Below are positions 1-64,000 of a DNA stretch of 64,000 nt, one piece after another. How positions within the stretch are numbered: the first letter of the stretch is position 1; each line of letters opens with the position of its first letter. This DNA is from Escherichia coli (GTDB lineage: Bacteria; Pseudomonadota; Gammaproteobacteria; Enterobacterales; Enterobacteriaceae), in the NCBI RefSeq assembly GCF_030013595.1, contig NZ_CP122771.1. One strand, written 5' to 3'. Made by a program: the position numbers and the translations under genes. The notes under the pieces are model-generated. The model saw nothing but the letters and a program-made list of their open reading frames with translations. It did not search any database and was not told the origin of the DNA.

Positions 1-1428
1 ATGGCCAGTATCAATACCATTGTGAAACGCAAGCAGTACCTGTGGCTGGGGATTGTGGTTGTCGGTGCAGCCTCCGCGATTGGTGGTGCACTGTATCTGT
101 CTGATGTGGACATGTCCGGTAACGGTGAGGCCGTGGCTGAACAGGAACCCGTGCCGGATATGACCGGTGTGGTGGATACGACCTTTGATGACAAGGTGCG
201 TCAGCATGCCACCACTGAGATGCAGGTGACGGCAGCGCAGATGCAGAAGCAGTATGAGGAAATCCGTCGCGAGCTGGATGTCCTGAACAAACAGCGCGGT
301 GATGACCAGCGTCGTATTGAAAAGCTGGGACAGGACAATGCCGCCCTGGCAGAGCAGGTGAAAGCCCTGGGTGCTAATCCCGTCACGGCGACCGGTGAGC
401 CTGTACCGCAGATGCCTGCCTCACCGCCCGGCCCGGAAGGCGAACCACAGCCAGGAAACACCCCCGTATCCTTCCCGCCGCAGGGCAGCGTTGCTGTTCC
501 ACCGCCGACGGCGTTTTATCCCGGGAATGGTGTCACGCCACCACCACAGGTGACGTACCAGTCTGTGCCGGTGCCTAACCGGATACAGCGTAAGGTGTTT
601 ACCCGTAATGAGGGAAAACAGGGACCATCACTGCCGTACATTCCGTCAGGAAGTTTTGCGAAAGCCATGCTGATTGAAGGAGCGGATGCCAATGCGTCGG
701 TCACCGGTAATGAATCCACGGTGCCGATGCAGCTGCGTATCACCGGCCTGGTGGAAATGCCGAACAGCAAAACGTATGACGCAACGGGATGTTTTGTGGG
801 GCTGGAAGCCTGGGGGGATGTCTCCAGTGAGCGTGCCATTGTACGCACCCGCAATATCAGCTGCCTGAAGGACGGCAAAACCATTGATATGCCGATTAAG
901 GGGCATGTCAGCTTCCGGGGTAAAAACGGTATCAAGGGCGAAGTGGTGATGCGTAACGGCAAAATCCTCGGCTGGGCATGGGGCGCGGGATTTGTTGACG
1001 GTATCGGTCAGGGAATGGAGCGCGCCTCCCAGCCGGCTGTCGGGCTGGGTGCCACCGCTGCTTACGGGGCCGGCGATGTCCTTAAAATGGGTATCGGTGG
1101 CGGCGCATCGAAAGCCGCACAGACGCTCAGTGACTACTACATCAAACGTGCCGAACAGTATCACCCGGTGATACCGATTGGTGCGGGCAACGAAGTGACC
1201 GTGGTGTTCCAGGACGGCTTCCAGCTGAAAACCGTGGAAGAGATGGCGCTGGAACGCACGCAGAGCAGAGCGGAAGAAGACAATCCGGAAAGTCCGGTTC
1301 CTGTTCCGCCATCGGCTGAAAGTCATCTTAACGGCTTTAATACTGATCAGATGCTGAAGCAGCTGGGCAACCTGAATCCGCAGCAGTTTATGTCCGGCAG
1401 CCAGGGAGGGGGCAACGATGGCAAATAA
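1..1428 (+). CDS. traB: TraB, T4SS VirB10-like core protein
   Basis: 475-aa ORF with N-terminal TM helix and Pro-rich linker; matches F/R100 TraB from memory; first gene of the traB-traP-trbD-traV-traR-traC synteny. Confidence 0.9.
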   Translation: MASINTIVKRKQYLWLGIVVVGAASAIGGALYLSDVDMSGNGEAVAEQEPVPDMTGVVDTTFDDKVRQHATTEMQVTAAQMQKQYEEIRRELDVLNKQRGDDQRRIEKLGQDNAALAEQVKALGANPVTATGEPVPQMPASPPGPEGEPQPGNTPVSFPPQGSVAVPPPTAFYPGNGVTPPPQVTYQSVPVPNRIQRKVFTRNEGKQGPSLPYIPSGSFAKAMLIEGADANASVTGNESTVPMQLRITGLVEMPNSKTYDATGCFVGLEAWGDVSSERAIVRTRNISCLKDGKTIDMPIKGHVSFRGKNGIKGEVVMRNGKILGWAWGAGFVDGIGQGMERASQPAVGLGATAAYGAGDVLKMGIGGGASKAAQTLSDYYIKRAEQYHPVIPIGAGNEVTVVFQDGFQLKTVEEMALERTQSRAEEDNPESPVPVPPSAESHLNGFNTDQMLKQLGNLNPQQFMSGSQGGGNDGK

Positions 1429-2005
1429 TATGTCACTCCGTCAGATATGCCATGCCACCCGGTATGTTGTTGCCCGAGTCCTGTGTTGGTTGTTCTGGTG
1501 TCTGAAATACGCCGTCATTCTGCCGCTGGCCACAATGGCTCTGCTGGCGTTACTGGTTTTATGGAAGGACAACACCACACCGGGGAAATTGCTGGTTCAG
1601 GAGATCGAGTTTGTAAGGGGCAGAACGCCAGCCGGGCTGTATCCGGTCCGATACTGCTCGAACAGTTTTGGTTCCGATTTAGCGATGCCTCCGTCTGTAA
1701 CGTGCGGTTTTCGCCGGGGGGATGCTGCAGAATATGCCAGGGAGACTGACCAGTCTCTGATGCAACTGTTCACCGCATTATGGGCAACGCTGGCACTGAT
1801 GTATGTCTCGCTGGCGGTGATCTCCGGAAAATGTCCGATGCGACCCGGAAAAATGAAATGTGTCCGGGTCGCAACTTCAGATGAACATCTGAAGGAAGTT
1901 CTTACGGAAGATGCTTCCCTGCCGGAAAAAATCAGGAAATGCCATGTTTATTTCCCTGATGACCGAACAAACAGAAGCAACGGAGATAAAAATGAACATG
2001 CGTAA
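1418..2005 (+). CDS. traP: TraP, pilus stabilisation membrane protein
   Basis: 195-aa ORF starting MANNMSLRQICHATRYV, matching F TraP; start overlaps traB stop. Confidence 0.85.
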   Translation: MANNMSLRQICHATRYVVARVLCWLFWCLKYAVILPLATMALLALLVLWKDNTTPGKLLVQEIEFVRGRTPAGLYPVRYCSNSFGSDLAMPPSVTCGFRRGDAAEYARETDQSLMQLFTALWATLALMYVSLAVISGKCPMRPGKMKCVRVATSDEHLKEVLTEDASLPEKIRKCHVYFPDDRTNRSNGDKNEHA

Positions 2006-2312
2006 TATTAATGTTATTACTGCCCGCGCTGTGCCGGATAAAAACGTATCAGATGATTTTATGCATGCTGTTTTCAGTAACTGCACCACAAGAATCGCAC
2101 TTCCTGCGCCGAAGAAATTCAGTTCTGAATCATTGCCGCACAATTTTAATATGGCTGCTGTCGGAGTGATGAAGAAGGGTATGTCGATGAGTTTATTTTC
2201 TTCTCCGGGGAATACAGTAGTCTCCGGACAACCCTGTGCAGGAAAAACAAATCTGAAAGCAGAGTTAATTTCTGCTGTTGTGGGGAGTAATAAAAAAGGA
2301 GAAAGTCAATGA
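1944..2312 (+). CDS. trbD: TrbD (ORF may also cover the trbG coding region)
   Basis: ORF starting MFISLMTEQTEATEIK between traP and traV, as in F; exact trbD/trbG partition not resolvable by eye. Confidence 0.5.
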   Translation: MFISLMTEQTEATEIKMNMRNINVITARAVPDKNVSDDFMHAVFSNCTTRIALPAPKKFSSESLPHNFNMAAVGVMKKGMSMSLFSSPGNTVVSGQPCAGKTNLKAELISAVVGSNKKGESQ

Positions 2313-2824
2313 AACAGATTTCTTTATTTATTCCTCTGCTGGGGACCTTATTACTTTCCGGCTGTGCCGGAACCAGTACGGAATTTGAGTGTAACGCCAC
2401 CACATCCGATACCTGTATGACGATGGAGCAGGCCAATGAGAAGGCCAAAAAACTGGAGCAGTCCTCAGAAGCAAAGCCGGTTGCGGTATCACTGCCGCGC
2501 CTGGCTGAAGGGAACTTCCGGACAATGCCGGTGCAGACCGTTACCGCGACCACTCCGTCCGGCAGCAGACCTGCGGTGACAGCACATCCGGAGCAGAAAC
2601 TGCTGGCACCACGCCCGCTGTTTACCGCTGCCCGGGAAGTGAAAACGGTTGTTCCGGTCAGTTCAGTTACGCCGGTAACACCTCCTCGTCCGCTAAGAAC
2701 GGGTGAGCAGACGGCAGCATTATGGATAGCGCCTTATATTGATAACCAGGATGTTTATCATCAGCCATCCAGCGTGTTTTTTGTTATTAAACCGTCTGCG
2801 TGGGGAAAACCACGTATTAATTAA
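2309..2824 (+). CDS. traV: TraV, outer-membrane lipoprotein of T4SS core
   Basis: 171 aa; lipoprotein signal with lipobox LLLSGCAG; synteny. Confidence 0.9.
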   Translation: MKQISLFIPLLGTLLLSGCAGTSTEFECNATTSDTCMTMEQANEKAKKLEQSSEAKPVAVSLPRLAEGNFRTMPVQTVTATTPSGSRPAVTAHPEQKLLAPRPLFTAAREVKTVVPVSSVTPVTPPRPLRTGEQTAALWIAPYIDNQDVYHQPSSVFFVIKPSAWGKPRIN

Positions 2825-2958
2825 CTGGCCCTGAAGTTGTATATCAGCCGGCAATGCCGGCGGGCTTTCTGTATTCAAAATCTGCCTGTAAAACGAGTGC
2901 CCTGTGCGTGAAAAGGGATGGGCGGTAGCGTGTCAGAACATGTCGGGAGGAATATTCC

Positions 2959-3180
2959 GTGAGTGATGAAGCCGATGAAGCATATTCAGTGACAGAACAA
3001 CTGACCATGACAGGAATAAACCGGATACGCCAGAAAATAAATGCTCATGGTATTCCTGTTTATCTCTGTGAAGCATGCGGAAATCCTATTCCGGAAGCCC
3101 GGCGGAAAATATTTCCCGGTGTGATGTTATGTGTTGAATGTCAGGCGTATCAGGAAAGACAGAGAAAACATTATGCATAA
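2959..3180 (+). CDS. traR: TraR, DksA/TraR-family zinc-finger protein
   Basis: 73 aa, GTG start; C4 motif CEACGN...CVEC; position between traV and traC. Confidence 0.9.
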   Translation: MSDEADEAYSVTEQLTMTGINRIRQKINAHGIPVYLCEACGNPIPEARRKIFPGVMLCVECQAYQERQRKHYA

Positions 3181-3339
3181 GTCAGTCGCAGAACATAGTG
3201 ATTTAATTCCGGATGAACATGAGTGGATATTCAGAAAACAGAAATCTTTGTATATGCGCCGGGAAATGGCGCGTTAATTACAGGTATTCCCTTCATGGCT
3301 ACCGCATTTCTCGCTTTATTTTTCAACTAAGGAATTCAT

Positions 3340-5967
3340 GTGAATAACCCACTTGAGGCCGTCACTCAGGCGGTTAACTCCCTCGTCACAGCACTGAAAC
3401 TGCCTGACGAATCCGCAAAGGCCAATGAAGTTCTGGGCGAAATGAGCTTCCCGCAGTTCAGCCGTCTGCTGCCGTACCGTGATTATAACCAGGAATCCGG
3501 TCTGTTCATGAATGACACCACGATGGGCTTTATGCTGGAAGCCATTCCCATCAATGGGGCGAATGAGTCTATTGTGGAGGCGCTCGACCACATGCTGCGC
3601 ACCAAACTGCCGCGCGGAGTGCCGTTCTGCATCCATCTGATGTCCAGTCAGCTTGTTGGTGACAGAATTGAATACGGGCTGCGTGAGTTCTCCTGGTCCG
3701 GTGAACAGGCTGAACGGTTTAACGCCATTACCCGTGCCTATTATATGAACGCGGCAGCGACACAGTTTCCGCTGCCGGAGGGGATGAATCTGCCCCTGAC
3801 CCTGCGCCATTACCGGGTATTCTTCTCGTACTGTTCTCCCTCGAAGAAAAAAAGCCGGGCTGACATTCTGGAAATGGAAAACCTGGTGAAAATCATCCGG
3901 GCGTCGTTACAGGGGGCCAGTATCACCACACAGGCGGTGGATGCACAGGCCTTTATCGATATTGTCGGGGAGATGATTAACCATAACCCGGACTCCCTGT
4001 ATCCGAAAAGACGTCAGCTGGACCCGTATTCTGATCTGAATTATCAGTGTGTGGAGGACAGTTTTGACCTGAAAGTCCGGGCGGATTACCTGACGCTGGG
4101 CCTGCGTGAGAACGGCAGGAACAGCACGGCCCGCATCCTGAATTTCCATCTGGCCCGTAACCCGGAAATCGCCTTTCTGTGGAACATGGCCGACAACTAC
4201 AGCAACCTGCTGAACCCGGAACTGTCCATCTCCTGTCCGTTCATCCTGACGCTGACTCTGGTGGTGGAAGACCAGGTGAAAACTCACAGCGAAGCCAACC
4301 TGAAGTACATGGACCTGGAGAAAAAGTCGAAGACCTCCTATGCCAAATGGTTTCCGTCCGTGGAGAAAGAGGCGAAGGAGTGGGGGGAACTGCGTCAGCG
4401 GCTGGGCTCCGGTCAGTCCTCTGTCGTGTCCTACTTCCTCAACATCACAGCATTCTGCAAGGACAATAATGAAACGGCGCTGGAAGTGGAGCAGGACATC
4501 CTGAACAGCTTCCGTAAAAACGGTTTTGAGCTGATTTCACCGCGCTTTAACCACATGCGCAATTTCCTGACCTGTCTGCCCTTTATGGCCGGGAAAGGGT
4601 TGTTTAAACAGCTGAAAGAGGCCGGAGTGGTACAGCGCGCAGAGAGCTTTAATGTGGCCAACCTGATGCCGTTAGTGGCGGATAACCCCCTGACACCGGC
4701 AGGTCTGCTGGCACCCACCTACCGTAACCAGCTGGCGTTTATCGATATTTTCTTCCGGGGGATGAATAACACCAACTACAACATGGCGGTCTGTGGCACC
4801 TCCGGGGCCGGTAAAACCGGGCTGATACAGCCACTTATCCGCAGCGTGCTGGACTCCGGGGGCTTTGCCGTGGTGTTCGACATGGGGGATGGCTACAAGT
4901 CCCTGTGTGAGAACATGGGCGGGGTGTATCTGGACGGTGAAACCCTGCGTTTTAACCCGTTTGCGAACATCACCGATATTGACCAGTCAGCGGAGCGTGT
5001 CCGCGACCAGTTGTCGGTGATGGCCAGCCCCAACGGTAACCTGGATGAAGTGCATGAAGGTCTGCTGCTGCAGGCGGTCAGGGCCTCCTGGCTGGCTAAA
5101 AAGAATAAGGCGCGCATCGATGATGTGGTGGATTTCCTGAAAAACGCCCGTGATAACGACCAGTATGTAGAGTCACCGACTATCCGCAGCCGTCTGGACG
5201 AAATGATTGTGCTGCTTGACCAGTACACTGCTAACGGCACTTATGGCCAGTATTTCAACTCCGATGAGCCGTCCCTGCGGGATGATGCGAAAATGGTGGT
5301 GCTGGAGCTGGGCGGACTGGAAGACCGTCCGTCCCTGCTGGTTGCGGTGATGTTCAGCCTTATCATTTACATTGAGAACCGGATGTACCGCACGCCGCGT
5401 AACCTCAAGAAACTGAACGTTATTGATGAAGGCTGGCGTCTGCTGGACTTCAAAAATCACAAGGTCGGTGAATTTATTGAGAAAGGCTACCGTACGGCCC
5501 GCCGTCATACCGGTGCCTATATCACCATCACACAGAACATCGTCGACTTTGACTCTGATAAGGCCTCCAGTGCTGCCCGCGCGGCATGGGGTAACTCCTC
5601 CTACAAAATTATCCTCAAACAGAGTGCGAAGGAGTTCGCGAAATACAACCAGCTGTATCCGGACCAGTTCCTGCCACTGCAGCGCGACATGATTGGTAAG
5701 TTTGGTGCAGCCAAAGACCAGTGGTTCAGTTCCTTCCTGCTGCAGGTGGAAAACCATTCCTCCTGGCACCGTCTGTTTGTGGACCCGTTAAGCCGCGCCA
5801 TGTACAGCTCTGACGGCCCGGATTTTGAGTTTGTGCAGCAGAAGCGTAAAGAGGGGCTGAGTATTCATGAGGCAGTGTGGCAGCTGGCGTGGAAGAAGTC
5901 AGGGCCGGAGATGGCTTCGCTGGAAGCCTGGCTGGAAGAACATGAGAAATACAGGAGTGTGGCATGA
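3340..5967 (+). CDS. traC: TraC, VirB4-like T4SS ATPase
   Basis: 875 aa, GTG start; Walker A GTSGAGKTG; synteny. Confidence 0.95.
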   Translation: MNNPLEAVTQAVNSLVTALKLPDESAKANEVLGEMSFPQFSRLLPYRDYNQESGLFMNDTTMGFMLEAIPINGANESIVEALDHMLRTKLPRGVPFCIHLMSSQLVGDRIEYGLREFSWSGEQAERFNAITRAYYMNAAATQFPLPEGMNLPLTLRHYRVFFSYCSPSKKKSRADILEMENLVKIIRASLQGASITTQAVDAQAFIDIVGEMINHNPDSLYPKRRQLDPYSDLNYQCVEDSFDLKVRADYLTLGLRENGRNSTARILNFHLARNPEIAFLWNMADNYSNLLNPELSISCPFILTLTLVVEDQVKTHSEANLKYMDLEKKSKTSYAKWFPSVEKEAKEWGELRQRLGSGQSSVVSYFLNITAFCKDNNETALEVEQDILNSFRKNGFELISPRFNHMRNFLTCLPFMAGKGLFKQLKEAGVVQRAESFNVANLMPLVADNPLTPAGLLAPTYRNQLAFIDIFFRGMNNTNYNMAVCGTSGAGKTGLIQPLIRSVLDSGGFAVVFDMGDGYKSLCENMGGVYLDGETLRFNPFANITDIDQSAERVRDQLSVMASPNGNLDEVHEGLLLQAVRASWLAKKNKARIDDVVDFLKNARDNDQYVESPTIRSRLDEMIVLLDQYTANGTYGQYFNSDEPSLRDDAKMVVLELGGLEDRPSLLVAVMFSLIIYIENRMYRTPRNLKKLNVIDEGWRLLDFKNHKVGEFIEKGYRTARRHTGAYITITQNIVDFDSDKASSAARAAWGNSSYKIILKQSAKEFAKYNQLYPDQFLPLQRDMIGKFGAAKDQWFSSFLLQVENHSSWHRLFVDPLSRAMYSSDGPDFEFVQQKRKEGLSIHEAVWQLAWKKSGPEMASLEAWLEEHEKYRSVA

Positions 5968-6350
5968 GTTCAACGCAGAAACCCGCCGACGTCACGGCAG
6001 AACGACGCAGCCACTGGTGGTGGACGGTGCCGGGATGCCTGGCAATGGTGTTACTGAACGCAGCCGTCAGTTACGGCATTGTCAGACTGAATGCACCGGT
6101 GACTGTCGCCTTCAACATGAAACAGACCGTGGATGCGTTTTTTGACAGCGCCAGTCAGAAACAACTGTCAGAAGCGCAGTCAAAAGCCCTTTCAGCGCGT
6201 TTTAACACGGCACTGGAAGCCAGCCTGCAGGCGTGGCAGCAGAAACACCACGCGGTCATTCTGGTGTCGCCTGCTGTGGTACAGGGGGCACCGGATATCA
6301 CCCGGGAAATCCAGCAGGATATTGCCCGGCGAATGAGGGCGGAACCATGA
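5964..6350 (+). CDS. trbI: TrbI
   Basis: 128 aa with TM segment; overlapping stop/start with traC and traW. Confidence 0.8.
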   Translation: MSSTQKPADVTAERRSHWWWTVPGCLAMVLLNAAVSYGIVRLNAPVTVAFNMKQTVDAFFDSASQKQLSEAQSKALSARFNTALEASLQAWQQKHHAVILVSPAVVQGAPDITREIQQDIARRMRAEP

Positions 6351-6979
6351 GATGCCGGGGGCTGATTGCCCTGCTGATATGGGGGCAGAGTGTGGCCGCC
6401 GCCGATCTTGGTACCTGGGGCGATCTGTGGCCGGTAAAGGAGCCGGACATGCTGACGGTGATCATGCAGCGCCTGACGGCACTGGAGCTGTCCGGTGAGA
6501 TGGGCCGGAAAATGGATGTCTTTAAGGAGCGGGTGATCCGCAACAGTCTGCGGCCCCCTGCCGTGCCCGGTATCGGACGCACGGAGAAATACGGTAGCCG
6601 GTTGTTTGACCCGTCCGTCAGACTGGCTGCGGATATCCGGGATAACGAAGGGCGGGTGTTTGCCCGTCAGGGTGAAGTGATGAATCCGCTGCAGTATGTT
6701 CCTTTTAACCAGACGCTGTATTTCATCAATGGCGATGATCCGGCGCAGGTGGCCTGGATGAAACGCCAGACGCCGCCCACACTGGAGAGCAAAATCATCC
6801 TCGTGCAGGGCAGTATCCCGGAGATGCAGAAGTCTCTGGACAGCCGTGTTTACTTTGACCAGAACGGTGTGCTCTGCCAGCGCCTCGGCATTGATCAGGT
6901 CCCGGCACGGGTGAGCGCCGTTCCCGGCGATCGCTTCCTGAAGGTGGAATTTATTCCGGCAGAGGAGGGCAGAAAATGA
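6347..6979 (+). CDS. traW: TraW, pilus assembly protein
   Basis: ATG at 6347 (MRCRGLIALLIWGQSVAA signal peptide); synteny. Confidence 0.85.
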   Translation: MRCRGLIALLIWGQSVAAADLGTWGDLWPVKEPDMLTVIMQRLTALELSGEMGRKMDVFKERVIRNSLRPPAVPGIGRTEKYGSRLFDPSVRLAADIRDNEGRVFARQGEVMNPLQYVPFNQTLYFINGDDPAQVAWMKRQTPPTLESKIILVQGSIPEMQKSLDSRVYFDQNGVLCQRLGIDQVPARVSAVPGDRFLKVEFIPAEEGRK

Positions 6980-7968
6980 AGCGAAGCCTGTGGCTGCTGA
7001 TGTTATTCCTTCTCGCCGGTCATGTCCCTGCAGCGTCTGCGGATTCTGCCTGTGAGGGGCGTTTTGTAAACCCGATCACGGATATCTGCTGGAGCTGTAT
7101 TTTCCCGCTCTCGCTGGGCAGTATCAAAGTCAGTCAGGGTAAGGTCCCCGACACGGCGAACCCGTCGATGCCCATTCAGATTTGTCCGGCACCGCCGCCG
7201 CTGTTCAGGCGTATCGGGCTGGCCATTGGTTACTGGGAGCCGATGGCGCTGACGGACGTCACCCGGTCACCGGGATGCATGGTGAACCTGGGCTTCAGCC
7301 TGCCGGCTTTTGGTAAAACGGCACAGGGAACGGCGAAAAAAGATGAGAAGCAGGTGAACGGGGCGTTCTATCACGTTCACTGGTACAAATACCCGCTGAC
7401 GTACTGGCTTAACATCATCACATCGCTGGGCTGTCTGGAAGGTGGTGACCTGGATATCGCTTATCTTTCTGAAATTGACCCCACCTGGACGGACAGCAGC
7501 CTGACCACCATTCTCAATCCGGAAGCTGTCATCTTTGCCAATCCGATAGCACAGGGAGCCTGCGCAGCAGATGCGATTGCCAGCGCCTTTAATATGCCTC
7601 TCGATGTTCTGTTCTGGTGTGCCGGTTCGCAGGGAAGTATGTACCCGTTCAATGGCTGGGTGAGTAATGAGTCCAGTCCGTTGCAGTCCTCCCTGCTGGT
7701 CAGTGAACGCATGGCGTTCAAGCTGCACCGTCAGGGCATGATTATGGAAACCATCGGGAAAAATAACGCCGTCTGTAATGAATATCCGTCCCCAATCCTG
7801 CCCAAAGAACGCTGGCGTTACCAGATGGTGAATATGTATCCGGACAGCGGGCAGTGCCACCCGTTCGGGCGCAGCGTGACCCGCTGGGAAACCGGGAAAA
7901 ATCCGCCCAACACAAAGAAAAACTTCGGCTACCTGATGTGGCGTAAACGTAACTGTGTTTTCCTGTAA
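6976..7968 (+). CDS. traU: TraU, pilus assembly/DNA transfer protein
   Basis: 330 aa with signal peptide; synteny. Confidence 0.9.
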   Translation: MKRSLWLLMLFLLAGHVPAASADSACEGRFVNPITDICWSCIFPLSLGSIKVSQGKVPDTANPSMPIQICPAPPPLFRRIGLAIGYWEPMALTDVTRSPGCMVNLGFSLPAFGKTAQGTAKKDEKQVNGAFYHVHWYKYPLTYWLNIITSLGCLEGGDLDIAYLSEIDPTWTDSSLTTILNPEAVIFANPIAQGACAADAIASAFNMPLDVLFWCAGSQGSMYPFNGWVSNESSPLQSSLLVSERMAFKLHRQGMIMETIGKNNAVCNEYPSPILPKERWRYQMVNMYPDSGQCHPFGRSVTRWETGKNPPNTKKNFGYLMWRKRNCVFL

Positions 7969-7993
7969 AACTACTAATTCTGAAGGATTTTTT

Positions 7994-8455
7994 ATGTATA
8001 AACAGGCAACAGAATTAATGCTGAACTTTAAAGACCGCATTCTGATTAAGGGGGAAGAAGATACCGGCAAGTCAACTCTCCTGACTGAAATAAGAATCAG
8101 TGATAGTGATTCCCGGTATTACAACTTTAAAACTCTTAACTCTGCGGGGTATAACCAGCTTTGTGATGAAAATATTGATGATTTTGATTTTCTGAATACA
8201 CCTGAAAAGACGTTAATCCTTGATGGAGTCAGGCTGTGTGAAAAGAAAATGACATCAAAAGTTATCAGGTTAATTAAACAGGCCAGAAAATATCATAAAC
8301 GCCTGGTTGTGGTTGCAGACTCATGTGAGTCTGAGTTTATCGAACTGTTGTTTGATGGTGTTATTGCATTGTCCTTCAATTCTGACAGAGAAAGGAGCTG
8401 CAATGTTTATACGCCATCAAGGTGTCGTAATACAGATAATATTTATGCCAGGTAA
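7994..8455 (+). CDS. Hypothetical small P-loop NTPase/kinase-like protein, non-canonical insert in tra operon
   Basis: 154 aa; Walker A-like GEEDTGKST and Walker B-like LILDG; AAGGA 8 nt upstream of ATG; AT-rich relative to flanks; paralog of ORF 32396-32860. Confidence 0.5.
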   Translation: MYKQATELMLNFKDRILIKGEEDTGKSTLLTEIRISDSDSRYYNFKTLNSAGYNQLCDENIDDFDFLNTPEKTLILDGVRLCEKKMTSKVIRLIKQARKYHKRLVVVADSCESEFIELLFDGVIALSFNSDRERSCNVYTPSRCRNTDNIYAR

Positions 8456-8484
8456 ATGTGTAAACAAAAACAGAGGAGGGTGTA

Positions 8485-8937
8485 ATGAGTAATAATATAA
8501 AATATGGCTCCAGAATACTTGATATGGGTGTTCTGCTGGAGATGAAAGCGCTTGTGAATGCAAATGGTGGTGTGTCACGGTGCATTATGGAGTGCCGGCA
8601 GCTTGCCTGTGAGGTCCGTCATTCGCAACAATTACTGGATAAGCTGTCATGTATTGACGACTGGCTGTGCCGGTTTTCCTCAATAATGTATCACCGTTTT
8701 GATAAAGAACAGATTCAGTGGCGGGAGGATGTGGACAGGAATTATCCCAGAGAAAAAGTTTATATTTTCAGTCCCGATGATGTCTCCGTCCATAATAATG
8801 ATATTAAAGACTCTGCCAATAACACATCAGGAATAACCGTGTCGGTTACAGCCAGTAAAATATTTGCAGGTCAGAAAGAGTTTGATGCTTTTTTAAAACT
8901 GGCAGAAAAACTGAGAGAAAACCCTACGGGTAATTAA
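8485..8937 (+). CDS. Hypothetical protein, second gene of traU-trbC insert
   Basis: 150-aa ORF with GGAGG-like RBS (cagaggagggtgtaATG); Cys-rich N-terminal half; no motif recognised. Confidence 0.45.
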   Translation: MSNNIKYGSRILDMGVLLEMKALVNANGGVSRCIMECRQLACEVRHSQQLLDKLSCIDDWLCRFSSIMYHRFDKEQIQWREDVDRNYPREKVYIFSPDDVSVHNNDIKDSANNTSGITVSVTASKIFAGQKEFDAFLKLAEKLRENPTGN

Positions 8938-8964
8938 ATTGTAATAATGCCATCAGGATATATC

Positions 8965-9603
8965 ATGAACTGGAAAATATTTGCACTTTTTGCCCTGACT
9001 GCAGGAATGCATATCACTGTTCATGCCTCAGACAATGTGAACACTCCTGAAAACCGCCAGTTCCTGAAGCAGCAGGAAAATTTAAGCAGACAACTGCGTG
9101 AAAAACCTGACCATCAGCTGAAGGCCTGGGCGGAGAAACAGGTGCTGGAGAACCCCCTTCAGCGTTCAGATAACCATTTCCTGGATGAGCTGGTTCGTAA
9201 ACAGCAGGCTTCGCAGGACGGGAAACCCCGGCAGGGGGCCCTGTATTTTGTGTCGTTTTCCATTCCCGAAGAGGGGCTGAAACGGATGCTGGGCGAAACC
9301 CGGCACTACGGTATACCCGCCACACTGCGGGGCATGGTGAACAATGACCTGAAGACCACCGCTGAAGCCGTGCTGTCCCTGGTGAAAGACGGCGCGACTG
9401 ATGGTGTTCAGATCGACCCGACGCTGTTTTCACAGTACGGCATTCGCAGCGTACCGACACTGGTGGTGTTCTGCAGTCAGGGATACGACATCATCCGGGG
9501 AAACCTGCGGGTCGGCCAGGCGCTGGAGAAAGTGGCCGCCACGGGTGACTGCCGGCAGGTGGCTCATGATTTACTGGCAGGGAAAGGAGATTCCGGGAAA
9601 TGA
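8965..9603 (+). CDS. trbC: TrbC, pilus assembly periplasmic protein
   Basis: Signal peptide MNWKIFALFALTAGMHITVHA then ...NVNTPENRQFLKQQENL matching F TrbC; ORF opens at 8947 but the ATG at 8965 has the better RBS. Confidence 0.85.
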   Translation: MNWKIFALFALTAGMHITVHASDNVNTPENRQFLKQQENLSRQLREKPDHQLKAWAEKQVLENPLQRSDNHFLDELVRKQQASQDGKPRQGALYFVSFSIPEEGLKRMLGETRHYGIPATLRGMVNNDLKTTAEAVLSLVKDGATDGVQIDPTLFSQYGIRSVPTLVVFCSQGYDIIRGNLRVGQALEKVAATGDCRQVAHDLLAGKGDSGK

Positions 9604-11450
9604 AACGTATGTTACCTCTGATACTGGCTCTGGTTGCCGGCATGGCACAGGCTGACAGCAACAGTGATTACCGGGCCGGTTCTGATTTTGCTCACCAGAT
9701 CAAAGGACAGGGAAGCAGCAGTATTCAGGGCTTTAAGCCACAGGAGAGTATCCCCGGCTATAACGCGCATCCGGACGAGACAAAATATTACGGTGGCGTG
9801 ACTGCCGGCGGGGATGGCGGCCTGAAAAATGACGGCACCACGGAATGGGCGACCGGTGAAACCGGAAAAACCATCACAGAGTCCTTCATGAACAAGCCGA
9901 AAGACATTCTTTCACCGGATGCACCGTTCATTCAGACCGGCAGGGATGTGGTGAACCGGGCTGACAGCATTGTGGGAAACACAGGCCAGCAGTGTAGTGC
10001 ACAGCAGATAAACCGCAGTGAATTCACAAACTATACCTGTGAACGGGACACGATGGTGGAGGAGTATTGCACACGGACTGCCAGGATCACCGGAGACTGG
10101 AAATACACAGATGAATATCGTGAGGTGACGATACCGCACTCACAGTTCCGGTTCAGTATGAACGGGCTGAAACTGGTGTTCAGTGTCACGGCTCCGGTAA
10201 CCGGTACAGTGGAAAGTGCATCATTGTCTGTATACGCCGCTTTTTTCTTCCTGAACTCTCGTTATACCTTCATGAATTCAACGTTCAATGTTGGCCTGGT
10301 AAACGGGCAGTCGGGTACTTTCCCCCTGTCCGGGGCGACAGGTTTGCAGGTGACACAAGGGCAGGTTCTGACCGGCAGTGGCTGTACTGCTAACGGTAAC
10401 TGTCTTTCTGGCGGGAACGGTGACCGACAGGTTTATGAGAAACTGGCCAGCGGCGCGTCCACCTTTACACTGAAACTCAGGATGAAGGTCCGTGATAAAG
10501 AATGGGTTCCACGGGTGGAGTGGGTGGAGAGTTGTCCGTTTAATAAAGCGGATGGCGTGCTGAAAGGCACTGAGTGTTCAGAGCCGGGTGGTACGAAAAC
10601 TGGTGTGATGGAAGGTAAACCCTGGAGCATCACACAGGCGTGCTGGGCATACCGGGATAAATATGTCACACAGTCCGCAGATAATGGTACCTGTCAGAAA
10701 TATGTCGATAATCCGGCCTGTACGCTGGCCTCACGTCAGTGCGCGTTTTATTCCGATGAGGGAACCTGTCTGCATGAGTATGCCACGTACTCCTGCGAGT
10801 CAAAAACATCAGGAAAAGTGATGGTCTGTGGTGGTGATGTCTTCTGCCTTGACGGTGAATGCGATAAGGCGCAGAGCGGAAAAAACAGTGATTTTGGTGC
10901 AGCCGTATCACAGCTGGCTGCGCTTGCCGCTGCTGGTAAGGATGTTGCCGCCCTGAATGGTGTGGATGTCAGGGCTTTCACCGGCGAGGCGAAATTCTGC
11001 CGTAAGGCCGCAGCCGGCTTCAGTAACTGCTGTAAGGATGGTGGCTGGGGTCAGGATGTGGGTCTGGCGAAGTGTAACAGTGAAGAAAAGGCGCTGGGAA
11101 AGGCAAAGGACAACAAACTGACGGTGAGTGTTGGCGAGTTCTGTTCGAAAAAGGTACTCGGTGTCTGCCTGCAGAAAAAGCGCAGCTACTGCCAGTTTGA
11201 TTCGAAACTGGCGCAGATAGTCCAGCAGCAGGGGCGTAACGGGCAGCTGCGTATCGGGTTTGGCAGCGCCAAAAGTCCTGACTGTCGTGGAATAACCGTG
11301 GATGAACTGCAGCGTATTAAGTTCGACCAGCTGGACTTCACTAACTTCTACGAAGACCTGATGAATAACCAGAAAATCCCGGACAGTGGTGTTCTGACGC
11401 AGAAAGTGAAAGAACAGATTGCTGACCAGCTGAAACAGGCAGGACAGTAA
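9600..11450 (+). CDS. traN: TraN, outer-membrane mating-pair stabilisation protein
   Basis: 616 aa, signal peptide, Cys-rich C-terminal region; synteny. Confidence 0.9.
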   Translation: MKRMLPLILALVAGMAQADSNSDYRAGSDFAHQIKGQGSSSIQGFKPQESIPGYNAHPDETKYYGGVTAGGDGGLKNDGTTEWATGETGKTITESFMNKPKDILSPDAPFIQTGRDVVNRADSIVGNTGQQCSAQQINRSEFTNYTCERDTMVEEYCTRTARITGDWKYTDEYREVTIPHSQFRFSMNGLKLVFSVTAPVTGTVESASLSVYAAFFFLNSRYTFMNSTFNVGLVNGQSGTFPLSGATGLQVTQGQVLTGSGCTANGNCLSGGNGDRQVYEKLASGASTFTLKLRMKVRDKEWVPRVEWVESCPFNKADGVLKGTECSEPGGTKTGVMEGKPWSITQACWAYRDKYVTQSADNGTCQKYVDNPACTLASRQCAFYSDEGTCLHEYATYSCESKTSGKVMVCGGDVFCLDGECDKAQSGKNSDFGAAVSQLAALAAAGKDVAALNGVDVRAFTGEAKFCRKAAAGFSNCCKDGGWGQDVGLAKCNSEEKALGKAKDNKLTVSVGEFCSKKVLGVCLQKKRSYCQFDSKLAQIVQQQGRNGQLRIGFGSAKSPDCRGITVDELQRIKFDQLDFTNFYEDLMNNQKIPDSGVLTQKVKEQIADQLKQAGQ

Positions 11451-11473
11451 AGCAGGGAAAATAACCGGGGAAA

Positions 11474-11734
11474 ATGATGAAGGTCATATTCACTTCTAAT
11501 CGTATTGTTGATTTTATTATCCGGCTTTTGATTACAGCGATTGTCATTTCTCCGGTAATTATCTGGTCGTGGGATACGGTAAAAGAAACCACGGCAGACG
11601 GGATGCTTGCCGCTGCTTTCGTTATCCTTTACTCCGGTGTGCTCCTGTTTATTCTGTATTTTTGTTTTTCTGCCCTGACTGACCTGCAGAAACCTGATGA
11701 AAGAAAAAGTGATGAAAGGAATGAAGATGAATAA
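11474..11734 (+). CDS. trbE: TrbE
   Basis: 86-aa membrane protein matching F TrbE. Confidence 0.75.
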   Translation: MMKVIFTSNRIVDFIIRLLITAIVISPVIIWSWDTVKETTADGMLAAAFVILYSGVLLFILYFCFSALTDLQKPDERKSDERNEDE

Positions 11735-12470
11735 AGCATTACTGCCACTGTTACTCTGCTGCTTTATTTTTCCGGCGTCAGGAAAAGATGCAGGCTGGCA
11801 GTGGTATAACGAGAAAATAAATCCGAAGGAAAAAGAAAATAAACCTGTACCTGCAGCCCCCCGTCAGGAACCGGATATTATGCAGAAACTGGCCGCACTG
11901 CAGACGGCAACAAAGCGGGCGCTGTACGAAGCCATTCTGTATCCCGGCGTGGATAATTTTGTGAAATATTTCCGGCTGCAAAATTACTGGACTCAGCAGG
12001 CCGGGCTTTTCACCATGAGCGCCAGAAAGGCCATGCTGGCGCATCCCGAACTGGACTATAACCTGCAGTACAGCCATTACAACGGCACGGTCCGGAACCA
12101 GCTGGCGGCAGACCAGGCGCAGCAGCGACAGGCCATTGCGAAACTGGCTGAACACTACGGCATCATGTTTTTTTACCGGGGGCAGGACCCCATCGACGGG
12201 CAACTGGCGCAGGTCATTAATGGCTTCCGGGATACGTATGGTCTGAGTGTTATTCCCGTTTCCGTGGATGGCGTGATTAATCCGCTGTTGCCGGATTCCC
12301 GGACTGACCAGGGGCAGGCGCAGCGCCTCGGCGTGAAATATTTCCCGGCCATGATGCTGGTTGACCCGAAACAGGGCAGTGTTCGCCCGTTATCATACGG
12401 CTTTATTTCGCAGGACGACCTGGCAAAACAGTTCCTGAACGTTTCTGAAGATTTTAAACCCAATTTTTAA
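11727..12470 (+). CDS. traF: TraF, thioredoxin-fold pilus assembly protein
   Basis: Starts MNKALLPLLLCCFIFPASG as in F TraF; ORF extends upstream to 11697. Confidence 0.9.
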   Translation: MNKALLPLLLCCFIFPASGKDAGWQWYNEKINPKEKENKPVPAAPRQEPDIMQKLAALQTATKRALYEAILYPGVDNFVKYFRLQNYWTQQAGLFTMSARKAMLAHPELDYNLQYSHYNGTVRNQLAADQAQQRQAIAKLAEHYGIMFFYRGQDPIDGQLAQVINGFRDTYGLSVIPVSVDGVINPLLPDSRTDQGQAQRLGVKYFPAMMLVDPKQGSVRPLSYGFISQDDLAKQFLNVSEDFKPNF

Positions 12471-12485
12471 TCGCGGATTTGATTT

Positions 12486-12833
12486 ATGAGTGAAGATTAT
12501 TTGAAAATGTTTACAGGTGTTGTTCTGTTAATATTTGTCATTATTGCCGGTTATTTCTTTTCTGAGCGTAATGACAGGAAAATGTTTCTCCTGAGCTCAC
12601 TGGTTTTCCTTGTTATTAATATCGCGTGTTTATATGTGCTTACCGCCAGTCTCTGGTTTCTGTGTGGTGCAATTATGAGTCAGGGCGCAGCACTGGTTGT
12701 TTCAATAGTTGCGGCCGCATTACCGGACGTTACGAGCTTCGACAGGTTCAGAAGAATATTTATCTGTATTATGTTGTCATCGGTATGGTCCGGAGTGATG
12801 TGGTTTTTTATAAGGGGGCTTATGACAGGCTAA
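12486..12833 (+). CDS. trbA: TrbA
   Basis: 115-aa polytopic membrane protein; synteny. Confidence 0.7.
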   Translation: MSEDYLKMFTGVVLLIFVIIAGYFFSERNDRKMFLLSSLVFLVINIACLYVLTASLWFLCGAIMSQGAALVVSIVAAALPDVTSFDRFRRIFICIMLSSVWSGVMWFFIRGLMTG

Positions 12834-12888
12834 GTCATATAAAACGGTCATAAAAACCATACAAAATAATGAGGTTGATTACTGAAGA

Positions 12889-13149
12889 TCATATGATAAA
12901 CCATACCGCAATCCAGTGGCTTCTGAATAGCTCGCAAAAATAAATATAGATAATTGAAAATAACCATAATACAACGATGCCTGCTGCGATACTTAATAAA
13001 CTTATTACAAGATAGTCAGGGAAGGCATTGACCGGTAATGAATGTGATGCTGCATATATCAGCGCAATAATTGCCGCATTTCCCAGTAACGACTCTCTTA
13101 TTATGTTTCTGATTATTTCCAGTTTTTCTTTAAAAGATCGCTTTTCCAT
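12889..13149 (-). CDS. artA: ArtA-like membrane protein, antisense within tra operon
   Basis: 86-aa minus-strand ORF between trbA and traQ, the position artA occupies in F; AT-rich. Confidence 0.5.
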   Translation of the reverse strand: MEKRSFKEKLEIIRNIIRESLLGNAAIIALIYAASHSLPVNAFPDYLVISLLSIAAGIVVLWLFSIIYIYFCELFRSHWIAVWFII

Positions 13150-13229
13150 TTGTACCTCTGATTAATATCACACAAACGCGAATATTACAGACATGAATAC
13201 TCTCATGTAAATAATAACCGGAGTTTAAC

Positions 13230-13514
13230 ATGATAAGTAAACGCAGATTCTCTTTACCCCGGCTTGATATTACGGGAATGTGGGTATTTTCCCTGGGTGT
13301 CTGGTTTCATATCGTCGCCCGTCTTGTTTACAGCAAACCCTGGATGGCTTTTTTTCTGGCGGAGCTGATTGCGGCCATCCTTGTGCTGTTCGGCGCATAC
13401 CAGGTGCTGGATGCATGGATTGCCCGTGTCAGCCGGGAAGAGCGTGAGGCACTGGAAGCCAGGCAACAGGCCATGATGGCAGAGCAGCAGGAGGGCGGAC
13501 ATGTCTCTCACTAA
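13230..13514 (+). CDS. traQ: TraQ, pilin chaperone
   Basis: 94 aa starting MISKRRFSLPRLDITGMWVF, matching F TraQ. Confidence 0.85.
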   Translation: MISKRRFSLPRLDITGMWVFSLGVWFHIVARLVYSKPWMAFFLAELIAAILVLFGAYQVLDAWIARVSREEREALEARQQAMMAEQQEGGHVSH

Positions 13515-14046
13515 ATTACTGCCGGTCATTTTGTTGATGATGGCCACAGGTGTGCAGGCCTCCACCCGGGATGAAATTGAACGACTCTGGAATCCGCAGG
13601 GTATGGCCGCGCAGCCTGCACAACCGGCAGCAGACACATCAGCCAGGACAGAAAAGCCGGCTCCCCGCTGGTTCCGCCTCAGCAACGGCAGGCAGGTTAA
13701 CCTGGCCGACTGGAAGGTGGTGCTGTTTATGCAGGGGCATTGCCCTTACTGCCACCAGTTTGACCCGGTACTGAAGCAGTTGGCACAGCAGTACGGCTTT
13801 TCCGTTTTTCCCTACACCCTGGATGGTCAGGGGGATACCGCCTTTCCGGAAGCATTACCGGTGCCACCGGAGGTGATGCAGACCTTCTTCCCGAATATCC
13901 CGGTGGCCACACCGACCACCTTCCTGGTCAACGTCAACACGCTTGAGGCATTACCGCTTTTACAGGGGGCAACGGATGCCGCCGGTTTTATGGCGCGGAT
14001 GGATACCGTTCTGCAGATGTACGGAGGAAAAAAAGGTGCGAAATAA
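13501..14046 (+). CDS. trbB: TrbB, thioredoxin-like disulfide isomerase
   Basis: 181 aa, signal peptide, CPYC active site. Confidence 0.85.
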   Translation: MSLTKLLPVILLMMATGVQASTRDEIERLWNPQGMAAQPAQPAADTSARTEKPAPRWFRLSNGRQVNLADWKVVLFMQGHCPYCHQFDPVLKQLAQQYGFSVFPYTLDGQGDTAFPEALPVPPEVMQTFFPNIPVATPTTFLVNVNTLEALPLLQGATDAAGFMARMDTVLQMYGGKKGAK

Positions 14047-14317
14047 GCAGGTGGTGTTACTCATTGCCGGAATATCCGGCATCGCGACGGGAATAATCGT
14101 CAGCCTGAATATCCCCTTTATCCGTCAGGGGCTTTTTTATCCCGCCAGCCCTGTAGAAATTGTCGTTTCGCTGTGCCTTACCTTTTCTGTTTCTGTTGTG
14201 TTTTTTGTGGGGGCAATTGTGGGATGGATTTTGGTGTCTGAAATATATTACAGCTGCATGACCAGTCTGAATAAATTATCAGAAATATCAGAGGGAACTT
14301 ATAATGAAAGAAAATAA
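14036..14317 (+). CDS. trbJ: TrbJ
   Basis: GTG start giving MRNKQVVLLIAG...; small membrane protein; synteny. Confidence 0.65.
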   Translation: MRNKQVVLLIAGISGIATGIIVSLNIPFIRQGLFYPASPVEIVVSLCLTFSVSVVFFVGAIVGWILVSEIYYSCMTSLNKLSEISEGTYNERK

Positions 14318-14696
14318 AAATAATCCTGAACTCAAAATCAGAAGTACAGAACGAGATTATAAATACATTTCCAGAATTACTGACAGGTATGCTGTATTGT
14401 CTCTGGTATTCCTGACTGCCGGAATTGTTTTATGGATAGTTATGAATATTATTTTTGATGCCTGTATTGATTCGTGGAAAGCGGACCCGGAATTAAATAA
14501 CGTACGTTATATGTGGAACATCCTGATGTATGCCATTCCGTGTACGTTATGGGCGCTTGCATCCGGCTTTTTTGTTGCGGGTTATCTGCTGCCTTTATGT
14601 GCGTTACCAGTCAGAAATATCAGGATATTCCTGTTGAAACGCCGTATGCGCCGGGAGAACACATTAAGGGAGGGCAGCAATAATGCTTCGCATTAA
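14304..14696 (+). CDS. trbF: TrbF
   Basis: 130-aa membrane protein; synteny. Confidence 0.7.
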   Translation: MKENKNNPELKIRSTERDYKYISRITDRYAVLSLVFLTAGIVLWIVMNIIFDACIDSWKADPELNNVRYMWNILMYAIPCTLWALASGFFVAGYLLPLCALPVRNIRIFLLKRRMRRENTLREGSNNASH

Positions 14697-16056
14697 GCCT
14701 CTTTTTATTCTTTGTGCCGCCTTACTGACGGTGACGCCTGCAGCGTCAGCGGATGTGAACAGCGACATGAATCAGTTCTTTAACAAGCTGGGCTTCGCCT
14801 CCAATACCACACAGTCGGGCGTCTGGCAGGGGCAGGCTGCCGGCTATGCTTACGGCGGCTCCCTGTATGCCCGTACTCAGGTCAAAAATGTTCAGCTGAT
14901 TTCCATGACGCTGCCGGATATCAATGCCGGATGTGGCGGCATCGATGCCTACCTCGGTTCGTTCAGTTTTATTAATGGCGAGCAGCTGCAGCGTTTTGTT
15001 AAGCAGATTATGAGCAATGCTGCCGGTTACTTCTTTGACCTTGCCCTGCAGACAACGGTGCCGGAAATTAAAACCGCAAAAGACTTCCTGCAGAAAATGG
15101 CAAGCGACATTAACAGTATGAACCTCAGTTCCTGCCAGGCGGCGCAGGGGATTATCGGCGGGCTTTTCCCCCGGACGCAGGTGTCCCAGCAAAAAGTCTG
15201 TCAGGACATTGCCGGTGAGAGCAATATTTTTGCTGACTGGGCGGCTTCCCGGCAGGGATGTACCGTTGGCGGTAAATCTGACAGCGTCAGGGATAAAGCC
15301 AGCGACAAGGATAAGGAGCGGGTGACCAAAAACATTAACATCATGTGGAATGCGCTTTCCAAAAACAGAATGTTTGACGGCAACAAAGAGCTGAAAGAGT
15401 TTGTGATGACGCTGACCGGCTCACTGGTGTTTGGTCCCAACGGCGAAATCACACCGCTGTCGGCCAGAACCTCTGACCGCTCAATTATCCGGGCCATGAT
15501 GGAAGGCGGCACAGCAAAAATTTATCACTGCAACGATTCTGATAAATGCCTGAAAGTGGTGGCTGACACACCGGTGACCATCAGCCGGGATAATGCACTG
15601 AAGTCTCAGATTACTAAACTTCTGGCCAGCATTCAGAACAAAGCGGTCAGTGACACGCCTCTGGATGACAAGGAAAAAGGTTTTATTTCCAGTACCACCA
15701 TCCCCGTCTTCAAATACCTGGTTGACCCGCAGATGCTCGGTGTTTCCAACAGTATGATTTACCAGCTGACGGACTATATCGGTTACGACATCCTGCTGCA
15801 GTACATTCAGGAGCTGATACAGCAGGCCCGGGCGATGGTGGCCACGGGAAATTATGACGAAGCAGTTATCGAACATATTAACGACAATATGAATGATGCC
15901 ACCCGGCAGATTGCGGCGTTTCAGTCACAGGTGCAGGTACAGCAGGATGCGCTGCTGGTTGTCGATCGTCAGATGAGCTACATGCGTCAGCAGCTTTCCG
16001 CCCGCATGCTCAGTCGTTACCAGAACAACTATCACTTCGGAGGGAGCACACTGTGA
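14683..16056 (+). CDS. traH: TraH, pilus assembly protein
   Basis: 457 aa with signal peptide; synteny. Confidence 0.9.
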   Translation: MLRIKPLFILCAALLTVTPAASADVNSDMNQFFNKLGFASNTTQSGVWQGQAAGYAYGGSLYARTQVKNVQLISMTLPDINAGCGGIDAYLGSFSFINGEQLQRFVKQIMSNAAGYFFDLALQTTVPEIKTAKDFLQKMASDINSMNLSSCQAAQGIIGGLFPRTQVSQQKVCQDIAGESNIFADWAASRQGCTVGGKSDSVRDKASDKDKERVTKNINIMWNALSKNRMFDGNKELKEFVMTLTGSLVFGPNGEITPLSARTSDRSIIRAMMEGGTAKIYHCNDSDKCLKVVADTPVTISRDNALKSQITKLLASIQNKAVSDTPLDDKEKGFISSTTIPVFKYLVDPQMLGVSNSMIYQLTDYIGYDILLQYIQELIQQARAMVATGNYDEAVIEHINDNMNDATRQIAAFQSQVQVQQDALLVVDRQMSYMRQQLSARMLSRYQNNYHFGGSTL

Positions 16057-18875
16057 ATGAAGTTTATGTGATTGCCGGTGGTGAGTGGTTGCGGAATAAC
16101 CTGAATGCCATTGCCGCCTTTATGGGGACCCGGACGTGGGATTCCATTGAAAAAATTGCGCTCACATTGTCTGTTCTCGCGGTGGCCGTAATGTGGGTAC
16201 AGCGGCACAACGTGATGGATTTGCTGGGCTGGGTGGCCGTGTTTGTGCTTATCAGCCTACTGGTTAATGTCCGCACATCGGTGCAGATTATTGATAACAG
16301 TGACCTGGTCAAAGTTCACCGGGTGGATAATGTGCCGGTCGGACTGGCGATGCCACTTTCACTGACGACCCGTATCGGGCATGCAATGGTGGCCAGTTAC
16401 GAGATGATCTTCACGCAACCGGACAGTGTCACCTACAGCAAAACGGGGATGCTGTTTGGCGCAGAACTGGTATCAAAAAGCACCGACTTTTTGTCCCGTA
16501 ATCCGGAGATCGCCAATCTTTTCCAGGATTATGTGCAGAACTGCGTGATGGGGGATATTTACCTGAACCACAAATACACGCTGGAGGAACTGATGGCCTC
16601 CGCTGATCCTTACACGCTGATTTTTTCCCGCCCCAGTCCGCTGCGGGGCGTTTATGACAGCAATAATAATTTCGTGACCTGTAAGGACGCGTCGGTTTCG
16701 CTGAAAGACAAGCTGAATCTGGACACACAGAGTGGCGGAAAAACATGGCATTATTATGCCCAGCAGCTATTTGGTGGACGCCCTGATCCGAACCTGTTGT
16801 TCAGTACGCTGATTGGCGACAGTTACAGTTACTTCTATGGCTCAAGTAAATCAGCCAGCCAGATCATCCGCCAGAATGTCACCATCAATGCGCTGAAGGA
16901 GGGGATCACCAGTTATGCCGCACGTAATGGTGATTCGGCCAGCCTGGTGAATCTGGCCACCACATCATCGATGGAGAAGCAACGTCTGGCACATGTCTCC
17001 ATCGGTCATGTGGCGATGCGGACACTGCCCATGACGCAGACCATCCTGACGGGGATCGCCATCGGTATTTTCCCGCTCCTGGTACTGGCGGCTGTCTTCA
17101 ACAAACTGACGCTGTCCGTCCTGAAAGGCTATGTGTTTGCCCTGATGTGGTTGCAGTCATGGCCAATGTTGTACGCCATTCTGAACAGCGCCATGACATT
17201 TTATGCGAAGCAGAATGGTGCACCGGTGGTGCTCTCGGAAATTTCACAGATACAGCTGAAATACTCCGATCTGGCTTCCACTGCCGGGTATCTTTCCATG
17301 ATGATCCCGCCATTATCCTGGATGATGGTCAGGGGGCTCGGGGCAGGATTTTCCAGTGTGTACAGCCATTTCGCTTCCTCTGCTATCAGCCCGACCGCCA
17401 GTGCAGCAGGCAGTGTGGTTGACGGTAATTACTCCTACGGCAACATGCAGACGGAGAACGTGAACGGCTTCAGCTGGAGCACCAACAGCACCACGTCGTT
17501 TGGTCAGATGATGTACCAGACCGGCAGTGGCGCAACCGCCACACAGACCCGTGACGGTAATATGGTGATGGATGCAAGCGGAGCTATGTCCCGGTTACCG
17601 GTCGGCATCAATGCAACGCGTCAGATTGCGGCAGCACAACAGGAAATGGCCCGGGAAGCATCGAACAGAGCAGAAAGTGCCCTGCATGGTTTCAGCAGCA
17701 GTATTGCCAGTGCCTGGAACACGCTCAGTCAGTTTGGTTCTAACCGGGGGAGCAGTGACTCTGTCACCGGTGGTGCTGACAGTACGATGAGTGCACAGGA
17801 CTCCATGATGGCCAGCCGTATGCGCAGTGCAGTGGAAAGCTATGCGAAGGCGCATAATATCAGTAATGAGCAGGCGACTCAGGAACTGGCATCCAGAAGT
17901 ACGAGAGCTTCTGCCGGGATGTATGGAGATGCTCATGCTGAATGGGGGGTTAAACCTAAAATTCTTGGTGTTGGTGGCGGCTTAGGTGTTAAAGGTGGTG
18001 GTCGCGCTGGTATTGATTGGGAAGATAATGATGCGCATACGGCAAGTAGTAATACTCAGTCGAGCCATAATGCTCGTCATGATATCGATGCCAGAGCTAC
18101 ACAAGACTTTAAAGAGGCCAGCGATTACTTTACCAGTCGCAAGGTCAGTGAGTCCGGCAGCCATACTGACAATAATGCTGATTCCCGTGTGGATCAGTTG
18201 TCTGCAGCCCTGAATTCAGCGAAGCAGAGTTACGACCAGTTCACGACGAATATGACCCGCAGCCATGAATATGCTGAAATGGCATCCCGTACTGAAAGCA
18301 TGAGTGGGCAGATGAGTGAAGACTTGTCGCAACAGTTTGCACAGTATGTAATGAAACACGCGCCACAGGATGCAGAAGCTATTCTGACAAACACCAGTTC
18401 ACCGGAGATTGCAGAACGTCGTCGGGCGATGGCCTGGTCTTTTGTGCAGGAACAGGTACAGCCTGGTGTTGATAATGCCTGGCGGGAATCCCGTGGCGAT
18501 ATTGGTAAAGGAATGGAGAGCGTACCTTCGGGTGGTGGCAGTCAGGATATTATTGCTGACCATCAGGGACATCAGGCCATTATTGAGCAAAGAACGCAGG
18601 ACAGTAATATCCGTAATGATGTAAAACATCAGGTTGATAATATGGTCACAGAATATAAAGGGAATATAGGTGATACTCAGAACAGCATACGTGGCGAGGA
18701 AAATATTGTAAGAGGACAGTATTCTGAGCTGCAGAATCACCATAAAACAGAGGCATTATCTCAGGATAATAAATATAATGAAGAAAAGTCGGCTCAGGAA
18801 AGAATGCCCGGGGCTGACAGTCCACAGGAACTTATGAAAAGGGCAAAGGAATATCAGGATAAGTATAAGCAATAA
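16053..18875 (+). CDS. traG: TraG, mating-pair stabilisation and entry exclusion target (VirB6-like N-terminal domain)
   Basis: 940 aa, polytopic N-terminal half and hydrophilic C-terminal half; synteny. Confidence 0.9.
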   Translation: MNEVYVIAGGEWLRNNLNAIAAFMGTRTWDSIEKIALTLSVLAVAVMWVQRHNVMDLLGWVAVFVLISLLVNVRTSVQIIDNSDLVKVHRVDNVPVGLAMPLSLTTRIGHAMVASYEMIFTQPDSVTYSKTGMLFGAELVSKSTDFLSRNPEIANLFQDYVQNCVMGDIYLNHKYTLEELMASADPYTLIFSRPSPLRGVYDSNNNFVTCKDASVSLKDKLNLDTQSGGKTWHYYAQQLFGGRPDPNLLFSTLIGDSYSYFYGSSKSASQIIRQNVTINALKEGITSYAARNGDSASLVNLATTSSMEKQRLAHVSIGHVAMRTLPMTQTILTGIAIGIFPLLVLAAVFNKLTLSVLKGYVFALMWLQSWPMLYAILNSAMTFYAKQNGAPVVLSEISQIQLKYSDLASTAGYLSMMIPPLSWMMVRGLGAGFSSVYSHFASSAISPTASAAGSVVDGNYSYGNMQTENVNGFSWSTNSTTSFGQMMYQTGSGATATQTRDGNMVMDASGAMSRLPVGINATRQIAAAQQEMAREASNRAESALHGFSSSIASAWNTLSQFGSNRGSSDSVTGGADSTMSAQDSMMASRMRSAVESYAKAHNISNEQATQELASRSTRASAGMYGDAHAEWGVKPKILGVGGGLGVKGGGRAGIDWEDNDAHTASSNTQSSHNARHDIDARATQDFKEASDYFTSRKVSESGSHTDNNADSRVDQLSAALNSAKQSYDQFTTNMTRSHEYAEMASRTESMSGQMSEDLSQQFAQYVMKHAPQDAEAILTNTSSPEIAERRRAMAWSFVQEQVQPGVDNAWRESRGDIGKGMESVPSGGGSQDIIADHQGHQAIIEQRTQDSNIRNDVKHQVDNMVTEYKGNIGDTQNSIRGEENIVRGQYSELQNHHKTEALSQDNKYNEEKSAQERMPGADSPQELMKRAKEYQDKYKQ

Positions 18876-18890
18876 TGCTGTTTTTGGGAG

Positions 18891-19376
18891 ATGATAATGA
18901 GATGTTTAACCCATATTGCTCTGGTAGCGGTGATACAGTTTATCGCCTGTTATCTGGCTGGTTGGGAGAATGCCGAAACAATTTTTATGCTGTTCTTCAT
19001 AGTACTATGGCAGGGACTGTTTATATGGTTGTTCTCTCAAATACGAAAAAAACGGAATGTGTCGGATGAGTTTAAGTTTAGTAAAGGCGTTTGGTATATA
19101 ACGATGCCAGTATCTTCCTTACTCTCTCCATTATTAAGCCTGATGGTTTTTATCATTGGTACACTATACGAATTAAGGCGAGTTAGTGGTTGTGTAAGTG
19201 TAAGAGAATGGATGCAATCTCAGGTAAATGAACAAACTAATGAAGATTTGCATCTGGATTTTGATAATATGGATTTTCATCGTACTAATCCTGCAACAGG
19301 ATTACCTATGTCAGGTATTGGTGTGGATATCGGTGGTAATTCATATGGTTATTGTTCAAAACGATATGATGAGTGA
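18891..19376 (+). CDS. traS: TraS, entry exclusion inner-membrane protein
   Basis: 161-aa hydrophobic AT-rich ORF between traG and traT; assigned by position. Confidence 0.65.
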   Translation: MIMRCLTHIALVAVIQFIACYLAGWENAETIFMLFFIVLWQGLFIWLFSQIRKKRNVSDEFKFSKGVWYITMPVSSLLSPLLSLMVFIIGTLYELRRVSGCVSVREWMQSQVNEQTNEDLHLDFDNMDFHRTNPATGLPMSGIGVDIGGNSYGYCSKRYDE

Positions 19377-19424
19377 ATCTTAATTTGTATATTATGACGT
19401 TTTATTCAATATGAAGGAACATTG

Positions 19425-20156
19425 ATGAAAATGAAAAAATTGATGATGGTTGCACTGGTCAGTTCCACTCTGGCCCTTTCAGGGTGTGGTGCGATGAGCA
19501 CAGCAATCAAGAAGCGTAACCTTGAGGTGAAGACTCAGATGAGTGAGACCATCTGGCTTGAACCCGCCAGCGAACGCACGGTATTTCTGCAGATCAAAAA
19601 CACGTCTGATAAAGACATGAGTGGGCTGCAGGGCAAAATTGCTGATGCTGTGAAAGCAAAAGGATATCAGGTGGTGACTTCTCCGGATAAAGCCTACTAC
19701 TGGATTCAGGCGAATGTGCTGAAGGCCGATAAGATGGATCTGCGGGAATCTCAGGGATGGCTGAACCGTGGTTATGAAGGCGCAGCAGTTGGTGCAGCGT
19801 TAGGTGCCGGTATCACCGGATATAATTCCAGTTCTGCCGGTGCCACACTCGGTGTGGGCCTTGCTGCCGGTCTGGTGGGTATGGCTGCAGATGCGATGGT
19901 GGAAGATGTGAACTATACCATGATCACGGATGTGCAGATTGCAGAGCGTACTAAGGCAACGGTGACAACGGATAATGTTGCCGCCCTGCGTCAGGGCACA
20001 TCAGGTGCGAAAATTCAGACCAGTACTGAAACAGGTAACCAGCATAAATACCAGACCCGTGTGGTCTCAAATGCGAACAAGGTTAACCTGAAATTTGAAG
20101 AGGCGAAGCCTGTTCTCGAAGACCAGCTGGCCAAATCAATCGCAAATATTCTCTGA
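19425..20156 (+). CDS. traT: TraT, surface exclusion/serum-resistance lipoprotein
   Basis: Lipobox LALSGCGAM; matches F TraT. Confidence 0.9.
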
Positions 20157-20192
20157 ACCTCGTCAGGAGGCTGGTCTGACCGGCCTCCTTGC

Positions 20193-20252
20193 TGACGCCT
20201 CGCGTTGCTCGTTGTCCAACCCCGGGACGTAACAAAATAAATTTTGTCACTT
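20193..20252. repeat. Conserved hairpin-containing intergenic motif, copy 1 (second copy at 32239-32312)
   Basis: Shared flanks tgacgcctcgcgttgctc-ttgtccaaccccggga ... cccggcgtttc; outer stem ccggga/tcccgg retained, inner stem differs between copies. Confidence 0.6.
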
Positions 20253-20358
20253 CCCGGCGTTTCCGAAATAAATATGAAAACACTGAGCGGTTGTGCAAAT
20301 TCTTTGTGCGACCGTGAAGTGTTGCCGGCGAAGCCGGGATCTTCCGGAGAAAGTCATT

Positions 20359-21096
20359 ATGACATCAGACAATATCGCTGAATATGTTGGTGAGAATAAT
20401 CAATTTACTGAGAAGCCTGTAACTGAATACCCCCCGGTGATACAGGATAATACAGTGACCACTAAAGACTATCTGTACAGCAATAATATTGATACTGACC
20501 TTTTAGTGGTTATCGGAGGGCTTATTGTTATATTGTTTCTCATGATGCTTATCATGTACTTTATTAATTCTCTCAGGCATAAGGAATTAACTGAAATACT
20601 GACAAAAATATCTTTTCCTGAAAAATCCGGGAGCAATTCGCTTAAACCGGAAGCGGTCAGCTGTAATTTGTTGTCCCTGTGTGTGCTGGCACCGGTATTC
20701 TTTACACCCAGAAAGCTGGCTGAAGTTTCCAGGGAGATCATCGTGGCGAGTGCGCAGGAAATTGCATGGACGCCGGGGAGCAGTCGTATTGATGGCCACC
20801 AGGCGGAGAATATCACCTGGGCGATTTCATCGCAGTCTCCTGCCGATAAGTATGATCTCATCAATAAAACCTCCCGTGTTTCTCCTGACAGTGGCCGTTT
20901 TTATGAACCGGACACAGTTCTGGATCACCGTGAACGGGTACGCCTTTTTATTCAGATCCAGTTTCCGCATGGGAGTGACTGGTCTGAAGTATTGCGCCTG
21001 ACTGACATTGTTACAGAGAAGGTCTCTTCCGGCAGGGCTGCAGGCGGGTATCACCACCGACATACAGGGTACACCTGGTCTGTTTCTGTGAATTAA
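20359..21096 (+). CDS. Hypothetical membrane-anchored protein inserted between traT and traD
   Basis: 246 aa from ATG 20359 with one TM helix ([22 protein letters not shown]); GGAG-type RBS; not part of canonical F gene order. Confidence 0.4.
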
Positions 21097-21146
21097 CCCC
21101 ACATCATCCTTTTCTGCCCTGTTCCAGATTTTCCCGGAGTTTCATC

Positions 21147-23372
21147 ATGAGTTTTAACGCAAAGGATATGACCCAGGGCGGTCAGATTGCGTCCATGCGT
21201 ATCCGCATGTTCAGCCAGATCGCCAATATCATGCTTTACTGCCTGTTTATTTTTTTCTGGATACTCGTTGGTCTGATTTTATGGGTAAAAATAAGCTGGC
21301 AGACGTTTGTGAACGGCTGTATTTACTGGTGGTGTACCACGCTGGAAGGCATGCGGGATTTAATCAAGTCCCAGCCAGTATATGAGATCCAGTATTACGG
21401 CAAAACCTTCCGGATGAACGCGGCTCAGGTACTGCATGATAAATACATGATCTGGTGCGGTGAGCAGCTATGGTCCGCATTCGTTCTGGCGTCTGTCGTG
21501 GCCCTGGTTATTTGCCTGATTACCTTCTTTGTTGTTTCCTGGATTCTGGGGCGTCAGGGTAAACAACAGAGCGAAAATGAAGTCACAGGTGGTCGTCAGC
21601 TGACAGACAATCCGAAAGATGTTGCCCGGATGCTGAAAAAAGACGGCAAGGACTCCGATATCCGGATTGGCGACCTGCCGATTATCCGAGATTCCGAAAT
21701 CCAGAACTTCTGTCTGCACGGCACAGTCGGGGCCGGTAAGTCGGAGGTTATCCGTCGTCTGGCCAACTACGCCCGTAAGCGTGGTGATATGGTGGTGATT
21801 TATGACCGTTCAGGGGAATTTGTTAAAAGTTACTATGATCCCTCCATCGATAAAATCCTGAATCCGCTGGATGCCCGCTGTGCCGCATGGGATTTGTGGA
21901 AGGAGTGCCTGACACAGCCGGATTTTGATAATACCGCGAACACGCTGATCCCTATGGGTACAAAAGAGGACCCGTTCTGGCAGGGGTCAGGACGTACCAT
22001 TTTTGCGGAAGCGGCGTACCTGATGCGTAATGACCCCAACCGCAGCTACAGCAAACTGGTGGACACACTGCTTTCCATCAAAATCGAAAAACTGCGTACC
22101 TTCCTGCGTAATTCACCGGCAGCCAACCTGGTGGAAGAGAAAATTGAGAAAACGGCGATTTCCATCCGTGCTGTGCTGACCAACTACGTGAAAGCCATCC
22201 GTTACCTGCAGGGGATTGAGCATAACGGTGAGTCTTTTACCATCCGTGACTGGATGCGTGGTGTCCGGGAAGATCAGAAAAACGGCTGGCTGTTTATCTC
22301 GTCGAATGCCGACACCCATGCCTCCCTGAAGCCGGTGATCTCCATGTGGCTGTCCATTGCCATTCGTGGTCTGCTGGCAATGGGAGAAAACCGTAATCGT
22401 CGTGTGTGGTTTTTCTGTGACGAGTTACCCACGTTACACAAACTGCCGGACCTGGTGGAGATCCTGCCGGAAGCCCGTAAGTTCGGTGGCTGTTATGTGT
22501 TTGGTATCCAGTCCTATGCCCAGCTGGAAGATATCTACGGTGAGAAAGCGGCGGCCACGCTGTTTGACGTCATGAACACCCGTGCCTTTTTCCGTTCTCC
22601 CAGCCATAAGATTGCAGAGTTCGCTGCCGGTGAAATTGGTGAGAAAGAGCACCTGAAAGCCAGCGAGCAGTATTCCTACGGTGCTGACCCGGTACGTGAC
22701 GGGGTATCGACCGGTAAGGATATGGAGCGTCAGACGCTGGTCAGTTATTCCGACATTCAGTCTCTGCCGGATCTGACCTGTTATGTCACTCTGCCCGGAC
22801 CGTATCCGGCAGTCAAACTCTCTCTGAAATATCAGGCACGTCCGAAGGTTGCCCCGGAGTTTATTCCGCGTGACATCAACCCGGAAATGGAGAACCGTCT
22901 GAGTGCCGTACTTGCCGCAAGGGAAGCAGAAGGTCGCCAGATGGCCAGCCTCTTCGAACCGGAGGTTGCCTCCGGAGAAGGCGTGACTCAGGCTGAACAG
23001 CCACAACAGCCACAACAGCCACAACAGCCACAACAGCCACAACAGCCACAACAGCCACAACAGCCACAACAGCCACAACAGCCACAACAGCCAGTGTCTT
23101 CTGTCATCAATGATAAGAAGTCAGATGCAGGTGTGAGTGTTCCGGCAGGGGGGATCGAGCAGGAGCTGAAAATGAAACCGGAAGAAGAGATGGAACAGCA
23201 ACTGCCACCCGGGATCAGTGAATCCGGTGAAGTGGTGGATATGGCCGCTTATGAGGCATGGCAACAGGAAAATCATCCGGACATCCAGCAGCATATGCAG
23301 CGTCGTGAAGAGGTGAACATTAATGTACACCGGGAGCGCGGGGAGGATGTTGAGCCGGGAGATGATTTCTGA
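21147..23372 (+). CDS. traD: TraD, type IV coupling protein
   Basis: 741 aa; N-terminal TM helices; Walker [10 protein letters not shown]; C-terminal QQP repeat tract. Confidence 0.95.
22998..23093 (+). repeat. 9-bp tandem repeat (cagccacaa, about 10 units) encoding the (QPQ)n tract of TraD
   Basis: Direct reading of the sequence. Confidence 0.9.
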
Positions 23373-26300
23373 TGTTGAGTTTCAGCGTTGTTAAATCGGC
23401 AGGCAGTGCCGGAAACTATTACACCGACAAGGATAATTACTATGTGCTGGGCAGCATGGGAGAACGCTGGGCTGGTCAGGGGGCTGAACAGCTTGGGCTG
23501 CAGGGCAGCGTCGATAAGGATGTTTTTACCCGTCTTCTGGAGGGCAGGCTGCCGGACGGAGCGGATTTAAGCCGCATGCAGGATGGCAGTAATAAGCATC
23601 GTCCCGGCTACGACCTGACCTTCTCCGCCCCCAAAAGTGTCTCCATGATGGCCATGCTCGGGGGGGATAAACGTCTTATTGATGCACATAACCAGGCCGT
23701 GGATTTTGCTGTCCGTCAGGTGGAGGCGCTGGCTTCCACACGGGTGATGACGGACGGACAGTCAGAAACGGTGCTGACCGGTAATCTGGTGATGGCACTG
23801 TTTAACCATGACACCAGTCGCGATCAGGACCCACAGTTACACACGCATGTGGTGGTGGCTAATGTCACGCAGCATAATGGCGAGTGGAAGACACTGAGCA
23901 GTGACAAAGTGGGGAAAACCGGATTTTCCGAGAACGTGCTCGCGAACCGGATTGCGTTCGGGAAAATATATCAGAGTGAGTTACGTCAGCGCGTTGAGGC
24001 GCTGGGTTATGAAACCGAAGTGGTCGGTAAGCACGGTATGTGGGAGATGCCGGGCGTACCGGTGGAGGCCTTTTCCAGTCGTTCACAGGCTATCAGGGAG
24101 GCCGTCGGTGAAGACGCCTCGCTGAAATCCCGGGATGTGGCGGCGCTGGATACGCGTAAATCCAAACAGCACGTCGATCCGGAAATCAGAATGGCTGAAT
24201 GGATGCAGACGCTGAAGGAAACCGGGTTCGACATCCGGGCATATCGTGACGCGGCGGATCAGCGTGCGGAGATCCGCACGCTGACGCCCGGGCCTGCTTC
24301 ACAGGACGGGCCGGATGTGCAGCAGGCGGTGACACAGGCGATTGCCGGATTAAGTGAACGAAAAGTGCAGTTCACGTACACGGACGTGCTGGCCAGAACG
24401 GTCGGCATACTGCCGCCGGAAAATGGTGTGATTGAACGGGCACGCGCCGGTATCGATGAGGCCATCAGCCGTGAGCAGCTTATCCCCCTCGACCGTGAGA
24501 AGGGGCTGTTCACGTCCGGGATTCATGTGCTCGATGAGCTGTCAGTCCGGGCACTCAGTCGTGACATCATGAAACAGAACCGGGTGACCGTACATCCGGA
24601 GAAAAGTGTTCCCCGGACGGCCGGTTACAGCGATGCCGTCAGCGTGCTGGCACAGGATCGCCCGTCGCTGGCCATTGTGTCCGGGCAGGGCGGTGCAGCC
24701 GGGCAGCGTGAGCGGGTGGCTGAACTGGTCATGATGGCCCGGGAGCAGGGGCGGGAGGTGCAGATTATCGCTGCTGACCGTCGCTCGCAGATGAACATGA
24801 AGCAGGATGAGCGTCTGTCCGGTGAGCTGATAACCGGGCGGCGTCAGCTGCTGGAGGGCATGACCTTCACGCCGGGCAGTACCGTTATCGTCGACCAGGG
24901 CGAAAAACTCTCCCTGAAAGAGACGTTAACTCTGCTGGACGGTGCCGCACGGCATAACGTACAGGTCCTGATAATCGACAGCGGGCAGCGGACCGGTACC
25001 GGCAGTGCGCTGATGGCCATGAAGGATGCCGGAGTGAACACATATCGCTGGCAGGGGGGAGAACAGCGACCGGCAACCATCATCAGTGAACCGGACCGTA
25101 ATGTCCGCTATGCCCGGCTGGCCGGAGATTTTGCGGTCAGCGTGAAAGCCGGAGAAGAGAGCGTGGCGCAGGTCAGTGGAGTACGGGAACAGGCCATGCT
25201 GACTCAGACCATTCGCAGTGAGCTGAAAACACAGGGCGTACTCGGACATCCGGAGGTGACCATGACCGCGCTGTCACCGGTCTGGCTGGACAGCCGGAGT
25301 CGTTATCTGCGGGATATGTACCGCCCGGGGATGGTGATGGAGCAGTGGAACCCGGAGACACGCAGTCATGACCGCTATGTGATAGACCGGGTGACGGCGC
25401 AGAGTCACAGCCTGACCCTGCGGGATGCGCAGGGCGAAACGCAGGTGGTGCGTATTTCCTCCCTGGACAGCAGCTGGTCGCTGTTCCGGCCGGAAAAAAT
25501 GCCGGTGGCAGACGGCGAGCGACTGAGGGTGACCGGGAAAATTCCCGGACTCCGAGTCTCCGGCGGTGACCGCCTGCAGGTGGCATCCGTCAGTGAAGAT
25601 GTGATGACGGTTGTTGTGCCGGGGCGGGCTGAACCGGCCTCCCTGCCTGTGAGCGATTCACCGTTCACGGCACTGAAGCTGGAGAATGGCTGGGTGGAAA
25701 CGCCCGGGCATTCCGTCAGCGACAGTGCGAAGGTTTTTGCCTCCGTCACACAGATGGCAATGGACAAGGCCACCCTGAACGGTCTGGCCCGCAGTGGTCG
25801 TGATGTCCGGCTGTATTCCTCACTGGATGAAACCCGTACTGCGGAAAAACTTGCCCGCCATCCGTCCTTTACGGTGGTTTCTGAGCAGATAAAGGCGCGG
25901 GCCGGTGAGACATCGCTGGAAACGGCTATCAGTCATCAGAAGTCCGCACTTAACACACCGGCACAGCAGGCCATTCATCTTGCCCTTCCGGTGGTGGAAA
26001 GTAAAAACCTGGCCTTCAGCCATGTGGACCTGCTGACAGAGGCAAAGTCGTTTGCTGCAGAAGGAACCAGTTTTGCTGACCTGGGGCGGGAAATCAATGC
26101 GCAGATAAAACGCGGTGACTTACTGTATGTGGATGTGGCAAAAGGCTATGGCACAGGCCTGCTGGTTTCCCGTGCGTCGTATGAGGCAGAAAAGAGCATT
26201 CTTCGCCATATTCTCGAAGGTAAGGAGGCGGTCACGCCGCTGATGGAGAGAGTACCTGGCGAACTCATGGAGAAACTGACATCAGGACAGCGTGCCGCCA

Positions 26301-28642
26301 CCCGCATGATACTGGAAACGTCCGACCGTTTCACGGTGGTGCAGGGCTATGCCGGTGTGGGTAAGACCACACAGTTCCGGGCGGTGATGTCAGCCGTGAA
26401 CATGCTGCCGGAGAGTGAGCGTCCCCGTGTCGTTGGGCTGGGCCCCACGCACCGTGCGGTCGGGGAGATGCGCAGCGCCGGCGTGGATGCACAGACACTG
26501 GCGTCCTTTCTGCATGACACGCAGCTGCAGCAGCGCAGCGGAGAAACGCCGGATTTCAGCAACACGCTGTTTCTGCTCGATGAGAGCTCAATGGTGGGCA
26601 ATACCGACATGGCACGGGCATACGCCCTGATTGCGGCCGGTGGTGGTCGTGCCGTGGCCAGCGGTGACACGGACCAGCTGCAGGCCATCGCGCCCGGTCA
26701 GCCTTTCCGTCTCCAGCAGACGCGCAGTGCTGCCGATGTGGTCATCATGAAGGAGATTGTGCGCCAGACGCCGGAGCTGCGGGAGGCGGTATACAGCCTG
26801 ATTAACCGGGATGTGGAAAGGGCACTGTCCGGGCTTGAGAGTGTGAAACCGTCTCAGGTGCCACGTCAGGAGGGCGCATGGGTACCGGAGCACTCCGTGA
26901 CGGAGTTCAGTCACAGCCAGGAAGCGAAACTGGCAGAAGCGCAGCAGAAGGCGATGCTGAAAGGTGAGGCTTTTCCGGATATTCCCATGACACTGTATGA
27001 AGCCATTGTCCGCGATTATACCGGCAGGACGCCGGAAGCACGGGAGCAGACGCTGATTGTCACGCATCTGAATGAGGACCGGCGCGTACTGAACAGCATG
27101 ATTCATGATGCACGGGAAAAGGCCGGTGAGCTGGGAAAAGAGCAGGTCATGGTGCCTGTCCTGAACACAGCGAATATACGCGACGGGGAGTTGCGTCGTC
27201 TCTCCACCTGGGAGACACATCGGGACGCACTTGCCCTGGTGGATAATGTGTATCACCGGATTGCCGGTATCAGCAAGGATGACGGGCTGATAACTCTGCA
27301 GGATGCGGAAGGTAACACGCGGCTGATTTCGCCCCGGGAGGCGGTGGCTGAAGGCGTCACACTGTACACTCCGGACACCATCCGGGTGGGAACCGGTGAC
27401 CGGATGCGCTTCACGAAGAGTGACCGGGAGCGCGGTTATGTGGCCAACAGCGTCTGGACGGTGACAGCGGTTTCCGGTGACAGTGTCACGCTGTCGGACG
27501 GACAGCAGACCCGGGTGATTCGCCCCGCCCAGGAGCAGGCAGAGCAACATATTGACCTGGCCTATGCCATCACCGCCCACGGTGCGCAGGGGGCGAGTGA
27601 AACCTTTGCCATTGCGCTTGAAGGCACGGAAGGTAACCGGAAACTGATGGCCGGCTTTGAGTCAGCCTACGTGGCCCTGTCGCGTATGAAGCAGCATGTG
27701 CAGGTGTACACCGATAATCGTCAGGGCTGGACGGATGCCATTAACAATGCCGTACAGAAAGGAACTGCCCACGATGTGCTGGAGCCGAAACCGGACCGGG
27801 AGGTCATGAATGCAGAGCGGCTGTTCAGTACGGCGCGGGAGCTGCGGGACGTGGCGGCAGGGCGTGCCGTTCTTCGTCAGGCGGGGCTTGCCGGGGGAGA
27901 CAGTCCTGCACGGTTTATTGCACCGGGACGTAAATATCCACAGCCGTATGTGGCACTGCCGGCGTTTGACCGTAACGGCAAATCAGCCGGTATCTGGCTG
28001 AACCCGCTGACCTCGGATGACGGAAACGGGCTGCGGGGATTCAGCGGTGAAGGCCGTGTGAAAGGCAGCGGGGATGCGCAGTTCGTGGCCCTGCAGGGCA
28101 GCCGTAACGGAGAAAGCCTGCTGGCTGATAATATGCAGGAGGGTGTCCGGATTGCCCGTGATAATCCTGACAGCGGTGTGGTGGTAAGAATCGCCGGTGA
28201 AGGCCGTCCGTGGAATCCCGGTGCCATCACCGGTGGCCGCGTGTGGGGGGATATCCCGGACAACAGCGTCCAGCCGGGAGCCGGAAATGGCGAGCCGGTC
28301 ACGGCAGAGGTACTGGCACAGCGGCAGGCTGAAGAGGCCATCCGCCGTGAAACGGAACGCCGTGCGGATGAAATTGTCCGTAAAATGGCAGAGAACAAAC
28401 CTGACCTGCCGGATGGCAAAACAGAGCAGGCTGTCAGGGAGATTGCCGGGCAGGAGCGTGACCGGGCTGCCATAACTGAACGGGAAGCCGCGCTGCCGGA
28501 GAGTGTGCTGCGTGAATCACAACGGGAGCGGGAAGCGGTCCGGGAGGTTGCCCGGGAAAATCTGCTGCAGGAGCGTCTGCAGCAGATGGAGCGGGATATG
28601 GTTCGTGACCTGCAGAAAGAGAAAACCCTGGGCGGAGACTGA
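23372..28642 (+). CDS. traI: TraI, relaxase/DNA helicase I
   Basis: 1756 aa; N-terminal relaxase with HxH motif (HTHVV) and C-terminal helicase with P-loop (GYAGVGKTT). Confidence 0.95.
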   Translation: MLSFSVVKSAGSAGNYYTDKDNYYVLGSMGERWAGQGAEQLGLQGSVDKDVFTRLLEGRLPDGADLSRMQDGSNKHRPGYDLTFSAPKSVSMMAMLGGDKRLIDAHNQAVDFAVRQVEALASTRVMTDGQSETVLTGNLVMALFNHDTSRDQDPQLHTHVVVANVTQHNGEWKTLSSDKVGKTGFSENVLANRIAFGKIYQSELRQRVEALGYETEVVGKHGMWEMPGVPVEAFSSRSQAIREAVGEDASLKSRDVAALDTRKSKQHVDPEIRMAEWMQTLKETGFDIRAYRDAADQRAEIRTLTPGPASQDGPDVQQAVTQAIAGLSERKVQFTYTDVLARTVGILPPENGVIERARAGIDEAISREQLIPLDREKGLFTSGIHVLDELSVRALSRDIMKQNRVTVHPEKSVPRTAGYSDAVSVLAQDRPSLAIVSGQGGAAGQRERVAELVMMAREQGREVQIIAADRRSQMNMKQDERLSGELITGRRQLLEGMTFTPGSTVIVDQGEKLSLKETLTLLDGAARHNVQVLIIDSGQRTGTGSALMAMKDAGVNTYRWQGGEQRPATIISEPDRNVRYARLAGDFAVSVKAGEESVAQVSGVREQAMLTQTIRSELKTQGVLGHPEVTMTALSPVWLDSRSRYLRDMYRPGMVMEQWNPETRSHDRYVIDRVTAQSHSLTLRDAQGETQVVRISSLDSSWSLFRPEKMPVADGERLRVTGKIPGLRVSGGDRLQVASVSEDVMTVVVPGRAEPASLPVSDSPFTALKLENGWVETPGHSVSDSAKVFASVTQMAMDKATLNGLARSGRDVRLYSSLDETRTAEKLARHPSFTVVSEQIKARAGETSLETAISHQKSALNTPAQQAIHLALPVVESKNLAFSHVDLLTEAKSFAAEGTSFADLGREINAQIKRGDLLYVDVAKGYGTGLLVSRASYEAEKSILRHILEGKEAVTPLMERVPGELMEKLTSGQRAATRMILETSDRFTVVQGYAGVGKTTQFRAVMSAVNMLPESERPRVVGLGPTHRAVGEMRSAGVDAQTLASFLHDTQLQQRSGETPDFSNTLFLLDESSMVGNTDMARAYALIAAGGGRAVASGDTDQLQAIAPGQPFRLQQTRSAADVVIMKEIVRQTPELREAVYSLINRDVERALSGLESVKPSQVPRQEGAWVPEHSVTEFSHSQEAKLAEAQQKAMLKGEAFPDIPMTLYEAIVRDYTGRTPEAREQTLIVTHLNEDRRVLNSMIHDAREKAGELGKEQVMVPVLNTANIRDGELRRLSTWETHRDALALVDNVYHRIAGISKDDGLITLQDAEGNTRLISPREAVAEGVTLYTPDTIRVGTGDRMRFTKSDRERGYVANSVWTVTAVSGDSVTLSDGQQTRVIRPAQEQAEQHIDLAYAITAHGAQGASETFAIALEGTEGNRKLMAGFESAYVALSRMKQHVQVYTDNRQGWTDAINNAVQKGTAHDVLEPKPDREVMNAERLFSTARELRDVAAGRAVLRQAGLAGGDSPARFIAPGRKYPQPYVALPAFDRNGKSAGIWLNPLTSDDGNGLRGFSGEGRVKGSGDAQFVALQGSRNGESLLADNMQEGVRIARDNPDSGVVVRIAGEGRPWNPGAITGGRVWGDIPDNSVQPGAGNGEPVTAEVLAQRQAEEAIRRETERRADEIVRKMAENKPDLPDGKTEQAVREIAGQERDRAAITEREAALPESVLRESQREREAVREVARENLLQERLQQMERDMVRDLQKEKTLGGD

Positions 28643-28661
28643 TACAGGAAGACAAACACTG

Positions 28662-29408
28662 ATGACAACGGATAACACGAACACGACACGTAACGATTCA
28701 CTGGCTGCCCGGACCGATACCTGGTTGCAGTCGTTTCTGGTCTGGTCACCCGGACAGCGGGATATCATCAAAACGGTGGCACTGGTGCTGATGGTACTGG
28801 ACCACATCAATCTGATATTCCAGCTGAAGCAGGAATGGATGTTTCTGGCCGGGCGTGGAGCCTTTCCGCTGTTTGCCCTGGTGTGGGGGCTGAATCTGTC
28901 CCGTCATGCGCATATCCGGCAACCGGCCATTAACCGGCTGTGGGGATGGGGGATTATTGCCCAGTTCGCATATTATCTGGCAGGCTTTCCCTGGTATGAG
29001 GGGAATATCCTGTTTGCCTTTGCAGTGGCGGCACAGGTGCTGACGTGGTGTGAAACGCGCAGTGGGTGGCGTACAGCAGCGGCCATTCTTCTGATGGCGC
29101 TGTGGGGGCCTTTGTCCGGCACCAGTTACGGCATTGCCGGGCTGCTGATGCTGGCAGTCAGCCACCGGCTGTACCGGGCGGAAGACAGAGCGGAACGTCT
29201 GGCGCTGGTCGCCTGCCTGCTGGCTGTTATTCCGGCGCTTAACCTTGCCACCAGTGATGCAGCGGCGGTGGCCGGTCTTGTGATGACGGTGCTGACCGTT
29301 GGTCTGGTGTCGTGTGCAGGAAAATCATTACCCCGTTTCTGGCCCGGGGATTTTTTCCCGGTATTCTACGCCTGTCATCTGGCTGTGCTGGGCGTTCTGG
29401 CGCTGTGA
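28662..29408 (+). CDS. traX: TraX, pilin N-acetylase
   Basis: ATG at 28662 (MTTDNTNTTRNDSLAAR...); polytopic membrane protein; synteny. Confidence 0.85.
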   Translation: MTTDNTNTTRNDSLAARTDTWLQSFLVWSPGQRDIIKTVALVLMVLDHINLIFQLKQEWMFLAGRGAFPLFALVWGLNLSRHAHIRQPAINRLWGWGIIAQFAYYLAGFPWYEGNILFAFAVAAQVLTWCETRSGWRTAAAILLMALWGPLSGTSYGIAGLLMLAVSHRLYRAEDRAERLALVACLLAVIPALNLATSDAAAVAGLVMTVLTVGLVSCAGKSLPRFWPGDFFPVFYACHLAVLGVLAL

Positions 29409-29462
29409 CGGGTGTGGTATCTTTGACCGCAAGAGGATGATTCGTCAGAGGCAGAACACAGC

Positions 29463-30023
29463 ATGACAGAGCAGAAGCGACCGGTACTGACACTGAAGCG
29501 GAAAACGGAAGGGGAGACGCCTGTCCGCAGGCGGAAAACCATCATCAATGTCACCACGCCACCAAAGTGGAAGGTGAAAAAGCAGAAGCTGGCCGAGAAA
29601 GCAGCCCGGGAAGCAGAGCTGGCGGCAAAAAAAGCGCAGGCCAGACAGGCACTGTCCATTTATCTGAATCTGCCCACGCTGGATGAGGCCGTGAATACCC
29701 TGAAACCCTGGTGGCCGGGATTGTTTGACGGTGACACGCCCCGGCTTCTGGCCTGCGGTATCCGGGACGTGTTACTGGAAGACGTGGCGCAGCGGAATAT
29801 CCCGCTCTCGCATAAAAAACTGCGCAGGGCGCTGAAGGCCATCACCCGTTCAGAAAGCTATCTGTGTGCCATGAAAGCCGGTGCCTGCCGGTATGACACG
29901 GAAGGGTATGTGACGGAGCATATTTCTCAGGAGGAGGAAGCGTATGCGGCAGCGCGTCTGGATAAAATCCGCCGCCAGAACCGGATAAAGGCAGAACTTC
30001 AGGCCGTGCTTGATGAGAAATAA
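29463..30023 (+). CDS. finO: FinO, fertility-inhibition RNA chaperone (apparently intact)
   Basis: 186 aa, basic N-terminus; matches R100 FinO; uninterrupted. Confidence 0.9.
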
Positions 30024-30145
30024 AAAAAAGCCTCCATCAGAGAGGAGGCAGGGAAATAAGGCTTAAAAGGAAATAACTTCCGTACCCGAAAGGAAGCCAA
30101 TTCAGTAGATTATTTAACACCATAATACTGACGGGTTAAAGAGGA

Positions 30146-30367
30146 GTGATAAAGATGAATGGATTCAGAAACAGTTCACGGAACGGTCAGGTCTGGTGCT
30201 GGCAGCGTGCCGGAAGCCGGGCCGTTATTCTGGAAGTCAGTGGTCGCTGGATGGAAGCGGCAGAAGCATGGCGACGGGCTGCCAGTGTTGCACCCCGGAC
30301 AGACTGGCAGCAGTTTGCCCGAAAAAGGGCTGAACACTGCCACCGGCGCTGCCGGGGAAGGGTGTAA
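30146..30367 (+). CDS. Hypothetical small basic protein
   Basis: 73-aa ORF downstream of finO; coding status uncertain. Confidence 0.3.
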   Translation: MIKMNGFRNSSRNGQVWCWQRAGSRAVILEVSGRWMEAAEAWRRAASVAPRTDWQQFARKRAEHCHRRCRGRV

Positions 30368-30653
30368 CGAAAAAAGCAGCCTTCATTACTCCAGGTATTC
30401 AGAAGGCTGAATAATGCATGAGATTTTTCTTTTTTATATCTGGCCTGGCAGTATGACCAGTCAGCAGTCATTATCACAGGATTATTGCTGTATTAAGTAA
30501 TAGCGTGCTGTTTTGTGATTGATTTCATAAAACAAGACGTCGTTTAATATGCGCCTGAATATTCACGAGGGAAGTCTTTCTTTTTATATGGTGCTCCCGG
30601 AAATAAAATATTTTTTGTTATTGCTCACCCTGTTATGAATAAAAGGTAAAAAC

Positions 30654-31331
30654 ATGGAAGAAAATAATACGAGTACAGATAAAAACACCCTGACAGCCCT
30701 TATTGATTATGAAAACTGTGGCAGCCTGAAAAATATTTCCCTTGAGCAGTATGGGGAACTGATTATTTTTGTCGGGCCACAGCAGAACGTCGTTGTTCTT
30801 CCTGCAGACTCTTTTCCTGAAGGTGCGAGAATCACTATCAGGCAGGTGAGTGGTGTGTCCAGGAATAATGTCGATTTTCATCTTGTTCTGGAGCTGGGGC
30901 GGATAAGCTGTTGTGCAGCAGGGAAAGATAAAACATACCACATCATTTCATCGGATAAGGGATATGACGGTGTTATCAGGACGCTGAAAGAAGCCGGTAT
31001 TACCTGCATTCGTCGTGATGTACCGGAAAGTATTGCTGCTGCCGGTGAGTCTGGTGCAGACAAAAGTAACTGCCTGAAACAACCTTCTGTTCCTGAAAGT
31101 GATATCGTCAGCCGTTGGGCAGGAAAGCTGCAGCAGATAGCCGGCAGCGGAGCCGGTAATATGCCTGTGTCCGTCGAAACATTTAATAATTATTTAAAGT
31201 CACACATGCGTGACGAATGGAACAAAACCCGGGCAGTGGCGATAAGGAATGAACTGGTTCGTCGGGGAGTCACAGAAGTCAGGGAGAAAAAGATAATCTG
31301 GAAAAAGGCGAAAAAGGAGAATAAAGCATGA
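30654..31331 (+). CDS. NYN/PIN-like (LabA-type) nuclease-fold protein
   Basis: 225 aa; N-terminal IDYENC and later SSDKGYDGVIRTLKEAG resemble NYN signature positions; AT-rich promoter region upstream. Confidence 0.5.
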   Translation: MEENNTSTDKNTLTALIDYENCGSLKNISLEQYGELIIFVGPQQNVVVLPADSFPEGARITIRQVSGVSRNNVDFHLVLELGRISCCAAGKDKTYHIISSDKGYDGVIRTLKEAGITCIRRDVPESIAAAGESGADKSNCLKQPSVPESDIVSRWAGKLQQIAGSGAGNMPVSVETFNNYLKSHMRDEWNKTRAVAIRNELVRRGVTEVREKKIIWKKAKKENKA

Positions 31332-31647
31332 GGTATCGCAGCTGTGCTCAGATAAAAACAGCCCCCGTTGCGGTTGCGGAGCGAAGGGGGCTGAAAAGGG
31401 GAATTAAGGATGATTGTTATTATGGTGAACCAGAAGGTTATCCCTGTCTGTAAGCTGAATCGGACTAAACGACATAATACCTGTAACATCACTGAAACAT
31501 CAGCGGTATATGTGGTGTGTATGAATATCCCGGCAGCATTAATTCTTCTGTGAGGAAATGCATTGATAAGAAACAGAATAAGTCGGTGGTAAGGAAAATG
31601 AATTTATTAATTCAGTATCCGTTTATCAGATAAAAAAGGGAAAGAGT

Positions 31648-32241
31648 ATGGTGAAACTGATTATTTTTATTCTCATTGTTCTGATTATTGCAGCGTTACT
31701 TATCCGGATTATCCTCAGAAGTGTAAATCAGCATTCTCCTTTGCTGATGCAATTGCATGCGGCAGGTATACGGACCGGTGATGCAGAGCGAATACTGTCC
31801 AGCGGTGAATACTGGCAACGTCAGAAGACGCTGCTGACAGAAAGGGAAGTCAGTTTTATGAAAGGACTGTTCAGAATTGTGGATATGAAGCGGTGGTATC
31901 TGTGTCCGCAGGTACGGGTCGCGGATATCGTCCAGCTGAACGAGAATATCCGGCCACGATCACGCCAGTGGTGGCAGTTATTCAGAATGGTGTCTCAGTG
32001 GCATGTTGATGTGGTTATCGTTGAGCGGCGTTCGTTCAGTATTGTTGCAGCAGTAGAGCTGGATGATGCCAGCCATTTACGACCGGAACGCAGACGCCGG
32101 GATATTCTTCTGGAAGAGGTTCTGAGGCAGGCTGGTATTCCGTTGCTCAGAAGCCACGATGCCAGAAAACTGCTGCAGATGACCGGAGAATGGCTGAATA
32201 CAACAGGGGCTGATCAGCAGTCCCCGGAACATCGTAGCTGA
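31648..32241 (+). CDS. Membrane-anchored DUF2726-like (restriction-endonuclease-fold) protein
   Basis: 197 aa; N-terminal TM helix; HVDVVIVER...AVELDD resembles a PD-(D/E)xK-type core. Confidence 0.5.
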   Translation: MVKLIIFILIVLIIAALLIRIILRSVNQHSPLLMQLHAAGIRTGDAERILSSGEYWQRQKTLLTEREVSFMKGLFRIVDMKRWYLCPQVRVADIVQLNENIRPRSRQWWQLFRMVSQWHVDVVIVERRSFSIVAAVELDDASHLRPERRRRDILLEEVLRQAGIPLLRSHDARKLLQMTGEWLNTTGADQQSPEHRS

Positions 32242-32312
32242 CGCCTTCGCGTTGCTCAGTTGTCCAACCCCGGGAGCGGGAAAAAGCAAGTTTTCCCCGC
32301 TCCCGGCGTTTC
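32239..32312. repeat. Conserved hairpin-containing intergenic motif, copy 2
   Basis: Shares flanks with 20193-20252; perfect stem ccgggagcggg/cccgctcccgg; partial third copy (gacgccttcg) at 32889-32898. Confidence 0.6.
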
Positions 32313-32395
32313 TGTAATAAAAAACGGGAAATGGTGGTCACAGAGTAAATGCCGGAACCACCTGTACCCAAACTTTATATAATAATGGTGAATAT

Positions 32396-32860
32396 ATGAA
32401 ATATGATGATGTATCAGAATTGATGATTAAGCGTGAACACAATATTCTTATTATGGGGAATTCTGCCTCCCACATTGATAAATTTTTTAAGGGATATTCT
32501 ATACCAGGTTCTAAATATTATGATTTCACTCAGATTAACAGTGATTCAGATGTAGAGAGAAATGAGCATGCTGTCTCATTTATCAGGGATGCAATGAATA
32601 GTGAAGAGCACACAATCATTTTTAATTGTGTTGGGTGGCATGATTTAGGTGGTGGATCAGCAGTATCACAGTTTGCAATGATGGTCAGAAAATTTGGTAA
32701 ACAACTTATTGTCGCTGTAAGTGAAAAGGATGCCATCAAATTAAAAGATAACTTTAATATTATTGGAACGTTGTCATATGGTAAAGAAAATTTTATTGCC
32801 ATGAGTCATACGAAAAGCGAGTTAACTGGAGGGAAATGTCGGTACCGGATTAAAAATTGA
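32396..32860 (+). CDS. Hypothetical protein, degenerate-P-loop paralog of ORF 7994-8455
   Basis: 154 aa; aligns with 7994-8455 product (ELM, ILI.G, YY.F..NS, TLILDGV/TIIFNCVG, KRLVVVA/KQLIVAV) but Walker A replaced by GNSASHIDK; AT-rich. Confidence 0.45.
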   Translation: MKYDDVSELMIKREHNILIMGNSASHIDKFFKGYSIPGSKYYDFTQINSDSDVERNEHAVSFIRDAMNSEEHTIIFNCVGWHDLGGGSAVSQFAMMVRKFGKQLIVAVSEKDAIKLKDNFNIIGTLSYGKENFIAMSHTKSELTGGKCRYRIKN

Positions 32861-33116
32861 TGTAAATAAAAAGCATACTTATTGGCTGGAGTGACGCCTT
32901 CGTGCTTCTGTAGTAAAAAGCGGGAAAGGCAGGTAATAGTCAGCAACAGGGAATGTGGTATTATCGCGGCGGGTGTCTGAGCCTTTCTGGTTCAGGCAAG
33001 ACGCAGGTACCAGAAATGCGAAGACCCCACTCGTTAATCCATTAACTCGTGAGGCCTGCATGAAGTACCTTAACACTACTGATTGTAGCCTCTTCCTTGC
33101 AGAGAGGTCAAAGTTT

Positions 33117-33266
33117 ATGACGAAATATGCCCTTATCGGGTTGCTCGCCGTGTGCGCCACGGTGTTGTGTTTTTCACTGATATTCAGGGAACGGTTATGT
33201 GAGCTGAATATTTACAGGGGAAATACAGTGGTGCAGGTAACTCTGGCCTACGAAGCACGGAAGTAA
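33117..33266 (+). CDS. srnB: Hok-family type I toxin (SrnB/PndA-like)
   Basis: 50-aa peptide MTKYALIGLLAVCATVLCFSLIFRERLCELNIYRGNTVVQVTLAYEARK; overlapping upstream leader ORF analogous to mok. Confidence 0.8.
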   Translation: MTKYALIGLLAVCATVLCFSLIFRERLCELNIYRGNTVVQVTLAYEARK

Positions 33267-33549
33267 GCTGCCGGGCGGGGACGGAAGTCCCCGCTTTCCG
33301 GAAGTGTGAGGTATTTCAGGGGCAGACACCCGACATGCCAGAAACAGCCGGTCCCGCCCGGGGCCGGCATCCTGGTTAAGGCATTTCCTGCTTTTCAGTC
33401 ATTTCATTATCAAAATCACATTAAACGGTCGTAATCAGACATGATTTGTGCGCCAACACAGATCTTCGTCACAATTCTCAAGTCGCTGATTTCAAAAAAC
33501 TGTAGTATCCTCTGCGAAACGATCCCTGTTTGAGTATTGAGGAGGCGAG

Positions 33550-33798
33550 ATGTCGCAGACAGAAAATGCAGTGACTTCCTCATCAGGTACAAAGCGAGCA
33601 TACAGAAAAGGTAATCCTCTGACGCTTGCAGAACGTCAGCAGGCATCCCTGGCAAGAAAACGAGCTACACATAAAGAACTCAGAGTGTTCATTCCTGCTG
33701 CGTTAAAAGCGCAATTGCAGGTGATGTGTGAAGCTGAGGGCGTTACCCAGGCTGAGATGATTGCCGAACTGATAAAGCAGAAGAGTGCTTTTAGCTAA
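33550..33798 (+). CDS. copB: CopB/RepA2 repressor of the RepFIIA replicon
   Basis: 82 aa starting [11 protein letters not shown], similar to R1 CopB; directly upstream of repA1. Confidence 0.85.
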
Positions 33799-33984
33799 CT
33801 AAAATGTAGCGACATCACATTCTTGCCTGTTTCTGGTGTGCGTGATAGATTGCTGATCGTTTAAGGAATTTTGTGGCTGGCCACGCCGTAAGGTGGCAGG
33901 GAACTGGTTCTGATGTGGATTTACAGGAGCCAGAAAAGCGAAAACCCCGATAATCTTTCTATGTTTGGCGACGAAGAAGATTAC

Positions 33985-34080
33985 CGGGGCCATCTAAAAA
34001 CCGTATAGCCAACAATTCAGCTATGCGGGGAGTATAGTTATATGCCCGGAAAAGTTCAAGACTTCTTTCTGTGCTCACTC
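33985..34080 (-). ncRNA. copA: CopA antisense RNA region (approximate)
   Basis: Position between copB and repA1 where CopA/CopT lies in IncFII replicons; boundaries not determined. Confidence 0.3.
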
Positions 34081-34108
34081 CTTCTGCGCATTGTAAGTGC
34101 AGGATGGT

Positions 34109-34966
34109 GTGACTGATCTTCAACAAACGTATTACCGCCAGGTAAAGAACCCGAATCCGGTGTTCACACCCCGTGAAGGTGCCGGAACACTGAAGTTCTG
34201 CGAAAAACTGATGGAAAAGGCGGTGGGCTTCACCTCCCGTTTTGATTTCGCTATTCATGTGGCGCATGCCCGTTCGAAGGGACTGCGTCGGCGCATGCCA
34301 CCGGTGCTGCGTCGACGGGCTATTGATGCACTGCTGCAGGGGCTGTGTTTCCACTATGACCCGCTGGCCAACCGTGTCCAGTGCTCCATCACCACGCTGG
34401 CCATTGAGTGCGGGCTGGCGACGGAGTCTGCTGCCGGAAAACTCTCTATCACCCGAGCCACCCGCGCCCTGACGTTCCTCGCAGAGCTGGGCCTGATTAC
34501 CTACCAGACGGAATATGACCCGCTTATCGGGTGCTACATTCCGACCGACATCACGTTCACACCGGCACTGTTTGCCGCTCTCGATGTGTCTGAGGTGGCG
34601 GTGGCAGCTGCGCGCCGCAGTCGTGTGGAATGGGAAAACAGACAGCGCAAGAAGCAGGGACTGGATGCACTGGGTATGGATGAACTGATAGCGAAAGCCT
34701 GGCGTTTTGTGCGTGAGCGTTTCCGCAGTTACCAGACAGAGCTTAAGTCCCGGGGAATAAAGCGTGCCCGTGCGCGTCGTGATGCGGACAGGGAACGTCA
34801 GGATATTGTCACCCTGGTGAAACGGCAGCTGACGCGCGAAATCGCGGAAGGGCGCTTCACTGCTAATCGTGAGGCAGTAAAACGCGAAGTGGAGCGTCGT
34901 GTGAAGGAGCGCATGATTCTGTCACGTAACCGTAATTACAGCCGGCTGGCCACAGCTTCCCCCTGA
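34109..34966 (+). CDS. repA1: RepA1 replication initiator (IncFII)
   Basis: GTG start giving [24 protein letters not shown]..., matching R100 RepA1. Confidence 0.9.
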
Positions 34967-34999
34967 AAGTGACTTCTCCTGAATAATCCGGCCCGCGCC

Positions 35000-35330
35000 G
35001 GAGGCATTCGCACGCCTGAAGCCTGTCAGCGAACAAAAAAGCAGCACTGCATACAAAAAACAATCTCATCATCCACCTTCAGGTGCATCCGGTTCCCCCT
35101 GTTTTTGATGCAAAACACCTCCCACAGACGGGTAATTTTGCTTATCCACATTTAACTGCAAGGGACTTCCCCATAAGGTTACAACCGTTCATGTCATAAA
35201 GCGCCAGCCGTCAGCGTTACAGGGTGCAATGTATCTTTTAAACACCTGTTTATATCTCCTTTAAACTACTTAATTACATTCATTTAAAAAGAAAACCTAT
35301 TCACTGCCTGTCCTGTGGACAGACAGATAT
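35000..35330. promoter_or_regulatory. Putative vegetative replication origin (oriR)
   Basis: AT-rich non-coding region immediately downstream of repA1, as in R1/R100; not confirmed by motif. Confidence 0.35.
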
Positions 35331-35878
35331 GCACCTCCCACCGCAAGCGGCGGGCCCCGACCAGAAACTATTTAGTTACAACACTCAAATACAACCACCG
35401 GAAGAACCCCGGTCCCGCGCAGAACTGAAACCACAAAGCCCCTCCTCATAACTGAAAAGCGAGGCCGCCCCCGCCCAAAGGGCGGGAACAACATCGCTTT
35501 TAATTATGAATGTTGTAACTACATTATCATCGCTGCCAGTTCTCTGGCTGGAAGTCCTCAGTACACGCTCGTAAGCGGCCCTCACGGCCCGCTAACGCGG
35601 AGATACGCCCCGACTTCGGGTAAACCCTTGTCGGGACCACTCCGACCGCGCACAGAAGCTCTCTCATGGCTGAAAGCGGGTATGGTCTGGCAGGGCCGGG
35701 GATGGGTAAGGTGAAATCTATCAATCAGTACCGGCTTACGCCGGGCTTCGGCGGTTTTACTCCTGTATCATATGAAACAACAGAGTGCCGCCTTCCATGC
35801 CGCTGATGCGGCATATCCTGGTGACGATATCTGAATCGTTATATACTGTGTATATACGTAGTAATGACGAGGTGATAA

Positions 35879-36148
35879 ATGGCACAGGTTAATATGAGTT
35901 TAAGAATCGACGCTGAACTGAAGGATGCTTTTATGGCCGCTGCAAAAAGCATGGACCGTAATGGCTCTCAGTTAATCCGGGATTTTATGCGCCAGACCGT
36001 TGAACGGCAGCATAATACCTGGTTCCGTGACCAGGTTGCGGCAGGACGTCAGCAACTCGAGCACGGCGATGTGCTTCCCCATGACATGGTCGAATCTTCT
36101 GCTGCTGCATGGCGGGATGAGATGAGCAGGAAGATTGCCGGTAAATGA
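35879..36148 (+). CDS. ParD/RelB-like ribbon-helix-helix antitoxin
   Basis: 89 aa; N-terminal MAQVNMSLRIDAELKDAFMAAA typical RHH; stop overlaps next ORF (ATGA). Confidence 0.6.
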   Translation: MAQVNMSLRIDAELKDAFMAAAKSMDRNGSQLIRDFMRQTVERQHNTWFRDQVAAGRQQLEHGDVLPHDMVESSAAAWRDEMSRKIAGK

Positions 36149-36309
36149 TGGAGATATTTTGGACCATGCTGGCCAGCCAGGACAGGAAGCGCATTCGTGA
36201 GTACATTGCGGAGCAGAACCTGATGGTCGCCATTGAACTGGACGAACGGATTGGTTATTTCGGACGAACGCACCGGCTTACGCCGGTTTTACATCTGTAC
36301 TACATGTAA
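36145..36309 (+). pseudogene. Truncated ParE/RelE-like toxin
   Basis: 54-aa ORF with ParE-like N-terminus (EIFWTMLASQDRKRIREYIAEQN) ending prematurely, about half the usual length. Confidence 0.4.
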
Positions 36310-36356
36310 CCTCATACACACATAAATGAGTAACATACTGATTAATATGGTAAATC

Positions 36357-37280
36357 ATGACGATTGAAAGCTTTTTTATTGGCACCCGCCGCTCTGATAA
36401 ACGTTACGGGCCTCAGAGCAAGGATATGCAGGTTTCTGAATTCATTTCTCTGATTTCTCCCCAAAATGCCCCTCATAAGGTTGTGTTACCTGATTTTACT
36501 GGTCTGGCAATTCAGCTTGATGCACAAATCAGGAACCAGTTTCATCAACTGAAAGAGGATGAGCACTTCCTTCGATATCGGCAGTTGTCGGAAAGGTGGT
36601 ATCAGGCGGACTCTATTAGTGACAGAAACAACCGCAGTAAGCGTTTTGAGAAGATCATGGATGACTCACTTGATTTTTTGCTTTACAGCCAAGACGTCAT
36701 GCCTAACATCAATCCAGATGATCTCCAATGGCATGATTACGAAAAGGCTAGCAGTAAGGGTAAAATGTACTGTGTAGCGCTTCTGTTCCATGTCATTGCA
36801 CGGGCTGCATATGAACCCGAATCTGTGGGTAAAGATCCGACACTTCCAGAATATTGCCGGTGGATGAAAAATTGGATAGAGAAAACATTAGGTCATGATT
36901 TTTTAGATAGAATGATGATCTATTGTGCGCTGTTTGCCCCAGCGTATTTTCCCGCGTTACAACGTCTGAGCGGAGAGAAAGAAACGCGTGATGTCCATGA
37001 ATTCCTGGCTGAGCATGTTCGCACTTTAGCTCAAAAAAATTCTTCAGAGGTAAATTATAGAGATCAACGGCAATTCACGTTTGGCTACACCATGTTCACG
37101 AAGCAACAATTTGAATTTCTGGGCATGATGCGCGATGTCCATTACCGGATTGATTGTATTGAACAGCTCCTTCTGGACCTTATAGAACGTAAGGTTGTGG
37201 ATTTCACTGATGCATCTGTTGCAGGCACGTGGATTGAGAAGCAAATTCAGCGGCTTGAATCAAACGACGTAAAGCAGTAA
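36357..37280 (+). CDS. Hypothetical 307-aa protein
   Basis: Long ORF with plausible RBS; followed by hairpin 37321-37345; no motif recognised. Confidence 0.45.
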   Translation: MTIESFFIGTRRSDKRYGPQSKDMQVSEFISLISPQNAPHKVVLPDFTGLAIQLDAQIRNQFHQLKEDEHFLRYRQLSERWYQADSISDRNNRSKRFEKIMDDSLDFLLYSQDVMPNINPDDLQWHDYEKASSKGKMYCVALLFHVIARAAYEPESVGKDPTLPEYCRWMKNWIEKTLGHDFLDRMMIYCALFAPAYFPALQRLSGEKETRDVHEFLAEHVRTLAQKNSSEVNYRDQRQFTFGYTMFTKQQFEFLGMMRDVHYRIDCIEQLLLDLIERKVVDFTDASVAGTWIEKQIQRLESNDVKQ

Positions 37281-37371
37281 CCCTCTGAACTGTAAATTGG
37301 GTAGTCAGATTTAATTATTGGCACCTGTTCATAGGTGCCACCTTTCTGAAAGAATGTATCCTAATTTTTCG

Positions 37372-37890
37372 ATATCCAAACTGACCCCTATTTTAGATGT
37401 TTCATTTATCACACCCTAAAGCTGAATATTTATCACAAGCCATTTTTACCGATAAATAACTAAGGCGATCAATGCCAATGGACTTACAATAATAAACAGA
37501 TTCTTTTTTGCTATTCAGGTTCGTAACACGGGGTCTGAAGTCCAATGGAACGAAAACGTACGTTAGTGAAGTAACTGTATGATATATCAAGACATAATGG
37601 ACATAGAAAAACGCCATCAAAACGGTGTCTTTTTAATCGAAAATTGGCACTTAACGGACGGCATTGTCTACTAATCGATTTTTAGACGATAATTTTCCTC
37701 TTACCGTACATTTTCGTACGGTTGGCCCTCAAACCCCGATTTGAACTCAATCGGATAACCTGAATGCAATACCGCAATGGCGATAATTTAAAAGCGATAG
37801 CCGTTGACGCAAAATCAATCCGTTACGCATCTCTATTGGTTAAATAATGCGCTTAACGTACAAAATTTTCCCATATCCAAACTGACCCCT
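37372..37890. repeat. 18-bp direct repeats atatccaaactgacccct (37372-37389 and 37873-37890) bracketing about 500 bp of non-coding DNA
   Basis: Exact repeat read from sequence; internal palindrome accgtacattttcgtacggt. Confidence 0.6.
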
Positions 37891-37899
37891 TAAAGGACA

Positions 37900-38235
37900 T
37901 CAACACGCATTCGGCGTTTTTTCTTGTCCAATTGTGATTTTCGTGAGCTCCGTATCAGTGAAATTTCCCTTTCCTGATTCTGTGTCAAAGTCACCAGGTT
38001 TGAACCGGTGTACATCCTGCCATATAGAGAAACAGGTGTGGCAGGTGACAGGCAGTTCTCCATCAGCCACCTTTTCGCAGTTTTCAATCAGTACCCGTTC
38101 CTTATTGTATTGTAAGTTATAACCACTTGTGCAAAGCGTTTCATACCCGTGAGCGCCTGTCACGATATGTGTGGCAATCCGTTCCCTGACTTTTCCGTTC
38201 ACTAATAACTGTTCACGTGTGGTGATCGTTCGCAT
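37900..38235 (-). CDS. Hypothetical small Cys-containing protein
   Basis: Minus-strand ORF with AGGAAG RBS before second ATG; contains CHTC; coding status uncertain. Confidence 0.3.
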   Translation of the reverse strand: MRTITTREQLLVNGKVRERIATHIVTGAHGYETLCTSGYNLQYNKERVLIENCEKVADGELPVTCHTCFSIWQDVHRFKPGDFDTESGKGNFTDTELTKITIGQEKTPNAC

Positions 38236-38329
38236 TCTCTTCCTCATCAGCTTTCCTGTAGAAGCCTCCTGACTATAAGGCTCCGGATATCTTACCCGCT
38301 CATTTTGGCTGGAGGTAGTGGTGGCGTCA

Positions 38330-38560
38330 GAGGATGAATTACTGACATTGTATATGAAGCTTTGAGTTTTTTCTGGATTTCATCAGTGTTTATCTTTATT
38401 TGTTCTTGTTTGTTCTCTTTTGTGCTGTTGGAGTCGGTTTTTGTCTGTGTTTTTCTTTATTTTTCCATTTGTGGCCGATATCAGGTCTTTACCGATACGT
38501 TGTTTTAGGTGATAATCGTTTTTGATCTCGTATTTTTCTAAAAAAATCCATTTTATTTAT
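38330..38560. promoter_or_regulatory. Putative parC-like centromere/promoter region
   Basis: AT-rich region with short reiterated motifs directly upstream of stbA. Confidence 0.3.
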
Positions 38561-38572
38561 GTGAGGTTCTAG

Positions 38573-39553
38573 ATGCGTATCTTTGTAGACGACGGCTCTA
38601 CCAACATCAAACTGGCCTGGGTTGAAGACGGTGCAGTGAAAACGTTAATTAGTCCGAATAGTTTTAAGCCGGAATGGTCTATGACGCTGCAGGGACTGAC
38701 TGATGCCACTGTACCCGCTTCCGCAAACTATGAGATTGATGGAGAAAAATACAGCTTTGATCAATTGAGTCCGGATGCAGTGCGCACCACAGAAACGCGT
38801 TATCAGTACAGCGACGTTAATGTGGTTGCTATTCATCATGCGTTGATGCAGTCAGGTATTGCTCCACAACCTGTTGATATTGTTGTGACTTTACCTTTAG
38901 GTGAGTATCTGGATGAGAACGATCAGCCAAATCTGGCTAATATCGAACGTAAGAAAAATAATGTCCGGCGAACTGTAACAGTTCAGGGGCGTGAAAACTT
39001 TACCATTCGTAAAGTCAGTGTCTTGCCTGAGTCCGTGCCTGCCGGTTTTGACGTGCTGAAAGATCTGAATGATCTGGAGTCGCTGTTGATTGTTGATATC
39101 GGTGGAACGACCCTTGATATTGCACATGTCCGCAGCAAAATGTCAGGTTTCACAAAAACCTATTGTGACCCCAAGACTGGCGTCTCCATCATTACTGAAG
39201 CAGTTAAGCATGCGATGGATGTGAATGTGAGTACACGAACCAGTTCTTATTTTGCAGATCGTCTAATCCAGGGCCGGGATGACAATGAATTCCTGACCCG
39301 TTATATCCCGAATGCAGAACAGCGTGAGCGGATCCTGACAGTATTACGTGACCGGGAAAAAAAACTGCAGCATCGTGTGGCGGATTCAGTAGGACGCTTT
39401 GCTGGTTTTACTCATGTTATGGTTGTTGGCGGTGGTGCCAGCCTTGTGGCTGGGGCAGTAAAAAAAGCGACAGGAGTGGGTGATAACCGTTTCTTTGTCA
39501 GTGACAATCCTCAGTTCGATCTGGTGTTGGGAATGATGGCAATGAAGGGATGA
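38573..39553 (+). CDS. stbA: StbA/ParM actin-like partition ATPase
   Basis: 326 aa; MRIFVDDGSTNIKLAW, DIGGTTLD and VVGGGA motifs as in R1 ParM. Confidence 0.9.
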   Translation: MRIFVDDGSTNIKLAWVEDGAVKTLISPNSFKPEWSMTLQGLTDATVPASANYEIDGEKYSFDQLSPDAVRTTETRYQYSDVNVVAIHHALMQSGIAPQPVDIVVTLPLGEYLDENDQPNLANIERKKNNVRRTVTVQGRENFTIRKVSVLPESVPAGFDVLKDLNDLESLLIVDIGGTTLDIAHVRSKMSGFTKTYCDPKTGVSIITEAVKHAMDVNVSTRTSSYFADRLIQGRDDNEFLTRYIPNAEQRERILTVLRDREKKLQHRVADSVGRFAGFTHVMVVGGGASLVAGAVKKATGVGDNRFFVSDNPQFDLVLGMMAMKG

Positions 39554-39978
39554 GTATGGCTGATAATCGTAAGTGCTCTTTTTATATTTATCCGGAACGA
39601 AATGCAGCTGATCGGGTGGCTGACAGGTTTCTTGAAAAATTGCCTCAGAAAGAACGTGGTCGGGCAATGCGGGCCATGATGTTGTGTGGTGCTGCATTGA
39701 TGAAGCAGGATGAACGATTGCCGTTCCTGATAGCTGAATTCCTGACAGACAGCACGTCTATGCAGGATATTCAACGAATTATCAGTAGTACGCTACCACA
39801 ACAGGAAAATGGTGAAGTCGTTCGTTTGCTGGAGGCATTTCTGCAGTCTGCTGGTAATAATGCAAAAGCGATCCTGCCTGCGGTTGATTCTGCTACGCAA
39901 GAAATATCTGCTCCAGTCGATCAGAATCTCCTGGAAACAAGAAACAACATTAAGAACTTGTTTCCGGATGATGAATAA
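39550..39978 (+). CDS. stbB: StbB/ParR partition adaptor
   Basis: 142 aa overlapping stbA stop; similar organisation to R1 ParR. Confidence 0.8.
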   Translation: MSMADNRKCSFYIYPERNAADRVADRFLEKLPQKERGRAMRAMMLCGAALMKQDERLPFLIAEFLTDSTSMQDIQRIISSTLPQQENGEVVRLLEAFLQSAGNNAKAILPAVDSATQEISAPVDQNLLETRNNIKNLFPDDE

Positions 39979-40014
39979 GAACTGAACTCTGTTAAAGGAC
40001 GCTGTTGCGTCCTT

Positions 40015-40378
40015 TTTTCTTTTCCGACAAAGGATGTCGCCGGGCTCCTCTTTTTACTGCGCCGGCTGACGCGGCGCGGCAGGAACGCTGCCTGTGGTCA
40101 GTATCCCGCGTCCGGCCGGGCACGGGACGGGCGCTTTTACCGCTCCCGGCTGGCGTCGGTGGCAGTGTACGCCAGCCCGTCGCCCTTTTCTGATGAACGC
40201 CCTTCAAGCCGCTTTCGCGGCATATCCTCGCCGTCAAACAGACGACGGCTGCGGTATTCCACGGTCGGCCTGACCCGTTATCGGACGCGGTGAACAGCCC
40301 ACAGGCCGCGGGGAACGGGCGCCACAGGGGCGCCCTCCCGGTGCTCTCTGCTGAAGCAGAAGTGAGAGGAGAATTCCC
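40015..40378 (+). repeat. Leading-region direct repeat family B, copy 1 (about 360 bp, includes RBS of downstream gene)
   Basis: Near-identical to 41338-41687; begins after stbB terminator hairpin; ends at ATG of 40379 ORF. Confidence 0.85.
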
Positions 40379-41305
40379 ATGCCAAACTGGTGCTCAAATC
40401 GTATGCATTTTTCTGGTGAACCGGCACAGATTGCTGAGATTAAACGACTGGCCAGCGGTGCAGTCACACCGTTTTATCGCCGCGCCACAAATGAAGGTAT
40501 TCAGCTGTTTCTGGCCGGAAGTGCCGGACTTCTGCAGACCACTGAAGATGTGCAGTTTGAACCGTGCCCCGGAGTGACGGCTGCCGGACGTGGTGTTGTA
40601 TCGCCGGAGAATATCGCGTTCACCTGCTGGCTGACACACCTGCAGAACGGTGTGCTACTGGATGAACAAAACTGCCTGATGCTGCATGAACTCTGGCTGC
40701 AGAGTGGTACTGGCCAGCGTCGCTGGGAAGGATTACCGGATGAGGTCAGGGAAACCATCACCGTGCATTTCACCGCCAAAAGAGGTGACTGGTGTGGCTT
40801 CTGGAGTAACGAGGATGTATCGGTGTGGTGGAACCGTCTGTGTGACAATGTACTGCCGGAAAAAACCATGCCGTTTGACCTGCTGACGGTTCTGCCCACC
40901 CGCCTGGATGTTGAAGTGAATGGCTTTAACGGTGGTGTTCTGAATGGTGTTCCTTCTGCGTATCACTGGTATACGGAACAGTATGGCGTGAAGTGGCCTG
41001 TGGGGTATGAGGTGAATATCAGCCGTCAGGGAGAAAACTTCATTCAGGTGGATTTCGACACGCCGTGGTGTCAGCCGGAAAGCAACGTTGTTGCAGAATT
41101 AAGCCGCCGTTTCGGCTGCACGCTGGAGCACTGGTACGCCGAACAGGGCTGCAATTTCTGTGGCTGGCAGTTGTATGAGCGCGGAGAGCTCGTTGATGTG
41201 CTGTGGGGGGAACTGGAATGGTCTTCCCCGACAGATGACGATGAGCTGCCGGAAGTCACCGGACCTGCGTGGATAGTCGACAAGGTGGCGCATTATGGCG
41301 GATGA
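40379..41305 (+). CDS. Conserved leading-region hypothetical protein
   Basis: 308-aa ORF immediately downstream of repeat B1. Confidence 0.6.
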   Translation: MPNWCSNRMHFSGEPAQIAEIKRLASGAVTPFYRRATNEGIQLFLAGSAGLLQTTEDVQFEPCPGVTAAGRGVVSPENIAFTCWLTHLQNGVLLDEQNCLMLHELWLQSGTGQRRWEGLPDEVRETITVHFTAKRGDWCGFWSNEDVSVWWNRLCDNVLPEKTMPFDLLTVLPTRLDVEVNGFNGGVLNGVPSAYHWYTEQYGVKWPVGYEVNISRQGENFIQVDFDTPWCQPESNVVAELSRRFGCTLEHWYAEQGCNFCGWQLYERGELVDVLWGELEWSSPTDDDELPEVTGPAWIVDKVAHYGG

Positions 41306-41337
41306 AGTATGACGGAGACGGGCGGGCAACCGCCCGT

Positions 41338-41687
41338 TTCTTTTCCGGTAAAGGATGTCGCCGTGCTCCTCTTTTTACTGCGCCGGCTGACGCGGCGCGG
41401 CATAAACGCTGCCTGTGGTCAGTGTCCCGCGTCCGGCGGGCACGGGACGGACGCTTTTACCGCTCCCGGCTGGCGTCAGTGACAGTGTACGCCAGCCCGT
41501 CGCCCTTTCTGATGAACGCCCTTCAAGCCGCTTTCGCGGCATAGCCTTGCCGTCAAACAGACGACGGCTGCGGTATTCCACGGTCGGCCTGACCCGTTAC
41601 CGGACGCGGTGAACAGCCCACAGGCCGCGGGGAACGGGCACCACAGGGGTGCCCTCCCGGTGCCCTCTGTAAGAGAAGGAGGCTTTT
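41338..41687 (+). repeat. Leading-region direct repeat family B, copy 2
   Basis: Near-identical to 40015-40378; ends at ATG of methyltransferase gene. Confidence 0.85.
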
Positions 41688-42371
41688 ATGTCCCGTTTTA
41701 TCCTGGGTGACTGCGTGCGAGTTATGGCCACGTTTCCGGACAATGCTGTCGATTTCATCCTCACCGACCCGCCGTATCTCGTCGGTTTCCGTGACCGTTC
41801 CGGGCGCACCATTGCCGGTGACGTTAACGATGACTGGCTGCAACCTGCCAGTAATGAGATGTACCGCGTACTCAAAAAAGACGCGTTAATGGTGAGCTTC
41901 TATGGCTGGAACCGCGTCGATCGCTTTATGGCCGCCTGGAAAAATGCGGGATTCAGCGTGGTTGGCCACCTGGTGTTTACCAAAACCTACACATCGAAGG
42001 CCGCATATGTGGGCTATCGCCACGAATGCGCCTACATCCTGGCAAAAGGACGTCCGGCGCTGCCTCAGAAGCCATTGCCCGACGTGCTGGGCTGGAAATA
42101 TTCAGGCAACCGCCATCACCCGACGGAAAAGCCTGTTACCAGCCTGCAACCGCTCATTGAGAGCTTCACACATCCGAACGCGATTGTGCTGGACCCGTTT
42201 GCAGGCAGCGGCTCAACATGCGTCGCCGCCCTCCAGTCCGGACGCCGGTATATCGGTATCGAGCTGCTTGAACAGTATCACCGTGCCGGACAGCAACGAC
42301 TGGCCGCCGTGCAACGGGCCATGCAGCAGGGGGCCGCGAATGATAACTGGTTTGAACCGGAGGCGGCGTAA
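41688..42371 (+). CDS. Orphan DNA methyltransferase (beta-class N6A/N4C)
   Basis: 227 aa; DPPY near N-terminus and FAGSGST near C-terminus; no adjacent restriction endonuclease. Confidence 0.85.
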   Translation: MSRFILGDCVRVMATFPDNAVDFILTDPPYLVGFRDRSGRTIAGDVNDDWLQPASNEMYRVLKKDALMVSFYGWNRVDRFMAAWKNAGFSVVGHLVFTKTYTSKAAYVGYRHECAYILAKGRPALPQKPLPDVLGWKYSGNRHHPTEKPVTSLQPLIESFTHPNAIVLDPFAGSGSTCVAALQSGRRYIGIELLEQYHRAGQQRLAAVQRAMQQGAANDNWFEPEAA

Positions 42372-42593
42372 ATGAACTATGCCGGACACGAAAAACTTCG
42401 CGCCGAAGTGGCGGAGGTGGCCAACACCATGTGTGACCTTCGGGCCAGGCTGAACGATATGGAGCATCGCTGTCGCTTTGATTCCGATGTGCTTGTTGAA
42501 CGCCTGACACGCCAGACGCTGTATCGCGCCAATCGCCTGTTCATGGAGGCATATACCGAAATTCTGGAACTGGATTCCTGCTTCAAAGATTGA
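42372..42593 (+). CDS. Hypothetical small protein
   Basis: 73-aa ORF start-overlapping MTase stop. Confidence 0.4.
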   Translation: MNYAGHEKLRAEVAEVANTMCDLRARLNDMEHRCRFDSDVLVERLTRQTLYRANRLFMEAYTEILELDSCFKD

Positions 42594-42603
42594 GGAGAGA
42601 GAG

Positions 42604-43039
42604 TATGTACGGAACATGCGAAACGCTGTGCCGGGAGCTGGCAGCAAAGTATCCGGGAGACACGCCACTGATGCTGGTTATCTGGTCTCCGGAAGATATT
42701 CAGGCACTGGCTGACGGTATGGAAATTTCTCTGACCGATCATGAAATCAGGACCGTCCTGGCGCGCATGGAGGACATCCCGGAAGACCAGCGGACTGAAT
42801 CCGGTATTTCTTCCGCCGCGGTGATGGAGATTATCAGCAACGTGAGCGAAAACCGCCAGGTGACCGTCCCTGCTGAACTGCTGGCGTCCCTGATTCAGAC
42901 CGCTGAACAGGCACTGTGGAAACGTGAGTGGGCCGCCCGTGATAACGGCCTCGCCGTCCCGGAATGCGTTACCCGCCGTCAGGCGGTGGTTAATCAGGCC
43001 CGCACCCTGCTGAAAAACAACACACACGAAAACAACTGA
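42604..43039 (+). CDS. Hypothetical protein, paralog of 44754-45176
   Basis: ATG at 42604 ([12 protein letters not shown]...); shares RQVTVPA-containing region with 44754 ORF. Confidence 0.5.
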
Positions 43040-43089
43040 TGTTATCGCCGCCTGCCCTGCGGGCGGCGATACAGGGAGAACGCTTAATC

Positions 43090-43869
43090 ATGAACGAAAA
43101 CAGCACGCTGAACGCACTGATTTGTCGTCACGCCCGTAACCTGCTGCTGGCGCAGGGCTGGCCGGAGGAGACGGATGTTGATCAGCGAGATCCACAGAAC
43201 TATCCGGGCTGGATCAGCATTTACGTGCGGCTGGATGCGCCCCGGCTGGCGACGTTACTTATCAACCGTCACGGCGGCGTACTGCCGCCGCTCCTGGCCT
43301 CCGCCATTCAGAGACTGACCGGAACCGGGGCGGAACTGGTACTGTCCGGCAGTCAGTGGCAGTCGCTGCCGGTACTTCCGGCAGACGGAACGCAGGTGTC
43401 TTTCCCGTATGCCGGAGAATGGCTGACCGAAGACGAAATCAGGGCTGTTCTTGATGCGGTGCACGATGCGGTACGAAGCATCTGTTACCAGGTGGCAGAA
43501 GATGCGCGGCGTATCCGTGCGGCGCTGACCACCACCGGTCAGACGTTGCTGACCCGCCAGACGCGCCGCTTTCGCCTGGTCGTGAAGGAAAGCGATCACC
43601 CCTGCTGGCTCGATGAAGATGACGAAAACCTGCCCGTGGTGCTCGATGCCATCGTGAACCGGGGAGCACGTTTTTCGTCGGTGGAAATGTATCTGGTCAG
43701 TGAGTGTATTGAGCATATCCTGTCCAGTGGGCTGGCCTGCGATGTGCTGCGTATACCGGATGAACCGCCCCGCCGCTGGTTTGACCGTGGTGTTCTGCGG
43801 GAAGTTGTCCGGGAAGCCCGGGCCGAAATCCGCAGCATGGCGGATGCCCTGACAAAAATCAGGGGCTGA
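43090..43869 (+). CDS. Hypothetical protein
   Basis: 260-aa ORF from ATG 43090. Confidence 0.5.
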
Positions 43870-44281
43870 TGATGGCGGGGAAAATCCCCGCCTTTTTCCT
43901 GCCGGTCCCCGGACAGAGCACAAAGGAAGTCGCCGCCGGCTCCGCTTTACCCGGCCATGCAGGCATGGCCTTGTGGGTTTTCAGTTATGTGGCCACAGTG
44001 TCGTGTGCGGGCTGTGCCGTGCCTCCATCTTAGCCGGGCTGGCGTTGATGCAAGGGTACGCTTCGCCGCTGCGGTCACCCGGTCCCTCCTTCCCGTCTGC
44101 CGTGATTTTCCGGTCGTTCACCCGCTCAGATTTCGCGGTCTCACCCTCCAACTCCCGCCAGCCGTGTGCGTCAGGCTGCGGCTTCCCTTGCGCCCTGTGC
44201 ATCCCCGCCTTATCGCCCGGCTTTTATGGAGGCACGGCACCGCCCGGTGTCGCGGAATATGTGAACAACGGAGGAAATCCC

Positions 44282-44707
44282 ATGCAGTATGCAAAATCTG
44301 TCATTCTGAACGTTGAAGAGTGCGACCGTCTGTCTTTTCTGCCTTACCTGTTTGGCAACGATTTTCTGTATGCCGAGGCATCTGTGTACGCGCTGGCGAA
44401 AAAAATGATGCCGGAATATGAAGGCGGATTCTGGCACTTCATCCGCCTGCCGGACGGTGGCGGTTACATGATGCCGGATGGCGACCGTTTTCATCTGGTC
44501 AACGGTGAAAACTGGTTTGACCGTACGGTCAGCGCCGATGCCGCAGGCATCATTCTGACCTCCCTTGTGATTAACCGCCAGTTGTGGCTGTACCACGACA
44601 GCGGGGATGCGGGACTGACACACCTGTACCGGATGCGCGATGCGCAGTTGTGGAGCCACATCGAATTTCACCCCGAATGTAACGCGATTTACGCGGCACT
44701 GGACTGA
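44282..44707 (+). CDS. ardB: ArdB/KlcA-like antirestriction protein
   Basis: 141 aa starting [33 protein letters not shown]; recognised as ArdB/KlcA family from memory. Confidence 0.75.
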
Positions 44708-44753
44708 TTAACGGACGGGGCGGCAATGCCGTCCCTGTAAAGGCGACGAGAAC

Positions 44754-45176
44754 ATGTACTGTACTGTTAAAGAAATTATCCGCGAAGTGCTGGATACAGA
44801 CGTGCCGGACAGTGAATGCGTTTTTGCCGTGGTGCTGACCCGTGGGGATGTGCGTCACATAGCCCAGGACTGGAACCTGTCAGACGATGAGCTGGAAACC
44901 GTCATGCAGCGGCTGGACGATGCCTTTGAGCATGGTGCGGATGTCAGCGTTGTTCACGACGTTGTTCGTGAACTGATGGAAGAAAAGCGCGCCAGCCGTC
45001 AGGTGACAGTCCCGGCGGTGATGCTGGAAAAAGTGATGGCGCTGGCAGGCAGTGAAATGAAGCGCCTGTATGCCGTCGGGAGTGAGAACGGGGGCGACGG
45101 TGACGCATTCGTCAGGGAAGAACGCGAAGCAATGGACGTTGTGTTACAGGCGCTGGACGGGGAGCACATGTCATGA
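44754..45176 (+). CDS. Hypothetical protein, paralog of 42604-43039
   Basis: 140-aa ORF; shared RQVTVPA motif and acidic profile. Confidence 0.5.
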   Translation: MYCTVKEIIREVLDTDVPDSECVFAVVLTRGDVRHIAQDWNLSDDELETVMQRLDDAFEHGADVSVVHDVVRELMEEKRASRQVTVPAVMLEKVMALAGSEMKRLYAVGSENGGDGDAFVREEREAMDVVLQALDGEHMS

Positions 45177-45364
45177 ATATCAGCACAGAAACCCGCGAAA
45201 TTCTGCGTAATTACAGGGCCGTGATTAATGCACGACGTCGTGAGATGGGGCAGAAACCGCTCACCACCGCGCAGGTTGTTGATGAAATCTGCGATTTTGT
45301 GGCGAATCAGCAGGCGGTTTTCCTCGGTGGTCACTACATCCTGCAGGGTAACAGAAACAGATGA
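45173..45364 (+). CDS. Hypothetical small protein
   Basis: 63-aa ORF overlapping stop of upstream gene. Confidence 0.35.
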   Translation: MNISTETREILRNYRAVINARRREMGQKPLTTAQVVDEICDFVANQQAVFLGGHYILQGNRNR

Positions 45365-45592
45365 TACAGAGGCAGGCGGTGGAGGCCGCCTGTCAGCCCG
45401 CGCGAAAACCCCTGGCAGGCTGGCGCCTGCCGGAAGGGAAGCGGGCCACGCTGGCGCGTCGCCCGTTACCCTTCCCGTTTGTGATGTGTCCGGAATGTTT
45501 TTTTCTGATGGTATGACCCTGTTCCTGTTGTTGTTGTTGTTCTTTTCTCTGCTGCCCTGATTCTGACTACTGCAGTGTTGTCCTGTCTGCCT

Positions 45593-46165
45593 GCGCACCT
45601 TCGGCTCCCGGCTGCCTGGCGGCATCCGGTCGTCAGGCCCGACTCCGACAGGCAGCTGCTGGCGCACCCGCCAGTCTCCGCCGAACCCGCTGGCGCGGTT
45701 TCGGGCTGTCGCTACGGTCCGATGCGTGAAAACCCCGGGCTTGCAGCGACCGTTCCGGTCGCGCCACCCTTGTCGCGCCGTGGCCTGCGCTCCCGGCATC
45801 CCGGCAAAAGGCCGCCGGGATGTAAGGCGCAACGCCGTTTCGCGCACGCGCTCTCCGTCGTTGCGGCGGGTCCCTGCTCATTGCCTGCCGGGTGCCACAC
45901 ACCCGTATGAGTCCCTGTCGCCGGGGGCTGATACAGCCACAACCTGCCGCACTGACTGTCCAGGGTAAATGAACAGCCCACAAAATTTTTTACCCAAAAC
46001 CCGGTAAAAAATTTTGCGTTCTGCCCGGGACAGGTGCGTCAGGCCGTGGCAGTGATGCCCCTTGCGGCGAAGGTTCTCAAACGGGTGAAGTTCATACCAC
46101 AGGGAATACAGCAGCAGGTTCCCGCGAAACGTCAAAACCGCGGCTCCCGAAACTCAACGGGTGAT
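45593..46165 (+). repeat. Frpo-like leading-region repeat, copy 1 (hairpin 45979-46018)
   Basis: About 570 bp GC-rich unit also at 49012-49465 and 59340-59925; 14-bp perfect stem caaaattttttacc/ggtaaaaaattttg. Confidence 0.8.
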
Positions 46166-46395
46166 GTTCTTTAAAAATCAGGATTTATTTCAGGCTCCGG
46201 CAATATGCATTTATTTGTTCTGTCAGTCATCCGGCTGGCAGGTAATGAGAACGCAGGAACAGAAGGAGGAAAACACCGGAGAACGTCAGACGCAGATATG
46301 AAAAAAGCAGGTCAGGGACCTGCTTAATCCACACCGCAGAGACTGCACGAACAGTCTTTACGGTTTCATTAATTAACGTCATAAGAGGCTAAATT

Positions 46396-46626
46396 ATGAC
46401 AGTAAGTATTGTTTCACCTTCCGCAGCGGCTGTAAAGCCCCGCCGTCATCCCCGTTTCAGACGCGAAGACATCCCCGCGCCGGAAATTGACCCCGTGCTG
46501 AAAGCCTTCGGGCGACACATTGCCCGGAGTTTTCACCGGGGGCGTGGTGTACACATCCCCGCCATGAAAAACACGACCTTCGGGCAGGTGCTCCGCACAC
46601 TCGAACTGAAACGCGCTTTTAACTGA
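46396..46626 (+). CDS. Hypothetical small protein
   Basis: 76-aa ORF downstream of Frpo-like copy 1. Confidence 0.4.
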   Translation: MTVSIVSPSAAAVKPRRHPRFRREDIPAPEIDPVLKAFGRHIARSFHRGRGVHIPAMKNTTFGQVLRTLELKRAFN

Positions 46627-46677
46627 TGAGGTGAGCCGCCCCGCGAGGGGCGGCAACAGACGGAAGGAGAACATTTT

Positions 46678-48039
46678 ATGACATTAGCAGCAATCACCAT
46701 GACCGCCCCGGAAGCCGCCAGCCCTGTGCAGATGTACCGCGCGACCTACTCACCGGATGACAACAAACTGCGCCTGTATGCCGTGTCACGTCTTGACCCG
46801 GAGACGTATAAAAAAGTGCATGATGCCGGTTTCCGCTGGGCACCAAAACAGGAGCTGTTTGTCGCGCTAGCCTGGACACCGGGCCGGGAAGACGTGCTCC
46901 TCTCACTTGCCGGAGAGATTGAGGATGAAGACAGCACGCTCGCTGAACGTCAGGAAGCACGGGCGGAGCGGTTTACCGGATACAGCGGAAAGCGGGCCAG
47001 TGAATCCGCACAGGCACTTGATGAAGTGGAAAGACTGGCCGCGATGATCCCGCCCGGTCAGCCCATTCTTGTGGGGCATCACAGCGAACGCCGCACCCGT
47101 CGTGATGCGCAGCGTATTGAAAACGGCATGAAACGAGCAGTGATGCTCTTTGAACGTGCGGAATACTGGGAAGAGCGGGCGCGGTCGGCACGGCTTCACG
47201 CGAAGTATAAAGAACGTCCGGACGTTCGCTGGCGTCGCATCAAAAAAATCGAAGCTGATTTGCGCAAGGCTGAAAAGACCATCGCACAGTCGCAGAAATA
47301 TCTGACGATGTGGCGGGCTGAATCGCTGGATCTGAATATGGCAAAATTCATCAGCAGTTATGACCGTATCAGTGCCTGTTTCCCGCTGGATACGTATCCG
47401 CGCCCGGCAGAAAAAAGCCAGTATGAAGGGAGCCGGTCGTTATGGTCGGCCCTGGATGATGACATCATCACCACGGAGCAGGCCCGCGAAATTGCGATCC
47501 GCTGTCATGAACGGCAGATTCAGCATCAACAACGCTGGGTTAACCACTATCAGAACCGCCTGATCTATGAGCGTACCATGCTGGACGAAAGCGGCGGCGT
47601 GGTTACCCGGACACAGGATTTTGAGCCGGGCGGACAGGTTTTCAGCCGGGGCGAGTGGCTGACCATCATCCGTGTGAACAAAAGCAACGGGGCGGTGAGT
47701 TCAGTCACAACGCCGAATTACAGTTTCCTCGGGTACAGCGGCACGATGAAAGTGACGCCCGATCGCATCACGGACTACAAAGCACCATCGGCAGAAGAGG
47801 CTGCCGTCGCCAGCCAGGCCGCGAAGCGTCCGCCGGTAGTCAACTATCCGGGGGAAGGTTTCCGGGAAATGACAAAGGCACAGTGGGCCGCCCTGCCCCG
47901 GGACTGTAAGGCCGTGCGCAGTGTGGCAGAAGCAGAAGACCACGGGGCATACCGCTACCGCCGCACAATGGACAATAATTTCCGTCTGGTGAATGTGTAT
48001 ATCACCGACATGAAAATTACGGAAATCCCACAGAAATAA
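46678..48039 (+). CDS. Conserved leading-region hypothetical protein
   Basis: 453-aa ORF with GGAGAA RBS. Confidence 0.6.
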   Translation: MTLAAITMTAPEAASPVQMYRATYSPDDNKLRLYAVSRLDPETYKKVHDAGFRWAPKQELFVALAWTPGREDVLLSLAGEIEDEDSTLAERQEARAERFTGYSGKRASESAQALDEVERLAAMIPPGQPILVGHHSERRTRRDAQRIENGMKRAVMLFERAEYWEERARSARLHAKYKERPDVRWRRIKKIEADLRKAEKTIAQSQKYLTMWRAESLDLNMAKFISSYDRISACFPLDTYPRPAEKSQYEGSRSLWSALDDDIITTEQAREIAIRCHERQIQHQQRWVNHYQNRLIYERTMLDESGGVVTRTQDFEPGGQVFSRGEWLTIIRVNKSNGAVSSVTTPNYSFLGYSGTMKVTPDRITDYKAPSAEEAAVASQAAKRPPVVNYPGEGFREMTKAQWAALPRDCKAVRSVAEAEDHGAYRYRRTMDNNFRLVNVYITDMKITEIPQK

Positions 48040-48085
48040 GGTATATCCCCCCGGGAAATCCCCGGGGGATGACGGAGATAATGAC

Positions 48086-48649
48086 ATGCACAGTCAGTTA
48101 AGAGAACGTATCCGGCTGATGCGCGCAAGGCTGGATAACGCCGCGCCGGTTGCTGAAATCCGGGCTGAATCTCAGCTTTTTGTGACTCCTGCCCCGGTCT
48201 GTGATCGCCTGGTGACGCTGGCGGAGATCAGCAACCGTGATCACATTCTGGAACCCTCTGCCGGCACCGGGGCCATACTGCGGGCGATTCGGGATACCGC
48301 GCCGGGGGCCATGTGTGATGCGGTGGAAATCAACAGCGGGCTGGTCCGGTATCTGCGGGAAAATTTTAACGGTGTCAGGGTTCAGTGTGGCGACTTCATG
48401 GAATGGCAGCCGGTGCAGTATTACAGCCGGGTTATCATGAATCCGCCGTTCAGCCACGGGCAGGATATCCGGCATATCCTGCGGGCCTTTTCCCTGTTGC
48501 GTCCGGGTGGCGTGCTGGTCGCCGTCTGTCTCAACGGACCACGCCAGCAGGAGAAGCTGTTGCCGTTTTCTGACGTCCGCGAGGAGCTGCCGCGCGGCAC
48601 GTTTGCTTATACCCGTGTTCCGACGATGATTATTCGTCTGCGGGCCTGA
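48086..48649 (+). CDS. Small orphan N6-adenine DNA methyltransferase-like protein
   Basis: 187 aa; SAM-binding EPSAGTG followed by NPPF catalytic motif. Confidence 0.75.
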   Translation: MHSQLRERIRLMRARLDNAAPVAEIRAESQLFVTPAPVCDRLVTLAEISNRDHILEPSAGTGAILRAIRDTAPGAMCDAVEINSGLVRYLRENFNGVRVQCGDFMEWQPVQYYSRVIMNPPFSHGQDIRHILRAFSLLRPGGVLVAVCLNGPRQQEKLLPFSDVREELPRGTFAYTRVPTMIIRLRA

Positions 48650-48830
48650 AGACGCCGGGCAGGCGGGAGGATAAATGCCTGTCTGTCCGCGCCGGGAAAA
48701 GACCGCGCGCCGGTGGCGCTGAAAGGGGCCGCGCTGACGCGCCGCCCCTTTCATTACGCGGACGTTCTGACGGGGGCTTCTGTCTTTTCAGACCTGTCAT
48801 TTGCCTGTTACTGATGATGTTGTTGTTCCT

Positions 48831-48866
48831 GCTACTGCTACTGCTACTGCTACTGCTACTGCTACT
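48831..48866. repeat. Hexanucleotide microsatellite (gctact)x6
   Basis: Direct reading; related (gtt)x5 run at 45523-45542 in the equivalent position before Frpo-like copy 1. Confidence 0.85.
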
Positions 48867-49011
48867 GTTCTTCTTTTTTCTGATGCTCTCATTACTGTCT
48901 GTTTTGTTGTTCTCCTGCTTATGCCTTTTCCGGGCGTCCCCCTGGCGGGGCGGGCTGTCGTGAACGGAGCCAGCGAAGCTGTCTCCGCCCTGGCGGGCTT
49001 CCATCCCTGAC

Positions 49012-49465
49012 GCCAAACCCCCTGGCTTGCAGCGACCGTTCCGGTCGCGCCGCCTCTGTCGCGCCGTGACCTGCGCTCCCGGCATCCCGGCAAAAGGCCG
49101 CCGGGATGTGAGGGGCAACGCCGTTTCGCGCACGCGCTCTTCGTCGTTGCGGCGGGTGCCTGCCCGTTGTTGTATCCGGTGCCCTGCACCCGTTTAAGCC
49201 CCTGTCGCCGGGGGCAAAGACAGCCACAACCGTCTCCGCCAGTCCAGGGGTGAAATGCACATCCCACAAAAGTTTTTGCCCAAAAGCCGGCAAAAACTTT
49301 TGTGGTCTGCCCCCGGACAGTCGTTTCCGGCCGTGGCAGTGATGCCCCTTGCGGCGAAGGTTCTCAAACGGGTGATGGTTAATACCGGAGGGAACAAACG
49401 GCAGGTCCCCGCAAAACGTCAAAACCGCGGCTCCCGAAACTCAACGGGTGATGGGGGCTGAAAAC
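49012..49465 (+). repeat. Frpo-like leading-region repeat, copy 2 (hairpin 49264-49305), immediately upstream of ssb
   Basis: Perfect 17-bp stem ccacaaaagtttttgcc/ggcaaaaacttttgtgg; unit ends at ssb RBS. Confidence 0.8.
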
Positions 49466-49486
49466 ATCAACAGAAGGAGACACATC

Positions 49487-50017
49487 ATGGCAGTTCGTGG
49501 AATTAACAAGGTCATTCTTGTCGGTCGCCTGGGAAAAGATCCGGAAGTCCGTTACATCCCCAACGGGGGCGCAGTGGCAAACCTGCAGGTGGCCACGTCA
49601 GAAAGCTGGCGTGACAAACAGACGGGGGAGATGCGGGAGCAGACGGAATGGCATCGCGTGGTGTTGTTCGGCAAGCTCGCGGAAGTGGCTGGTGAATATT
49701 TGCGTAAGGGTGCGCAGGTCTACATCGAGGGGCAACTCCGTACCCGTAGCTGGGACGACAACAACGGCGTCACCCGTTACATCACTGAAATCCTTGTTAA
49801 AAACACGGGCACCATGCAGATGCTGGGACGTGCCGCAGGTACTCAGACTCAGCCGGAAGAGGCGCAACAGTTCAGCGGTCAGCCTCAGCCGGAATCACAG
49901 CCGGAACCGAAAAAAGGTGGCGCGAAAACGAAAGGCCGTGGACGTAAGGCCGCGCAGCCGGAGCCTCAGCAGCCGTCTGAACCCGCGTATGACTTCGATG
50001 ACGACATTCCGTTCTAA
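49487..50017 (+). CDS. ssb: Plasmid single-stranded DNA-binding protein
   Basis: [25 protein letters not shown]-fold N-terminus; Gly/Gln/Pro-rich tail ending DDDIPF. Confidence 0.95.
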
Positions 50018-50066
50018 CGAAAGACAGTGACAACCGCCCCGTCCAGTGCGGGGCATCACCGGAGAT

Positions 50067-50306
50067 ATGAGGATGAGCGAATATTTCAGAATATTTCAGG
50101 GGCTGCCTGACGGCTCCTTTACCCGCGAACAGGCTGAAGCCGTTGCCGCACAGTACCGGAATGTCTTTATCGAGGATGATCAGGGAACGCATTTTCGCCT
50201 GGTTGTCCGCAATAACAGTGGCCTGGTCTGGCGTACCTGGAATTTTGAGGACGGTGCCGGGTACTGGATGAACCATGTCATCCGGAATTTCGGCATTCTT
50301 AAGTAA
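50067..50306 (+). CDS. Hypothetical small protein
   Basis: About 80-aa ORF downstream of ssb; start approximate. Confidence 0.5.
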
Positions 50307-50369
50307 GAGAGGTGCCGGACGGGAACGCGTCCGGCAGACATACAACCATCCCGGTCAAAGGAGAAATAT

Positions 50370-52328
50370 ATGTCAGTTACAGAGTCTAAGACAAAAACGG
50401 AGCGTAAATCCAGCCGTAAACCTGCAAAAACGCAGGAAACAGTCCTGTCTGCCCTGCTGGCGCAGACGGAGGAAGTGAGCGTGCCGCTGGCCTCACTGAT
50501 TAAATCACCGCTGAATGTGCGCACGGTGCCGTATTCTGCGGAGTCCGTCAGCGAACTGGCGGACTCCATTAAAGGTGTCGGCCTGTTACAGAATCTGGTT
50601 GTTCATGCCCTGCCAGGTGACCGTTACGGTGTCGCCGCAGGCGGTCGCCGACTGGCAGCACTCAACATGCTGGCAGAGCGCAACATCCTTCCGGCTGACT
50701 GGCCTGTACGCGTGAAGGTCATTCCGCAGGAGCTGGCGACTGCCGCATCGATGACCGAGAACGGTCAGCGTCGGGATATGCACCCTGCCGAACAGATTGC
50801 CGGATTCCGCGCAATGGCGCAGGAAGGCAAAACACCTGCACAAATCGGTGATTTGCTGGGCTATTCACCCCGCCACGTTCAGCGAATGCTGAAACTGGCT
50901 GACCTTGCGCCTGTCATCCTCGATGCGCTGGCAGAAGACCGCATCACCACCGAACACTGTCAGGCGCTGGCGCTGGAGAACGACACCGCGCGTCAGGTGC
51001 AGGTGTTTGAAGCCGCCTGTCAGTCGGGATGGGGCGGTAAACCGGAAGTACAGACCATTCGTCGTCTGGTGACCGAAAGTGAAGTGGCGGTGGCGGGGAA
51101 CAGTAAATTCCGCTTCGTGGGGGCTGATGCCTTCTCGCCAGACGAACTGCGCACCGATTTGTTCAGCGACGACGAAGGTGGCTATGTGGACTGCGTGGCG
51201 CTCGATGCCGCCCTGCTGGAAAAACTCCAGGCTGTCGCAGAGTTCCTTCGGGAAGCCGAAGGCTGGGAATGGTGCGCCGGACGCATGGAGCCTGTCGGTG
51301 AGTGCCGTGAGGATGCCGGAACATACCGCTGTCTGCCGGAGCCGGAAGCGGTGCTGACGGAGGCGGAAGAAGAACGTCTGAACGAACTGATGACGCGTTA
51401 CGACGCGCCGGAAAACCAGTGTGAGGAATCTGACCTGCTGGAAGCAGAAATGAAGCTGATGCGCTGCATGGCGAAGGTCAGGGCGTGGACGCCGGAGATG
51501 CGTGCCGGAGGTGGAGTGGTGGTGTCCTGGCGTTATGGCAACGTGTGTGTCCAGCGTGGTGTGCAGTTGCGCAGTGAGGATGACGTGGCTGACGACGCTG
51601 ACCGTACGGAACAGGTGCAGGAGAAAGCGTCAGTGGAGGAAATCAGTCTGCCACTGCTGACGAAAATGTCTTCCGAACGCACGCTGGCAGTCCAGGCAGC
51701 ACTGATGCAGCAACCGGACAAATCTCTGGCACTGCTGGCATGGACGCTCTGCCTGAATGTGTTTGGCAGCGGAGCGTACAGTAAACCAGCACAAATCAGC
51801 CTGGAATGTAAACATTATTCGCTGACCAGCGATGCGCCATCGGGGAAGGAAGGTGCCGCATTCATGGCGCTGATGGCAGAAAAAGCCCGTCTTGCTGCCC
51901 TGTTACCGGAGGGATGGTCACGGGACATGACGACATTCCTGTCACTCAGTCAGGAGGTGCTGTTATCCCTGCTCAGTTTCTGCACCGCATGCAGCCTTAA
52001 CGGTGTCCAGACCCGTGAGTGTGGTCACACGTCACGCAGTCCGCTTGACACGCTGGAAACCGCCATCGGCTTTCACATGCGAGACTGGTGGCAGCCGACA
52101 AAAGCAAACTTCTTCGGACACCTGAAAAAGCCGCAGATTATCGCAGCCCTGAATGATGCCGGACTGTCCGGTGCCGCACGGGATGCAGAGAAGATGAAGA
52201 AAGGTGATGCGGCTGAACATGCAGAGCACCATATGAAAGACAACCGCTGGGTGCCTGGCTGGATGTGTGCACCACGTCCACAGACGGATACCACTGAACG
52301 CACCGATAACCTGGCTGATGCCGCCTGA
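50370..52328 (+). CDS. ParB-like nuclease domain protein
   Basis: 652 aa; N-terminal ParB/Srx-like box (VHALPGDRYGVAAGGRRLAAL). Confidence 0.8.
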   Translation: MSVTESKTKTERKSSRKPAKTQETVLSALLAQTEEVSVPLASLIKSPLNVRTVPYSAESVSELADSIKGVGLLQNLVVHALPGDRYGVAAGGRRLAALNMLAERNILPADWPVRVKVIPQELATAASMTENGQRRDMHPAEQIAGFRAMAQEGKTPAQIGDLLGYSPRHVQRMLKLADLAPVILDALAEDRITTEHCQALALENDTARQVQVFEAACQSGWGGKPEVQTIRRLVTESEVAVAGNSKFRFVGADAFSPDELRTDLFSDDEGGYVDCVALDAALLEKLQAVAEFLREAEGWEWCAGRMEPVGECREDAGTYRCLPEPEAVLTEAEEERLNELMTRYDAPENQCEESDLLEAEMKLMRCMAKVRAWTPEMRAGGGVVVSWRYGNVCVQRGVQLRSEDDVADDADRTEQVQEKASVEEISLPLLTKMSSERTLAVQAALMQQPDKSLALLAWTLCLNVFGSGAYSKPAQISLECKHYSLTSDAPSGKEGAAFMALMAEKARLAALLPEGWSRDMTTFLSLSQEVLLSLLSFCTACSLNGVQTRECGHTSRSPLDTLETAIGFHMRDWWQPTKANFFGHLKKPQIIAALNDAGLSGAARDAEKMKKGDAAEHAEHHMKDNRWVPGWMCAPRPQTDTTERTDNLADAA

Positions 52329-52382
52329 TGAACAACCACACCGCCCCGCCGGAGACGGGGCGGCAGCAAGGGAGATACCGTG

Positions 52383-52817
52383 ATGAAAACTGAACTGACC
52401 CTGAATGTATTACAGACCATGAGTGCACAGGAATATGAAGATATCCGGGCAGCCGGAAGTGATGAACGTCGTGAGCTGACACACGCCGTGATGCGGGAAC
52501 TGGATGCGCCGGACAACTGGACGATGAACGGCGAGTACGGCAGCGAGTTCGGCGGCTTTTTCCCCGTCCAGGTCCGCTTCACGCCTGCCCACGAACGTTT
52601 TCACCTGGCGTTATGTTCACCGGGCGATGTCTCTCAGGTCTGGGTGCTGGTTCTGGTGAATGCCGGTGGTGAGCCGTTTGCGGTGGTTCAGGTGCAGCGG
52701 CGGTTTGTACCGGAAGCTGTCAGCCATTCACTGGCACTGGCGGCGTCACTGGATGGGCAGGGGTACAGCGTTAACGACATCATCCATATCCTGATGGCGG
52801 AAGGAGGTCAGGCATGA
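52383..52817 (+). CDS. psiB: PsiB, plasmid SOS inhibition protein
   Basis: Starts [13 protein letters not shown], matching F PsiB. Confidence 0.9.
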
Positions 52818-53533
52818 GCGCACGTTCACAGGCACTGGTTCCCCTCAGCGCAGAGCAACAGGCCGCATGGCGGGCGGTGGCGGAGACGGAAAAACGCCGC
52901 CATCAGGGAAACTCGCTGGCGGAATATCCGTATGCGGGGGCGTTTTTCCGCTGTCTGAACGGAAGCCGCAGGATATCGCTGTCTGACCTGCGATTTTTCA
53001 TGCCGTCCCTGACCGCAGAAGAACTGCACGGCAACCGTCTTCAGTGGCTGTATGCCATCGATGTGCTGATTGAAACACAGGGCGAGGTCTGCCTCCTTCC
53101 CCTTCCCGGTGATGCAGCAGAGCGGCTGTTCCCGTCGGTGCGGTTCCGTGTCAGGGAACGCAGTCGCCATAAATCCGCGCTGGTCATGCAGAAGTACAGC
53201 CGCCAGCAGGCACGGGAGGCAGAGCAGAAAGCCCGTGCGTACCAGGCGCTGGTTGCTCAGGCTGAAATCGAACTGGCATTCCATTCGCCGGAGACGGTCG
53301 GAAGCTGGCATGCCCGCTGGAGTGACCGGGTGGCGGAGCATGACCTGGAAACGCTGTTCTGGCAGTGGGGTGAGCGTTTTCCGTCACTGGCCGGAATGGA
53401 ACGCTGGCAGTGGCAGGATATGCCGTTCTGGCAGGTCATCGCAGAGGCTGGTATGGCGGCAAGGGTGGTCGGTCATGCTGTTCGTGAGATGGAGCGGTGG
53501 ATGGTGCCGAACAAACTCCGGGAGGCAGCGTGA
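52814..53533 (+). CDS. psiA: PsiA
   Basis: 239-aa ORF overlapping psiB stop; matches F PsiA. Confidence 0.9.
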
Positions 53534-53566
53534 TGCGTAAGCGGCTCGCCAGAACCGTATTGATAT

Positions 53567-55138
53567 TTACTGAGAGGTCAGATCAACTTTCCAGGGCAAC
53601 AGATCGCGTACCCGGTTTGCCGGCCAATCCTGGATATGCTCAATGACGTAACGCAGCCATTTTTCTGGTTCCACATTGTTCAGACGGCATGTGCCGATCA
53701 GCGAGTACAACACCGCCGCATGTTCGCCACCGCTGTCGGAACCCGCGAAGAGCCAGTTTTTCCGGCCTACGGCCACTCCCCGTAAGGCGTTCTCTGCGAT
53801 GTTGTTGTCGATTTCCACCCAGCCATTACTGCAGTACACGTTCAGGGCCTCCCACTGTTTCAGCAGGTATGCGAACGCTTTTGCCGTATCCGAGTGACGC
53901 GACAGTGTTTTCATCTGTTCCTGTATCCAGTCATACAGTGACTGCATCAGTGGAGCCGCTCTGGCTTTTCTTGCTGCCAGACGCTGTTCTGCTGAACATC
54001 CCCGGACTTCTGCCTCGATGACATACAGTTCACCGATACGCTGCAGGGCTTCCGTGGTGATGTCGGTTGGCACTCTTGCATGCACATCGTGGATTTTTCT
54101 CCGGGCATGGGCCATACACGCGGCTTCCGTTATTCTGCCGGATTCGTATAACGCCCGGTAACCACCGTAAGCATCTGCCTGAAGCACACCGCTGTAACCG
54201 GCCAGGTGATTCTGTGGATGGATACCTTTCCGGTCCGGGCTGTACGCGAACCAGACCGCCGGGGGCATCTGTGAACCGGCGTTACGGTCATCACGGACAT
54301 AGACCCACAGCCGGGCAGTTCTTGTTTTACCACTGCCCGGCTCCTGGACCGGAACGGGGATATCATCCGCATGGACTTTACCGGGCATCAGCACATACTG
54401 GCGCAGCACGTCATACAGCGGCTCCAGCAGTTCAGCAACGGCACCGGTCCAGCGCCCCAGCGTGGCGCGGCTCAGTTCCACGCCCTGACGAAGGTATATT
54501 TCTGACTGGCGGTATAACGGCAGATGGTCTGCATACTTCCCGGTGACGATATGAGCCAGAAGCCCCGCTCCGGCATAACTGCGTGCAATGGGTTTTGAAG
54601 GTACTGGTGCCTGCACGATATGGTCGCACCGGCAACAGGCCAGTTTCGGACGTTGTGTTTCGATAACCTTAAAAGCGCTGCTGATAAGCTCCAGTTGCTC
54701 TGACACATCACACCCCAGAGGACTGAGGTCACCACCACAGGCCGGGCAGCATTCCTCTTCCGGCCGGATGACCCGGGTTTCACGGGGAAGTGAGGCCGGT
54801 AACGGCTTACGGGCTGAAGACTGGCGCAGGGCGGATGGCAGTACCGGGTCATATTGCTCATCCAGCGTTTCCGCCATTTCTTCCTGAAGTGCGCTGATTC
54901 GCTCCTGGGCTTCCTGTATCTGCCGTTCGGTTTTAGCGCGAAGTTTTTCTGAGCTTTTACCGAACTGCATGCGCTGCAGTTTCGCAACCAGCGCCTTCAG
55001 CCGGTTGATTTCGGAAGCATAAGCCGCCACCCGCTGTGAGAGCAGGCGGTTGTATTTCGCCATCTGGCGGATGGTGTCCTGTTGCGTCTGCAACAGTGCC
55101 CGCAGGCGGGCATTCTCATGAGCAAGTGAGGTGTCCAT
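53567..55138 (-). CDS. IS66-family transposase (OrfC)
   Basis: 523 aa with N-terminal coiled coil, CxxC...CxxC zinc motif and DDE-type core. Confidence 0.9.
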
Positions 55139-55157
55139 ATCCTCACTTTACAACGGG

Positions 55158-55505
55158 TTATATGCGGATGCCAGCGCGTTCCGTTCGTTTCGGGTGCTTC
55201 CAGTCGATGCCTTCGAGAAGCATGGACAACTGAGCCGGAGTAAGGTGAACCTTTCCATCGCGGGTGACCGGCCAGACGAAGCGGCCCCGCTCCAGGCGTT
55301 TGGTGAAGAGGCACAGTCCGTCACTGTCAGCCCACAGCACTTTTATCTGGTCACCCCGGCGTCCGCGGAAGATGAACAGATGCCCGGAGAACGGGTCATC
55401 CTTCAGGACGTTCTGAACTTTTGAGGCCAGGCCGTTAAAGCCATTTCGCATATCGGTGATACCGGCAACCAGCCAGATACGCGAACCGGCAGGGAGAGAT
55501 ATCAT
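55158..55505 (-). CDS. IS66 OrfB (TnpB-like accessory protein)
   Basis: 115-aa ORF with the conserved IS66 OrfB-like N-terminus. Confidence 0.85.
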   Translation of the reverse strand: MISLPAGSRIWLVAGITDMRNGFNGLASKVQNVLKDDPFSGHLFIFRGRRGDQIKVLWADSDGLCLFTKRLERGRFVWPVTRDGKVHLTPAQLSMLLEGIDWKHPKRTERAGIRI

Positions 55506-56155
55506 CAGTGGCTGCTCCCTTTCATTTCGCGGATAAGTGTCTGTAATAACGCCGGTGTCAGTTCACCTTTCAGCCTGAGAGTTCCGGCCGGCAGAACCAG
55601 CTCGCAGCACAGACTGTCTGGCAGTGTATTTATCTGTTCAGGTATCTGCACTGGTGCCGGGATTTTATTATCCGGCTCCGGAGTTAACGTCACGGGAAGT
55701 AGCGATGTTTCATGTTCGCCGGGCGGTTGCAGGCCACCGTTACGCCAGAGATGCCGCCAGTTAAAGAGCAGGTTATCGTTAATTCCATTCTCTCGAGCTA
55801 TTTGTGCGACACAAGCACCGGGTAAAAGAGTTTGCTGAACCAGTCTCCATTTAAACTCCGGTGAAAATCGGTTCCGGCGGGGTTTCTCTGCTTTCACAGG
55901 CTGAGTCACGGTCGGGGCTGAAGGGTATCGCCCCGGGAAAAGAGCCCGGGCCAGTTGCCCGCAGGAATATTCACCGGAAAGAGGCCAGTCAGTGAATACC
56001 TGGTGAAATCGCCTCACCAGAGAAAAAATGGCGGTTTTGCTGACACCGGTCTGCGCAGAAATGCGCGGGTACGACAGTGACTCGTCAAATCTCAGCTGTA
56101 GCACACGCAGGATCAATTCCGGATTGTCTGCCAGTACCGCTTTTCGTGCATTCAT
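55505..56155 (-). CDS. IS66 OrfA-like HTH protein
   Basis: 216-aa ORF start-overlapping orfB; longer than typical OrfA. Confidence 0.7.
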   Translation of the reverse strand: MNARKAVLADNPELILRVLQLRFDESLSYPRISAQTGVSKTAIFSLVRRFHQVFTDWPLSGEYSCGQLARALFPGRYPSAPTVTQPVKAEKPRRNRFSPEFKWRLVQQTLLPGACVAQIARENGINDNLLFNWRHLWRNGGLQPPGEHETSLLPVTLTPEPDNKIPAPVQIPEQINTLPDSLCCELVLPAGTLRLKGELTPALLQTLIREMKGSSH

Positions 56156-56444
56156 CTTAAATGTCCCTTTACTGCGAAAATGGACATTAGTATCGGAAAC
56201 AGGAAAGGGAGGCGAAAGACGGTTTAAATGAGACGGTTACCGTGATGCGGCAACAATCACATGGATTTCCCGTGAACGGTCTGAATGAGCGGATTATTTT
56301 CAGGGAAAGTGAGTGTGGTCAGCGTGCAGGTATATGGGCTATGATGTGCCCGGCGCTTGAGGCTTTCTGCCTCATGACGTGAAGGTGGTTTGTTGCCGTG
56401 TTGTGTGGCAGAAAGAAGATAGCCCCGTAGTAAGTTAATTTTCA

Positions 56445-56510
56445 TTAACCACCACGAGGCATCCCTATGTCTAGTCCACATCAGGATAGCCTCTTACCGC
56501 GCTTTGCGCA
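56445..56510 (-). ncRNA. sok: Sok-like antisense RNA region (approximate)
   Basis: Position antisense to mok/hok leader directly upstream of hok. Confidence 0.3.
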
Positions 56511-56524
56511 AGGAGAAGAAGGCC

Positions 56525-56683
56525 ATGAAACTACCACGAAGTTCCCTTGTCTGGTGTGTGTTGATCGTGTGTCTCACACTGTTGATATTCACTTATCTGA
56601 CACGAAAATCGCTGTGCGAGATTCGTTACAGAGACGGACACAGGGAGGTGGCGGCTTTCATGGCTTACGAATCCGGTAAGTAG
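56525..56683 (+). CDS. hok: Hok/FlmA type I toxin
   Basis: 52-aa peptide [52 protein letters not shown] read directly (below ORF-track length cutoff); overlapping mok-like frame 56467-56679. Confidence 0.85.
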
Positions 56684-56994
56684 CAACCTGGAGGCGGGCG
56701 CAGGCCCGCCTTTTCAGGACTGATGCTGGTCTGACTACTGAAGCGCCTTTATAAAGGGGCTGCTGGTTCGCCGGTAGCCCCTTTCTCCTTGCTGATGTTG
56801 TACGGGCATGAACAACCTGACTTCAGGAAGGTCGTTTCCCTTCAGGAACGGGGATGAACGCGCGCCTGCGGCGCCCGTTCTTTTCCCCCGCCTTCTCTGG
56901 TTATGGCCTGTCAGAAATCACATCACCTTCCCTGTGATTATTCTCTTTTTCTTCCTGCTCTGATTCTGACTACTGCAGTGTTGTCCTGTCTGCC

Positions 56995-59339
56995 GGGTCG
57001 GGTAGCAGCGGCACATTGCTGCGCCGCCGCCCCCTAAGAACGGAGCGTGCGAGTTTTCCCGCACTCCGCTCAAGCCTTTATAAGTGCTTTCGGTGAGCAC
57101 CGGCTTCCCTGCTGTGTAACTGTCGGTGGCAGTTCGGATGTAACAACTCGAGATTGGTCAGTTCGTCACTGCCGCCCATAACTTTCCTGATCCGGTGATG
57201 TATATTCCATCCGGTCTGGTTGGTTATGAGTTGTCCGCACTGCGGACAGTGTTTCCCCTGCCTCTTCCAGAGTTGAACTACTGTCTTCATCTTCTTTGAT
57301 TTGCCTTTCCAGATTAGATCCAGACGACGTTCAAAGTAGATTTCCATTCCGGGGGTGTATGGTGTTGCTTCGCCTTTGATTTTTATATGGCGCTTTATCG
57401 GTGTTTCCATTGCCCGGAAGAGTGTCAGAATTTTCCCTTCCGGGGTTATGGCTTTAAAGATCCAGCGCCTGCCTTCAAAGGAGAAGTATCGTCCGGCGAT
57501 CCACCGCAATCCTTTCCGGGGATGCCGTCTTACACACCATCGCCATATAGCTCGCCAGATTTGGGTGTCGACATAATTAAATGTTTCTTTCGCCACGACG
57601 TGTCGGTGATAGGTAGCCCATCCCCGGATCACCGGGTTTAGCTGGCCTATCAGTTTCCATGCCGGGAGCGTCGGATTGCGTTTAATTATTTCTCTGACTT
57701 TACAGAGGAAGTTCTTCAGGTTTTTCTTCGACGGTTTAATCAGCATTTTACCGTTGTACTTCCTGACGTTCTGCCCTAAAAAGTCGAAGCCTTTATCTAT
57801 ATGTGTGATCGCTGTTTTTTCTTCCGACAGTTCCAGCCCTCGTTCGCGCATGAAAGCTGCAATCAGTGGTCTGACCTCATTTTCCAGCAATTCACGGGAG
57901 CTGCCTGAACAGATGAAATCATCAGCATATCTCACATAATTCACCTGGTGCTTTGCACTGTGATAACCACTTTTCCTGAACGTTTGCATCAGTTCCTTCT
58001 CCAGTCCGTCCAGAGCCATGTTGGCGAGAACAGGGGATATGATGCCTCCCTGCGGTGTCCCGCTGTTCGTATGGTTAAACACGCCTCTTTCCATGTAACC
58101 TGCTTTCAACCATTTTTTAAGCAGTCTCCTGTCCATCGGAATATGGGAAAGCAGCCAGTCATGGCTGATGTTATCGAAACACCCTTTAATATCGCCCTCC
58201 AGTATCCATTTGGGCGATACTTTCTGGCTCATCCGCAGAAAAATGGACTCAATGGCGTCATGCGTGCTGCGCATTGGTCTGAAACCATAGCTGTTATGGT
58301 CAGCAGTGGTCTCGGATACGGGTTCCAGAGCCAGCAGCCACAGTGCCTGCATGGCCCGGTCCCTCATTGTGGGTATGCCCAGCGGTCGCGTTTTGCCGTT
58401 TGATTTTGGGATATGTATTCGCCGTAGTGGCTGTGGCCTGTAACCACACAGATTCAGGCTGCATATTCCTTCCCATTTCTCCTTCGGTGTGTGCCATATT
58501 TTTCCGTCAATACCGGGTGTCCTTTTACCGGTATTTTCAGTTACACGCCTGACAGCCACGGCTTTGCCGGAGAATGAGCGGGTGAGGATGCGCTGTAGTT
58601 CTCTGACCTGCCGCCATTGTTGCTGTCGGGTTGCCTTTGCAATCCGTAACTGTAGCTTTCGCACCCGGGCATGGCATGCTTTCCAGTTTATGGTGTGCCA
58701 GCCTGTCGGGTGGGGTATCGTGGACACACTGATGTGTGTATTCATCTCGCTGATATCCTTTTGACTGCTTTACAGCTTTTCATGCAATTAAAGACCAGAC
58801 GGAAGTCTGCCCGCTTTCGCGTCGGGGAACCTGCCCCGTATCCCGGTTATTACGGCCGGGCATTCGCTTTTTCCGTCCTCCTATGCCCGCACCGCTAACA
58901 GTGTTCCTTGCGGTTCACCTGCCTGTGAGGCAGCGATACGGGTTTACCAGGTTCCGCTTAACATACAGAGGGTCAGGGCGGGTTCTGTCTCTTCACCGGG
59001 GGTCTCTGCGCCCATGTGCTCCCTGTGCGCGAGGTAGCAACCGGACCCCGTACCTTTTGGTTCAGGCCTGTCAGCATCTTTGGCCTGTTGCCGATAACGG
59101 TGTTTATCAACAGTTCACATGTGTTAACCCTTCTGACCAGCCTTGCTCTCCTGCCGCATGATGCTTGCAGCAAGGTAAAGCCCCTCACGGGGCTTTACCC
59201 GGGCTGACGCCCGGCTCTCGTTGTCCCGGGAGCTTCAGACCCCGCCGTTGCCGGCAACGCCTGTCCCGGTAGGCTACAGCTAATGGGATAGCTGGTTTTA
59301 TCAATGTAAAACAATACGTTAAGCGACTTCCTGTCGCAC
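56995..59339 (-). mobile_element. Group II intron, boundaries +/-10 bp
   Basis: 5' end GTGCGACAGG on minus strand; domain V-like hairpin GAGCGGAGTGCGGGAAAACTCGCACGCTCCGTTC near 3' end (+ coords about 57030-57063); encodes RT/maturase/HNH ORF. Confidence 0.8.
57078..58745 (-). CDS. Group II intron-encoded reverse transcriptase/maturase with HNH endonuclease
   Basis: 555 aa; RT motifs incl. YADD (VRYADDFIC); C-terminal CPQCG...H..H HNH. Confidence 0.9.
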   Translation of the reverse strand: MNTHISVSTIPHPTGWHTINWKACHARVRKLQLRIAKATRQQQWRQVRELQRILTRSFSGKAVAVRRVTENTGKRTPGIDGKIWHTPKEKWEGICSLNLCGYRPQPLRRIHIPKSNGKTRPLGIPTMRDRAMQALWLLALEPVSETTADHNSYGFRPMRSTHDAIESIFLRMSQKVSPKWILEGDIKGCFDNISHDWLLSHIPMDRRLLKKWLKAGYMERGVFNHTNSGTPQGGIISPVLANMALDGLEKELMQTFRKSGYHSAKHQVNYVRYADDFICSGSSRELLENEVRPLIAAFMRERGLELSEEKTAITHIDKGFDFLGQNVRKYNGKMLIKPSKKNLKNFLCKVREIIKRNPTLPAWKLIGQLNPVIRGWATYHRHVVAKETFNYVDTQIWRAIWRWCVRRHPRKGLRWIAGRYFSFEGRRWIFKAITPEGKILTLFRAMETPIKRHIKIKGEATPYTPGMEIYFERRLDLIWKGKSKKMKTVVQLWKRQGKHCPQCGQLITNQTGWNIHHRIRKVMGGSDELTNLELLHPNCHRQLHSREAGAHRKHL

Positions 59340-59925
59340 GCGCACCTTCGGCTCCCGGCTGCCTGGCGGCATCCGGTCGTCAGGCCCGACTCCGACAGGC
59401 AGCTGCTGGCGCACCTGCCAGTCTCCGCCGAACCCGCTGGCGCGGTTTCGGGCTGTCGCTACGGTCCGATGCGTGAAAACCCCGGGCTTGCAGCGACCGT
59501 TCCGGTCGCGCCGCCTCTGTCGCGCCGTGGCCTGCGCTCCCGGCATCCCGGCAAAAGGCCGCCGGGATGTAAGGCGCAACGCCGTTTCGCAAACCGCGCT
59601 TCACGTCGTTGCGGCGGGTCCCTGCCCGTTGTTGTGTCCGGTGCCATTCACCTGTTTAAGCCCCTGTCGCCGGGGGCATAGACAGCCACAACCGTCTCCG
59701 CCAGTCCAGGGGTGAAATGCACATCCCGCAAAACTTTTTGCCCAGAAGCAGGCAAAAACTTTTGCGGTCTGCCCCCGGACAGTCGTTTCCGGCCGTGGCA
59801 GTGATGCCCCATGCGGCGAAGGTTCTCAAACAGGTGATGGTGAATACCGGAGGGAACAAAAGGCAGGTCCCCGCAAAACGTCAAAACCGCGGCTCCCGAA
59901 ACTCAACAGATGATGGGGGCTGAAA
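59340..59925 (+). repeat. Frpo-like leading-region repeat, copy 3 (hairpin 59726-59767)
   Basis: Stem ccgcaaaactttttgcc/ggcaaaaacttttgcgg; unit ends at RBS of 59948 ORF. Confidence 0.8.
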
Positions 59926-59947
59926 ACCAGAGAGAGGAGAAAGCAGG

Positions 59948-60235
59948 ATGAGTACCCGAAATATCCACGTTAACACCGCGTCGTACACGCTTCTTGTTGC
60001 CGGGAAGAAAAAAAACACCGGGGAAGAGTGGGACGTCCTGGAATTCAGCAGCCTGACTGAGCTGAAAAAATATCGCAAAAGCCACCCGGAAAAGATGGCC
60101 TTCAGTTATAGCTACGCGCTCAGTCAGGGTGTGGATAAGCAGTTCCGCCATATCAACATTGCGGAAGCCGATCACTTCAAACAGTTCCTGCGTCAGATTA
60201 AGCGTGCCGGCCTCGATATCCGGGCGATCTGCTGA
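59948..60235 (+). CDS. Hypothetical small protein
   Basis: 95-aa ORF with GAGGAG RBS immediately after Frpo-like copy 3. Confidence 0.5.
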   Translation: MSTRNIHVNTASYTLLVAGKKKNTGEEWDVLEFSSLTELKKYRKSHPEKMAFSYSYALSQGVDKQFRHINIAEADHFKQFLRQIKRAGLDIRAIC

Positions 60236-60352
60236 CCGGATGTGATGAATACCCCTCCTGATTGTTGCAATCTTGTTAATGGAGATCGGGGGGATGATAT
60301 TAAGCGGAAAAATTTTTTATTAAATTTATTCTTTCATAAAGGAGTAGCTGTT

Positions 60353-61174
60353 ATGCGATTAGCTTCCCGTTTTGGTCGGTATAATTCCATCCGCCGTGAA
60401 CGTCCTTTAACGGATGATGAATTAATGCAGTTCGTGCCTTCGGTATTTTCCGGTGATAAACATGAGTCCCGGAGTGAACGTTATACGTATATTCCAACAA
60501 TCAATATCATCAATAAGTTACGTGATGAAGGTTTCCAGCCATTCTTTGCCTGTCAGAGTCGGGTTCGTGATTTGGGACGTCGCGAATACAGTAAACATAT
60601 GTTACGTCTTCGCAGGGAAGGGCATATTAACGGACAGGAAGTTCCTGAAATTATCCTGCTTAATTCACATGATGGTTCATCCAGTTATCAGATGATCCCC
60701 GGAATTTTTCGTTTTGTCTGCACAAATGGCCTGGTGTGCGGAAATAATTTTGGCGAAATCCGCGTTCCACATAAAGGTGATATTGTCGGGCAGGTTATCG
60801 AGGGAGCGTATGAAGTGCTCGGTGTCTTTGATAAGGTCACTGATAATATGGAGGCGATGAAAGAAATTCATCTTAACAGTGACGAGCAACATTTATTTGG
60901 CAGAGCTGCACTGATGGTCAGGTATGAAGATGAAAATAAAACGCCAGTGACACCTGAACAGATAATTACTCCCCGTCGTCGGGAAGACAAACAGAACGAT
61001 CTCTGGACAACCTGGCAGCGGGTTCAGGAGAATATGATAAAAGGTGGATTATCGGGGCGAAGTGCCTCCGGGAAAAATACCAGGACAAGAGCCATTACAG
61101 GTATTGATGGTGATATAAGAATCAACAAGGCGTTATGGGTGATTGCCGAACAGTTCAGAAAGTGGAAGTCATGA
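60353..61174 (+). CDS. Conserved leading-region hypothetical protein
   Basis: 273 aa from ATG 60353 with AAGGAG RBS. Confidence 0.55.
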   Translation: MRLASRFGRYNSIRRERPLTDDELMQFVPSVFSGDKHESRSERYTYIPTINIINKLRDEGFQPFFACQSRVRDLGRREYSKHMLRLRREGHINGQEVPEIILLNSHDGSSSYQMIPGIFRFVCTNGLVCGNNFGEIRVPHKGDIVGQVIEGAYEVLGVFDKVTDNMEAMKEIHLNSDEQHLFGRAALMVRYEDENKTPVTPEQIITPRRREDKQNDLWTTWQRVQENMIKGGLSGRSASGKNTRTRAITGIDGDIRINKALWVIAEQFRKWKS

Positions 61175-61185
61175 TAATATAAGTA

Positions 61186-61214
61186 AAGCCCCGAAAAAAT
61201 TTTCGGGGTTTTAC
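61186..61214 (+). terminator. Rho-independent terminator-like hairpin
   Basis: ccccgaaaaaattttcgggg followed by TTTT. Confidence 0.6.
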
Positions 61215-61470
61215 TTATATTATCATTTTTCGGCATTGCTGTGTCGTCTGATATACCTCAATTTCATCGACCGGCTTTCCGGTTGTCTGTAAATATTGTG
61301 CCCGCGAAAAATGGTCTGGCAGGAGGCTGCGCAGTTACCGGGTATATATAAGATGGGTTCCCGCTTCGCGGGGCTTCGGCCAGTCAGTATTGTCACTCAT
61401 ATGATATTTTTGTGTGTGGCCTTCCATGCCGCTTTTGCGGCATAACCGGTATCTGACAATGTCTGTAAGA

Positions 61471-61983
61471 TTAATTGTTCTGCACGCTGTTAATTTCCGG
61501 AAGTGATTTCTTCGTGGCCGGAAGCCGGATACCTTTACTGCTTTTTATCCCGGTATAAATCCGGTAAACCTCTGATGCGTAGGCAAGACGTCTCTGGTTC
61601 TGGCGTTCGGATTTCCTGAATCCTGCATTGTATGCACCAACGGCCTCCCAGGTGACGCCCCATTTTTTAAATGCTATTGCCAGATAATAAGCACCGGTAT
61701 AAATGTTCATGCAGGGATCTGTTGTCAGATGTTCCGGCTTAATTCCATAGCGGGCCAGTTCGTTAAAATGCTGGGAATCTACCTGCATCAGTCCGCTGCC
61801 ATATCCCGTTACCGGATTAATACCGATGGCATTAACCCGGTAACGGGATTCTTTCCATGATATTGCTCTCAGTAAATCAGGATCTATTTTGTAATCCCGG
61901 CCTGCAAGATCAAAGCAATCAGTGGCATGGCAGATCTCATTTATAAACATCAGGCAGATGGCTAACATCCATTTTTTCATTTT
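61471..61983 (-). CDS. Gene X / orf169 lytic transglycosylase
   Basis: 170 aa from [12 protein letters not shown]; signal peptide; adjacent to oriT as in F. Confidence 0.85.
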
Positions 61984-61989
61984 TCCACC

Positions 61990-62390
61990 TCTGGTGACTT
62001 TATCCGTAAATAATTTAACCCACTCCACAAAAAGGCTCAACAGGTTGGTGGTTCTCACCACCAAAAGCACCACACACTACGCAAAAACAAGTTTTTGCTG
62101 ATTTGCCTTTTAAATCATGTAATTAACAAATGCTATTTATATTTAATAATTCTGAATTATTAAATAGAGAGTCGTTGGCGATCCTGTTACGACCCTATAG
62201 CGACCCTTATTAGGATCAGTACTGACAATTTTCATGAAAAACATTGATATATATTAGGGGCGCCACTAGCGCCGGATCGCATTTTTTTATAGGATGATCC
62301 TAGAGGCGCTGCTAGGAGTGTCTTTCTTACTTGTAAACACTATATGCATATTTATAGTGAAAAGTTCATTGCTTAATTATGAAAGGTTTT
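61990..62390. promoter_or_regulatory. oriT (origin of transfer) with nic region about 62060-62080 on the minus strand
   Basis: Reverse complement of 62030-62082 reads GTAGTGTGTGGTGCTTTTGGTGGTGAGAACCACCAACCTGTTGAGCCTTTTTGTGGAGTGGG, near-identical to the F/R100 nic region as remembered. Confidence 0.8.
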
Positions 62391-62395
62391 ATCTT

Positions 62396-62779
62396 ATGGC
62401 CAGAGTAATTTTGTATATCAGTAATGATGTCTATGACAAAGTAAATGCGATAGTTGAACAGCGTCGTCAGGAGGGGGCAAGAGATAAAGATATAAGTGTT
62501 TCGGGAACAGCTTCAATGCTTCTTGAACTGGGGCTTCGCGTACATCAGGCTCAGATGGAGCGTAAAGAGTCTGCATTTAATCAGACTGAGTTTAATAAAT
62601 TACTTCTTGAATGTGTTGTAAAAACACAGTCATCAGTAGCGAAAATTTTGGGTATTGAGTCTCTAAGTCCCCATGTCTCCGGGAATCCAAAGTTTGAATA
62701 TGCCAATATGGTTGAAGATATTCGTGAGAAGGTGTCATCTGAGATGGAACGATTTTTTCCAAAAAATGATGAGGAATAA
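62396..62779 (+). CDS. traM: TraM, relaxosome accessory protein
   Basis: 127 aa starting MARVILYISNDVYDKVNAIVEQRRQEGA. Confidence 0.9.
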   Translation: MARVILYISNDVYDKVNAIVEQRRQEGARDKDISVSGTASMLLELGLRVHQAQMERKESAFNQTEFNKLLLECVVKTQSSVAKILGIESLSPHVSGNPKFEYANMVEDIREKVSSEMERFFPKNDEE

Positions 62780-62882
62780 AAAAGAATTAAAAGTTGATTT
62801 ACTTCAAATAACAGGATTTTGATCTGGTTCAATTTGATGACAATTAACCACATAAAGGGTATATTAATTATGTGGTTAATGC

Positions 62883-62965
62883 CACGTTAAAAATTTAGTT
62901 TAAATCGCCGATGCAGGGAGAGCGACCTCCCTGCATCGACTGTCCATAGAATCCTTTGAGAGGAG
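62883..62965 (-). ncRNA. finP: FinP antisense RNA region (approximate)
   Basis: Perfect hairpin cgatgcagggag-agcga-cctccctgcatcg in the traJ 5' leader just before the traJ RBS. Confidence 0.55.
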
Positions 62966-62971
62966 GTTCCT

Positions 62972-63643
62972 ATGTATCCGACGGATCGTAGACAACTTAA
63001 TACTGAACGTCAAATATATTTGGATAAACAGTCTTTTGTAGATGTTTTTTCAATCCCTGCTTGCGTTCGAAATACTAATGGAGATTTTATCGGCTACAAT
63101 GAAAAATTCTCTAAAGAATTTATAGGTAGTCTTGATATCAAAGAGTGGTTTTACTCCCTTCCTGTACAAGTAGCTACATCGTTTTTAAGAGAAGAACTGG
63201 ATGCTATGTCTTTGCCTTCGTCCATGAATAAAATACAGAGCGTGGCTATAGGTGATAAACTCTGGCTGGTACAATTTATACCATTAATATATGGGGAGGT
63301 GGTTAATGTTTTATGGCTTTTTTTCTGCAAAAATTCTAATGTGATAGTGGATTATTGTAGAGGATTACGTTCAAATATAACAAATGACAGAATGCTTGAA
63401 TTTAAAAACAAATCAACGGAAATCCAATGGAAAGTTTTTATTCTTTATTCATTTGGTTTTTGTCATGAATCGATAGCATCTCTTTTGTCTATTACTAATG
63501 GTTCTTCCCGGAATGCAATTTCAGAAGTGTATAAGTTTTTCGGTATACATTCAAAACATGATTTGTTAATGATTTTTCATACAAGTAGGATGCATAGTTT
63601 ATTTTTTGATGAATTGTTTTTTATTTTAAAATGTGCTGAATAG
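62972..63643 (+). CDS. traJ: TraJ, transfer operon activator
   Basis: 223-aa AT-rich ORF between traM and traY. Confidence 0.8.
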
Positions 63644-63779
63644 TTGATGTTTTGTTTTTGTTAAAAACAAGGTGACATTATGTCACCTTGTTTTGTTAAT
63701 GTAATTTACTCTATTTTTGTTTCTATTTTTATGGATTCGTATAATTATATTTAATTATCTAAGTGGCTGAGGAGGAGAC

Positions 63780-64000
63780 TTGAGCAGAAATATAATAAGG
63801 CCTGCTCCGGGCAATAAAGTTTTACTGGTATTGGACGATGCTACTAATCACAAGCTCTTAGGTGCCCGGGAGCGCAGCGGGAGAACAAAAACTAATGAGG
63901 TGCTAGTCAGGTTACGTGATCATCTGAGCCGTTTTCCTGACTTTTATAATCTGGATGCAATAAAGGAGGGAACAGGGGAAACTGATTCGATAATTAAAGA
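63780..64000 (+). CDS. traY: TraY (5' part; truncated by window end)
   Basis: TTG start after GAGGAGGAG RBS; ribbon-helix-helix-like N-terminus; runs off window. Confidence 0.7.
   Translation, partial: MSRNIIRPAPGNKVLLVLDDATNHKLLGARERSGRTKTNEVLVRLRDHLSRFPDFYNLDAIKEGTGETDSIIK

Follow-up and report, generated by a model that had tools for sequence, protein, structure and literature searches.

Two small genes, here called ORF1 and ORF2, are situated between traU and trbC in the F-like transfer operon studied here. The most probable reading, to which we give a probability of about 0.6, is that they represent two independent accessory modules which became neighbours when the gene separating them, for which the name M is coined here, was lost by deletion, and that their role would most likely be a dispensable modulation of conjugation. 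Confidence in the anatomy and the history of the locus is high, and confidence in the function, which rests on gene neighbourhood and fold, is low. None of the three genes has a described function in the libraries and papers searched. If right, this explanation provides mainly a map of a variable slot and by itself brings no new defence system or mechanism.

Location and composition of the cassette

The analysed window is a stretch of 64,000 nt of Escherichia coli DNA (assembly GCF_030013595.1, contig NZ_CP122771.1), and all positions are counted within it. Positions 3340-11450 contain a typical F-like transfer operon with the genes traC, trbI, traW, traU, ORF1, ORF2, trbC and traN. A preliminary description, made from the sequence of the window alone, had noted two co-oriented ORFs of lower GC content at this place, and their coordinates, their orientation (both on the + strand) and their composition are borne out (Table 1). 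The GC content is 0.55 in traU and trbC vs. 0.39 across the 996 bp that separate them, and at third codon positions (GC3) it is 0.63-0.67 in the two flanking genes vs. 0.38-0.40 in the cassette. No terminator-like site was found on the + strand of the cassette, and the sole promoter-like match on that strand (positions 8939-8966) is weak (9/12) and lies downstream of ORF2. The simplest assumption is therefore that the cassette is read through from the tra promoter, and ORF1 and ORF2 are presumably co-transcribed with the transfer genes.

Table 1. Features of the traU-trbC region, with positions counted in the window
Feature	Position	Strand	Remarks
traU	6976-7968	+	330-aa ORF; TraU by annotation in identical plasmids; upstream boundary of the slot
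ORF1 Shine-Dalgarno AAGGA	7983-7987	+	6 nt ahead of the ATG; seen in the sequence
ORF1	7994-8455	+	153 aa; minimal RecA-fold P-loop protein (predicted) of a plasmid-specific YfdA-like family
Deletion junction	8441-8442		292 bp lost, 2-bp AT microhomology; from alignment with pF95-3, pEA25_2 and C5 plasmid A
Gene M 3' remnant	8442-8492	+	encodes ...FMPGKCVNKNRGGCNE and the stop codon; contains the ORF2 ribosome-binding site
ORF2 Shine-Dalgarno GAGGAGG	8473-8479	+	seen in the sequence
ORF2	8485-8937	+	150 aa; soluble orphan protein (predicted)
trbC	8965-9603	+	212 aa; start and TrbC name from identical plasmids; downstream boundary of the slot

Distribution and coding signal

PLSDB contains 268-304 plasmid records in which the cassette is present at 95-100% identity. 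Nearly all of these are conjugative IncF plasmids of Escherichia; Salmonella, Shigella and Klebsiella contribute some. ORF1 is annotated in these plasmids as 'ATP-binding protein' and ORF2 as 'hypothetical protein'. In comparisons with diverged alleles dN/dS is 0.23-0.33 for ORF2 and 0.1-0.35 for ORF1, and it stays below 0.5 even between close copies, where the counts are small. The indels in the family protein alignments of ORF1 and ORF2 comprise whole codons. These patterns indicate that both ORFs are under purifying selection and are not chance reading frames.

The preliminary description had presumed that the cassette carries genuine genes other than the known tra and trb genes, and here the data agree with it. 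Related plasmids retain the coding signal (dN/dS below 1, intact frames, ribosome-binding sites kept), and the cassette is absent from F. The NCBIfam and Pfam models of the named Tra and Trb families match neither ORF1 nor ORF2 nor M; as a positive control, the TraP paralogue found at one of the loci (L003) scored 238 bits.

The traU-trbC junction as a variable slot

A 600-bp query, in which the 3' end of traU was joined to the 5' end of trbC, matched 4,560 plasmid records. Such a survey of F-like plasmids had been suggested in the preliminary description, and it revealed that their traU-trbC junction is a recombination-prone accessory slot. The empty slot, a direct junction spanning 608 bp, is the F type and is confined to F-type plasmids. 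Many records have approximately 340 bp of extra DNA at the junction with one 'hypothetical protein', and inserts from about 0.6 kb to several kb were also found. The slot of C5 plasmid B contains a 253-aa ORF, a TraP paralogue, M and ORF2, and that of pLAO6 a 3.8-kb insert with six ORFs, the 3' end of traU being duplicated beside ORF1. Altogether, the slot states mapped are empty, M, M with ORF2, an M-ORF2 fusion, ORF1 with M and ORF2, ORF1 with ORF2, and larger inserts.

These observations bear on the premise that traU is canonically followed by trbC in both F and R100. This is correct for F-type plasmids and wrong for R100, which carries M at the junction. The related notion, that the cassette was inserted into an otherwise uninterrupted junction, has to be given up, since R100 and approximately 44% of the F-like records already have a gene there. 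Neither does the base composition reveal when the slot was filled. Every occupant is AT-rich, including the M gene of R100 (0.35 GC), and so are the relatives of ORF1 in four out of four other plasmid backgrounds measured (approximately 0.34-0.37 GC). Low GC content thus cannot date the insertion and was rejected as proof of a recent one. The genes between traU and trbC are not described in 'Five shades of F' (PMC5102898), in a review of F-like proteins (PMC7555446), in a Tra-swap study (PMC10939261) or in a 2026 preprint on the F-like transfer operon.

Gene M and its association with ORF2

M, the usual occupant of the slot, encodes a protein of 101-114 aa with two hydrophobic segments. It was detected by tblastn in at least 2,011 plasmid records, the approximately 44% of F-like records mentioned above, and is carried by R100 (a 101-aa ORF at NC_002134 64037-64342) and by pSLT. 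The protein has no match in Pfam, NCBIfam or PADLOC, and no name or function for it was found in the literature covered. The charge distribution of M suggests that both of its ends are cytoplasmic, and hence that ORF2 would be cytoplasmic as well.

M overlaps the start of ORF2 in loci L002, L003, L010-12 and L023. In those that are devoid of ORF1 (L002, L003, L010-12), ORF2 follows directly after M with an overlap of 8-11 nt. Moreover, a 259-aa protein of locus L015 (P0041) has an M-type N-terminus fused to a distant relative of ORF2 (approximately 30% identity). Taken together, the fusion and the translational coupling provide good evidence for a joint action of M and ORF2. ORF2 may thus be the partner of M at the cytoplasmic side of the inner membrane, and in the window it would have been orphaned. 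Its occurrence is not tied to that of ORF1, which is missing from L002, L003, L010 and L015.

The ORF2 family is small. When 1.84 billion representative proteins were searched exhaustively with a profile, only 14 matched, and three of these are long repetitive proteins matching over a short region. The others, fragments among them, are close relatives either of ORF2 or of a distant allele, ORF2'. All genomic contexts examined for the family were traU-trbC slots of F-like plasmids. No relative of ORF2 was found in Pfam, NCBIfam, PADLOC, PHROG or the PDB (sequence-profile search). The predicted structure is poor (pLDDT 53), and a Foldseek search with it returned only one uncharacterised E. coli protein, 94% identical to the query. 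The earlier characterisation of ORF2 as Cys-rich is overstated: there are five cysteines in 150 residues, and the distant members share only the one in an ECR motif. The possibility of a metal-binding Cys protein was rejected, as a single Cys is conserved family-wide.

A three-gene ancestor and its deletion derivative

Plasmid pF95-3 has the order traU-ORF1-M-ORF2-trbC with the three genes intact, and pEA25_2 has the same layout with a frameshift in M. Compared with both, the window lacks 292 bp, and of the arrangement in which an M gene lies directly upstream of and overlaps ORF2 between traU and trbC, only the last 16 codons of M are left ahead of ORF2. The reading frame at positions 8307-8492 shares its C-terminus with the 111-aa M protein of L002, and the remnant overlaps the ORF2 start by 8 nt, as is the case in intact M-ORF2 pairs. 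The deletion also rewrote the C-terminus of ORF1 from NISPYK to NIYAR, in a tail which is non-conserved and unstructured in the model. In a spread sample of the matching records approximately 85% of the cassette copies had the M-less form. A different rearrangement is seen in pLAO6, where downstream of ORF1 (97.8% nucleotide identity) come a remnant of M with an internal deletion and then ORF2', which is 30% identical to ORF2.

The history read from these arrangements is as follows. M, a small AT-rich gene for a predicted inner-membrane protein, usually occupies the slot, is translationally coupled to ORF2 in some lineages and is fused to it in one variant. ORF1 entered upstream of M to give traU-ORF1-M-ORF2-trbC. 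The 292-bp deletion at the microhomology then dropped M and left ORF1 and ORF2 adjacent, in what is the commonest derivative.

As the two genes have independent distributions and their adjacency was made by deletion, ORF1-ORF2 is best regarded as a composite and not as a co-evolved two-gene system. The cassette had been put forward in the preliminary description as a candidate for an undescribed system. This is right in so far as neither ORF has been functionally described, but no discrete two-gene system is present: the ORFs also occur apart, and the pair is a deletion derivative of three genes. F conjugates efficiently although it has none of ORF1, M and ORF2, and neither ORF1 nor ORF2 is therefore needed for transfer.

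ORF1 as a predicted minimal RecA-like protein

The Walker A motif GEEDTGKST and the Walker B-like LILDG, both noticed in the preliminary description, are present in ORF1 and invariant in the family alignment. Within Walker A (residues 20-28), G20, T24, G25, K26 and T28 are invariant in 12 family members, and the same holds for D77 of the Walker B-like TLILD(G), which coincides with a predicted strand (residues 73-77). The family also conserves an invariant LCDEN motif and a basic KxARKxxKRL helix, and the invariant D58-E59 of LCDEN is a candidate for the catalytic glutamate site. The AlphaFold model of ORF1 is good (pLDDT 80, pTM 0.79), and its three-layer alpha/beta core superposes on solved RecA-type ATPases. 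Judging from the model, ORF1 would bind NTP, and probably hydrolyse it, as a small RecA-like core. The previous suggestion of a minimal P-loop NTPase is thus upheld, and its other part, a nucleotide-kinase-like fold, was rejected because the structural neighbours are RecA-type cores.

Database matches of ORF1 are otherwise generic. Its close neighbours in AFDB50 are only uncharacterised enterobacterial proteins of 140-180 aa, and the sequence-profile search of the PDB gave P-loop-level matches only, including weak ones to guanylate kinase (E 0.006-0.013). An anti-phage model of NCBIfam was matched in the P-loop region only (E 1.7e-5 and 22.8 bits, with a cut-off of 790), PADLOC mad8 over 43 residues (E 7.7e-4), PDC-S01 with E 0.024 and Pfam AAA_14 with E 9.6e-4; nSTAND3 was flagged 'weak', and on relatives only. 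Assignment to the STAND or AAA+ ATPases finds no confident profile, and the 153 aa of ORF1 leave no space for extra domains; STAND proteins, to which nSTAND3 and AAA_14 would point, are large and multi-domain, whereas ORF1 is a bare P-loop core. The identity of ORF1 to the T7 gp4 helicase domain, the DnaB C-terminal domain, KaiC, archaeal FlaH and RadA is only 14-19%, and at its length it lacks the DNA-binding loops and the oligomerisation elements of those RecA-superfamily ATPases. By Pfam and PDB profile searches, no sequence-level family assignment of ORF1 within the RecA superfamily is possible.

Relatives of ORF1 in other conjugative plasmids

The ORF1 family was detected by tblastn in 740 plasmid records, 721 of which are conjugative. 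Approximately 277 records have the F-like form and 463 are below 60% identity; the sampled ones of the latter, bar two, are about 37-67 kb in size and show 42-43% identity, like the IncI2 locus L004. The IncI2 homologue is annotated 'YfdA' or, wrongly, 'sigma 54-interacting regulator'. This YfdA protein (R721, mcr-1 plasmids) belongs to the same family as ORF1, with 43% identity over 91% of the length and with the Walker A, Walker B, LCDEN and KRLIVV motifs in common. It differs from ORF1 in having an N-terminal extension, in its location between the coupling protein gene and pilN, and in the lack of an ORF2 or M neighbour. In a transposon study of the IncI2 plasmid TP114 traK is followed directly by pilN, and hence it tells nothing about the ORF1 homologue there.

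The remaining contexts are equally varied. In the IncX-like one, the ORF1 relative is found past the relaxase region, adjoining genes for an SNase-type nuclease, topoisomerase III (TopB), Hha and H-NS. In the IncP-like Tra1 region it lies between traF and a topoisomerase gene, upstream of an ArdC-primase gene. A Serratia plasmid has it directly upstream of virB1, and in Providencia it adjoins topoisomerase III and H-NS genes. No ORF2 or M neighbour was found beside the diverged relatives in the IncI2, IncX-like, IncP-like, virB-type and Providencia contexts.

Across four unrelated transfer systems the relatives of ORF1 are located beside coupling proteins, topoisomerase III, nucleases and primases, and the target of ORF1 is therefore probably something that all conjugation systems share. 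Gene neighbourhood suggests that DNA processing, the coupling or transfer ATPases, or establishment in the recipient would be likelier targets than the F pilus. At least five kinds of conjugative plasmid, among them the IncI2 plasmids that spread mcr-1, have members of this family of small putative ATPases in their transfer regions.

Alternative explanations

One alternative is that the soluble P-loop protein ORF1 has replaced M as the upstream partner of ORF2 and that the two are a working pair. Wherever ORF1 was seen in an F-like arrangement, a gene of the ORF2 family adjoins it, which in pLAO6 is ORF2'. Of the four arrangements with ORF1, three have an inactivated M (deleted in the window, internally deleted in pLAO6, frameshifted in pEA25_2), M is intact in all four ORF2 arrangements that have no ORF1, and purifying selection on ORF2 persists in the M-less form. 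Adjacency in two very different alleles, together with this pattern of M loss, means that ORF1 and ORF2 could cooperate. The independent events are few, however, the ORF1 relatives of other plasmid groups have no ORF2-like neighbour, and the deletions in M may just mark recombination tracts that carried ORF1; in pLAO6 the duplicated traU 3' end adjoins ORF1. The loss of M in ORF1 carriers may then be a by-product of recombination, or ORF1 may have made M dispensable. On balance, we consider the replacement of M by ORF1 unlikely. The same degree of doubt applies to a broader proposal, in which the YfdA-like mini-ATPases are a cross-group enterobacterial conjugation factor, active in coupling and DNA processing or in establishment, and ORF1 has in addition taken the place of M beside ORF2, in a module that adjusts transfer or shields the plasmid on its entry. 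Were both parts true, the pair would be a new soluble two-protein module and the ATPase family an unrecognised accessory factor.

It might also be argued that the cassette has no function, and that since M was lost a successful plasmid lineage has carried ORF2, and perhaps ORF1 too, along as neutral DNA. The window form is indeed a deletion product, its copies are 95-100% identical, as clonal spread predicts, pseudogenised copies of M exist, and F does without the three genes. Yet both ORFs are intact in approximately 270 records with both ribosome-binding sites kept, and the low dN/dS extends, albeit with small counts, to close copies, which makes neutrality quite unlikely. Self-contained two-gene cargo for defence, anti-defence or exclusion, which had been proposed in the preliminary description, appears very unlikely. 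The DNA is AT-rich, fast-evolving and variable in occupancy, it resides at a hotspot, and ORF1 has the weak P-loop-level matches to the anti-phage NCBIfam model and to PADLOC mad8; AT-richness, however, is general to the slot contents, R100's M included, and these matches are confined to the P-loop and far below the curated cut-offs. Generic P-loop matches at most resulted when ORF1, ORF2, M, ORF2', an ORF1 paralogue and other slot cargo were scanned against Pfam, NCBIfam, PADLOC and PHROG. In PADLOC-DB v2 there were P-loop-level matches for ORF1 only, and none for ORF2, M or the other slot cargo; no defence model was matched by ORF2, M, ORF2' or the other cargo, and the separate occurrence of ORF1 and ORF2 also speaks against a self-contained unit. 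As for exclusion, a TraS-like protein requires a membrane segment, which is missing in both (maximum 19-residue Kyte-Doolittle score 1.08 for ORF1 and 0.86 for ORF2); M has such segments, and they are deleted in the window. A toxin-antitoxin or addiction pair, with ORF1 as a kinase-like P-loop toxin and ORF2 as the small antidote, is hardly credible. Two small adjacent plasmid genes and the weak guanylate kinase matches of ORF1 might call such a pair to mind, but the two genes also occur separately, no toxin or antitoxin family (type II included) is matched by ORF1 or ORF2, the structural neighbours of ORF1 are not kinases, and the adjacency of the genes was produced by deletion. We thus prefer to see ORF1 and ORF2 as independent accessory modules with a probable modulating role in conjugation.

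Comparison with small genes of F-like transfer operons

The tra operons of F-like plasmids contain a number of small non-essential ORFs, such as trbA, trbE, trbF, trbJ, trbD, trbG and artA. The slot genes resemble these in being small, often AT-rich, co-oriented and presumably co-transcribed with the transfer genes, variably present and dispensable. Uncharacterised orfs (orfX1-4) also exist in pED208 (PMC10939261). For laboratories working on conjugation, genes of the ORF1, ORF2 and M families would be inexpensive to delete. M is similar to the membrane-embedded members of the F-like small ORFs in both size and topology. Unlike the small ORFs of F-like operons, ORF1 is a soluble predicted NTPase common to non-F plasmids.

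Variability of the traU-trbC junction

A small unnamed gene, here called M, occupies the slot between traU and trbC of F-like plasmids in at least 2,011 plasmid records, R100 and pSLT among them; its product has 101-114 aa and two hydrophobic segments (Table). The alleles of M are only 24-55% identical to each other; the motifs LKLFPF, W and RLY are conserved among them, and no family could be assigned to M from Pfam, NCBIfam or PADLOC. In one contig assembled by Logan (L015) the slot holds two tandem M-type genes, the second of which is joined in frame to a distant relative of ORF2, giving a protein of 259 aa (P0041).

Larger fillings of the slot also occur. That of pLAO6 comprises six ORFs, one of them on the opposite strand, and the extra ORFs gave no family matches. 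Directly 5' of ORF1 in this plasmid the 3' end of traU is duplicated (L013 2269-2475), apparently a trace of the recombination by which ORF1 was moved. The slot of E. coli C5 plasmid B contains, upstream of M and ORF2, an orphan ORF of 253 aa and a paralogue of TraP, which scores 238 bits with the NCBIfam model for that protein.

Table. Location of the features described in the window and in the compared loci.
Feature	Locus	Coordinates	Strand	Source
M	L024 (R100, NC_002134)	4038-4343
M	L020	630-935
M	L022	619-927
Slot with two tandem M-type genes	L015 (Logan SRR25250747 contig)	4349-5539
3.8-kb traU-trbC slot filling	L013 (pLAO6, NZ_OP242220)	593-4426
TraP paralogue and 253-aa orphan ORF	L003 (E. 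coli C5 plasmid B, NZ_CP010124)	713-2089
Neighbourhood of ORF1 relatives	L005-L009 (IncX-like contigs)	around 6001-8462
Diverged ORF1-family paralogue, 154 aa	Window	32396-32860	+	BLASTP and hhalign against ORF1
267-aa ORF, traT-traD interval	Window	20293-21096	+	ORF listing

Relatives of ORF1 outside the junction

Besides ORF1, the window encodes one more, diverged protein of this family, in the finO-repA interval (23% identity to ORF1 by BLASTP, 97% probability by hhalign). Immediately 5' of it lies an ORF of 197 aa with apparent similarity to the DUF2726 protein that is annotated in the same place in R100. This paralogue has lost the lysine of Walker A (GNSASHIDKF) as well as the aspartate of Walker B (IIFNC), and judging from these residues it is probably non-catalytic. 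At an E-value of 1e-5 or better it matched approximately 800 plasmid records, mostly conjugative, and in 385 of these the match covered at least 80% of its length.

In IncX-like plasmids the relative of ORF1 is followed by an SNase-family nuclease and then, in some plasmids, by a 420-aa AAA protein, which also matches nSTAND3 weakly, and in others by a PcfJ-like protein. Next along these loci are the genes for topoisomerase III, Hha and H-NS.

Another uncharacterised gene of the tra operon

The ORF in the traT-traD interval is a further uncharacterised gene within the tra operon of the window. Identical plasmids (L001 23786-24523) and R100 (L024 15463-16200) carry it under the annotation of a hypothetical protein of 245 aa.

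Follow-up and report, generated by a model that had tools for sequence, protein, structure and literature searches.

In E. coli, ESBL and virulence genes are carried mainly by IncF plasmids. The window analysed here, a stretch of 64,000 nucleotides from E. coli contig NZ_CP122771.1, belongs to an F-like plasmid (MOBF / MPF_F). In it traG, a traS-type gene, traT, a plus-strand open reading frame, traD and traI follow each other, and the question raised by this locus is what the frame between traT and traD encodes and what its product may do. Positions 20157-21146 are the exact traT-traD intergenic interval. The neighbouring genes were assigned from the list of open reading frames and from the PGAP annotation of the identical plasmid NZ_CP122686.1, mapped to window coordinates (Table 1).

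The gene is no novelty and nothing unusual: it is yhfA of R100-type plasmids, which had been annotated before as hypothetical. New here are the settled coding strand, a sister clade in the same slot, a predicted cytoplasmic orientation of the conserved domain and a palm-like fold as a lead. The gene is common in E. coli and occurs in classical model plasmids such as R100, while the literature that we found contains annotations but no study of its function. Few tra operon genes without an assigned role are, like yhfA, conserved in position across distant F-like lineages. If YhfA modulates TraD or the type IV secretion system (T4SS), exclusion or phage sensitivity, it may explain differences in transfer between F-type and R100-type plasmids.

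Table 1. Features of the traT-traD interval and of related parts of the window, with the basis of each assignment.
Feature	Position	Strand	Basis or remark
traG	16053-18875		
traS-type gene	18891-19376		
traT, complement-resistance / surface-exclusion lipoprotein, upstream neighbour	19425-20156	+	ORF list, PGAP
Hairpin 1, 12-bp GC-rich inverted repeat just after the traT stop, without U-tract	20165-20189	+	Inverted repeat, MFE fold
Motif copy 1, short hairpin and long hairpin (20218-20261)	20193-20270	+	Pairwise alignment with copy 2
Near-invariant structured non-coding stretch, hairpins 20279-20323 and 20325-20337	20262-20340	+	Alignment, RNA fold
yhfA Shine-Dalgarno sequence GGAG, 9 nt 5' of the ATG	20346-20349	+	Read from sequence
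yhfA CDS, 245 aa plus stop	20359-21096	+	ORF, PGAP CDS WP_069199865.1, R100 identity, dN/dS
Acidic variable N-terminal tail, aa 1-47, predicted periplasmic	20359-20499	+	2 K/R versus 9 D/E
Single TM helix, aa 48-66	20500-20556	+	Mean hydropathy 3.2 over 19 residues (Kyte-Doolittle)
Conserved C-terminal alpha/beta domain, aa 102-245, predicted cytoplasmic	20662-21093	+	
Spurious antisense ORF, 131 aa, TTG start	20469-20864	-	2-5 stops in the frame of diverged homologues
yhfA-traD spacer, 50 nt, with traD Shine-Dalgarno sequence GGAG	21097-21146	+	Sequence, alignment
traD, type IV coupling protein, downstream neighbour	21147-23372	+	ORF list, PGAP
traI	23372-28642		
DUF2726 gene ('DUF2726 domain-containing protein')	31648-32241		PGAP
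Motif copy 2, overlapping the TAG stop (32239-32241) of the DUF2726 gene	32237-32312	+	Alignment, PGAP

Reading frame and coding strand

The plus-strand frame runs from an ATG at 20359 to the stop codon at 21094-21096 and encodes 245 residues. An earlier note on this DNA had described a frame with one TM helix that fills the gap between traT and traD, and this description holds: there is one strong hydrophobic segment, and the length of 246 given in the note includes the stop codon. PGAP called this CDS in NZ_CP122686.1 and likewise in pO26_2.

A competing minus-strand frame is indeed present, as the earlier note had pointed out, whereas the uncertainty about the coding strand that it saw in this overlap could be resolved in favour of the plus strand. 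For the comparison we used yhfA from six diverged plasmids (48-89% amino acid identity) together with pO26_2. The plus frame is open throughout in all collected homologues and is still open at 29-50% identity. In all six diverged homologues the frame of the minus ORF carries 2-5 stops, compared with only the terminal one in the window. In the plus frame dN/dS (Nei-Gojobori) is 0.2-0.48 for the whole gene, with values of 0.13-0.26 for the C-terminal 145 codons and 0.24-0.57 for the N-terminal 100 codons. In the same plasmid pairs traT has ratios of 0.02-0.08 and traD mostly of 0.08-0.10, apart from the distant clade-2 pair with dS near saturation; the values of yhfA are 3-5 times those of these two genes. 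Selection on yhfA is real and is weaker than on its neighbours. With a plus frame that no homologue interrupts, a broken antisense frame, and agreement of both dN/dS and the PGAP call, the question is settled and the plus strand is the coding strand. Conservation in related plasmids and the coding statistics of the opposite strand had been proposed as checks, and the outcome is that related plasmids keep the ORF and that it is the minus frame, with its stops in diverged homologues, for which the coding evidence is worse. The chance that the minus ORF is a real gene is negligible, as it has a TTG start, carries stops in every diverged homologue and was not called by PGAP; it also matched no NCBIfam family.

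Two further candidates were rejected. A longer yhfA product of 267 amino acids, starting with GTG at 20293, would include 22 extra codons that correspond to non-coding sequence conserved in plasmids without yhfA, and the homologues start at the aligned methionine. A small ORF at 20274 (MKTLSGC...) has no Shine-Dalgarno sequence, and conservation in it extends to third codon positions. A promoter scan found sites no more often than in shuffled sequence and none within the conserved stretch 20262-20340, and a promoter of its own for yhfA is not supported. Since no promoter stands out upstream, transcription of yhfA most likely occurs by read-through from the traT region.

Identity with yhfA of R100 and occurrence

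The window protein and YhfA of R100 (NC_002134, 75462-76199; WP_000199905.1) share 240 of 245 residues in a gapless alignment (98%). One of the five substitutions concerns residue 115, which is Phe in the window and Cys in R100 and in nine of the ten clade-1 sequences. In R100 the gene lies between traT and traD as well, and the flanking non-coding sequence is the same as in the window. In UniProt/AFDB, entries of this family go by the names 'YhfA' or 'Conjugative transfer protein'. The chromosomal yhfA of E. coli is presumably unrelated to the plasmid gene and shares its name by coincidence. A 'conserved hypothetical protein YhfA', homologous to R100 YhfA, was reported by Ochi et al. 2009 (PMC2762410), with the F plasmid lacking a similar ORF.

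A megablast search of PLSDB with the interval returned 4029 matching plasmids, of which 1770 (ca. 44%) matched at a coverage of at least 80%, the remaining matches being mostly confined to the first ca. 180 nt after traT. The gene had been regarded as an extra one, a term that does not suit a gene carried by about 44% of the PLSDB plasmids that match the traT-distal region, including R100. F-like operons had further been said to pass normally from traT to traD across a short spacer. F indeed lacks yhfA, but the longer arrangement is no unusual insertion, being that of the classical R100 yhfA. Among 5426 complete E. coli genomes yhfA is present in 1209 (about a fifth), and 1398 of the 1402 copies in E. 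coli are plasmid-borne. The annotation in these genomes is 'hypothetical protein' for every listed match with a feature under it.

The structured region downstream of traT

Alignment of the window with p1658/97, pMAR2 and a pSLT-like plasmid showed that the ca. 185 nt following traT (20157-20340), with both hairpins and the recurring motif discussed below, are common to all four. The segment after position 20340 is divergent, with a length of ca. 50 nt in F-type plasmids, ca. 170 nt in the pSLT-like plasmid and ca. 800 nt in the window, where it includes yhfA, and the divergence persists to the last few bases 5' of the traD ATG. The polymorphism between presence and absence of yhfA starts at the 3' end of the near-invariant stretch 20262-20340. 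At the other side of the gene, the sequence of the 50-nt spacer between yhfA and traD is specific for yhfA alleles, and plasmids without yhfA share only the last ca. 8 nt before the traD start codon.

The RNA fold of 20150-20362 is strongly structured (z = -6.55). Hairpin 1 is conserved in plasmids without yhfA. In the long hairpin at 20218-20261 the GC clamp is conserved while the upper stem is variable and compensated, three pairs being kept through two-sided changes among 11 sequences. This hairpin is part of a motif of ca. 75 nt, GCTGACGCC(T)TCGCGTTGCTC(A)GTTGTCCAACCCCGG-hairpin-CCGGCGTTTC, which occurs in two copies in the window and of which the 21-mer has 0.01 chance occurrences expected. 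The recurrence at 32239-32312 reported by the earlier note was thus recovered, the aligned copy extending from 32237 to 32312, and the RNA fold of this second copy has a z-score of -4.95. The motif had also been tied to the membrane-protein gene. Since the same ca. 185 nt follow traT in plasmids without yhfA, the motif is a component of the traT 3' region, which is universal, and has no specific tie to yhfA.

The hairpin upstream of the gene had further been labelled the traT terminator. A GC-rich hairpin is present, but its function as a terminator is unproven: the sequence just 3' of the stem is TGCTGACG for hairpin 1 and CGTTTCCGAAAT for hairpin 2, and although both stems are present, neither is followed by a T-run and a terminator scan flagged neither of them, so that a terminator call is not supported by the sequence alone. 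In a search of the regions 20100-21200 and 32200-32330 no Rfam family reached its gathering score, and one miRNA match (E = 0.7) was at chance level.

Predicted topology and fold of YhfA

All 12 collected sequences have an acidic N-terminal tail and a basic flank following the TM helix. The flank (RHK or similar) is connected by a short linker to the conserved domain, which starts at about residue 102. For a weaker hydrophobic segment (residues 99-117, mean hydropathy 1.7) a beta-strand within this C-terminal domain is predicted, not a TM helix. The positive-inside rule is the sole basis for an N-out/C-in placement, by which the tail is predicted to be periplasmic and the domain cytoplasmic in every clade. 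Several cysteines of the domain differ between clades, which fits a cytoplasmic location. The surface function that the earlier note had suggested from the neighbouring genes is unlikely with a conserved domain that this rule assigns to the cytoplasm.

Residues that are invariant in both clades of the family (see below) are W137, P139, G140, S142, R143, D145, Q148, N151, T153, R195, L196, I200, Q201, A228, G229, G230, G237, Y238, T239 and W240. An AlphaFold2 (AF2) model of the full-length protein has a pLDDT of 39.8, and its only confident segment is the TM helix. When the domain alone was modelled with the sister clade included, values of 76.4 (pLDDT) and 0.77 (pTM) were obtained, with a shallow alignment of 12 sequences and five models ranging in pLDDT from 51 to 76. 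The predicted order of secondary structure elements is beta-alpha-beta-beta-(loop)-beta-alpha-beta, and the best fold matches in the PDB are the palm domains of Cas10 and GGDEF proteins.

Sequence comparisons gave no assignment of the domain to a known family. A search of PDB sequences with the domain profile returned chance matches only (E of at least 0.2). In Pfam the window protein had no match at E ≤ 10 and the 12 members had none at E ≤ 0.001, and no family for the plus-strand ORF was found in NCBIfam, PADLOC or PHROGs. The systems considered for the palm comparison were GGDEF, Cas10 and class III nucleotide cyclase domains, including the non-catalytic 'GGDEF-like' domains of CdaR/PucR. 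The beta2-beta3 hairpin of YhfA carries neither GG(D/E)EF nor GGDD and reads ...-x-E-N-I-T-W, and the metal-binding Asp at the end of beta1 is absent, this strand ending with the invariant residues A111-P112. Because the catalytic signatures of the palm are absent and there is no Pfam match, we do not file YhfA as a GGDEF or cyclase member; the modelled domain would be palm-like (ferredoxin-like) in shape only. Topology and fold as predicted here are, in our estimate, fairly probable.

The YhfA family and a sister clade

Word-indexed searches and an exhaustive HMM search covering 1.84 billion representative proteins found only the YhfA family itself, with many truncated or frameshifted copies, and a distant fragment (P0139). 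The order traT-yhfA-traD was found in seven fetched loci with 48-98% identity, and the plasmids and loci listed with this order are R100, pO26_2, L006, L008-L010, L012 and L014-L017; in locus L011 the gene lies directly 5' of traD with no traT called. In the loci examined, the family was never seen outside the traT-traD slot of F-like plasmids.

The distant fragment P0139 is a twice-frameshifted copy which was repaired by hand and led to a sister clade, represented by P0140 (230 aa, 675 member sequences) from F-like plasmids of E. coli and E. marmotae. P0140 is 29% identical to the window YhfA (BLASTP 9e-27). Its gene occupies the traT-traD slot too and is followed by a DUF2726 gene before traD. 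The host plasmids form a distinct F-like lineage, with TraD 46% and TraT 80% identical to the window proteins. The DUF2726 protein encoded in this slot is 40% identical to the DUF2726 protein of the window, the gene of which adjoins a gene for an NYN-domain protein. Similar to clade 1, P0140 has an acidic tail, one TM helix, a basic flank and the conserved domain, and the two clades have the motifs WxPGxSRxDGxQxxNxT, RLxxQIQ, AGG and GYTW in common, whereas the three cysteines that open the domain of clade 1 are not kept. The retention of this slot in lineages so far apart points to yhfA as an old component of F-like tra operons that F-type plasmids would have lost.

The gene is absent from the F-type plasmids p1658/97 and pMAR2 and from the pSLT-like plasmid, and since F, pMAR2 and pSLT do without it, yhfA is dispensable. 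A truncated variant without tail and TM helix (P0017) comprises 921 member sequences, and the yhfA copy of pEntH10407 is truncated by an IS element. Recombination within the gene is seen in the P0029 allele, an intragenic mosaic in which an unrelated N-terminal part of 100 residues is joined to a nearly identical C-terminal domain, with dS saturated in the N-terminal part and 0.22 in the C-terminal part. In P0029, P0076 and P0140 the N-terminal tail has been swapped for unrelated sequence while the layout of the protein is unchanged. The identity of the gene, its coding strand, conservation, synteny and dispensability are in our view practically certain.

Possible function of YhfA

The F tra operon encodes several small non-essential inner-membrane proteins, such as TraP and the products of several trb genes; the operon is the subject of a 1994 review by Frost, Ippen-Ihler and Skurray. 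YhfA resembles these proteins in that its gene lies within the tra operon in the same orientation and in that it is membrane-associated, dispensable and variably present, although no sequence relationship to the tra/trb families of Pfam was found. In the best explanation that we can offer, to which as a whole we assign a probability of about 0.4, yhfA is a genuine, dispensable and fairly fast-evolving distal member of the tra operon of many F-like plasmids. Its product is predicted to be bitopic in the inner membrane, with an alpha/beta domain of ca. 145 residues in the cytoplasm. The protein would act in the donor, on the cytoplasmic side of the inner membrane, beside TraD and the ATPases of the T4SS, and would work by binding a protein or ligand and not by catalysis. 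A role with TraD or the T4SS at the cytoplasmic face appears most plausible because TraD and the T4SS ATPases are located there. F transfers efficiently without yhfA, and a donor-side role can for that reason be modulatory at most. That YhfA is a non-catalytic accessory protein or modulator of the donor transfer apparatus (TraD/T4SS) is accordingly put forward as a tentative proposal, with odds somewhat short of even. As to gene context, yhfA is located next to traD and equally next to traS and traT.

The latter neighbours are the starting point of an alternative, in which YhfA would be a third exclusion or barrier factor beside TraS and TraT, acting on the recipient side to curb redundant entry of related plasmids or lethal zygosis. 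The gene lies directly 3' of traS and traT, the GC content of its 5' part (39-42%) resembles that of traS, it evolves faster than traT and traD, and the product is predicted to be an inner-membrane protein like TraS. Tail, TM helix and linker vary strongly and move between alleles as one module, as in P0029. An inner-membrane exclusion protein with a cytoplasmic specificity region would have a precedent in Eex of SXT/R391 elements, which were reportedly identified as entry-exclusion proteins of these ICEs by Marrero and Waldor. Like YhfA as predicted here, Eex is small, located in the inner membrane and encoded by a conjugative element, and its functional region is said to be cytoplasmic. The variation of YhfA, however, lies in its N-terminal module and not in the cytoplasmic C-terminus, and the presence of YhfA does not follow exclusion alleles. 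The locus L009, with yhfA, and pMAR2, without it, have the same TraS (95%) and TraD (96%) alleles, so yhfA can be present or absent with one and the same exclusion type. No link to exclusion specificity is seen, and none of the results favours the exclusion-related or defence function suggested in the earlier note. Furthermore, the conserved part of YhfA is predicted to be cytoplasmic, with just the tail of ca. 46 residues predicted to be exposed, and dN/dS of the N-terminal part (0.24-0.57) does not exceed 1. F fully excludes with TraS and TraT alone. In Pfam and NCBIfam, YhfA matched neither TraT (PF05818) nor an annotated TraS/entry-exclusion family. We regard an exclusion role as unlikely.

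In another scenario, yhfA would be cargo without relation to DNA transfer as such in a permissive traT-traD hotspot, encoding for example a defence or anti-defence factor, or an abortive-infection sensor directed at male-specific or other phages. The length polymorphism of the slot (ca. 50, 170 or 800 nt) would fit such a hotspot, as would a gene that is dispensable and often truncated, and the palm domains of Cas10 and GGDEF proteins that gave the best fold matches are signalling domains common in defence systems. The sister-clade gene is moreover followed by a DUF2726 gene, the homologue of which in the window stands beside the NYN-domain gene. The catalytic palm motifs are however absent, and in the R100-type arrangement there is no adjacent effector. 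The family is confined to the traT-traD slot, whereas defence genes usually change contexts. The defence function considered in the earlier note found no match among defence-system models: PADLOC and PHROGs gave no match at a meaningful E-value for YhfA, P0140 or P0076, with PADLOC-DB 2.0 returning nothing for the window protein or P0076 and, for P0140, a match to the TM region only (E = 0.032). It is improbable that yhfA is cargo of this kind.

A reading in which the functional unit is the spacer RNA or DNA (traT 3' processing, termination or traD control) and the ORF is incidental or decaying could draw on the nearly invariant, structured ca. 185 nt after traT, the compensatory changes in the long hairpin and the frequency of truncated and frameshifted yhfA copies, but it is largely refuted by dN/dS and the open frames and retains very little probability, as the conserved structured RNA stops at 20340, 5' of the ORF, and exists without yhfA, while the ORF stays open at 29-50% identity and purifying selection acts on the protein that it encodes, synonymous changes per site being far more numerous than replacements.

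For the preferred reading of YhfA as a modulator of transfer in the donor, a weak lead on function may come from a preprint on ST131 plasmids (10.64898/2025.12.08.692488), in which a co-variation link between traC and yhfA was described.

As a separate observation, a dN/dS of 3-5 times that of traT and traD and the swapping of the N-terminal module between alleles would both fit a conflict or specificity role too.

yhfA alleles and truncated variants

Comparison of the yhfA gene of the window with P0029, the YhfA allele found at locus L008 of another yhfA-carrying plasmid, revealed an intragenic mosaic. Approximately 100 N-terminal codons of the two alleles are unrelated, with saturated dS, whereas over the C-terminal domain, where dS is 0.22, they hardly differ. 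From this pattern in the sequences, the module formed by the N-terminal tail and TM helix appears to have been exchanged between yhfA alleles. Truncations of yhfA are abundant among the protein clusters P0017, P0006 and P0051; a 180-amino acid variant devoid of the tail and TM helix counts 921 member sequences, and a variant of 219 amino acids that starts at residue 27 counts 230. This abundance suggests that yhfA is often disrupted in successful plasmid lineages.

Surroundings of the traT-traD slot

Downstream of traT, a stretch of ca. 80 nt is essentially invariant in every F-like plasmid examined, including a pSLT-like plasmid. Its conservation is far above that of the surrounding coding sequence, and it folds into two stable hairpins; neither an Rfam family for this stretch nor a promoter-like site within it was found.

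The motif found 3' of traT has a second copy, which extends across the stop codon of a gene for a DUF2726 protein. In sister-clade plasmids (locus L015), a DUF2726 gene is located directly 3' of the yhfA-like gene, inside the traT-traD slot, and the encoded protein shares 40% identity with its counterpart in the window. The two regions may thus be linked by an ancient rearrangement, of which this arrangement would be a remnant. The DUF2726 gene of the window is part of a run of accessory genes downstream of finO. In an NCBIfam scan, none of the three proteins tested from this run (NYN, DUF2726 and 154-aa) was matched, nor was the traS-type gene.

In several yhfA-carrying plasmids (L008, L010 and L012), the traG-traT slot, where traS is expected, holds a gene call of 102-103 amino acids on the minus strand. 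Either the strand was called wrongly, or these plasmids carry another exclusion gene there.

Other elements

Matches to RF00029 and group-II-D1D4-7 indicate that a group II intron was inserted in the plasmid. The 3' part of traD contains a (CAGCCG)n / QQP repeat; traD measures 2226 nt in the window as compared to 2334 nt in the otherwise identical plasmid NZ_CP122686.1, and is therefore polymorphic in length.

Features in the window and, where a locus is named, in other plasmids
Feature	Coordinates	Strand	Basis
yhfA	20359-21096	+	
yhfA allele P0029	L008 3001-3735		
Invariant stretch	20262-20340		
DUF2726 gene and motif copy 2	31648-32312		
DUF2726 gene, sister clade	L015 7700-8203		
Accessory run (small hypothetical, NYN-domain, DUF2726, 154-aa hypothetical)	28600-32900		
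traG-traT slot gene	L008 1661-1969	-	gene call
traG-traT slot gene	L010 1572-1883	-	gene call
traG-traT slot gene	L012 1659-1970	-	gene call
traD repeat	22434-23087		
AS-pc02 antisense RNA	30264-30447	-	Rfam
Group II intron domains	56997-59295	-	Rfam
FinP / traJ 5' UTR	62870-62978		Rfam
hok/sok (two loci)			Rfam
CopA			Rfam

Follow-up and report, generated by a model that had tools for sequence, protein, structure and literature searches.

Results

The traD gene and its surroundings

The analysed DNA, hereafter the window, was a stretch of 64,000 nucleotides from Escherichia coli (GCF_030013595.1, NZ_CP122771.1), in which a tandem repeat with a period of 9 bp was found inside a transfer gene. 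The features that bear on this repeat were the following:

21147..23372 (+): traD, F-type type IV coupling protein, 741 aa (PRK13700, TIGR02759, TraD_N, TrwB_AAD_bind)
21627..22865 (+): folded nucleotide-binding / all-alpha domain, TraD residues 161-573 (TrwB homology)
22866..23369 (+): TraD C-terminal extension, residues 574-741, which holds the repeat (no PDB homology; AlphaFold2)
22998..23093 (+): coding variable-number tandem repeat (VNTR), (CAGCCACAA)x10 + CAGCCA, encoding (QPQ)10QP (perfect period of 9; copy number polymorphic in relatives)
23325..23369 (+): last 15 TraD residues, the C15 or TraM-recognition tail, ...EDVEPGDDF (identity to F-type fragments)
23372..28642 (+): traI, relaxase/helicase, 1756 aa (Pfam TrwC relaxase, TraI_2B, AAA_30, TraI_C)
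62396..62779 (+): traM, relaxosome protein, 127 aa (PDB matches)

The 741-aa open reading frame is the F-type TraD type IV coupling protein. The NCBIfam model PRK13700 matched it over residues 1-741 with 1672 bits (cut-off 1221), TIGR02759 matched it with 834 bits (cut-off 521), and the Pfam domains TraD_N and TrwB_AAD_bind were found at residues 32-128 and 172-561, respectively. Moreover, thousands of the plasmids matching the traD query described below annotate the gene as traD. The context was that of an F-like tra operon in the order traT - traD - traI: TraS, identified with Pfam (18891-19376), and the TraT open reading frame (19422-20156) precede traD, the start of traI overlaps the traD stop directly downstream, and a sibling record annotates the operon from traB through traX.

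To locate the repeat within the protein, the structural homology of TraD was considered together with a predicted model. A phmmer search against the PDB aligned residues 161-573 to TrwB (1E9R/1GL6, E = 3e-47), the alignment ending there, and no PDB homology was returned past residue 573. Since the homology to TrwB stops at this point, the repeat sits in the C-terminal extension (residues 574-741), which has been described as unstructured (PMC3245843, PMC10939261). AlphaFold2 was run on residues 560-741 with a shallow alignment of 9 sequences and reached a mean pLDDT of 59.6. One helix was modelled with confidence at 579-603 and another two at 699-723. Confidence in the tail was low, and residues from about 610 to 679, including the Q/P tract, appeared as coil devoid of secondary structure, with block-mean pLDDT values of 36-49. 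On this model, the Q/P tract is predicted to lie within an intrinsically disordered linker of TraD.

At the distal end of the extension, the tail of the window TraD was identical to that of the F-type TraD fragments P0001-P0003 and was nearly invariant in the protein alignment A1. Regarding its partner, residues 58-127 of the window TraM (the tetramerisation domain) were identical at 68 of 70 positions to the F TraM chain (PDB 2G7O/3D8A), and residues 2-54 matched the TraM N-terminal domain in 4QPO. An acidic tail with a terminal aromatic residue was thus found together with a cognate TraM, a combination that places the window TraD in the F specificity group.

Position, unit and frame of the array

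Direct reading and a regular-expression count located ten full CAGCCACAA units at 22998..23087 of the + strand, followed by a partial CAGCCA that ends at 23093, and perfect 9-periodicity extended over 98 bp (22996..23093). The same interval was reported by Tandem Repeats Finder, with head-to-tail units of period 9, 10.9 copies, 100% matches, 0 indels and a score of 196. Along the whole + strand of the 64-kb window CAGCCACAA occurred 13 times, 10 of them inside the array, which excludes a chance arrangement. The array is in frame within the 741-aa open reading frame, and its product, (QPQ)10QP, corresponds to TraD residues 618-649. A first-pass annotation had described about ten perfect copies of this unit, at these coordinates, as the C-terminal (QPQ)n tract of TraD. 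Direct reading, the regular-expression count, Tandem Repeats Finder and the family models confirmed its coordinates, unit, copy number and gene, and the in-frame translation together with the TraD family matches bore out the nature of the product.

A second perfect repeat was observed elsewhere in the window (48829-48867); the length of that region varies, not in 6-bp steps, and there are two or three occurrences per plasmid.

Copy number across plasmids and genomes

A query of 673 bp across the tract was searched in PLSDB and in the complete E. coli genomes. This traD 3′ query matched 3983 PLSDB plasmids, and the region was present in 2803 of the 5426 complete E. coli genomes (3213 records). 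For the closest matches, those whose flanks were identical at 99.5% or more, spans of 628 to 781 bp were obtained, compared with the 673 bp of the query. Two evenly spaced samples taken down the whole ranking comprised 57 full-length rows from PLSDB and 58 from the E. coli records, and 114 of the 115 span differences were exact multiples of 9. The lone exception was the record CP121348.1, which is almost without annotation. Spans were converted into units with a correction for the CCG lineage, which carries a separate 9-bp insertion (Asp-Val-Pro, DVP) upstream of the tract. The calibrated copy numbers ranged from 1 to 27 (median 7) in the plasmid sample and from 1 to 22 (median 6) in the E. 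coli sample, the records being phylogenetically non-independent and the lineage used for each span-based estimate being set by an identity cut-off calibrated on only 8 fetched loci. The distribution had its mode at one unit (F type), no cases at two and few at three to four; above these, it formed a wide hump between 5 and 13 units and then a long tail.

Exact counts were obtained for 20 arrays, which contained from 1 to 27 units and were all 100% pure. The CCA-type arrays had 1, 1, 3, 8, 9, 10 (window), 21, 22 and 27 units, the CCG-type arrays of the E. coli group (unit CAGCCGCAA) had 1, 3, 5, 9, 11, 13 and 19, and the Salmonella plasmid arrays had about 1, 7 and 10, with arrays longer than about 150 bp resting on long-read assemblies. 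The flanks GTGACTCAGGCTGAA and GTGTCT were conserved as the copy number changed, and the traD frame was kept in all 20 arrays examined. The tract is accordingly a VNTR, with a copy number that differs among related isolates between conserved flanks. The comparison across isolates had been proposed in the first-pass annotation, for which an invariant repeat number among related plasmids would have spoken against an effect on transfer; with 1 to 27 units, invariance did not hold.

A protein search with the 170-aa C-terminal fragment in a database of 5.8 billion proteins was dominated by low-complexity words and returned mostly partial fragments. Hundreds of these partial TraD fragments start at or just after the tract, which indicates that short-read assemblies often break there.

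Recent changes and probable traces of slippage

Changes of one and two units were found between close relatives. Over 20 kb, the closest backbone, CP122741.1 (from a pig ETEC in Belgium), differed from the window by exactly one unit and by eight other small sites. Moreover, the plasmids pAVS0282-A (146,635 bp) and pAVS0283-A (146,617 bp), which come from the same wastewater study, have lengths 18 bp apart, and their differences over the 40.6 kb around traD consisted of the loss of two units (a single deletion of 18 bp) from the array and of three SNPs, including one 4 bp past it.

The codons of the tract differed from those used in the remainder of the gene: the rest of traD contains CCG 22 times versus CCA twice and CAG 30 times versus CAA three times, and the tract uses CCA and CAA. 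Furthermore, both synonymous unit alleles (CCA and CCG) were found in short and in long arrays. Taken together, the rare codons and the occurrence of both alleles at short and long lengths suggest that each array was amplified from a single founder unit, and the latter points to independent expansions in different lineages. The purity of all the arrays argues for a turnover much faster than point mutation, and the gap at two units together with the mode at one is compatible with a length threshold for slippage. From these patterns we infer replication slippage as the mutational mechanism. The earlier description of the tract as slippage-prone therefore agrees well with a VNTR of 1 to 27 copies that changes in 9-bp steps and differs by one or two units between sister plasmids.

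The same locus in Salmonella

In Salmonella, a 9-bp VNTR with 5 to 19 copies has been described in traD (PSLT104) on pSLT, a virulence plasmid of S. Typhimurium (Hiley et al. 2019, PLoS One, PMC6459517). The range was obtained by sizing PCR fragments from 220 isolates; the VNTR is missing from one clade, the pSLT genotypes have characteristic copy-number ranges (Table 1 therein), and the authors use the VNTR as evidence for vertical inheritance (PMC6459517). The sequences retrieved here agreed with a repeat at that position. In pSLT of strain LT2, AACAGCCGC was repeated 10.8 times with 100% identity, coding for ...AQAE(QPQ)nQP..., and a plasmid of S. Newport had 7.8 copies, the units of these two plasmids being AACAGCCGC and AACAGCCAC. 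In contrast to these arrays, pSLT of strain 14028S had QPQQPQP only.

In the protein alignment, the arrays of LT2 pSLT and S. Newport aligned column for column with the tract of the window. The pSLT and E. coli (QQP) arrays lie after ...QAE and before a ...DKKS segment and share period and frame, and the Salmonella C-terminal regions of alignment A1 were 71-77% identical to that of the window. Judged from the aligned sequences, the two arrays were verified to occupy a homologous site. The pSLT array is thus like that of the window in its period of 9, its frame and its site in TraD, and its unit differs by one synonymous base (CCG, versus CCA in the window), an allele also present in E. coli plasmids; work on the pSLT locus has employed it for typing and for tracing lineages, and its function has not been the subject of study. 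The published forward primer for the pSLT VNTR had no match in the window because the flanks are too diverged. In more distant TraD proteins, a short and imperfect patch rich in Q/P or P/A was found at the position of the tract. Across these proteins, a Q/P seed appears to be conserved in position and would turn into a VNTR wherever the DNA is a perfect direct repeat.

Discussion

Relation to previous work

The tract corresponds to the 'QQP motif' noted in the TraD C-terminal extension of F-like plasmids, with QPQQP in F and 23 residues in R1 (Lang et al. 2011, Mol Microbiol 82:1071, PMC3245843, Discussion and Fig. 8). Those authors speculated that its variation underlies plasmid-specific differences and reflects phage-driven diversification (PMC3245843). 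Compared with F and R1, the window differs only in copy number and in the CCA allele of the unit, and the protein and the site are shared. The lengths follow the rule of 3n+2 residues, with n=1 in F, n=7 in R1 and n=10 (32 residues) in the window. The paper on the traD sequence of R100 (Yoshioka et al. 1990, J Mol Biol) reportedly describes about ten Gln-Gln-Pro repeats as well.

Regarding the contact of TraD with the relaxosome, a groove on the tetramerisation domain of TraM accommodates the TraD tail. Each such contact is weak on its own, and it has been proposed that binding relies on avidity, with several tails of one hexamer of TraD engaging several tetramers of TraM at oriT, aided by flexibility (PMC3159463). 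In F, the last 15 residues of TraD stimulate cognate transfer by 10^4-5-fold, the remaining 148-residue unstructured C-terminal domain (CTD) adds only ~10^1-1.5-fold (about 10-30-fold), and a deletion of the CTD still transfers (Kishida et al. 2024, PMC10939261). The assumption in the first-pass annotation that the TraD C-terminus contacts the relaxosome is accordingly upheld, the contact being made via TraM according to these studies (PMC3159463, PMC10939261), and the window carries an F-type TraM. No experiment varying only the length of the repeat was found in the literature searched, in which the only deletions reported are those of the whole CTD and of C15. The sequence feature, its variability and the hypothesis of tuning are all already in print (Lang 2011; Hiley 2019).

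An in-frame VNTR in a probably length-tolerant spacer

We prefer the explanation, with a probability of about 0.8, that the array is a coding VNTR which changes in frame by slippage within a disordered linker, where (QPQ)n would act as a passive spacer whose length is broadly tolerated. The 9-bp unit (three codons, Gln-Pro-Gln) would expand and contract by replication slippage and, because 9 is divisible by three, TraD stays intact through every such event and only the length of the spacer changes. The tract, flexible or extended, would join the membrane-anchored ATPase ring (up to about residue 573, plus the helix at 579-603) to the distal helices at 699-723 and to the tail, which would dock onto TraM tetramers bound at oriT. 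This spacer has 5 residues at n=1, 32 in the window and 83 at n=27, for which simple per-residue estimates give contour lengths of ~2 nm, 10-12 nm and 26-30 nm, respectively.

If the length is broadly tolerated, the locus would drift fast and only a modest effect on transfer would be expected. Such tolerance is supported by the fact that F works with a single unit, by the limited contribution of the CTD without C15 (~10^1-1.5-fold) and by the drift of the pSLT array in lineages judged to be vertically inherited. Both the role as a spacer and the near-neutrality of the repeat length are what we infer from these observations. Against this explanation stand the non-flat distribution of copy numbers and the ranges characteristic of the pSLT genotypes: they fit a slippage threshold plus shared ancestry, but such a pattern could equally result from stabilising selection on length.

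Alternative explanations

An adaptive reading starts from the idea of tuning, which the first-pass annotation put forward for the specificity or efficiency of transfer and which is also that of Lang et al. 2011. In this reading, the number of repeats would determine how far the tether reaches or how stiff it is and, in this way, the efficiency with which the TraD hexamer captures TraM-bound oriT, the exclusion of non-cognate substrates or the susceptibility of the host to TraD-dependent RNA phages such as R17, with slippage supplying heritable variation for selection. The tract does lie between the ATPase and the TraM-binding tail, and both the weak binding of a single tail to TraM, with the proposed reliance on avidity and flexibility (PMC3159463), and the blocking of heterologous substrate recruitment by the C15 tail and the CTD (PMC10939261) speak in its favour. 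However, F is fully proficient in conjugation with one unit, and the whole CTD minus C15 accounts for only about 10-30-fold. F and R1 differ in their R17 requirements as well as in QQP length, for which phage-driven diversification was suggested (PMC3245843), but they also differ at many other positions. Similarly, an optimal length would be in keeping with the hump at 5-13 units and with the ranges specific to genotypes (PMC6459517), but pSLT lineages judged not to transfer horizontally vary in copy number too, and near-identical sister plasmids differ, which suggests drift. Overall, this reading was considered rather unlikely, and a functional tuning of transfer by the number of repeats is probably overstated.

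A related proposal, quite improbable in our judgement, is that the Q/P VNTR serves as a plasmid-borne evolvability device, with in-frame slippage keeping a standing mix of tether lengths. Selection would then shift this mix among the efficiency of self-transfer, the permissiveness to mobilisable or non-cognate substrates and the resistance to TraD-dependent RNA phages such as R17 or MS2. Such shifts would account for the ranges specific to lineages and for the hump at 5-13 units.

It was also considered highly improbable that the array is an element acting at the level of DNA or RNA, namely a protein-binding array, an internal promoter of traI, an antisense gene or an mRNA structure for traD-traI coupling. 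The nucleotides of the array are perfectly conserved within each plasmid, the array lies 280 bp upstream of traI, and an antisense open reading frame of 217 aa (starting MWLLWLL) exists. Yet promoter- and terminator-like sites were at shuffle level and none were found inside the array, and the RNA and DNA folds were no better than those of shuffled sequences (z-scores of -0.25 and -0.5). Moreover, two unit alleles and a range of 1 to 27 copies would hardly be expected of a defined binding array. The reading frame was never broken, and plasmids whose flanks have diverged still encode the same amino-acid motif. The antisense open reading frames over the repeat were rejected as genes, being reverse readings of it. 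In the one at 22434..23087 (-), the repeat read as its reverse complement supplies the N-terminus; this frame falls within traD, itself a well-supported gene, and there is no excess of promoters or terminators.

Finally, differences in copy number could arise from the mis-assembly of a low-complexity tract, given that short-read assemblies often break there (the hundreds of partial TraD fragments), that long arrays exceed the typical length of short reads, and that the length difference of the poorly annotated CP121348.1 is not a multiple of 9. Such an artefact is hardly credible as a general explanation, since 114 of the 115 differences were multiples of 9 and all the arrays were pure, which random long-read error would not yield; PCR sizing also gave 5-19 repeats in 220 isolates at the homologous pSLT site (PMC6459517), and a difference between F and R1 was already present in sequences from the Sanger era (PMC3245843). 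Furthermore, the array of the window, with 98 bp, is well under read length.

Likenesses to other systems

In the contingency loci of Neisseria, Haemophilus and Campylobacter, coding tandem repeats change their copy number at high rates by slipped-strand mispairing. The units of those loci, of 1-5 or 7 bp, shift the frame and turn the gene on or off, whereas the 9-bp unit of traD stays always in frame and TraD is always made; the traD array is therefore a case of length variation, not of phase variation. A phase-variation switch was rejected on the same grounds, as a 9-bp unit cannot shift the frame, the 20 arrays were in frame and neither the array nor its immediate surroundings held a promoter.

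A proline-rich, non-globular link between a membrane anchor and a distal binding part is also found in TonB, another envelope-energy protein, in the form of (Glu-Pro)n/(Lys-Pro)n, and it can be shortened at little cost to function in standard conditions. However, TonB and TraD are unrelated proteins that share no homology, and the TonB region is not a VNTR at the DNA level, which makes this likeness an analogy alone.

Significance

In practice, the tract offers a convenient marker of high resolution with which to follow the lineages of IncF and pSLT plasmids. It is also a frequent breakpoint of short-read assemblies, which leads to many truncated 'partial TraD' entries, and the small differences in annotated traD length that come from the tract are not to be read as functional divergence. 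The finding would weigh more if the length of the tether alters the efficiency of conjugation, the selectivity for substrates or the sensitivity to male-specific phages. In E. coli, resistance and virulence genes are carried chiefly on IncF plasmids and, with the traD region present in 2803 of the 5426 complete genomes, a fast-mutating modulator of transfer, if true, would be epidemiologically relevant.

Small changes flanking the traD array

To begin with, the two sister plasmids pAVS0282-A (L010) and pAVS0283-A (L011) were compared over 40.6 kb, in which only three SNPs were found. One of these, GTGTCT to GTGACT at position 20335 of L010 with respect to L011, lies 4 bp downstream of the 9-bp array of traD and co-occurs with the two-unit array deletion separating both plasmids. 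Its occurrence beside the array may be due to chance, to an artefact of polishing, or to error-prone repair tied to the slippage event. Moreover, the lineage carrying the CCG-type unit presented three additional codons upstream of the tract (the segment reads LFEPDVPEVVSGEDV in that lineage), which the window lacks, placed as follows:

About 40 bp before the array, equivalent to window ~22950-22975: three extra codons of CCG-type plasmids (e.g. the loci L013-L016)

This difference constitutes a separate 9-bp indel within the same disordered linker as the array and, therefore, unit counts based solely on the length of the gene are wrong by one unit.

The traT-traD gap and other differences from CP122741.1

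The gap of about 1 kb between traT and traD is occupied by a single reading frame:

20293-21096, + strand: ORF of 267 aa

No match was obtained for this ORF in a Pfam search. In the sibling plasmid CP122741.1, no protein is listed at its place, and the locus tags leave out one number there, suggestive of a pseudogene call. Within the region of this ORF, the window and that plasmid also differ by a 1-bp indel (20689-20690). Furthermore, an ISEc23 insertion in pAVS0283-A splits a homologous 'hypothetical protein'. The 267-aa ORF may be a decaying accessory gene.

CP122741.1, otherwise nearly identical, also harbours an ISEc23 (IS66-family) element in the region 37504-39921. From the comparison of the window ORF list with CP122741.1, this copy appears to be absent from window ~37000-40000, as an ORF of the size of ParM is found there (38573-39553) instead of the insertion sequence. 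A further small ORF was annotated in CP122741.1, whose presumed place in the window was assigned by correspondence with that annotation:

12903-13151 of CP122741.1 (window ~12900-13150), opposite strand: 'toxin ArtA', in the tra operon, with trbA and traQ on either side

A second tandem repeat in the leading region

Another perfect tandem repeat was located in the leading region:

48829-48867: CTGCTA x 6.5, flanked by a SAM-dependent methyltransferase ORF on one side and ssb on the other

Its location is comparable to that of the pSLT MLVA marker STTR10pl, sited between PSLT064 and ssbB (PMC6459517). The length of this region differed among related plasmids (spans of 370-411 vs. 400), among which clean 6-bp length steps were not found, and the 400 bp around the repeat appeared in two or three copies per plasmid.

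Annotation and assembly at the traD repeat

Two ORFs antisense to the array were rejected as genes, being mechanical by-products of the repeat read backwards, although an ORF caller might list them:

22434-23087, - strand: reverse-strand reading of the traD repeat
22876-23085, - strand: reverse-strand reading of the traD repeat

Finally, the protein-database search with the 170-aa TraD C-terminal fragment returned hundreds of 'partial' TraD entries of ~94-106 aa (P0010, P0014, P0017 and P0019, among others), beginning within the Q/P tract or just beyond it, with member counts of 438 (P0019), 304 (P0014) and 247 (P0017). Evidently, short-read assemblies break at the traD repeat and, therefore, draft genomes often have a truncated traD.

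Follow-up and report, generated by a model that had tools for sequence, protein, structure and literature searches.

The window, a 64,000-nucleotide stretch of Escherichia coli DNA (GCF_030013595.1, NZ_CP122771.1), comes from an IncF plasmid. Read along the + strand, the region studied here comprises traI, traX, finO, a small ANR-like ORF, a PIN7-family gene, a spacer, a DUF2726 gene, a 154-aa ORF, hok/sok, repA2/copB, the CopA RNA and repA1. The first-pass annotation had singled out two ORFs with predicted nuclease folds downstream of finO; both ORFs, and the motifs quoted from them, were found exactly where it had put them, and their location relative to finO is borne out. The features of the region are:

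23372-28642, + strand: traI
ending at 29408, + strand: traX
29463..30023, + strand: finO, an ORF annotated as FinO fertility inhibition protein in the near-identical plasmid pEC581_4
30146..30367, + strand: small ANR-like ORF (NCBIfam ANR_neg_reg, 30.4 bits against a cut-off of 32)
30264..30447, - strand: AS-pc02, a known plasmid antisense RNA (Rfam RF02876, 190.6 bits, E = 3.8e-50)
30654..31331, + strand: PIN7-family gene, 225 aa
31332..31647: spacer of 316 bp that belongs to the PIN cassette alone, defined from the sequence
31648..32241, + strand: DUF2726 gene, the plasmid 'yihA', 197 aa
32268..32306, + strand: strong GC-rich hairpin, followed by GUUUCUGU (MFE -43.2 kcal/mol, z = -3.4)
32396..32860, + strand: 154-aa low-GC ORF (GC ~34%), annotated as a hypothetical protein
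32971..33266, + strand: hok/sok-type type I toxin-antitoxin locus (Rfam sok, 98.2 bits; Hok/Gef annotation)
33550..33798, + strand: repA2/copB (ORF and annotation), marking the slot on its right side and beginning the IncFII replicon
33936-34024, - strand: CopA RNA (Rfam)

With finO the transfer region ends, and this gene marks the left side of an accessory slot. The ANR-like ORF, whose RefSeq start corresponds to position 30155 and whose homolog in R100 bears the annotation ANR family regulator, forms the left boundary of a swappable cassette; the left flank is homologous between plasmids of the PIN type and those of the thermonuclease type. AS-pc02 overlaps the 3' end of this ORF. At the right edge of the slot, the stability of the hairpin at 32268..32306 was equalled in 0 of 200 shuffles, and this element is probably a terminator or an insulator; positions 32238-32339 are kept at 85-92% in plasmids that carry a different upstream gene. 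The 154-aa ORF belongs to the same variable slot in the plasmid lineage of the window and gave nothing significant in Pfam, NCBIfam, PADLOC or PHROGs. The hok/sok locus is made up of a sok RNA model match at 32971-33127 and a Hok ORF at 33117-33266. The best database match was CP122741.1 (99.9% identity across 4.2 kb), and the E. coli O26:H11 plasmid NC_013362.1 carries the two genes with 100% identity to the window.

The 316-bp spacer is common to the window and pGUE-NDM, but not to p1ESCUM. A GC-rich hairpin lies within it at about 31359-31393, and a T-run follows on the minus strand only. This hairpin was considered as a small RNA or terminator and rejected, its z of only about -1.7 to -1.8 being not significant and Rfam giving no match. 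No + strand terminator was predicted between the PIN7 and DUF2726 genes, and a consensus promoter scan, which returned 5 sites against 6.6 expected, placed none ahead of either gene; the two may therefore be co-transcribed here.

Domain architecture of the two proteins

The ORF at 30654-31331 had been read as NYN/PIN-like and that at 31648-32241 as a membrane-anchored protein with a PD-(D/E)xK-like core. Both readings hold, and the profile searches proposed as a check matched PIN7 and DUF2726, respectively. The 225-aa protein covers the whole PIN7 profile (PF18475 in Pfam; model positions 1-103 of 103, residues 16-115, E = 6.7e-18), which places it in the PIN7 family of the PIN-like superfamily. 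Because a family-profile sequence search of solved structures gave nothing credible for either protein, a fold search was used. An AlphaFold model of the PIN7 protein was built from a 24-sequence alignment (pLDDT 82), and the structure search returned the MARF1 NYN domain as its top fold match. The protein consists of a NYN-type PIN alpha/beta domain (residues 13-121, nt 30690-31016), a disordered and hypervariable linker (residues 122-147), and a winged-helix domain of three helices and a beta-hairpin (residues 148-216, nt 31095-31301). D18, E20, D74, D101 and D105 are invariant across the aligned homologs and correspond to the acidic metal-site residues of the NYN type on the PIN/NYN alpha/beta fold. 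An OST-HTH/LOTUS identity was considered for the C-terminal domain and set aside, as no such membership was detectable.

For the PIN7 protein, the AFDB50 search gave 353 matches at E <= 0.001; the 50 listed carry, with few exceptions, no name beyond 'PIN-like domain-containing' and are spread over many Proteobacteria and other phyla. In a library of 1.84 billion proteins, 616 clusters at 50% identity match. The gene itself appears in RefSeq as WP_000392235.1, a PIN domain-containing protein. Biochemical data on PIN7 members were looked for and none came to light, and literature searches for 'PIN7' or PF18475 returned only papers on plant auxin carriers.

The 197-aa protein matches DUF2726 (PF10881) over residues 60-171 with E = 1.3e-21, which assigns it to the PD-(D/E)xK clan. 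Pfam reported only DUF2726 and MTES_1575 for it, PHROGs gave only a weak match of unknown function, and RefSeq describes identical proteins as DUF2726 domain-containing. A hydrophobic, single-pass transmembrane helix is predicted at residues 2-26 (nt 31651-31725), and residues 60-171 (nt 31825-32160) constitute a nuclease core of the Vsr/DUF559 type. H119, D121, E137, D139, D140, H143 and R151-D152 are invariant across homologs, and the restriction-endonuclease-like core thus shows the conserved D ... E-x-D ... H and R-D motifs of a Vsr/DUF559-like fold. In 19 of 20 DUF2726 homologs with an intact N-terminus, 3-6 Lys/Arg residues follow the helix and 0-1 precede it; the window's own protein shows only a weak charge bias, having one Lys/Arg before the helix and one after it. 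Applied to the bias of the homologs, the positive-inside rule predicts that the nuclease domain faces the cytoplasm and the short N-terminus the periplasm.

IncF annotations call this gene 'yihA', and it has been misidentified twice in the literature: it has been confused with the chromosomal GTPase YihA/EngB (PMC4794485) and annotated as a helicase of superfamily I (PMC2762410). A 102-aa protein (phrog_1372) and a 214-230 aa multi-TM protein accompany DUF2726 in Klebsiella IncFIIK plasmids and in L021, an environmental F-like plasmid. They were considered as conserved partners of DUF2726 and rejected, since the window has no homolog of either. In an Enterobacter plasmid, the 102-aa protein lies next to an unrelated 180-aa ORF, of which the window likewise has no homolog.

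Distribution, exchange and decay of the two genes

The DUF2726 gene matched 3370 plasmids at the nucleotide level and at least 5000 at the protein level, and among the best 5000 matches 4150 lie on plasmids typed as conjugative. A nucleotide-level search of 5426 complete E. coli genomes matched it in 2579 (48%), nearly always on plasmids; 1805 of these 2579 genomes, or 33% of all complete E. coli genomes, hold a copy that covers at least 80% of the gene. The PIN allele of the window is far less common (254 plasmids; 228 of the 5426 genomes), and the contiguous PIN-DUF2726 junction was found in 72 of 72,556 plasmids. Full-length PIN homologs at 33-57% identity are present in about 2900 further plasmids, chiefly from Klebsiella, and the family as a whole in 3146 plasmids, usually right after finO.

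The arrangements in which the genes occur vary widely:

R100 and pJJ1886_5: finO-ANR-thermonuclease-hha-DUF2726-repA2, with no PIN-family gene
Klebsiella IncFIIK: finO, PIN, 214-aa membrane protein, DUF2726, 102-aa protein, PLD nuclease
p1ESCUM: a 57%-identical PIN allele immediately 5' of DUF2726
pKPN50105-1, p12367A and pCE33-1, three plasmids from three genera: finO, ANR, a 53%-identical PIN allele, 110-aa ORF, hok, repA2, without DUF2726
one Klebsiella plasmid: a type I restriction-modification gene next after PIN
an IncHI1B plasmid: a lone PIN gene in another context, without DUF2726
L021: a frameshifted PIN homolog 3' of DUF2726 with four genes between, the order being reversed

For three distant PIN7 homologs, found in a Piscinibacter genome and in metagenomes, no DUF2726 gene lies alongside, and the F plasmid carries neither gene. 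DUF2726 lies between traI/traX/finO and repA2 in R100, pJJ1886_5, p1ESCUM, Klebsiella IncFIIK, Enterobacter and environmental plasmids, as a backbone gene would, whereas the PIN family behaves only partly in this way, being present in 3146 plasmids yet in none of the R100 type. The first-pass annotation had left undecided whether the genes are backbone or cargo. The answer differs between them: DUF2726 is a conserved gene of the backbone slot, and PIN is a variable cassette from a family that is old in F-like plasmids. It had also named an outcome that would defeat a defence reading, namely that both are ubiquitous IncF backbone genes with an established non-defence role; ubiquity was found for DUF2726, and an established non-defence role for neither gene.

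Comparison with canonical IncFII plasmids showed that homology to the window breaks at the DUF2726 start codon, 4 nt in, and resumes leftward in the ANR region. Therefore, the PIN gene and thermonuclease + hha are alternative cassettes of one slot; the PIN gene is one of at least two such cassettes, and thermonuclease + hha is the common alternative. pGUE-NDM is a tandem mosaic that contains both: ANR, PIN, the first 28 nt of DUF2726, a second ANR, thermonuclease, hha and a full DUF2726. Protein identities to the window were as follows:

Klebsiella IncFIIK (L007): TraX 52%, FinO 45%, PIN 40%, DUF2726 55%
pKPN50105-1 (L005): TraX 99.6%, FinO 100%, PIN 54%, DUF2726 absent
p1ESCUM (L006): TraX 89%, FinO 99%, PIN 57%, DUF2726 91%

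Relative to Klebsiella IncFIIK, PIN and DUF2726 have diverged about as much as the backbone, so both families seem to be old residents of the site. Among E. coli plasmids, by comparison, backbones with 99-100% identical FinO carry PIN alleles that are 54-57% and DUF2726 proteins that are 91-98% identical. When E. coli PIN alleles are set against one another, identity is 7-15% in the linker, 52-65% in the NYN core and 46-79% in the winged helix, and the catalytic residues are constant. The divergence of PIN alleles around constant catalytic residues, set beside the 91-98% identity of DUF2726, indicates that PIN behaves as a reassorting, diversifying cassette and DUF2726 as a backbone gene. Both families share the slot in four diverged F-like lineages (the window type, p1ESCUM, Klebsiella IncFIIK and L021). 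Because they co-reside in these lineages and diverge in step with TraX and FinO, the PIN7 and DUF2726 proteins may cooperate in trans.

Decay is frequent. In about 30% of the E. coli genomes matched by DUF2726 the copy is only partial, and IS insertions, chimeric ORFs and truncations are common. Moreover, a natural in-frame deletion that fuses PIN residues 1-101 to DUF2726 residues 100-197 was found in 18 contigs, the plasmids that bear it reading finO - ANR - fusion - repA2. The partial copies, the IS insertions and the circulating fusion count against both an addiction function and an essential part in transfer or replication. Both genes are dispensable for F-type transfer and replication.

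Explanations for the two nucleases

Taken together, the data are explained best, and with fair probability in our judgement, by two independent accessory nucleases that occupy a variable finO-repA2 slot and form no functional pair, with the mechanisms outlined below. The genomic independence of the genes is held with much more confidence than these mechanisms. Their side-by-side placement is an accident of cassette arrangement and does not constitute a new two-gene toxin/defence system.

The first-pass annotation had suggested that the adjacency could mark a toxin/defence pair or an RNA-processing module, and this part of its reading is not supported. A single functional module, whether a toxin/defence pair or joint nucleic-acid processing in which, for example, both nucleases act on invaders, now appears very unlikely. 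The genes do adjoin on the same strand in the window and, with the 57%-identical PIN allele, in p1ESCUM, the finO-repA2 interval of Klebsiella IncFIIK and of the environmental F-like plasmid has members of both families, both diverge in step with the backbone, and no + strand terminator is predicted between them. However, each gene is common without the other, and order, spacing and intervening genes vary; a 316-bp gap with no overlap separates them, and the exact junction is confined to 72 plasmids. Their divergence rates on identical backbones are very unequal, the three sampled contexts of distant PIN7 homologs have no DUF2726 nearby, PADLOC recognised nothing, and a deletion that fuses and truncates both genes persists in nature. 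The location between finO, an RNA chaperone gene, and the copB/CopA control region would instead fit a housekeeping role, in which the NYN-winged-helix protein processes FinP/traJ and CopA/repA mRNA and the membrane nuclease acts on plasmid DNA during conjugative transfer or establishment. The position is kept in F-like plasmids of Escherichia, Klebsiella, Enterobacter and environmental samples, and the prevalence of conjugative-typed plasmids among the best DUF2726 matches and the backbone-like divergence agree with such a role. Nevertheless, we consider it unlikely: F, which has neither gene, transfers and replicates, thermonuclease + hha replaces the PIN gene in most IncFII plasmids, partial DUF2726 copies are frequent, and PIN alleles differ by over 40% where FinO is identical and RepA2 97.6% identical, which is at odds with a conserved RNA target.

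PIN domains are the classic toxins of plasmid toxin-antitoxin systems, hok/sok also lies in the region, and an untethered nuclease could be toxic, as is SNIPE (described below) without its membrane helix; one or both proteins, such as a VapC-like PIN, might thus kill plasmid-free cells. We give this addiction reading scarcely any credence, since the domain is of the NYN type with a winged helix and not a VapC of ~130 aa, no small antitoxin gene adjoins or overlaps it, no small ORF is conserved with the different alleles, and the genes tolerate truncations, IS insertions and the deletion fusion, all of them common. It is also highly improbable that the genes are functionless, decaying remnants that hitch-hike in a recombination-prone region. 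Partial copies are frequent, F dispenses with both genes, and homologous yihA-region genes were expressed at a low level in the pBIC1a transcriptome (table values 11-35; PMC6286996), but the frames are intact, every predicted catalytic residue stays the same over a range of 25-55% identity, and the position has outlasted the split between the F-like plasmids of Escherichia and those of Klebsiella.

Returning to two independent accessory nucleases, the conserved Vsr/DUF559-type active site, the conserved anchor and the predicted cytoplasmic orientation point to the DUF2726 protein being a membrane-held, Mg2+-dependent DNA endonuclease or nickase at the inner membrane. The tether would keep the nuclease off the nucleoid and its own plasmid, and would place it on the route by which foreign DNA, whether from phages, rival plasmids or transformation, passes through the inner membrane. 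The PIN7 protein would be a metal-dependent endoribonuclease whose winged helix picks the substrate. Either gene may have a role in conflict between mobile elements. Depending on the lineage, nucleases of four unrelated families (NYN, Vsr-like, staphylococcal-nuclease-like and PLD-like) occupy the slot, which is suggestive of a conflict-related locus. A point against a conflict role is that DUF2726 is kept like a backbone gene and is not patchy like typical defence cargo, and PADLOC gave no match. A more specific proposal, which we regard as rather a long shot, is that the 'YihA' DUF2726 protein is a minimal SNIPE-like device that cuts incoming DNA and protects the hosts of F-like plasmids, about half of sequenced E. 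coli strains, from some phages or rival plasmids, the slot offering a rotating set of nucleases (NYN-winged-helix, thermonuclease, PLD-type) for conflicts between mobile elements.

Both genes are already annotated in RefSeq and are known, at the level of family assignment, as ordinary plasmid content. The interest of the locus lies in the gene for a membrane-anchored, Vsr-like nuclease that holds a fixed place in at least 5000 F-like plasmids and in nearly half of the complete E. coli genomes; searches of the accessible literature, including papers on DUF2726, found no experimental work on it or on the PIN7 gene. If the slot nucleases restrict phages or competing plasmids, this would bear on the competition and persistence of the main antibiotic-resistance plasmids of Enterobacteriaceae.

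Comparison with known systems

A search for defence systems, which had been proposed together with the pairing, recognised neither protein: no PADLOC-DB v2 family matched either of them or the two neighbouring ORFs at E <= 1, and NCBIfam gave no useful assignment for either protein. The PIN7 protein has the PIN-like superfamily and carriage on plasmids in common with VapC toxins, but it belongs to the NYN branch, has 225 aa and a winged helix, and lacks a cognate antitoxin gene; the ORF next upstream is ANR-like and stops 286 bp short of the gene, unlike a VapBC arrangement, and no conserved small partner ORF was seen across the contexts of the PIN alleles. Another parallel is the PIN-(OST-HTH) architecture, which has been predicted to act as a standalone RNA-degradation system (PMC5499597). 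The NYN + LOTUS layout of MARF1 and its relatives is mirrored by the NYN core and winged helix of the window's protein, although its C-terminal domain is not detectably OST-HTH.

The DUF2726 protein is related in fold to Vsr, DUF559 and I-Bth0305I and adds to them an N-terminal membrane anchor and about 35 additional residues ahead of the core. Vsr is linked to a cytosine methyltransferase and I-Bth0305I to an intron, whereas the DUF2726 gene is linked to neither; no dcm-like cytosine-5 methyltransferase was present in the slot of any plasmid examined, as a Vsr repair system would call for. SNIPE is an experimentally studied, membrane-bound GIY-YIG nuclease with an N-out transmembrane helix and a cytoplasmic nuclease domain; it cuts phage DNA during injection, and without the helix it is toxic and attacks host DNA (10.1101/2025.11.03.685801). 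The DUF2726 protein is predicted to have the same topology, an analogy and not a membership, and this likeness suggests that it may share the logic of SNIPE in telling self from non-self by location. Given the topology of SNIPE and its toxicity without the helix, tethering as self-protection is a reasonable model. Their nuclease folds are unrelated: SNIPE has the GIY-YIG fold and DUF4041, whereas the DUF2726 protein has a Vsr-like PD-(D/E)xK core and is far smaller, with neither DUF4041 nor GIY-YIG matched in Pfam.

At the level of the whole locus, the nearest known counterpart is the finO-repA2 region of R100-type plasmids. Its flanks and DUF2726 are common to the window, at 97-98% protein identity. 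Where that region has thermonuclease + hha, the window has the PIN7 gene, with the 154-aa ORF and hok/sok added after DUF2726, and the window is an allelic version of the R100-type region.

Mosaics and fusions of the slot genes

The variable slot between finO and repA2 can carry the PIN gene (PIN7 family) or, as a common alternative, the thermonuclease and hha genes, and in pGUE-NDM both alleles stand in tandem. This mosaic shows that a PIN-type plasmid has recombined with an R100-type one. Its order runs ANR, PIN, a 274-bp insert, a 28-nt DUF2726 stub, a second ANR copy, thermonuclease, hha and a full DUF2726 gene.

Comparison locus L002 (pGUE-NDM, NC_019089.1), 1902-5770: tandem mosaic of both slot alleles
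Comparison loci L023, 1858-2454, and L024, 1857-2453: PIN::DUF2726 fusion (protein P0012)

The fusion arose by a natural in-frame deletion that joins PIN residues 1-101 to DUF2726 residues 100-197; the resulting 198-aa protein contains both Pfam domains and is carried by 18 contigs. Further chimeras include a thermonuclease::DUF2726 protein (P0070), and IS-derived sequence is also a fusion partner (P0089).

RNA elements and hairpins around the slot

Window 30264-30447, minus strand: AS-pc02 antisense RNA (antisense to pHK01_099)
Window 31359-31393, T-run on the minus strand only: GC-rich hairpin directly 3' of the PIN stop codon
Window 32268-32306, plus strand: very stable GC-rich hairpin inside the conserved stretch 32238-32339
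Window 32396-32860, plus strand: 154-aa ORF (GC ~34%) between the DUF2726 gene and hok/sok

The AS-pc02 match is full-length in Rfam (190.6 bits) and overlaps, at its 3' end, the ANR-like ORF that precedes the PIN gene; terminator-like hairpins also lie on the minus strand at 30092-30077 and 30049-30030. A minus-strand transcript could end at hairpin 31359-31393, which has no match in Rfam and a stability that is not significant (z ~ -1.7 to -1.8).

Hairpin 32268-32306 follows the DUF2726 stop codon at once, and the 110-nt stretch containing it folds at -43.2 kcal/mol (z = -3.4). Stretch 32238-32339 is 85-92% conserved where the upstream gene differs (L005, pKPN50105-1) or has strongly diverged (L007, Klebsiella IncFIIK). 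The hairpin probably serves as a terminator or insulator, or marks a recombination boundary of the variable slot.

The 154-aa ORF, whose sequence is also carried by p1ESCUM, has no significant match in Pfam, NCBIfam, PADLOC or PHROGs. One motif in it, GWHDLGGGS, loosely resembles nucleotide-binding loops.

Relatives and companions of the slot genes

Comparison loci L010, 5488-6597; L011, 5168-6277; L012, 273-1382: distant PIN7 homolog P0060
Comparison loci L007, 4650-6305; L018, 6830-8581; L021, 6727-8774; L025, 3150-5460: DUF2726 with companion genes

P0060 starts 4 bp downstream of an eCIS_core (PF13699) gene, and a ParE/RHH toxin-antitoxin pair adjoins it; eCIS_core and P0060 possibly form a unit of two genes that has no relation to the plasmid context.

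Two papers misname the DUF2726 gene of the plasmids: PMC4794485 takes it for the cell-division GTPase YihA, and PMC2762410 labels it "Superfamily I DNA/RNA helicase". Both names are annotation-transfer errors.

The window lacks the 102-aa protein (phrog_1372), PLD-family nuclease and 214-230-aa multi-TM protein that are found with DUF2726 elsewhere. The first two, of which the 102-aa protein is conserved (59-81% identity between lineages), accompany DUF2726 in F-like plasmids from Klebsiella, Enterobacter and environmental samples, and the multi-TM protein is additional in the Klebsiella and environmental plasmids. In Klebsiella, the 102-aa protein gene and the DUF2726 gene overlap by 4 bp.

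Follow-up and report, generated by a model that had tools for sequence, protein, structure and literature searches.

The 64-kb window, by which we mean the whole stretch of Escherichia coli DNA that was analysed, represents an IncF (MOBF, MPF_F) conjugative plasmid. The gene under study, hereafter gene A, occupies positions 32396–32860 on the plus strand, has a GC content of 34% and encodes a protein of 154 aa that is a degenerate member of a family of very small P-loop proteins. Its locus is 100% identical to that of pO26_2 (NC_013362.1) from E. coli O26:H11, where the product is labelled by RefSeq as the hypothetical protein WP_000872610.1. Gene A lies outside the tra operon, ∼2.4 kb downstream of finO, where the tra region has its distal end, the gene order being traX, finO, a small ORF, a PIN-domain gene, a DUF2726 gene, gene A, hok/sok and repA2/copB. 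The upstream neighbour, which encodes a DUF2726-domain protein, extends from 31648 to 32241 on the plus strand, and its stop codon forms the first triplet of the boundary element described below. Downstream, and not part of gene A, lies the plus-strand hok/sok toxin–antitoxin locus (32937–33266, defined by promoter scan, Rfam RF01794 and annotation), which comprises a hok promoter-like site on the same strand detected by promoter scan (32937–32964), the Rfam sok region (32971–33127; RF01794, 98 bits) and the annotated plus-strand hok coding sequence (33117–33266); repA2/copB is found at 33550–33798.

Gene A is carried by an AT-rich segment of ∼600 bp (35% GC, no strand assigned), whose approximate bounds, 32340 and 32935, were obtained by aligning the junctions with CP063715 and CP058015. 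A boundary element with the pattern TGACGCCTTCG ... TTCTGTA(A/G)TAAAAA(A/G)CGGGAAA is present on both sides of A. The complete copy (32239–32331, plus strand) consists of the TGA stop codon of the DUF2726 gene with CGCCTTCG, a hairpin at 32266–32310 and TTCTGTAATAAAAAACGGGAAA; the second copy (32892–32927, plus strand), located directly upstream of the hok promoter-like site, is devoid of the hairpin and consists of TGACGCCTTCG, TGC and TTCTGTAGTAAAAAGCGGGAAA. The hairpin is GC-rich with arms of 20 nt and an RNA folding energy of −39.6 kcal/mol (z −3.8); it shows no clean T-tract and was not called by the terminator scan. In the plasmids CP063715 and CP058015, which do not carry A and represent the empty site, the boundary element is made up of TGACGCCTTCG, the GC-rich hairpin and TTCTGTAnnAAAAnnnGGnAAA, and runs directly into GGTAATAGTCAGCAACAGGGAATGTGG of the hok promoter region. 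The TGA of the boundary element is the stop codon of the gene preceding hok, namely the DUF2726 gene in the window and a 127-aa allele of A in two further loci (L019 and L002). As the upstream neighbours of A vary among plasmids (DUF2726, thermonuclease, primase-like ORF or PIN-associated ORF) and the junction is kept, the locus is a recombination mosaic with a conserved junction. These comparisons showed that A was acquired by insertion, in the mosaic finO–hok accessory region of IncF plasmids. An earlier note on this DNA had placed A between copies of a hairpin motif; two copies of the boundary element indeed flank the gene, although the hairpin itself occurs in the left copy only. The site-associated acquisition proposed in the same note is in agreement with our data, the site being a recombination or insertion hotspot marked by the repeated boundary element.

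A paralog of A with intact Walker motifs, hereafter gene B, is located at 7994–8455 on the plus strand (153 aa, 37% GC) and is annotated as an 'ATP-binding protein'. It lies downstream of traU (6976–7968) and, as noted earlier, within the tra operon; its insertion between traU and trbC also brought in an ORF of 150 aa (8485–8937, plus strand, 41% GC) that is followed by trbC. Gene B and this ORF co-occur in ∼270 PLSDB plasmids. The 150-aa ORF matched no family and showed no similarity to the ORF located after an IncX-like member of the family; a conserved partner gene for the family was considered and rejected, the neighbours differing between contexts. With their low GC contents compared with 52–55% in the backbone, genes A and B both form AT-rich islands.

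Alignment of the A and B products by BLASTP revealed 23% identity over 149 aa (E 9e-8), and apart from A itself no ORF of the window gave a better match to A than B did. The Smith–Waterman score of 83 compared with a shuffle mean of 29 (sd 5; z 10.8) and was reached by none of 3000 shuffles, and hhalign comparison of the A clade (13 sequences) with the B clade (11 sequences) gave a probability of 98.4% with an E-value of 6e-15 over 123 columns. BLASTP, shuffle test and profile–profile comparison thus all agree that the alignment is better than chance, and the shared sequence blocks listed in the earlier note are present in it; judged by these comparisons, A and B are true homologs. The segment GEEDTGKST of B aligns with GNSASHIDK of A, confirming the previously noticed replacement of the Walker A residues GKST by HIDK, in which Gly is changed to His, Lys to Ile and Ser to Asp. 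A further change, absent from the earlier note, affects the Walker B motif, where LILDG of B corresponds to IIFNC of A, so that the Mg-coordinating Asp is replaced by Asn. Both the Walker A and the Walker B changes were found in every A-lineage allele examined, including those at 53–60% identity. The A protein therefore departs from the Walker A (GxxxxGK[ST]) and Walker B (hhhhD) signatures of the P-loop NTPase superfamily; it has the ASCE/RecA-like fold, in which a parallel sheet forms part of a three-layer alpha/beta arrangement and the P-loop connects beta1 to helix 1. From these replacements we infer that A is unable to bind or hydrolyse NTP in the canonical manner, and the degenerate nucleotide-binding site makes a non-catalytic role the natural reading. 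The proposal that A is a non-catalytic paralog of an uncharacterised family is supported in that the homology is real and the nucleotide site is degenerate. The closest intact relatives of A are the IncX-like members with 29–30% identity, as compared with only 23% for B.

With a joint A+B profile, 1.84 billion representative proteins (clusters) were searched exhaustively by HMM, which yielded 59 matches, 39 of them at E ≤1e-10, and retrieved this family only. All full-length matches were ∼140–165 aa long, and the AFDB proteins with TM >0.6 were exclusively enterobacterial plasmid proteins. Searches of Pfam, NCBIfam, PHROGs and PADLOC with A gave no match, and neither did tblastn searches with A and B against 50 697 phage records. 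The distribution among phages, a check proposed in the earlier note, thus revealed nothing in these records or in PHROGs that ties the family to phages. The family members are RecA-like (ASCE) P-loop proteins that consist of a single domain of ∼150 aa and are confined to enterobacterial plasmids. The family is tiny and unnamed and has neither a Pfam nor an NCBIfam model, and no published description of A (WP_000872610) or of its IncI2 homolog (WP_001220543) was found by accession, plasmid context or transposon screens. With WP_149541902.1 (RefSeq 'ATP-binding protein') and WP_001220543.1 from IncI2 as reference members, A shows homology over the whole ∼150-aa domain, the non-catalytic family motifs and a location on a conjugative plasmid, and is a degenerate variant within this undescribed mini P-loop family.

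The non-catalytic motifs retained by A are KY[YF]DF on beta2 (KYYDF in A) and S...F..ARKxGK[RQ]LIV on helix 4/strand 4 (S..QFA..ARKxGKxLIV in A). Among 25 aligned sequences, A clade included, Y42 and F45 of KY[YF]DF and K102 of ARKxGK before beta4 are invariant, and L17, G20, E71, I75, V79, S88 and I105 are conserved in at least 90%. Besides the A clade, P0081, P0087, P0095 and P0117 have a degenerate Walker A. Each of these four has a Walker-intact protein as its nearest neighbour, so that Walker A must have been lost independently at least five times, the A clade included. Likewise, the Walker B Asp is replaced by Asn in A, P0095, P0084 and the IncI2 backbone protein. The RecA-type catalytic Glu after beta2 is found in about half of the intact members, with T in B and Q in A, and was dropped as a defining feature, as it is not conserved. 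Across the family, to judge from the alignment, the catalytic motifs are loosely constrained, and the invariance of Y42, F45 and K102 as opposed to the loosely held Walker motifs points to a function in binding or assembly that would depend on the conserved surface and for which nucleotides would be optional.

Comparison with known proteins gave distant likenesses. Against the PDB, the best kinase match of the family profile was guanylate kinase with an E-value of only 0.016–0.018, so that no match to a well-characterised housekeeping kinase, named in the earlier note as a refuting result, was obtained; the kinase families of NCBIfam and Pfam gave no match, and AFDB matches to TsaE had TM values of 0.5 or less. 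The best PDB match, 8bns ('AAA ATPase', Pif1-like; E 3e-4), covers 31 residues around Walker A only, which is too little to claim a Pif1/RecD-like origin, and this candidate was rejected. Compared with RecA-like/SF4-helicase cores (T7 gp4 helicase domain 1cr0, DnaB, Twinkle, KaiC and RadA), the sequence identity is 7–19%, and the family proteins, being of ∼150 aa, do not have the DNA-binding loops or extra domains; furthermore, the Glu after beta2 is not a conserved family residue and A has neither Walker motif. The likeness to FlaH/ArlH, a KaiC-like accessory protein of the archaellum motor, is no better than that to other RecA-like proteins; FlaH is an archaeal protein of ∼230 aa with an intact Walker A.

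Six alleles of A, taken from different plasmids (the window, L016, L017, L018, L019 and L002), were compared pairwise by the Nei–Gojobori method. The dN/dS ratio was between 0.22 and 0.41 in all 15 pairs, with dS values ranging from 0.04 to 1.9. The 13 sequences of the A clade share 41 invariant columns, the family motifs included, and the degenerate site itself is conserved in this clade as GNSAS.ID.FF and IIFNC. The exact A protein is recorded on 878 contigs. The dN/dS values, the invariant columns and the 878 contigs are what is expected of a protein that is translated and moderately constrained, and gene A is thereby shown to encode a real protein under purifying selection. Almost all places of A in E. 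coli (633 of 637) are on plasmids. At least 80% of the gene is kept in 382 of the 797 PLSDB records with a match and in 314 of 615 complete E. coli genomes; broken copies include an IS1 truncation in pCTXM15_000837 and a +1 frameshift at nucleotide 44 in p45407_1. This is unlike gene B, which is intact in 227 of 230 records. As about half of the carriers possess a truncated or frameshifted A, any function must be easily lost, and A is dispensable and probably an accessory gene.

These figures bear on the rather unlikely alternative that A is a decaying relic, that is, a former ATPase gene which has lost its active site, is drifting to loss and has no present function. Destruction of both Walker motifs, the disrupted state of A in about half of its carriers compared with the near-complete integrity of B, the AT-rich foreign DNA of which the gene consists, and the result of a simple promoter scan, which called no consensus sigma-70 promoter directly upstream of A, would all be consistent with such decay. 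A drifting gene is, however, at odds with low dN/dS in every pair, including those with dS >1, with the persistence of full-length A ORFs at only 53–60% identity between alleles, and with the 41 invariant columns that include the family motifs. The conservation of the degenerate site as such and the recurrence of the exact protein on 878 contigs likewise argue against it.

All contexts of the family that were read are plasmids, and most members are located in transfer regions and on the same strand as these. Within a type IVb pil operon, one member separates the gene of a PilQ-type ATPase from that of PilR; another lies between virB2 and virB3/4, a third belongs to an operon that diverges from nikA and the relaxase gene, and further members have the genes for topoisomerase III and the coupling protein as neighbours within T4SS clusters. 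The IncX-like members are found downstream of T4CP and TrbM and are followed by SNase, an AAA protein, TopoIII, Hha and H-NS. In IncI2 plasmids of the mcr-1 type, a member annotated as a 'sigma 54-interacting transcriptional regulator', which is a mis-annotation, is placed directly between virD4 and pilN, and ∼450 PLSDB records contain it at 80% identity or more. P0117 has no T4SS gene within 6 kb. The Walker-intact members are thus shown to be AT-rich insertions of sporadic occurrence, located within conjugative transfer clusters or adjoining them. The transfer regions of major resistance-spreading plasmids of Enterobacteriaceae (IncF, IncI2 mcr-1 and IncX-like) therefore contain a family that is either not annotated or mis-annotated. 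In the gene table of the IncI2 plasmid TP114, pilN directly follows traK (virD4) and the homolog is not annotated; as it is missing from this table, the transposon screen assigns it no phenotype either way.

That A represents a nucleotide-site-dead branch of a very small enterobacterial-plasmid family is, in our view, very likely. The repeated loss of catalytic motifs under continued selection further suggests a binding or switch role modulating conjugation or plasmid competition, and the explanation that accounts best for the data overall, which we consider probable, combines a dead-site family branch with a binding modulator of conjugation. The mechanism of binding modulation, taken by itself, is put forward tentatively from the sequence comparisons. 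If A cannot use NTP canonically, it would act by protein–protein contact, either through oligomerization or by occupying the partner class that is bound by its catalytic relatives. As the intact members adjoin virD4, pilQ, virB11 and topoisomerase/relaxase genes, this partner would most plausibly belong to the conjugation apparatus or take part in DNA processing; A itself is not inside the transfer operon, and its link to conjugation thus rests on its relatives. In that case A would serve as a dispensable accessory factor with a modulatory effect, probably an inhibitory or dominant-negative one. If the binding or switch role is true, the family offers a handle on plasmid spread; otherwise A is one more dispensable accessory gene.

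A more specific alternative, which we regard as unlikely, holds that A is an inter-plasmid weapon, a dominant-negative factor of the fertility-inhibition type directed against co-resident rivals such as IncI2, IncX-like or B-carrying IncF plasmids. The candidate target of A in this case would be the homologous accessory protein or the target of that protein, for example the coupling protein. Walker-intact members are associated with the backbone in the IncI2 mcr-1-type (directly after virD4) and IncX-like transfer regions, A is situated in the finO-distal accessory region, and it is patchily distributed and readily lost. In published work, fertility-inhibition factors are described as patchily distributed accessory genes that move rapidly and have coupling proteins as their main targets, and several inhibitors between IncF, IncI and IncX plasmids are mentioned that have yet to be identified (PMC5696584). 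A shares its patchy distribution and its neighbourhood with accessory genes of conjugative plasmids such as PifC, Osa, FipA and Tir, whose products bind transfer proteins of rival plasmids (PMC5696584), but these belong to unrelated protein families and the likeness is one of functional analogy only. All of this is circumstantial, and an identity of only 22–30% between A and the homologs of its potential targets is weak for subunit poisoning. In addition, a need of the intact members for transfer finds no phenotype in TP114 to rest on, their homolog being absent from that gene table. In its boldest form, A might be a naturally evolved dominant-negative subunit, derived from a conjugation-associated mini-ATPase and used by IncF plasmids from their finO–hok accessory region to sabotage the transfer machinery of rivals (IncI2 mcr-1-type, IncX-like or B-carrying IncF plasmids) that would depend on Walker-intact members, a scenario we consider quite improbable. 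Should the dominant-negative reading be true, A would represent a new class of fertility-inhibition factor, and the intact family would be an accessory component, unrecognized so far, of several conjugation systems of the T4SS and T4P types.

The earlier note had suggested a regulator/effector or decoy relationship between the two paralogs. In this reading A might regulate B, act as its decoy or be its partner within one plasmid, for instance as an inactive subunit of a hetero-oligomer, as the two homologs share the ARKxGK motif of helix 4–strand 4 that could mediate oligomer contacts. The distribution of the genes renders this most unlikely. By blastn, A was present in 797 PLSDB records, B in 284 and either of them in 1060, from which inclusion–exclusion gives ∼21 records carrying both; given at least 5000 IncF-type records that share the flanks of A, independence predicts up to ∼45 such co-carriers, and there is thus no enrichment. 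In pO26_2, moreover, A is present and B is absent, traU being followed straight by trbC. The two products, as described, share 23% identity, their genes are 24 kb apart in different transcription contexts, and the IncX-like members are nearer to A than B is. The absence of co-occurrence enrichment, the state of pO26_2 and the closer relationship to IncX-like members make a dedicated A–B pair unlikely, and the suggested relationship was not supported. Degenerate RecA-like subunits are known from Elp5 of the Elongator subcomplex Elp456 and from RAD51C, XRCC2 and XRCC3, which are parts of eukaryotic complexes with obligate partners; A shows no sequence relationship to them and, unlike these subunits, does not co-occur with its paralog.

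Some resemblance to STAND and AAA proteins was also observed within the family. The nSTAND3 model (PF20720) gave weak matches in four to seven of 25 family members, with a best E-value of 6.5e-6, and none in A, and the B product matched AAA_14 (PF13173) marginally (E 1e-3). These marginal matches of B and some relatives to nSTAND3 and AAA_14 extend over the span from Walker A to Walker B, whereas the helical lid, winged-helix and sensor domains of STAND and AAA+ proteins are not found in the family, and A, as a single domain of 154 aa, does not have the multidomain architecture of STAND proteins. Below-cut-off matches of B to DS8_antiphage (E 1.7e-5; 22.8 bits compared with a cut-off of 790), mad8 and ABC-F were rejected, as they are far under the cut-offs and cover generic P-loop segments only. 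An anti-defence decoy, in which A would imitate the NTPase module found in STAND/AAA immune proteins of the host and block their assembly, could draw on the weak nSTAND3 matches and, for B only, on the sub-threshold DS8_antiphage and mad8 matches, but is highly improbable, as the matches span generic P-loop segments, A itself has no PADLOC, Pfam or NCBIfam match and lies outside the leading region, where early-expressed anti-defence genes cluster, and its relatives sit in transfer operons that are expressed in donors.

In some IncF plasmids, A alleles have a thermonuclease gene as neighbour, whose product shares 57% identity with the SNase found beside the IncX-like members. An operon linking SNase and A was rejected; the differing order of the genes and the absence of SNase from the window indicate a shared accessory neighbourhood instead.

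Alignment of 25 sequences of the ~150-aa plasmid P-loop family (alignment A6) revealed that at least five lineages, namely P0081, P0087, P0095, P0117 and the clade of gene A (the Walker-degenerate member of the window), are independently devoid of Walker A, and in every case the closest relative has an intact motif. Despite this repeated loss, the residues Y42, F45 and K102 are invariant in the family. Gene A itself is damaged in common multiresistance IncF plasmids, where it is either cut off at the end of an IS1 element or put out of frame by one extra base pair at nucleotide 44 (L026:2001-2228 and L027:1201-1666).

A longer family member of 178 aa is located between virD4 and pilN on IncI2 plasmids of the mcr-1 type (L025:5941-6477 in pMRY16-002_4, NZ_AP017614.1). 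Its Walker A motif is intact, the Walker B aspartate is replaced by asparagine, and its annotation reads ‘sigma 54-interacting transcriptional regulator’. A published transposon screen does not include this homolog in its gene table for TP114 and thus assigns no phenotype to it.

Gene B, the Walker-intact paralog of gene A, and an adjacent 150-aa ORF constitute a two-gene AT-rich insertion between traU and trbC (7994-8937), with a GC content of 37-41% as compared with 55% for the traU/trbC surroundings. The pair is carried together by ~270 plasmids in PLSDB and is absent from pO26_2. Searches of Pfam, NCBIfam, PHROG and PADLOC with the 150-aa ORF gave no matches.

The finO-hok region varies among IncF plasmids, in which SNase (thermonuclease), Hha, DUF2726, NYN/PIN and primase-like ORFs are found. 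In the window, this mosaic region carries a PIN-domain protein gene (30654-31331), roughly at the position of which, we presume, ‘tir’ of R100 maps. Between finO and the PIN-domain gene, the minus strand strongly matches the Rfam family AS-pc02 (30264-30447, 190 bits), which is known as an antisense RNA of plasmid pHK01. An SNase gene adjoins family members in IncX-like plasmids and in some IncF plasmids (L020:5489-6118, L019:1937-2398), with Hha and H-NS genes close by in both settings. The two SNases share 57% identity, but the order of the genes is reversed.

Two near-identical GC-rich repeats of ~180 nt, 1.3 kb apart (40060-40240 and 41380-41560), contain hairpin-forming segments and may be the ‘hairpin motif’ that the earlier note had placed around gene A. 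They share no sequence relationship with the boundary element flanking this gene. Elsewhere in the window, a second hok/sok-type locus was detected at 56351-56527 (Rfam sok, 88.9 bits), and three successive minus-strand ORFs of 523, 115 and 216 aa (53567-56155) look, from their layout, like the gene set of an insertion sequence. Rfam matches to group II introns were also obtained on the minus strand at 56997-57073 (RF00029) and 59146-59295 (RF02012); the 555-aa ORF located between them (57078-58745, minus strand) presumably represents the intron-encoded reverse transcriptase.
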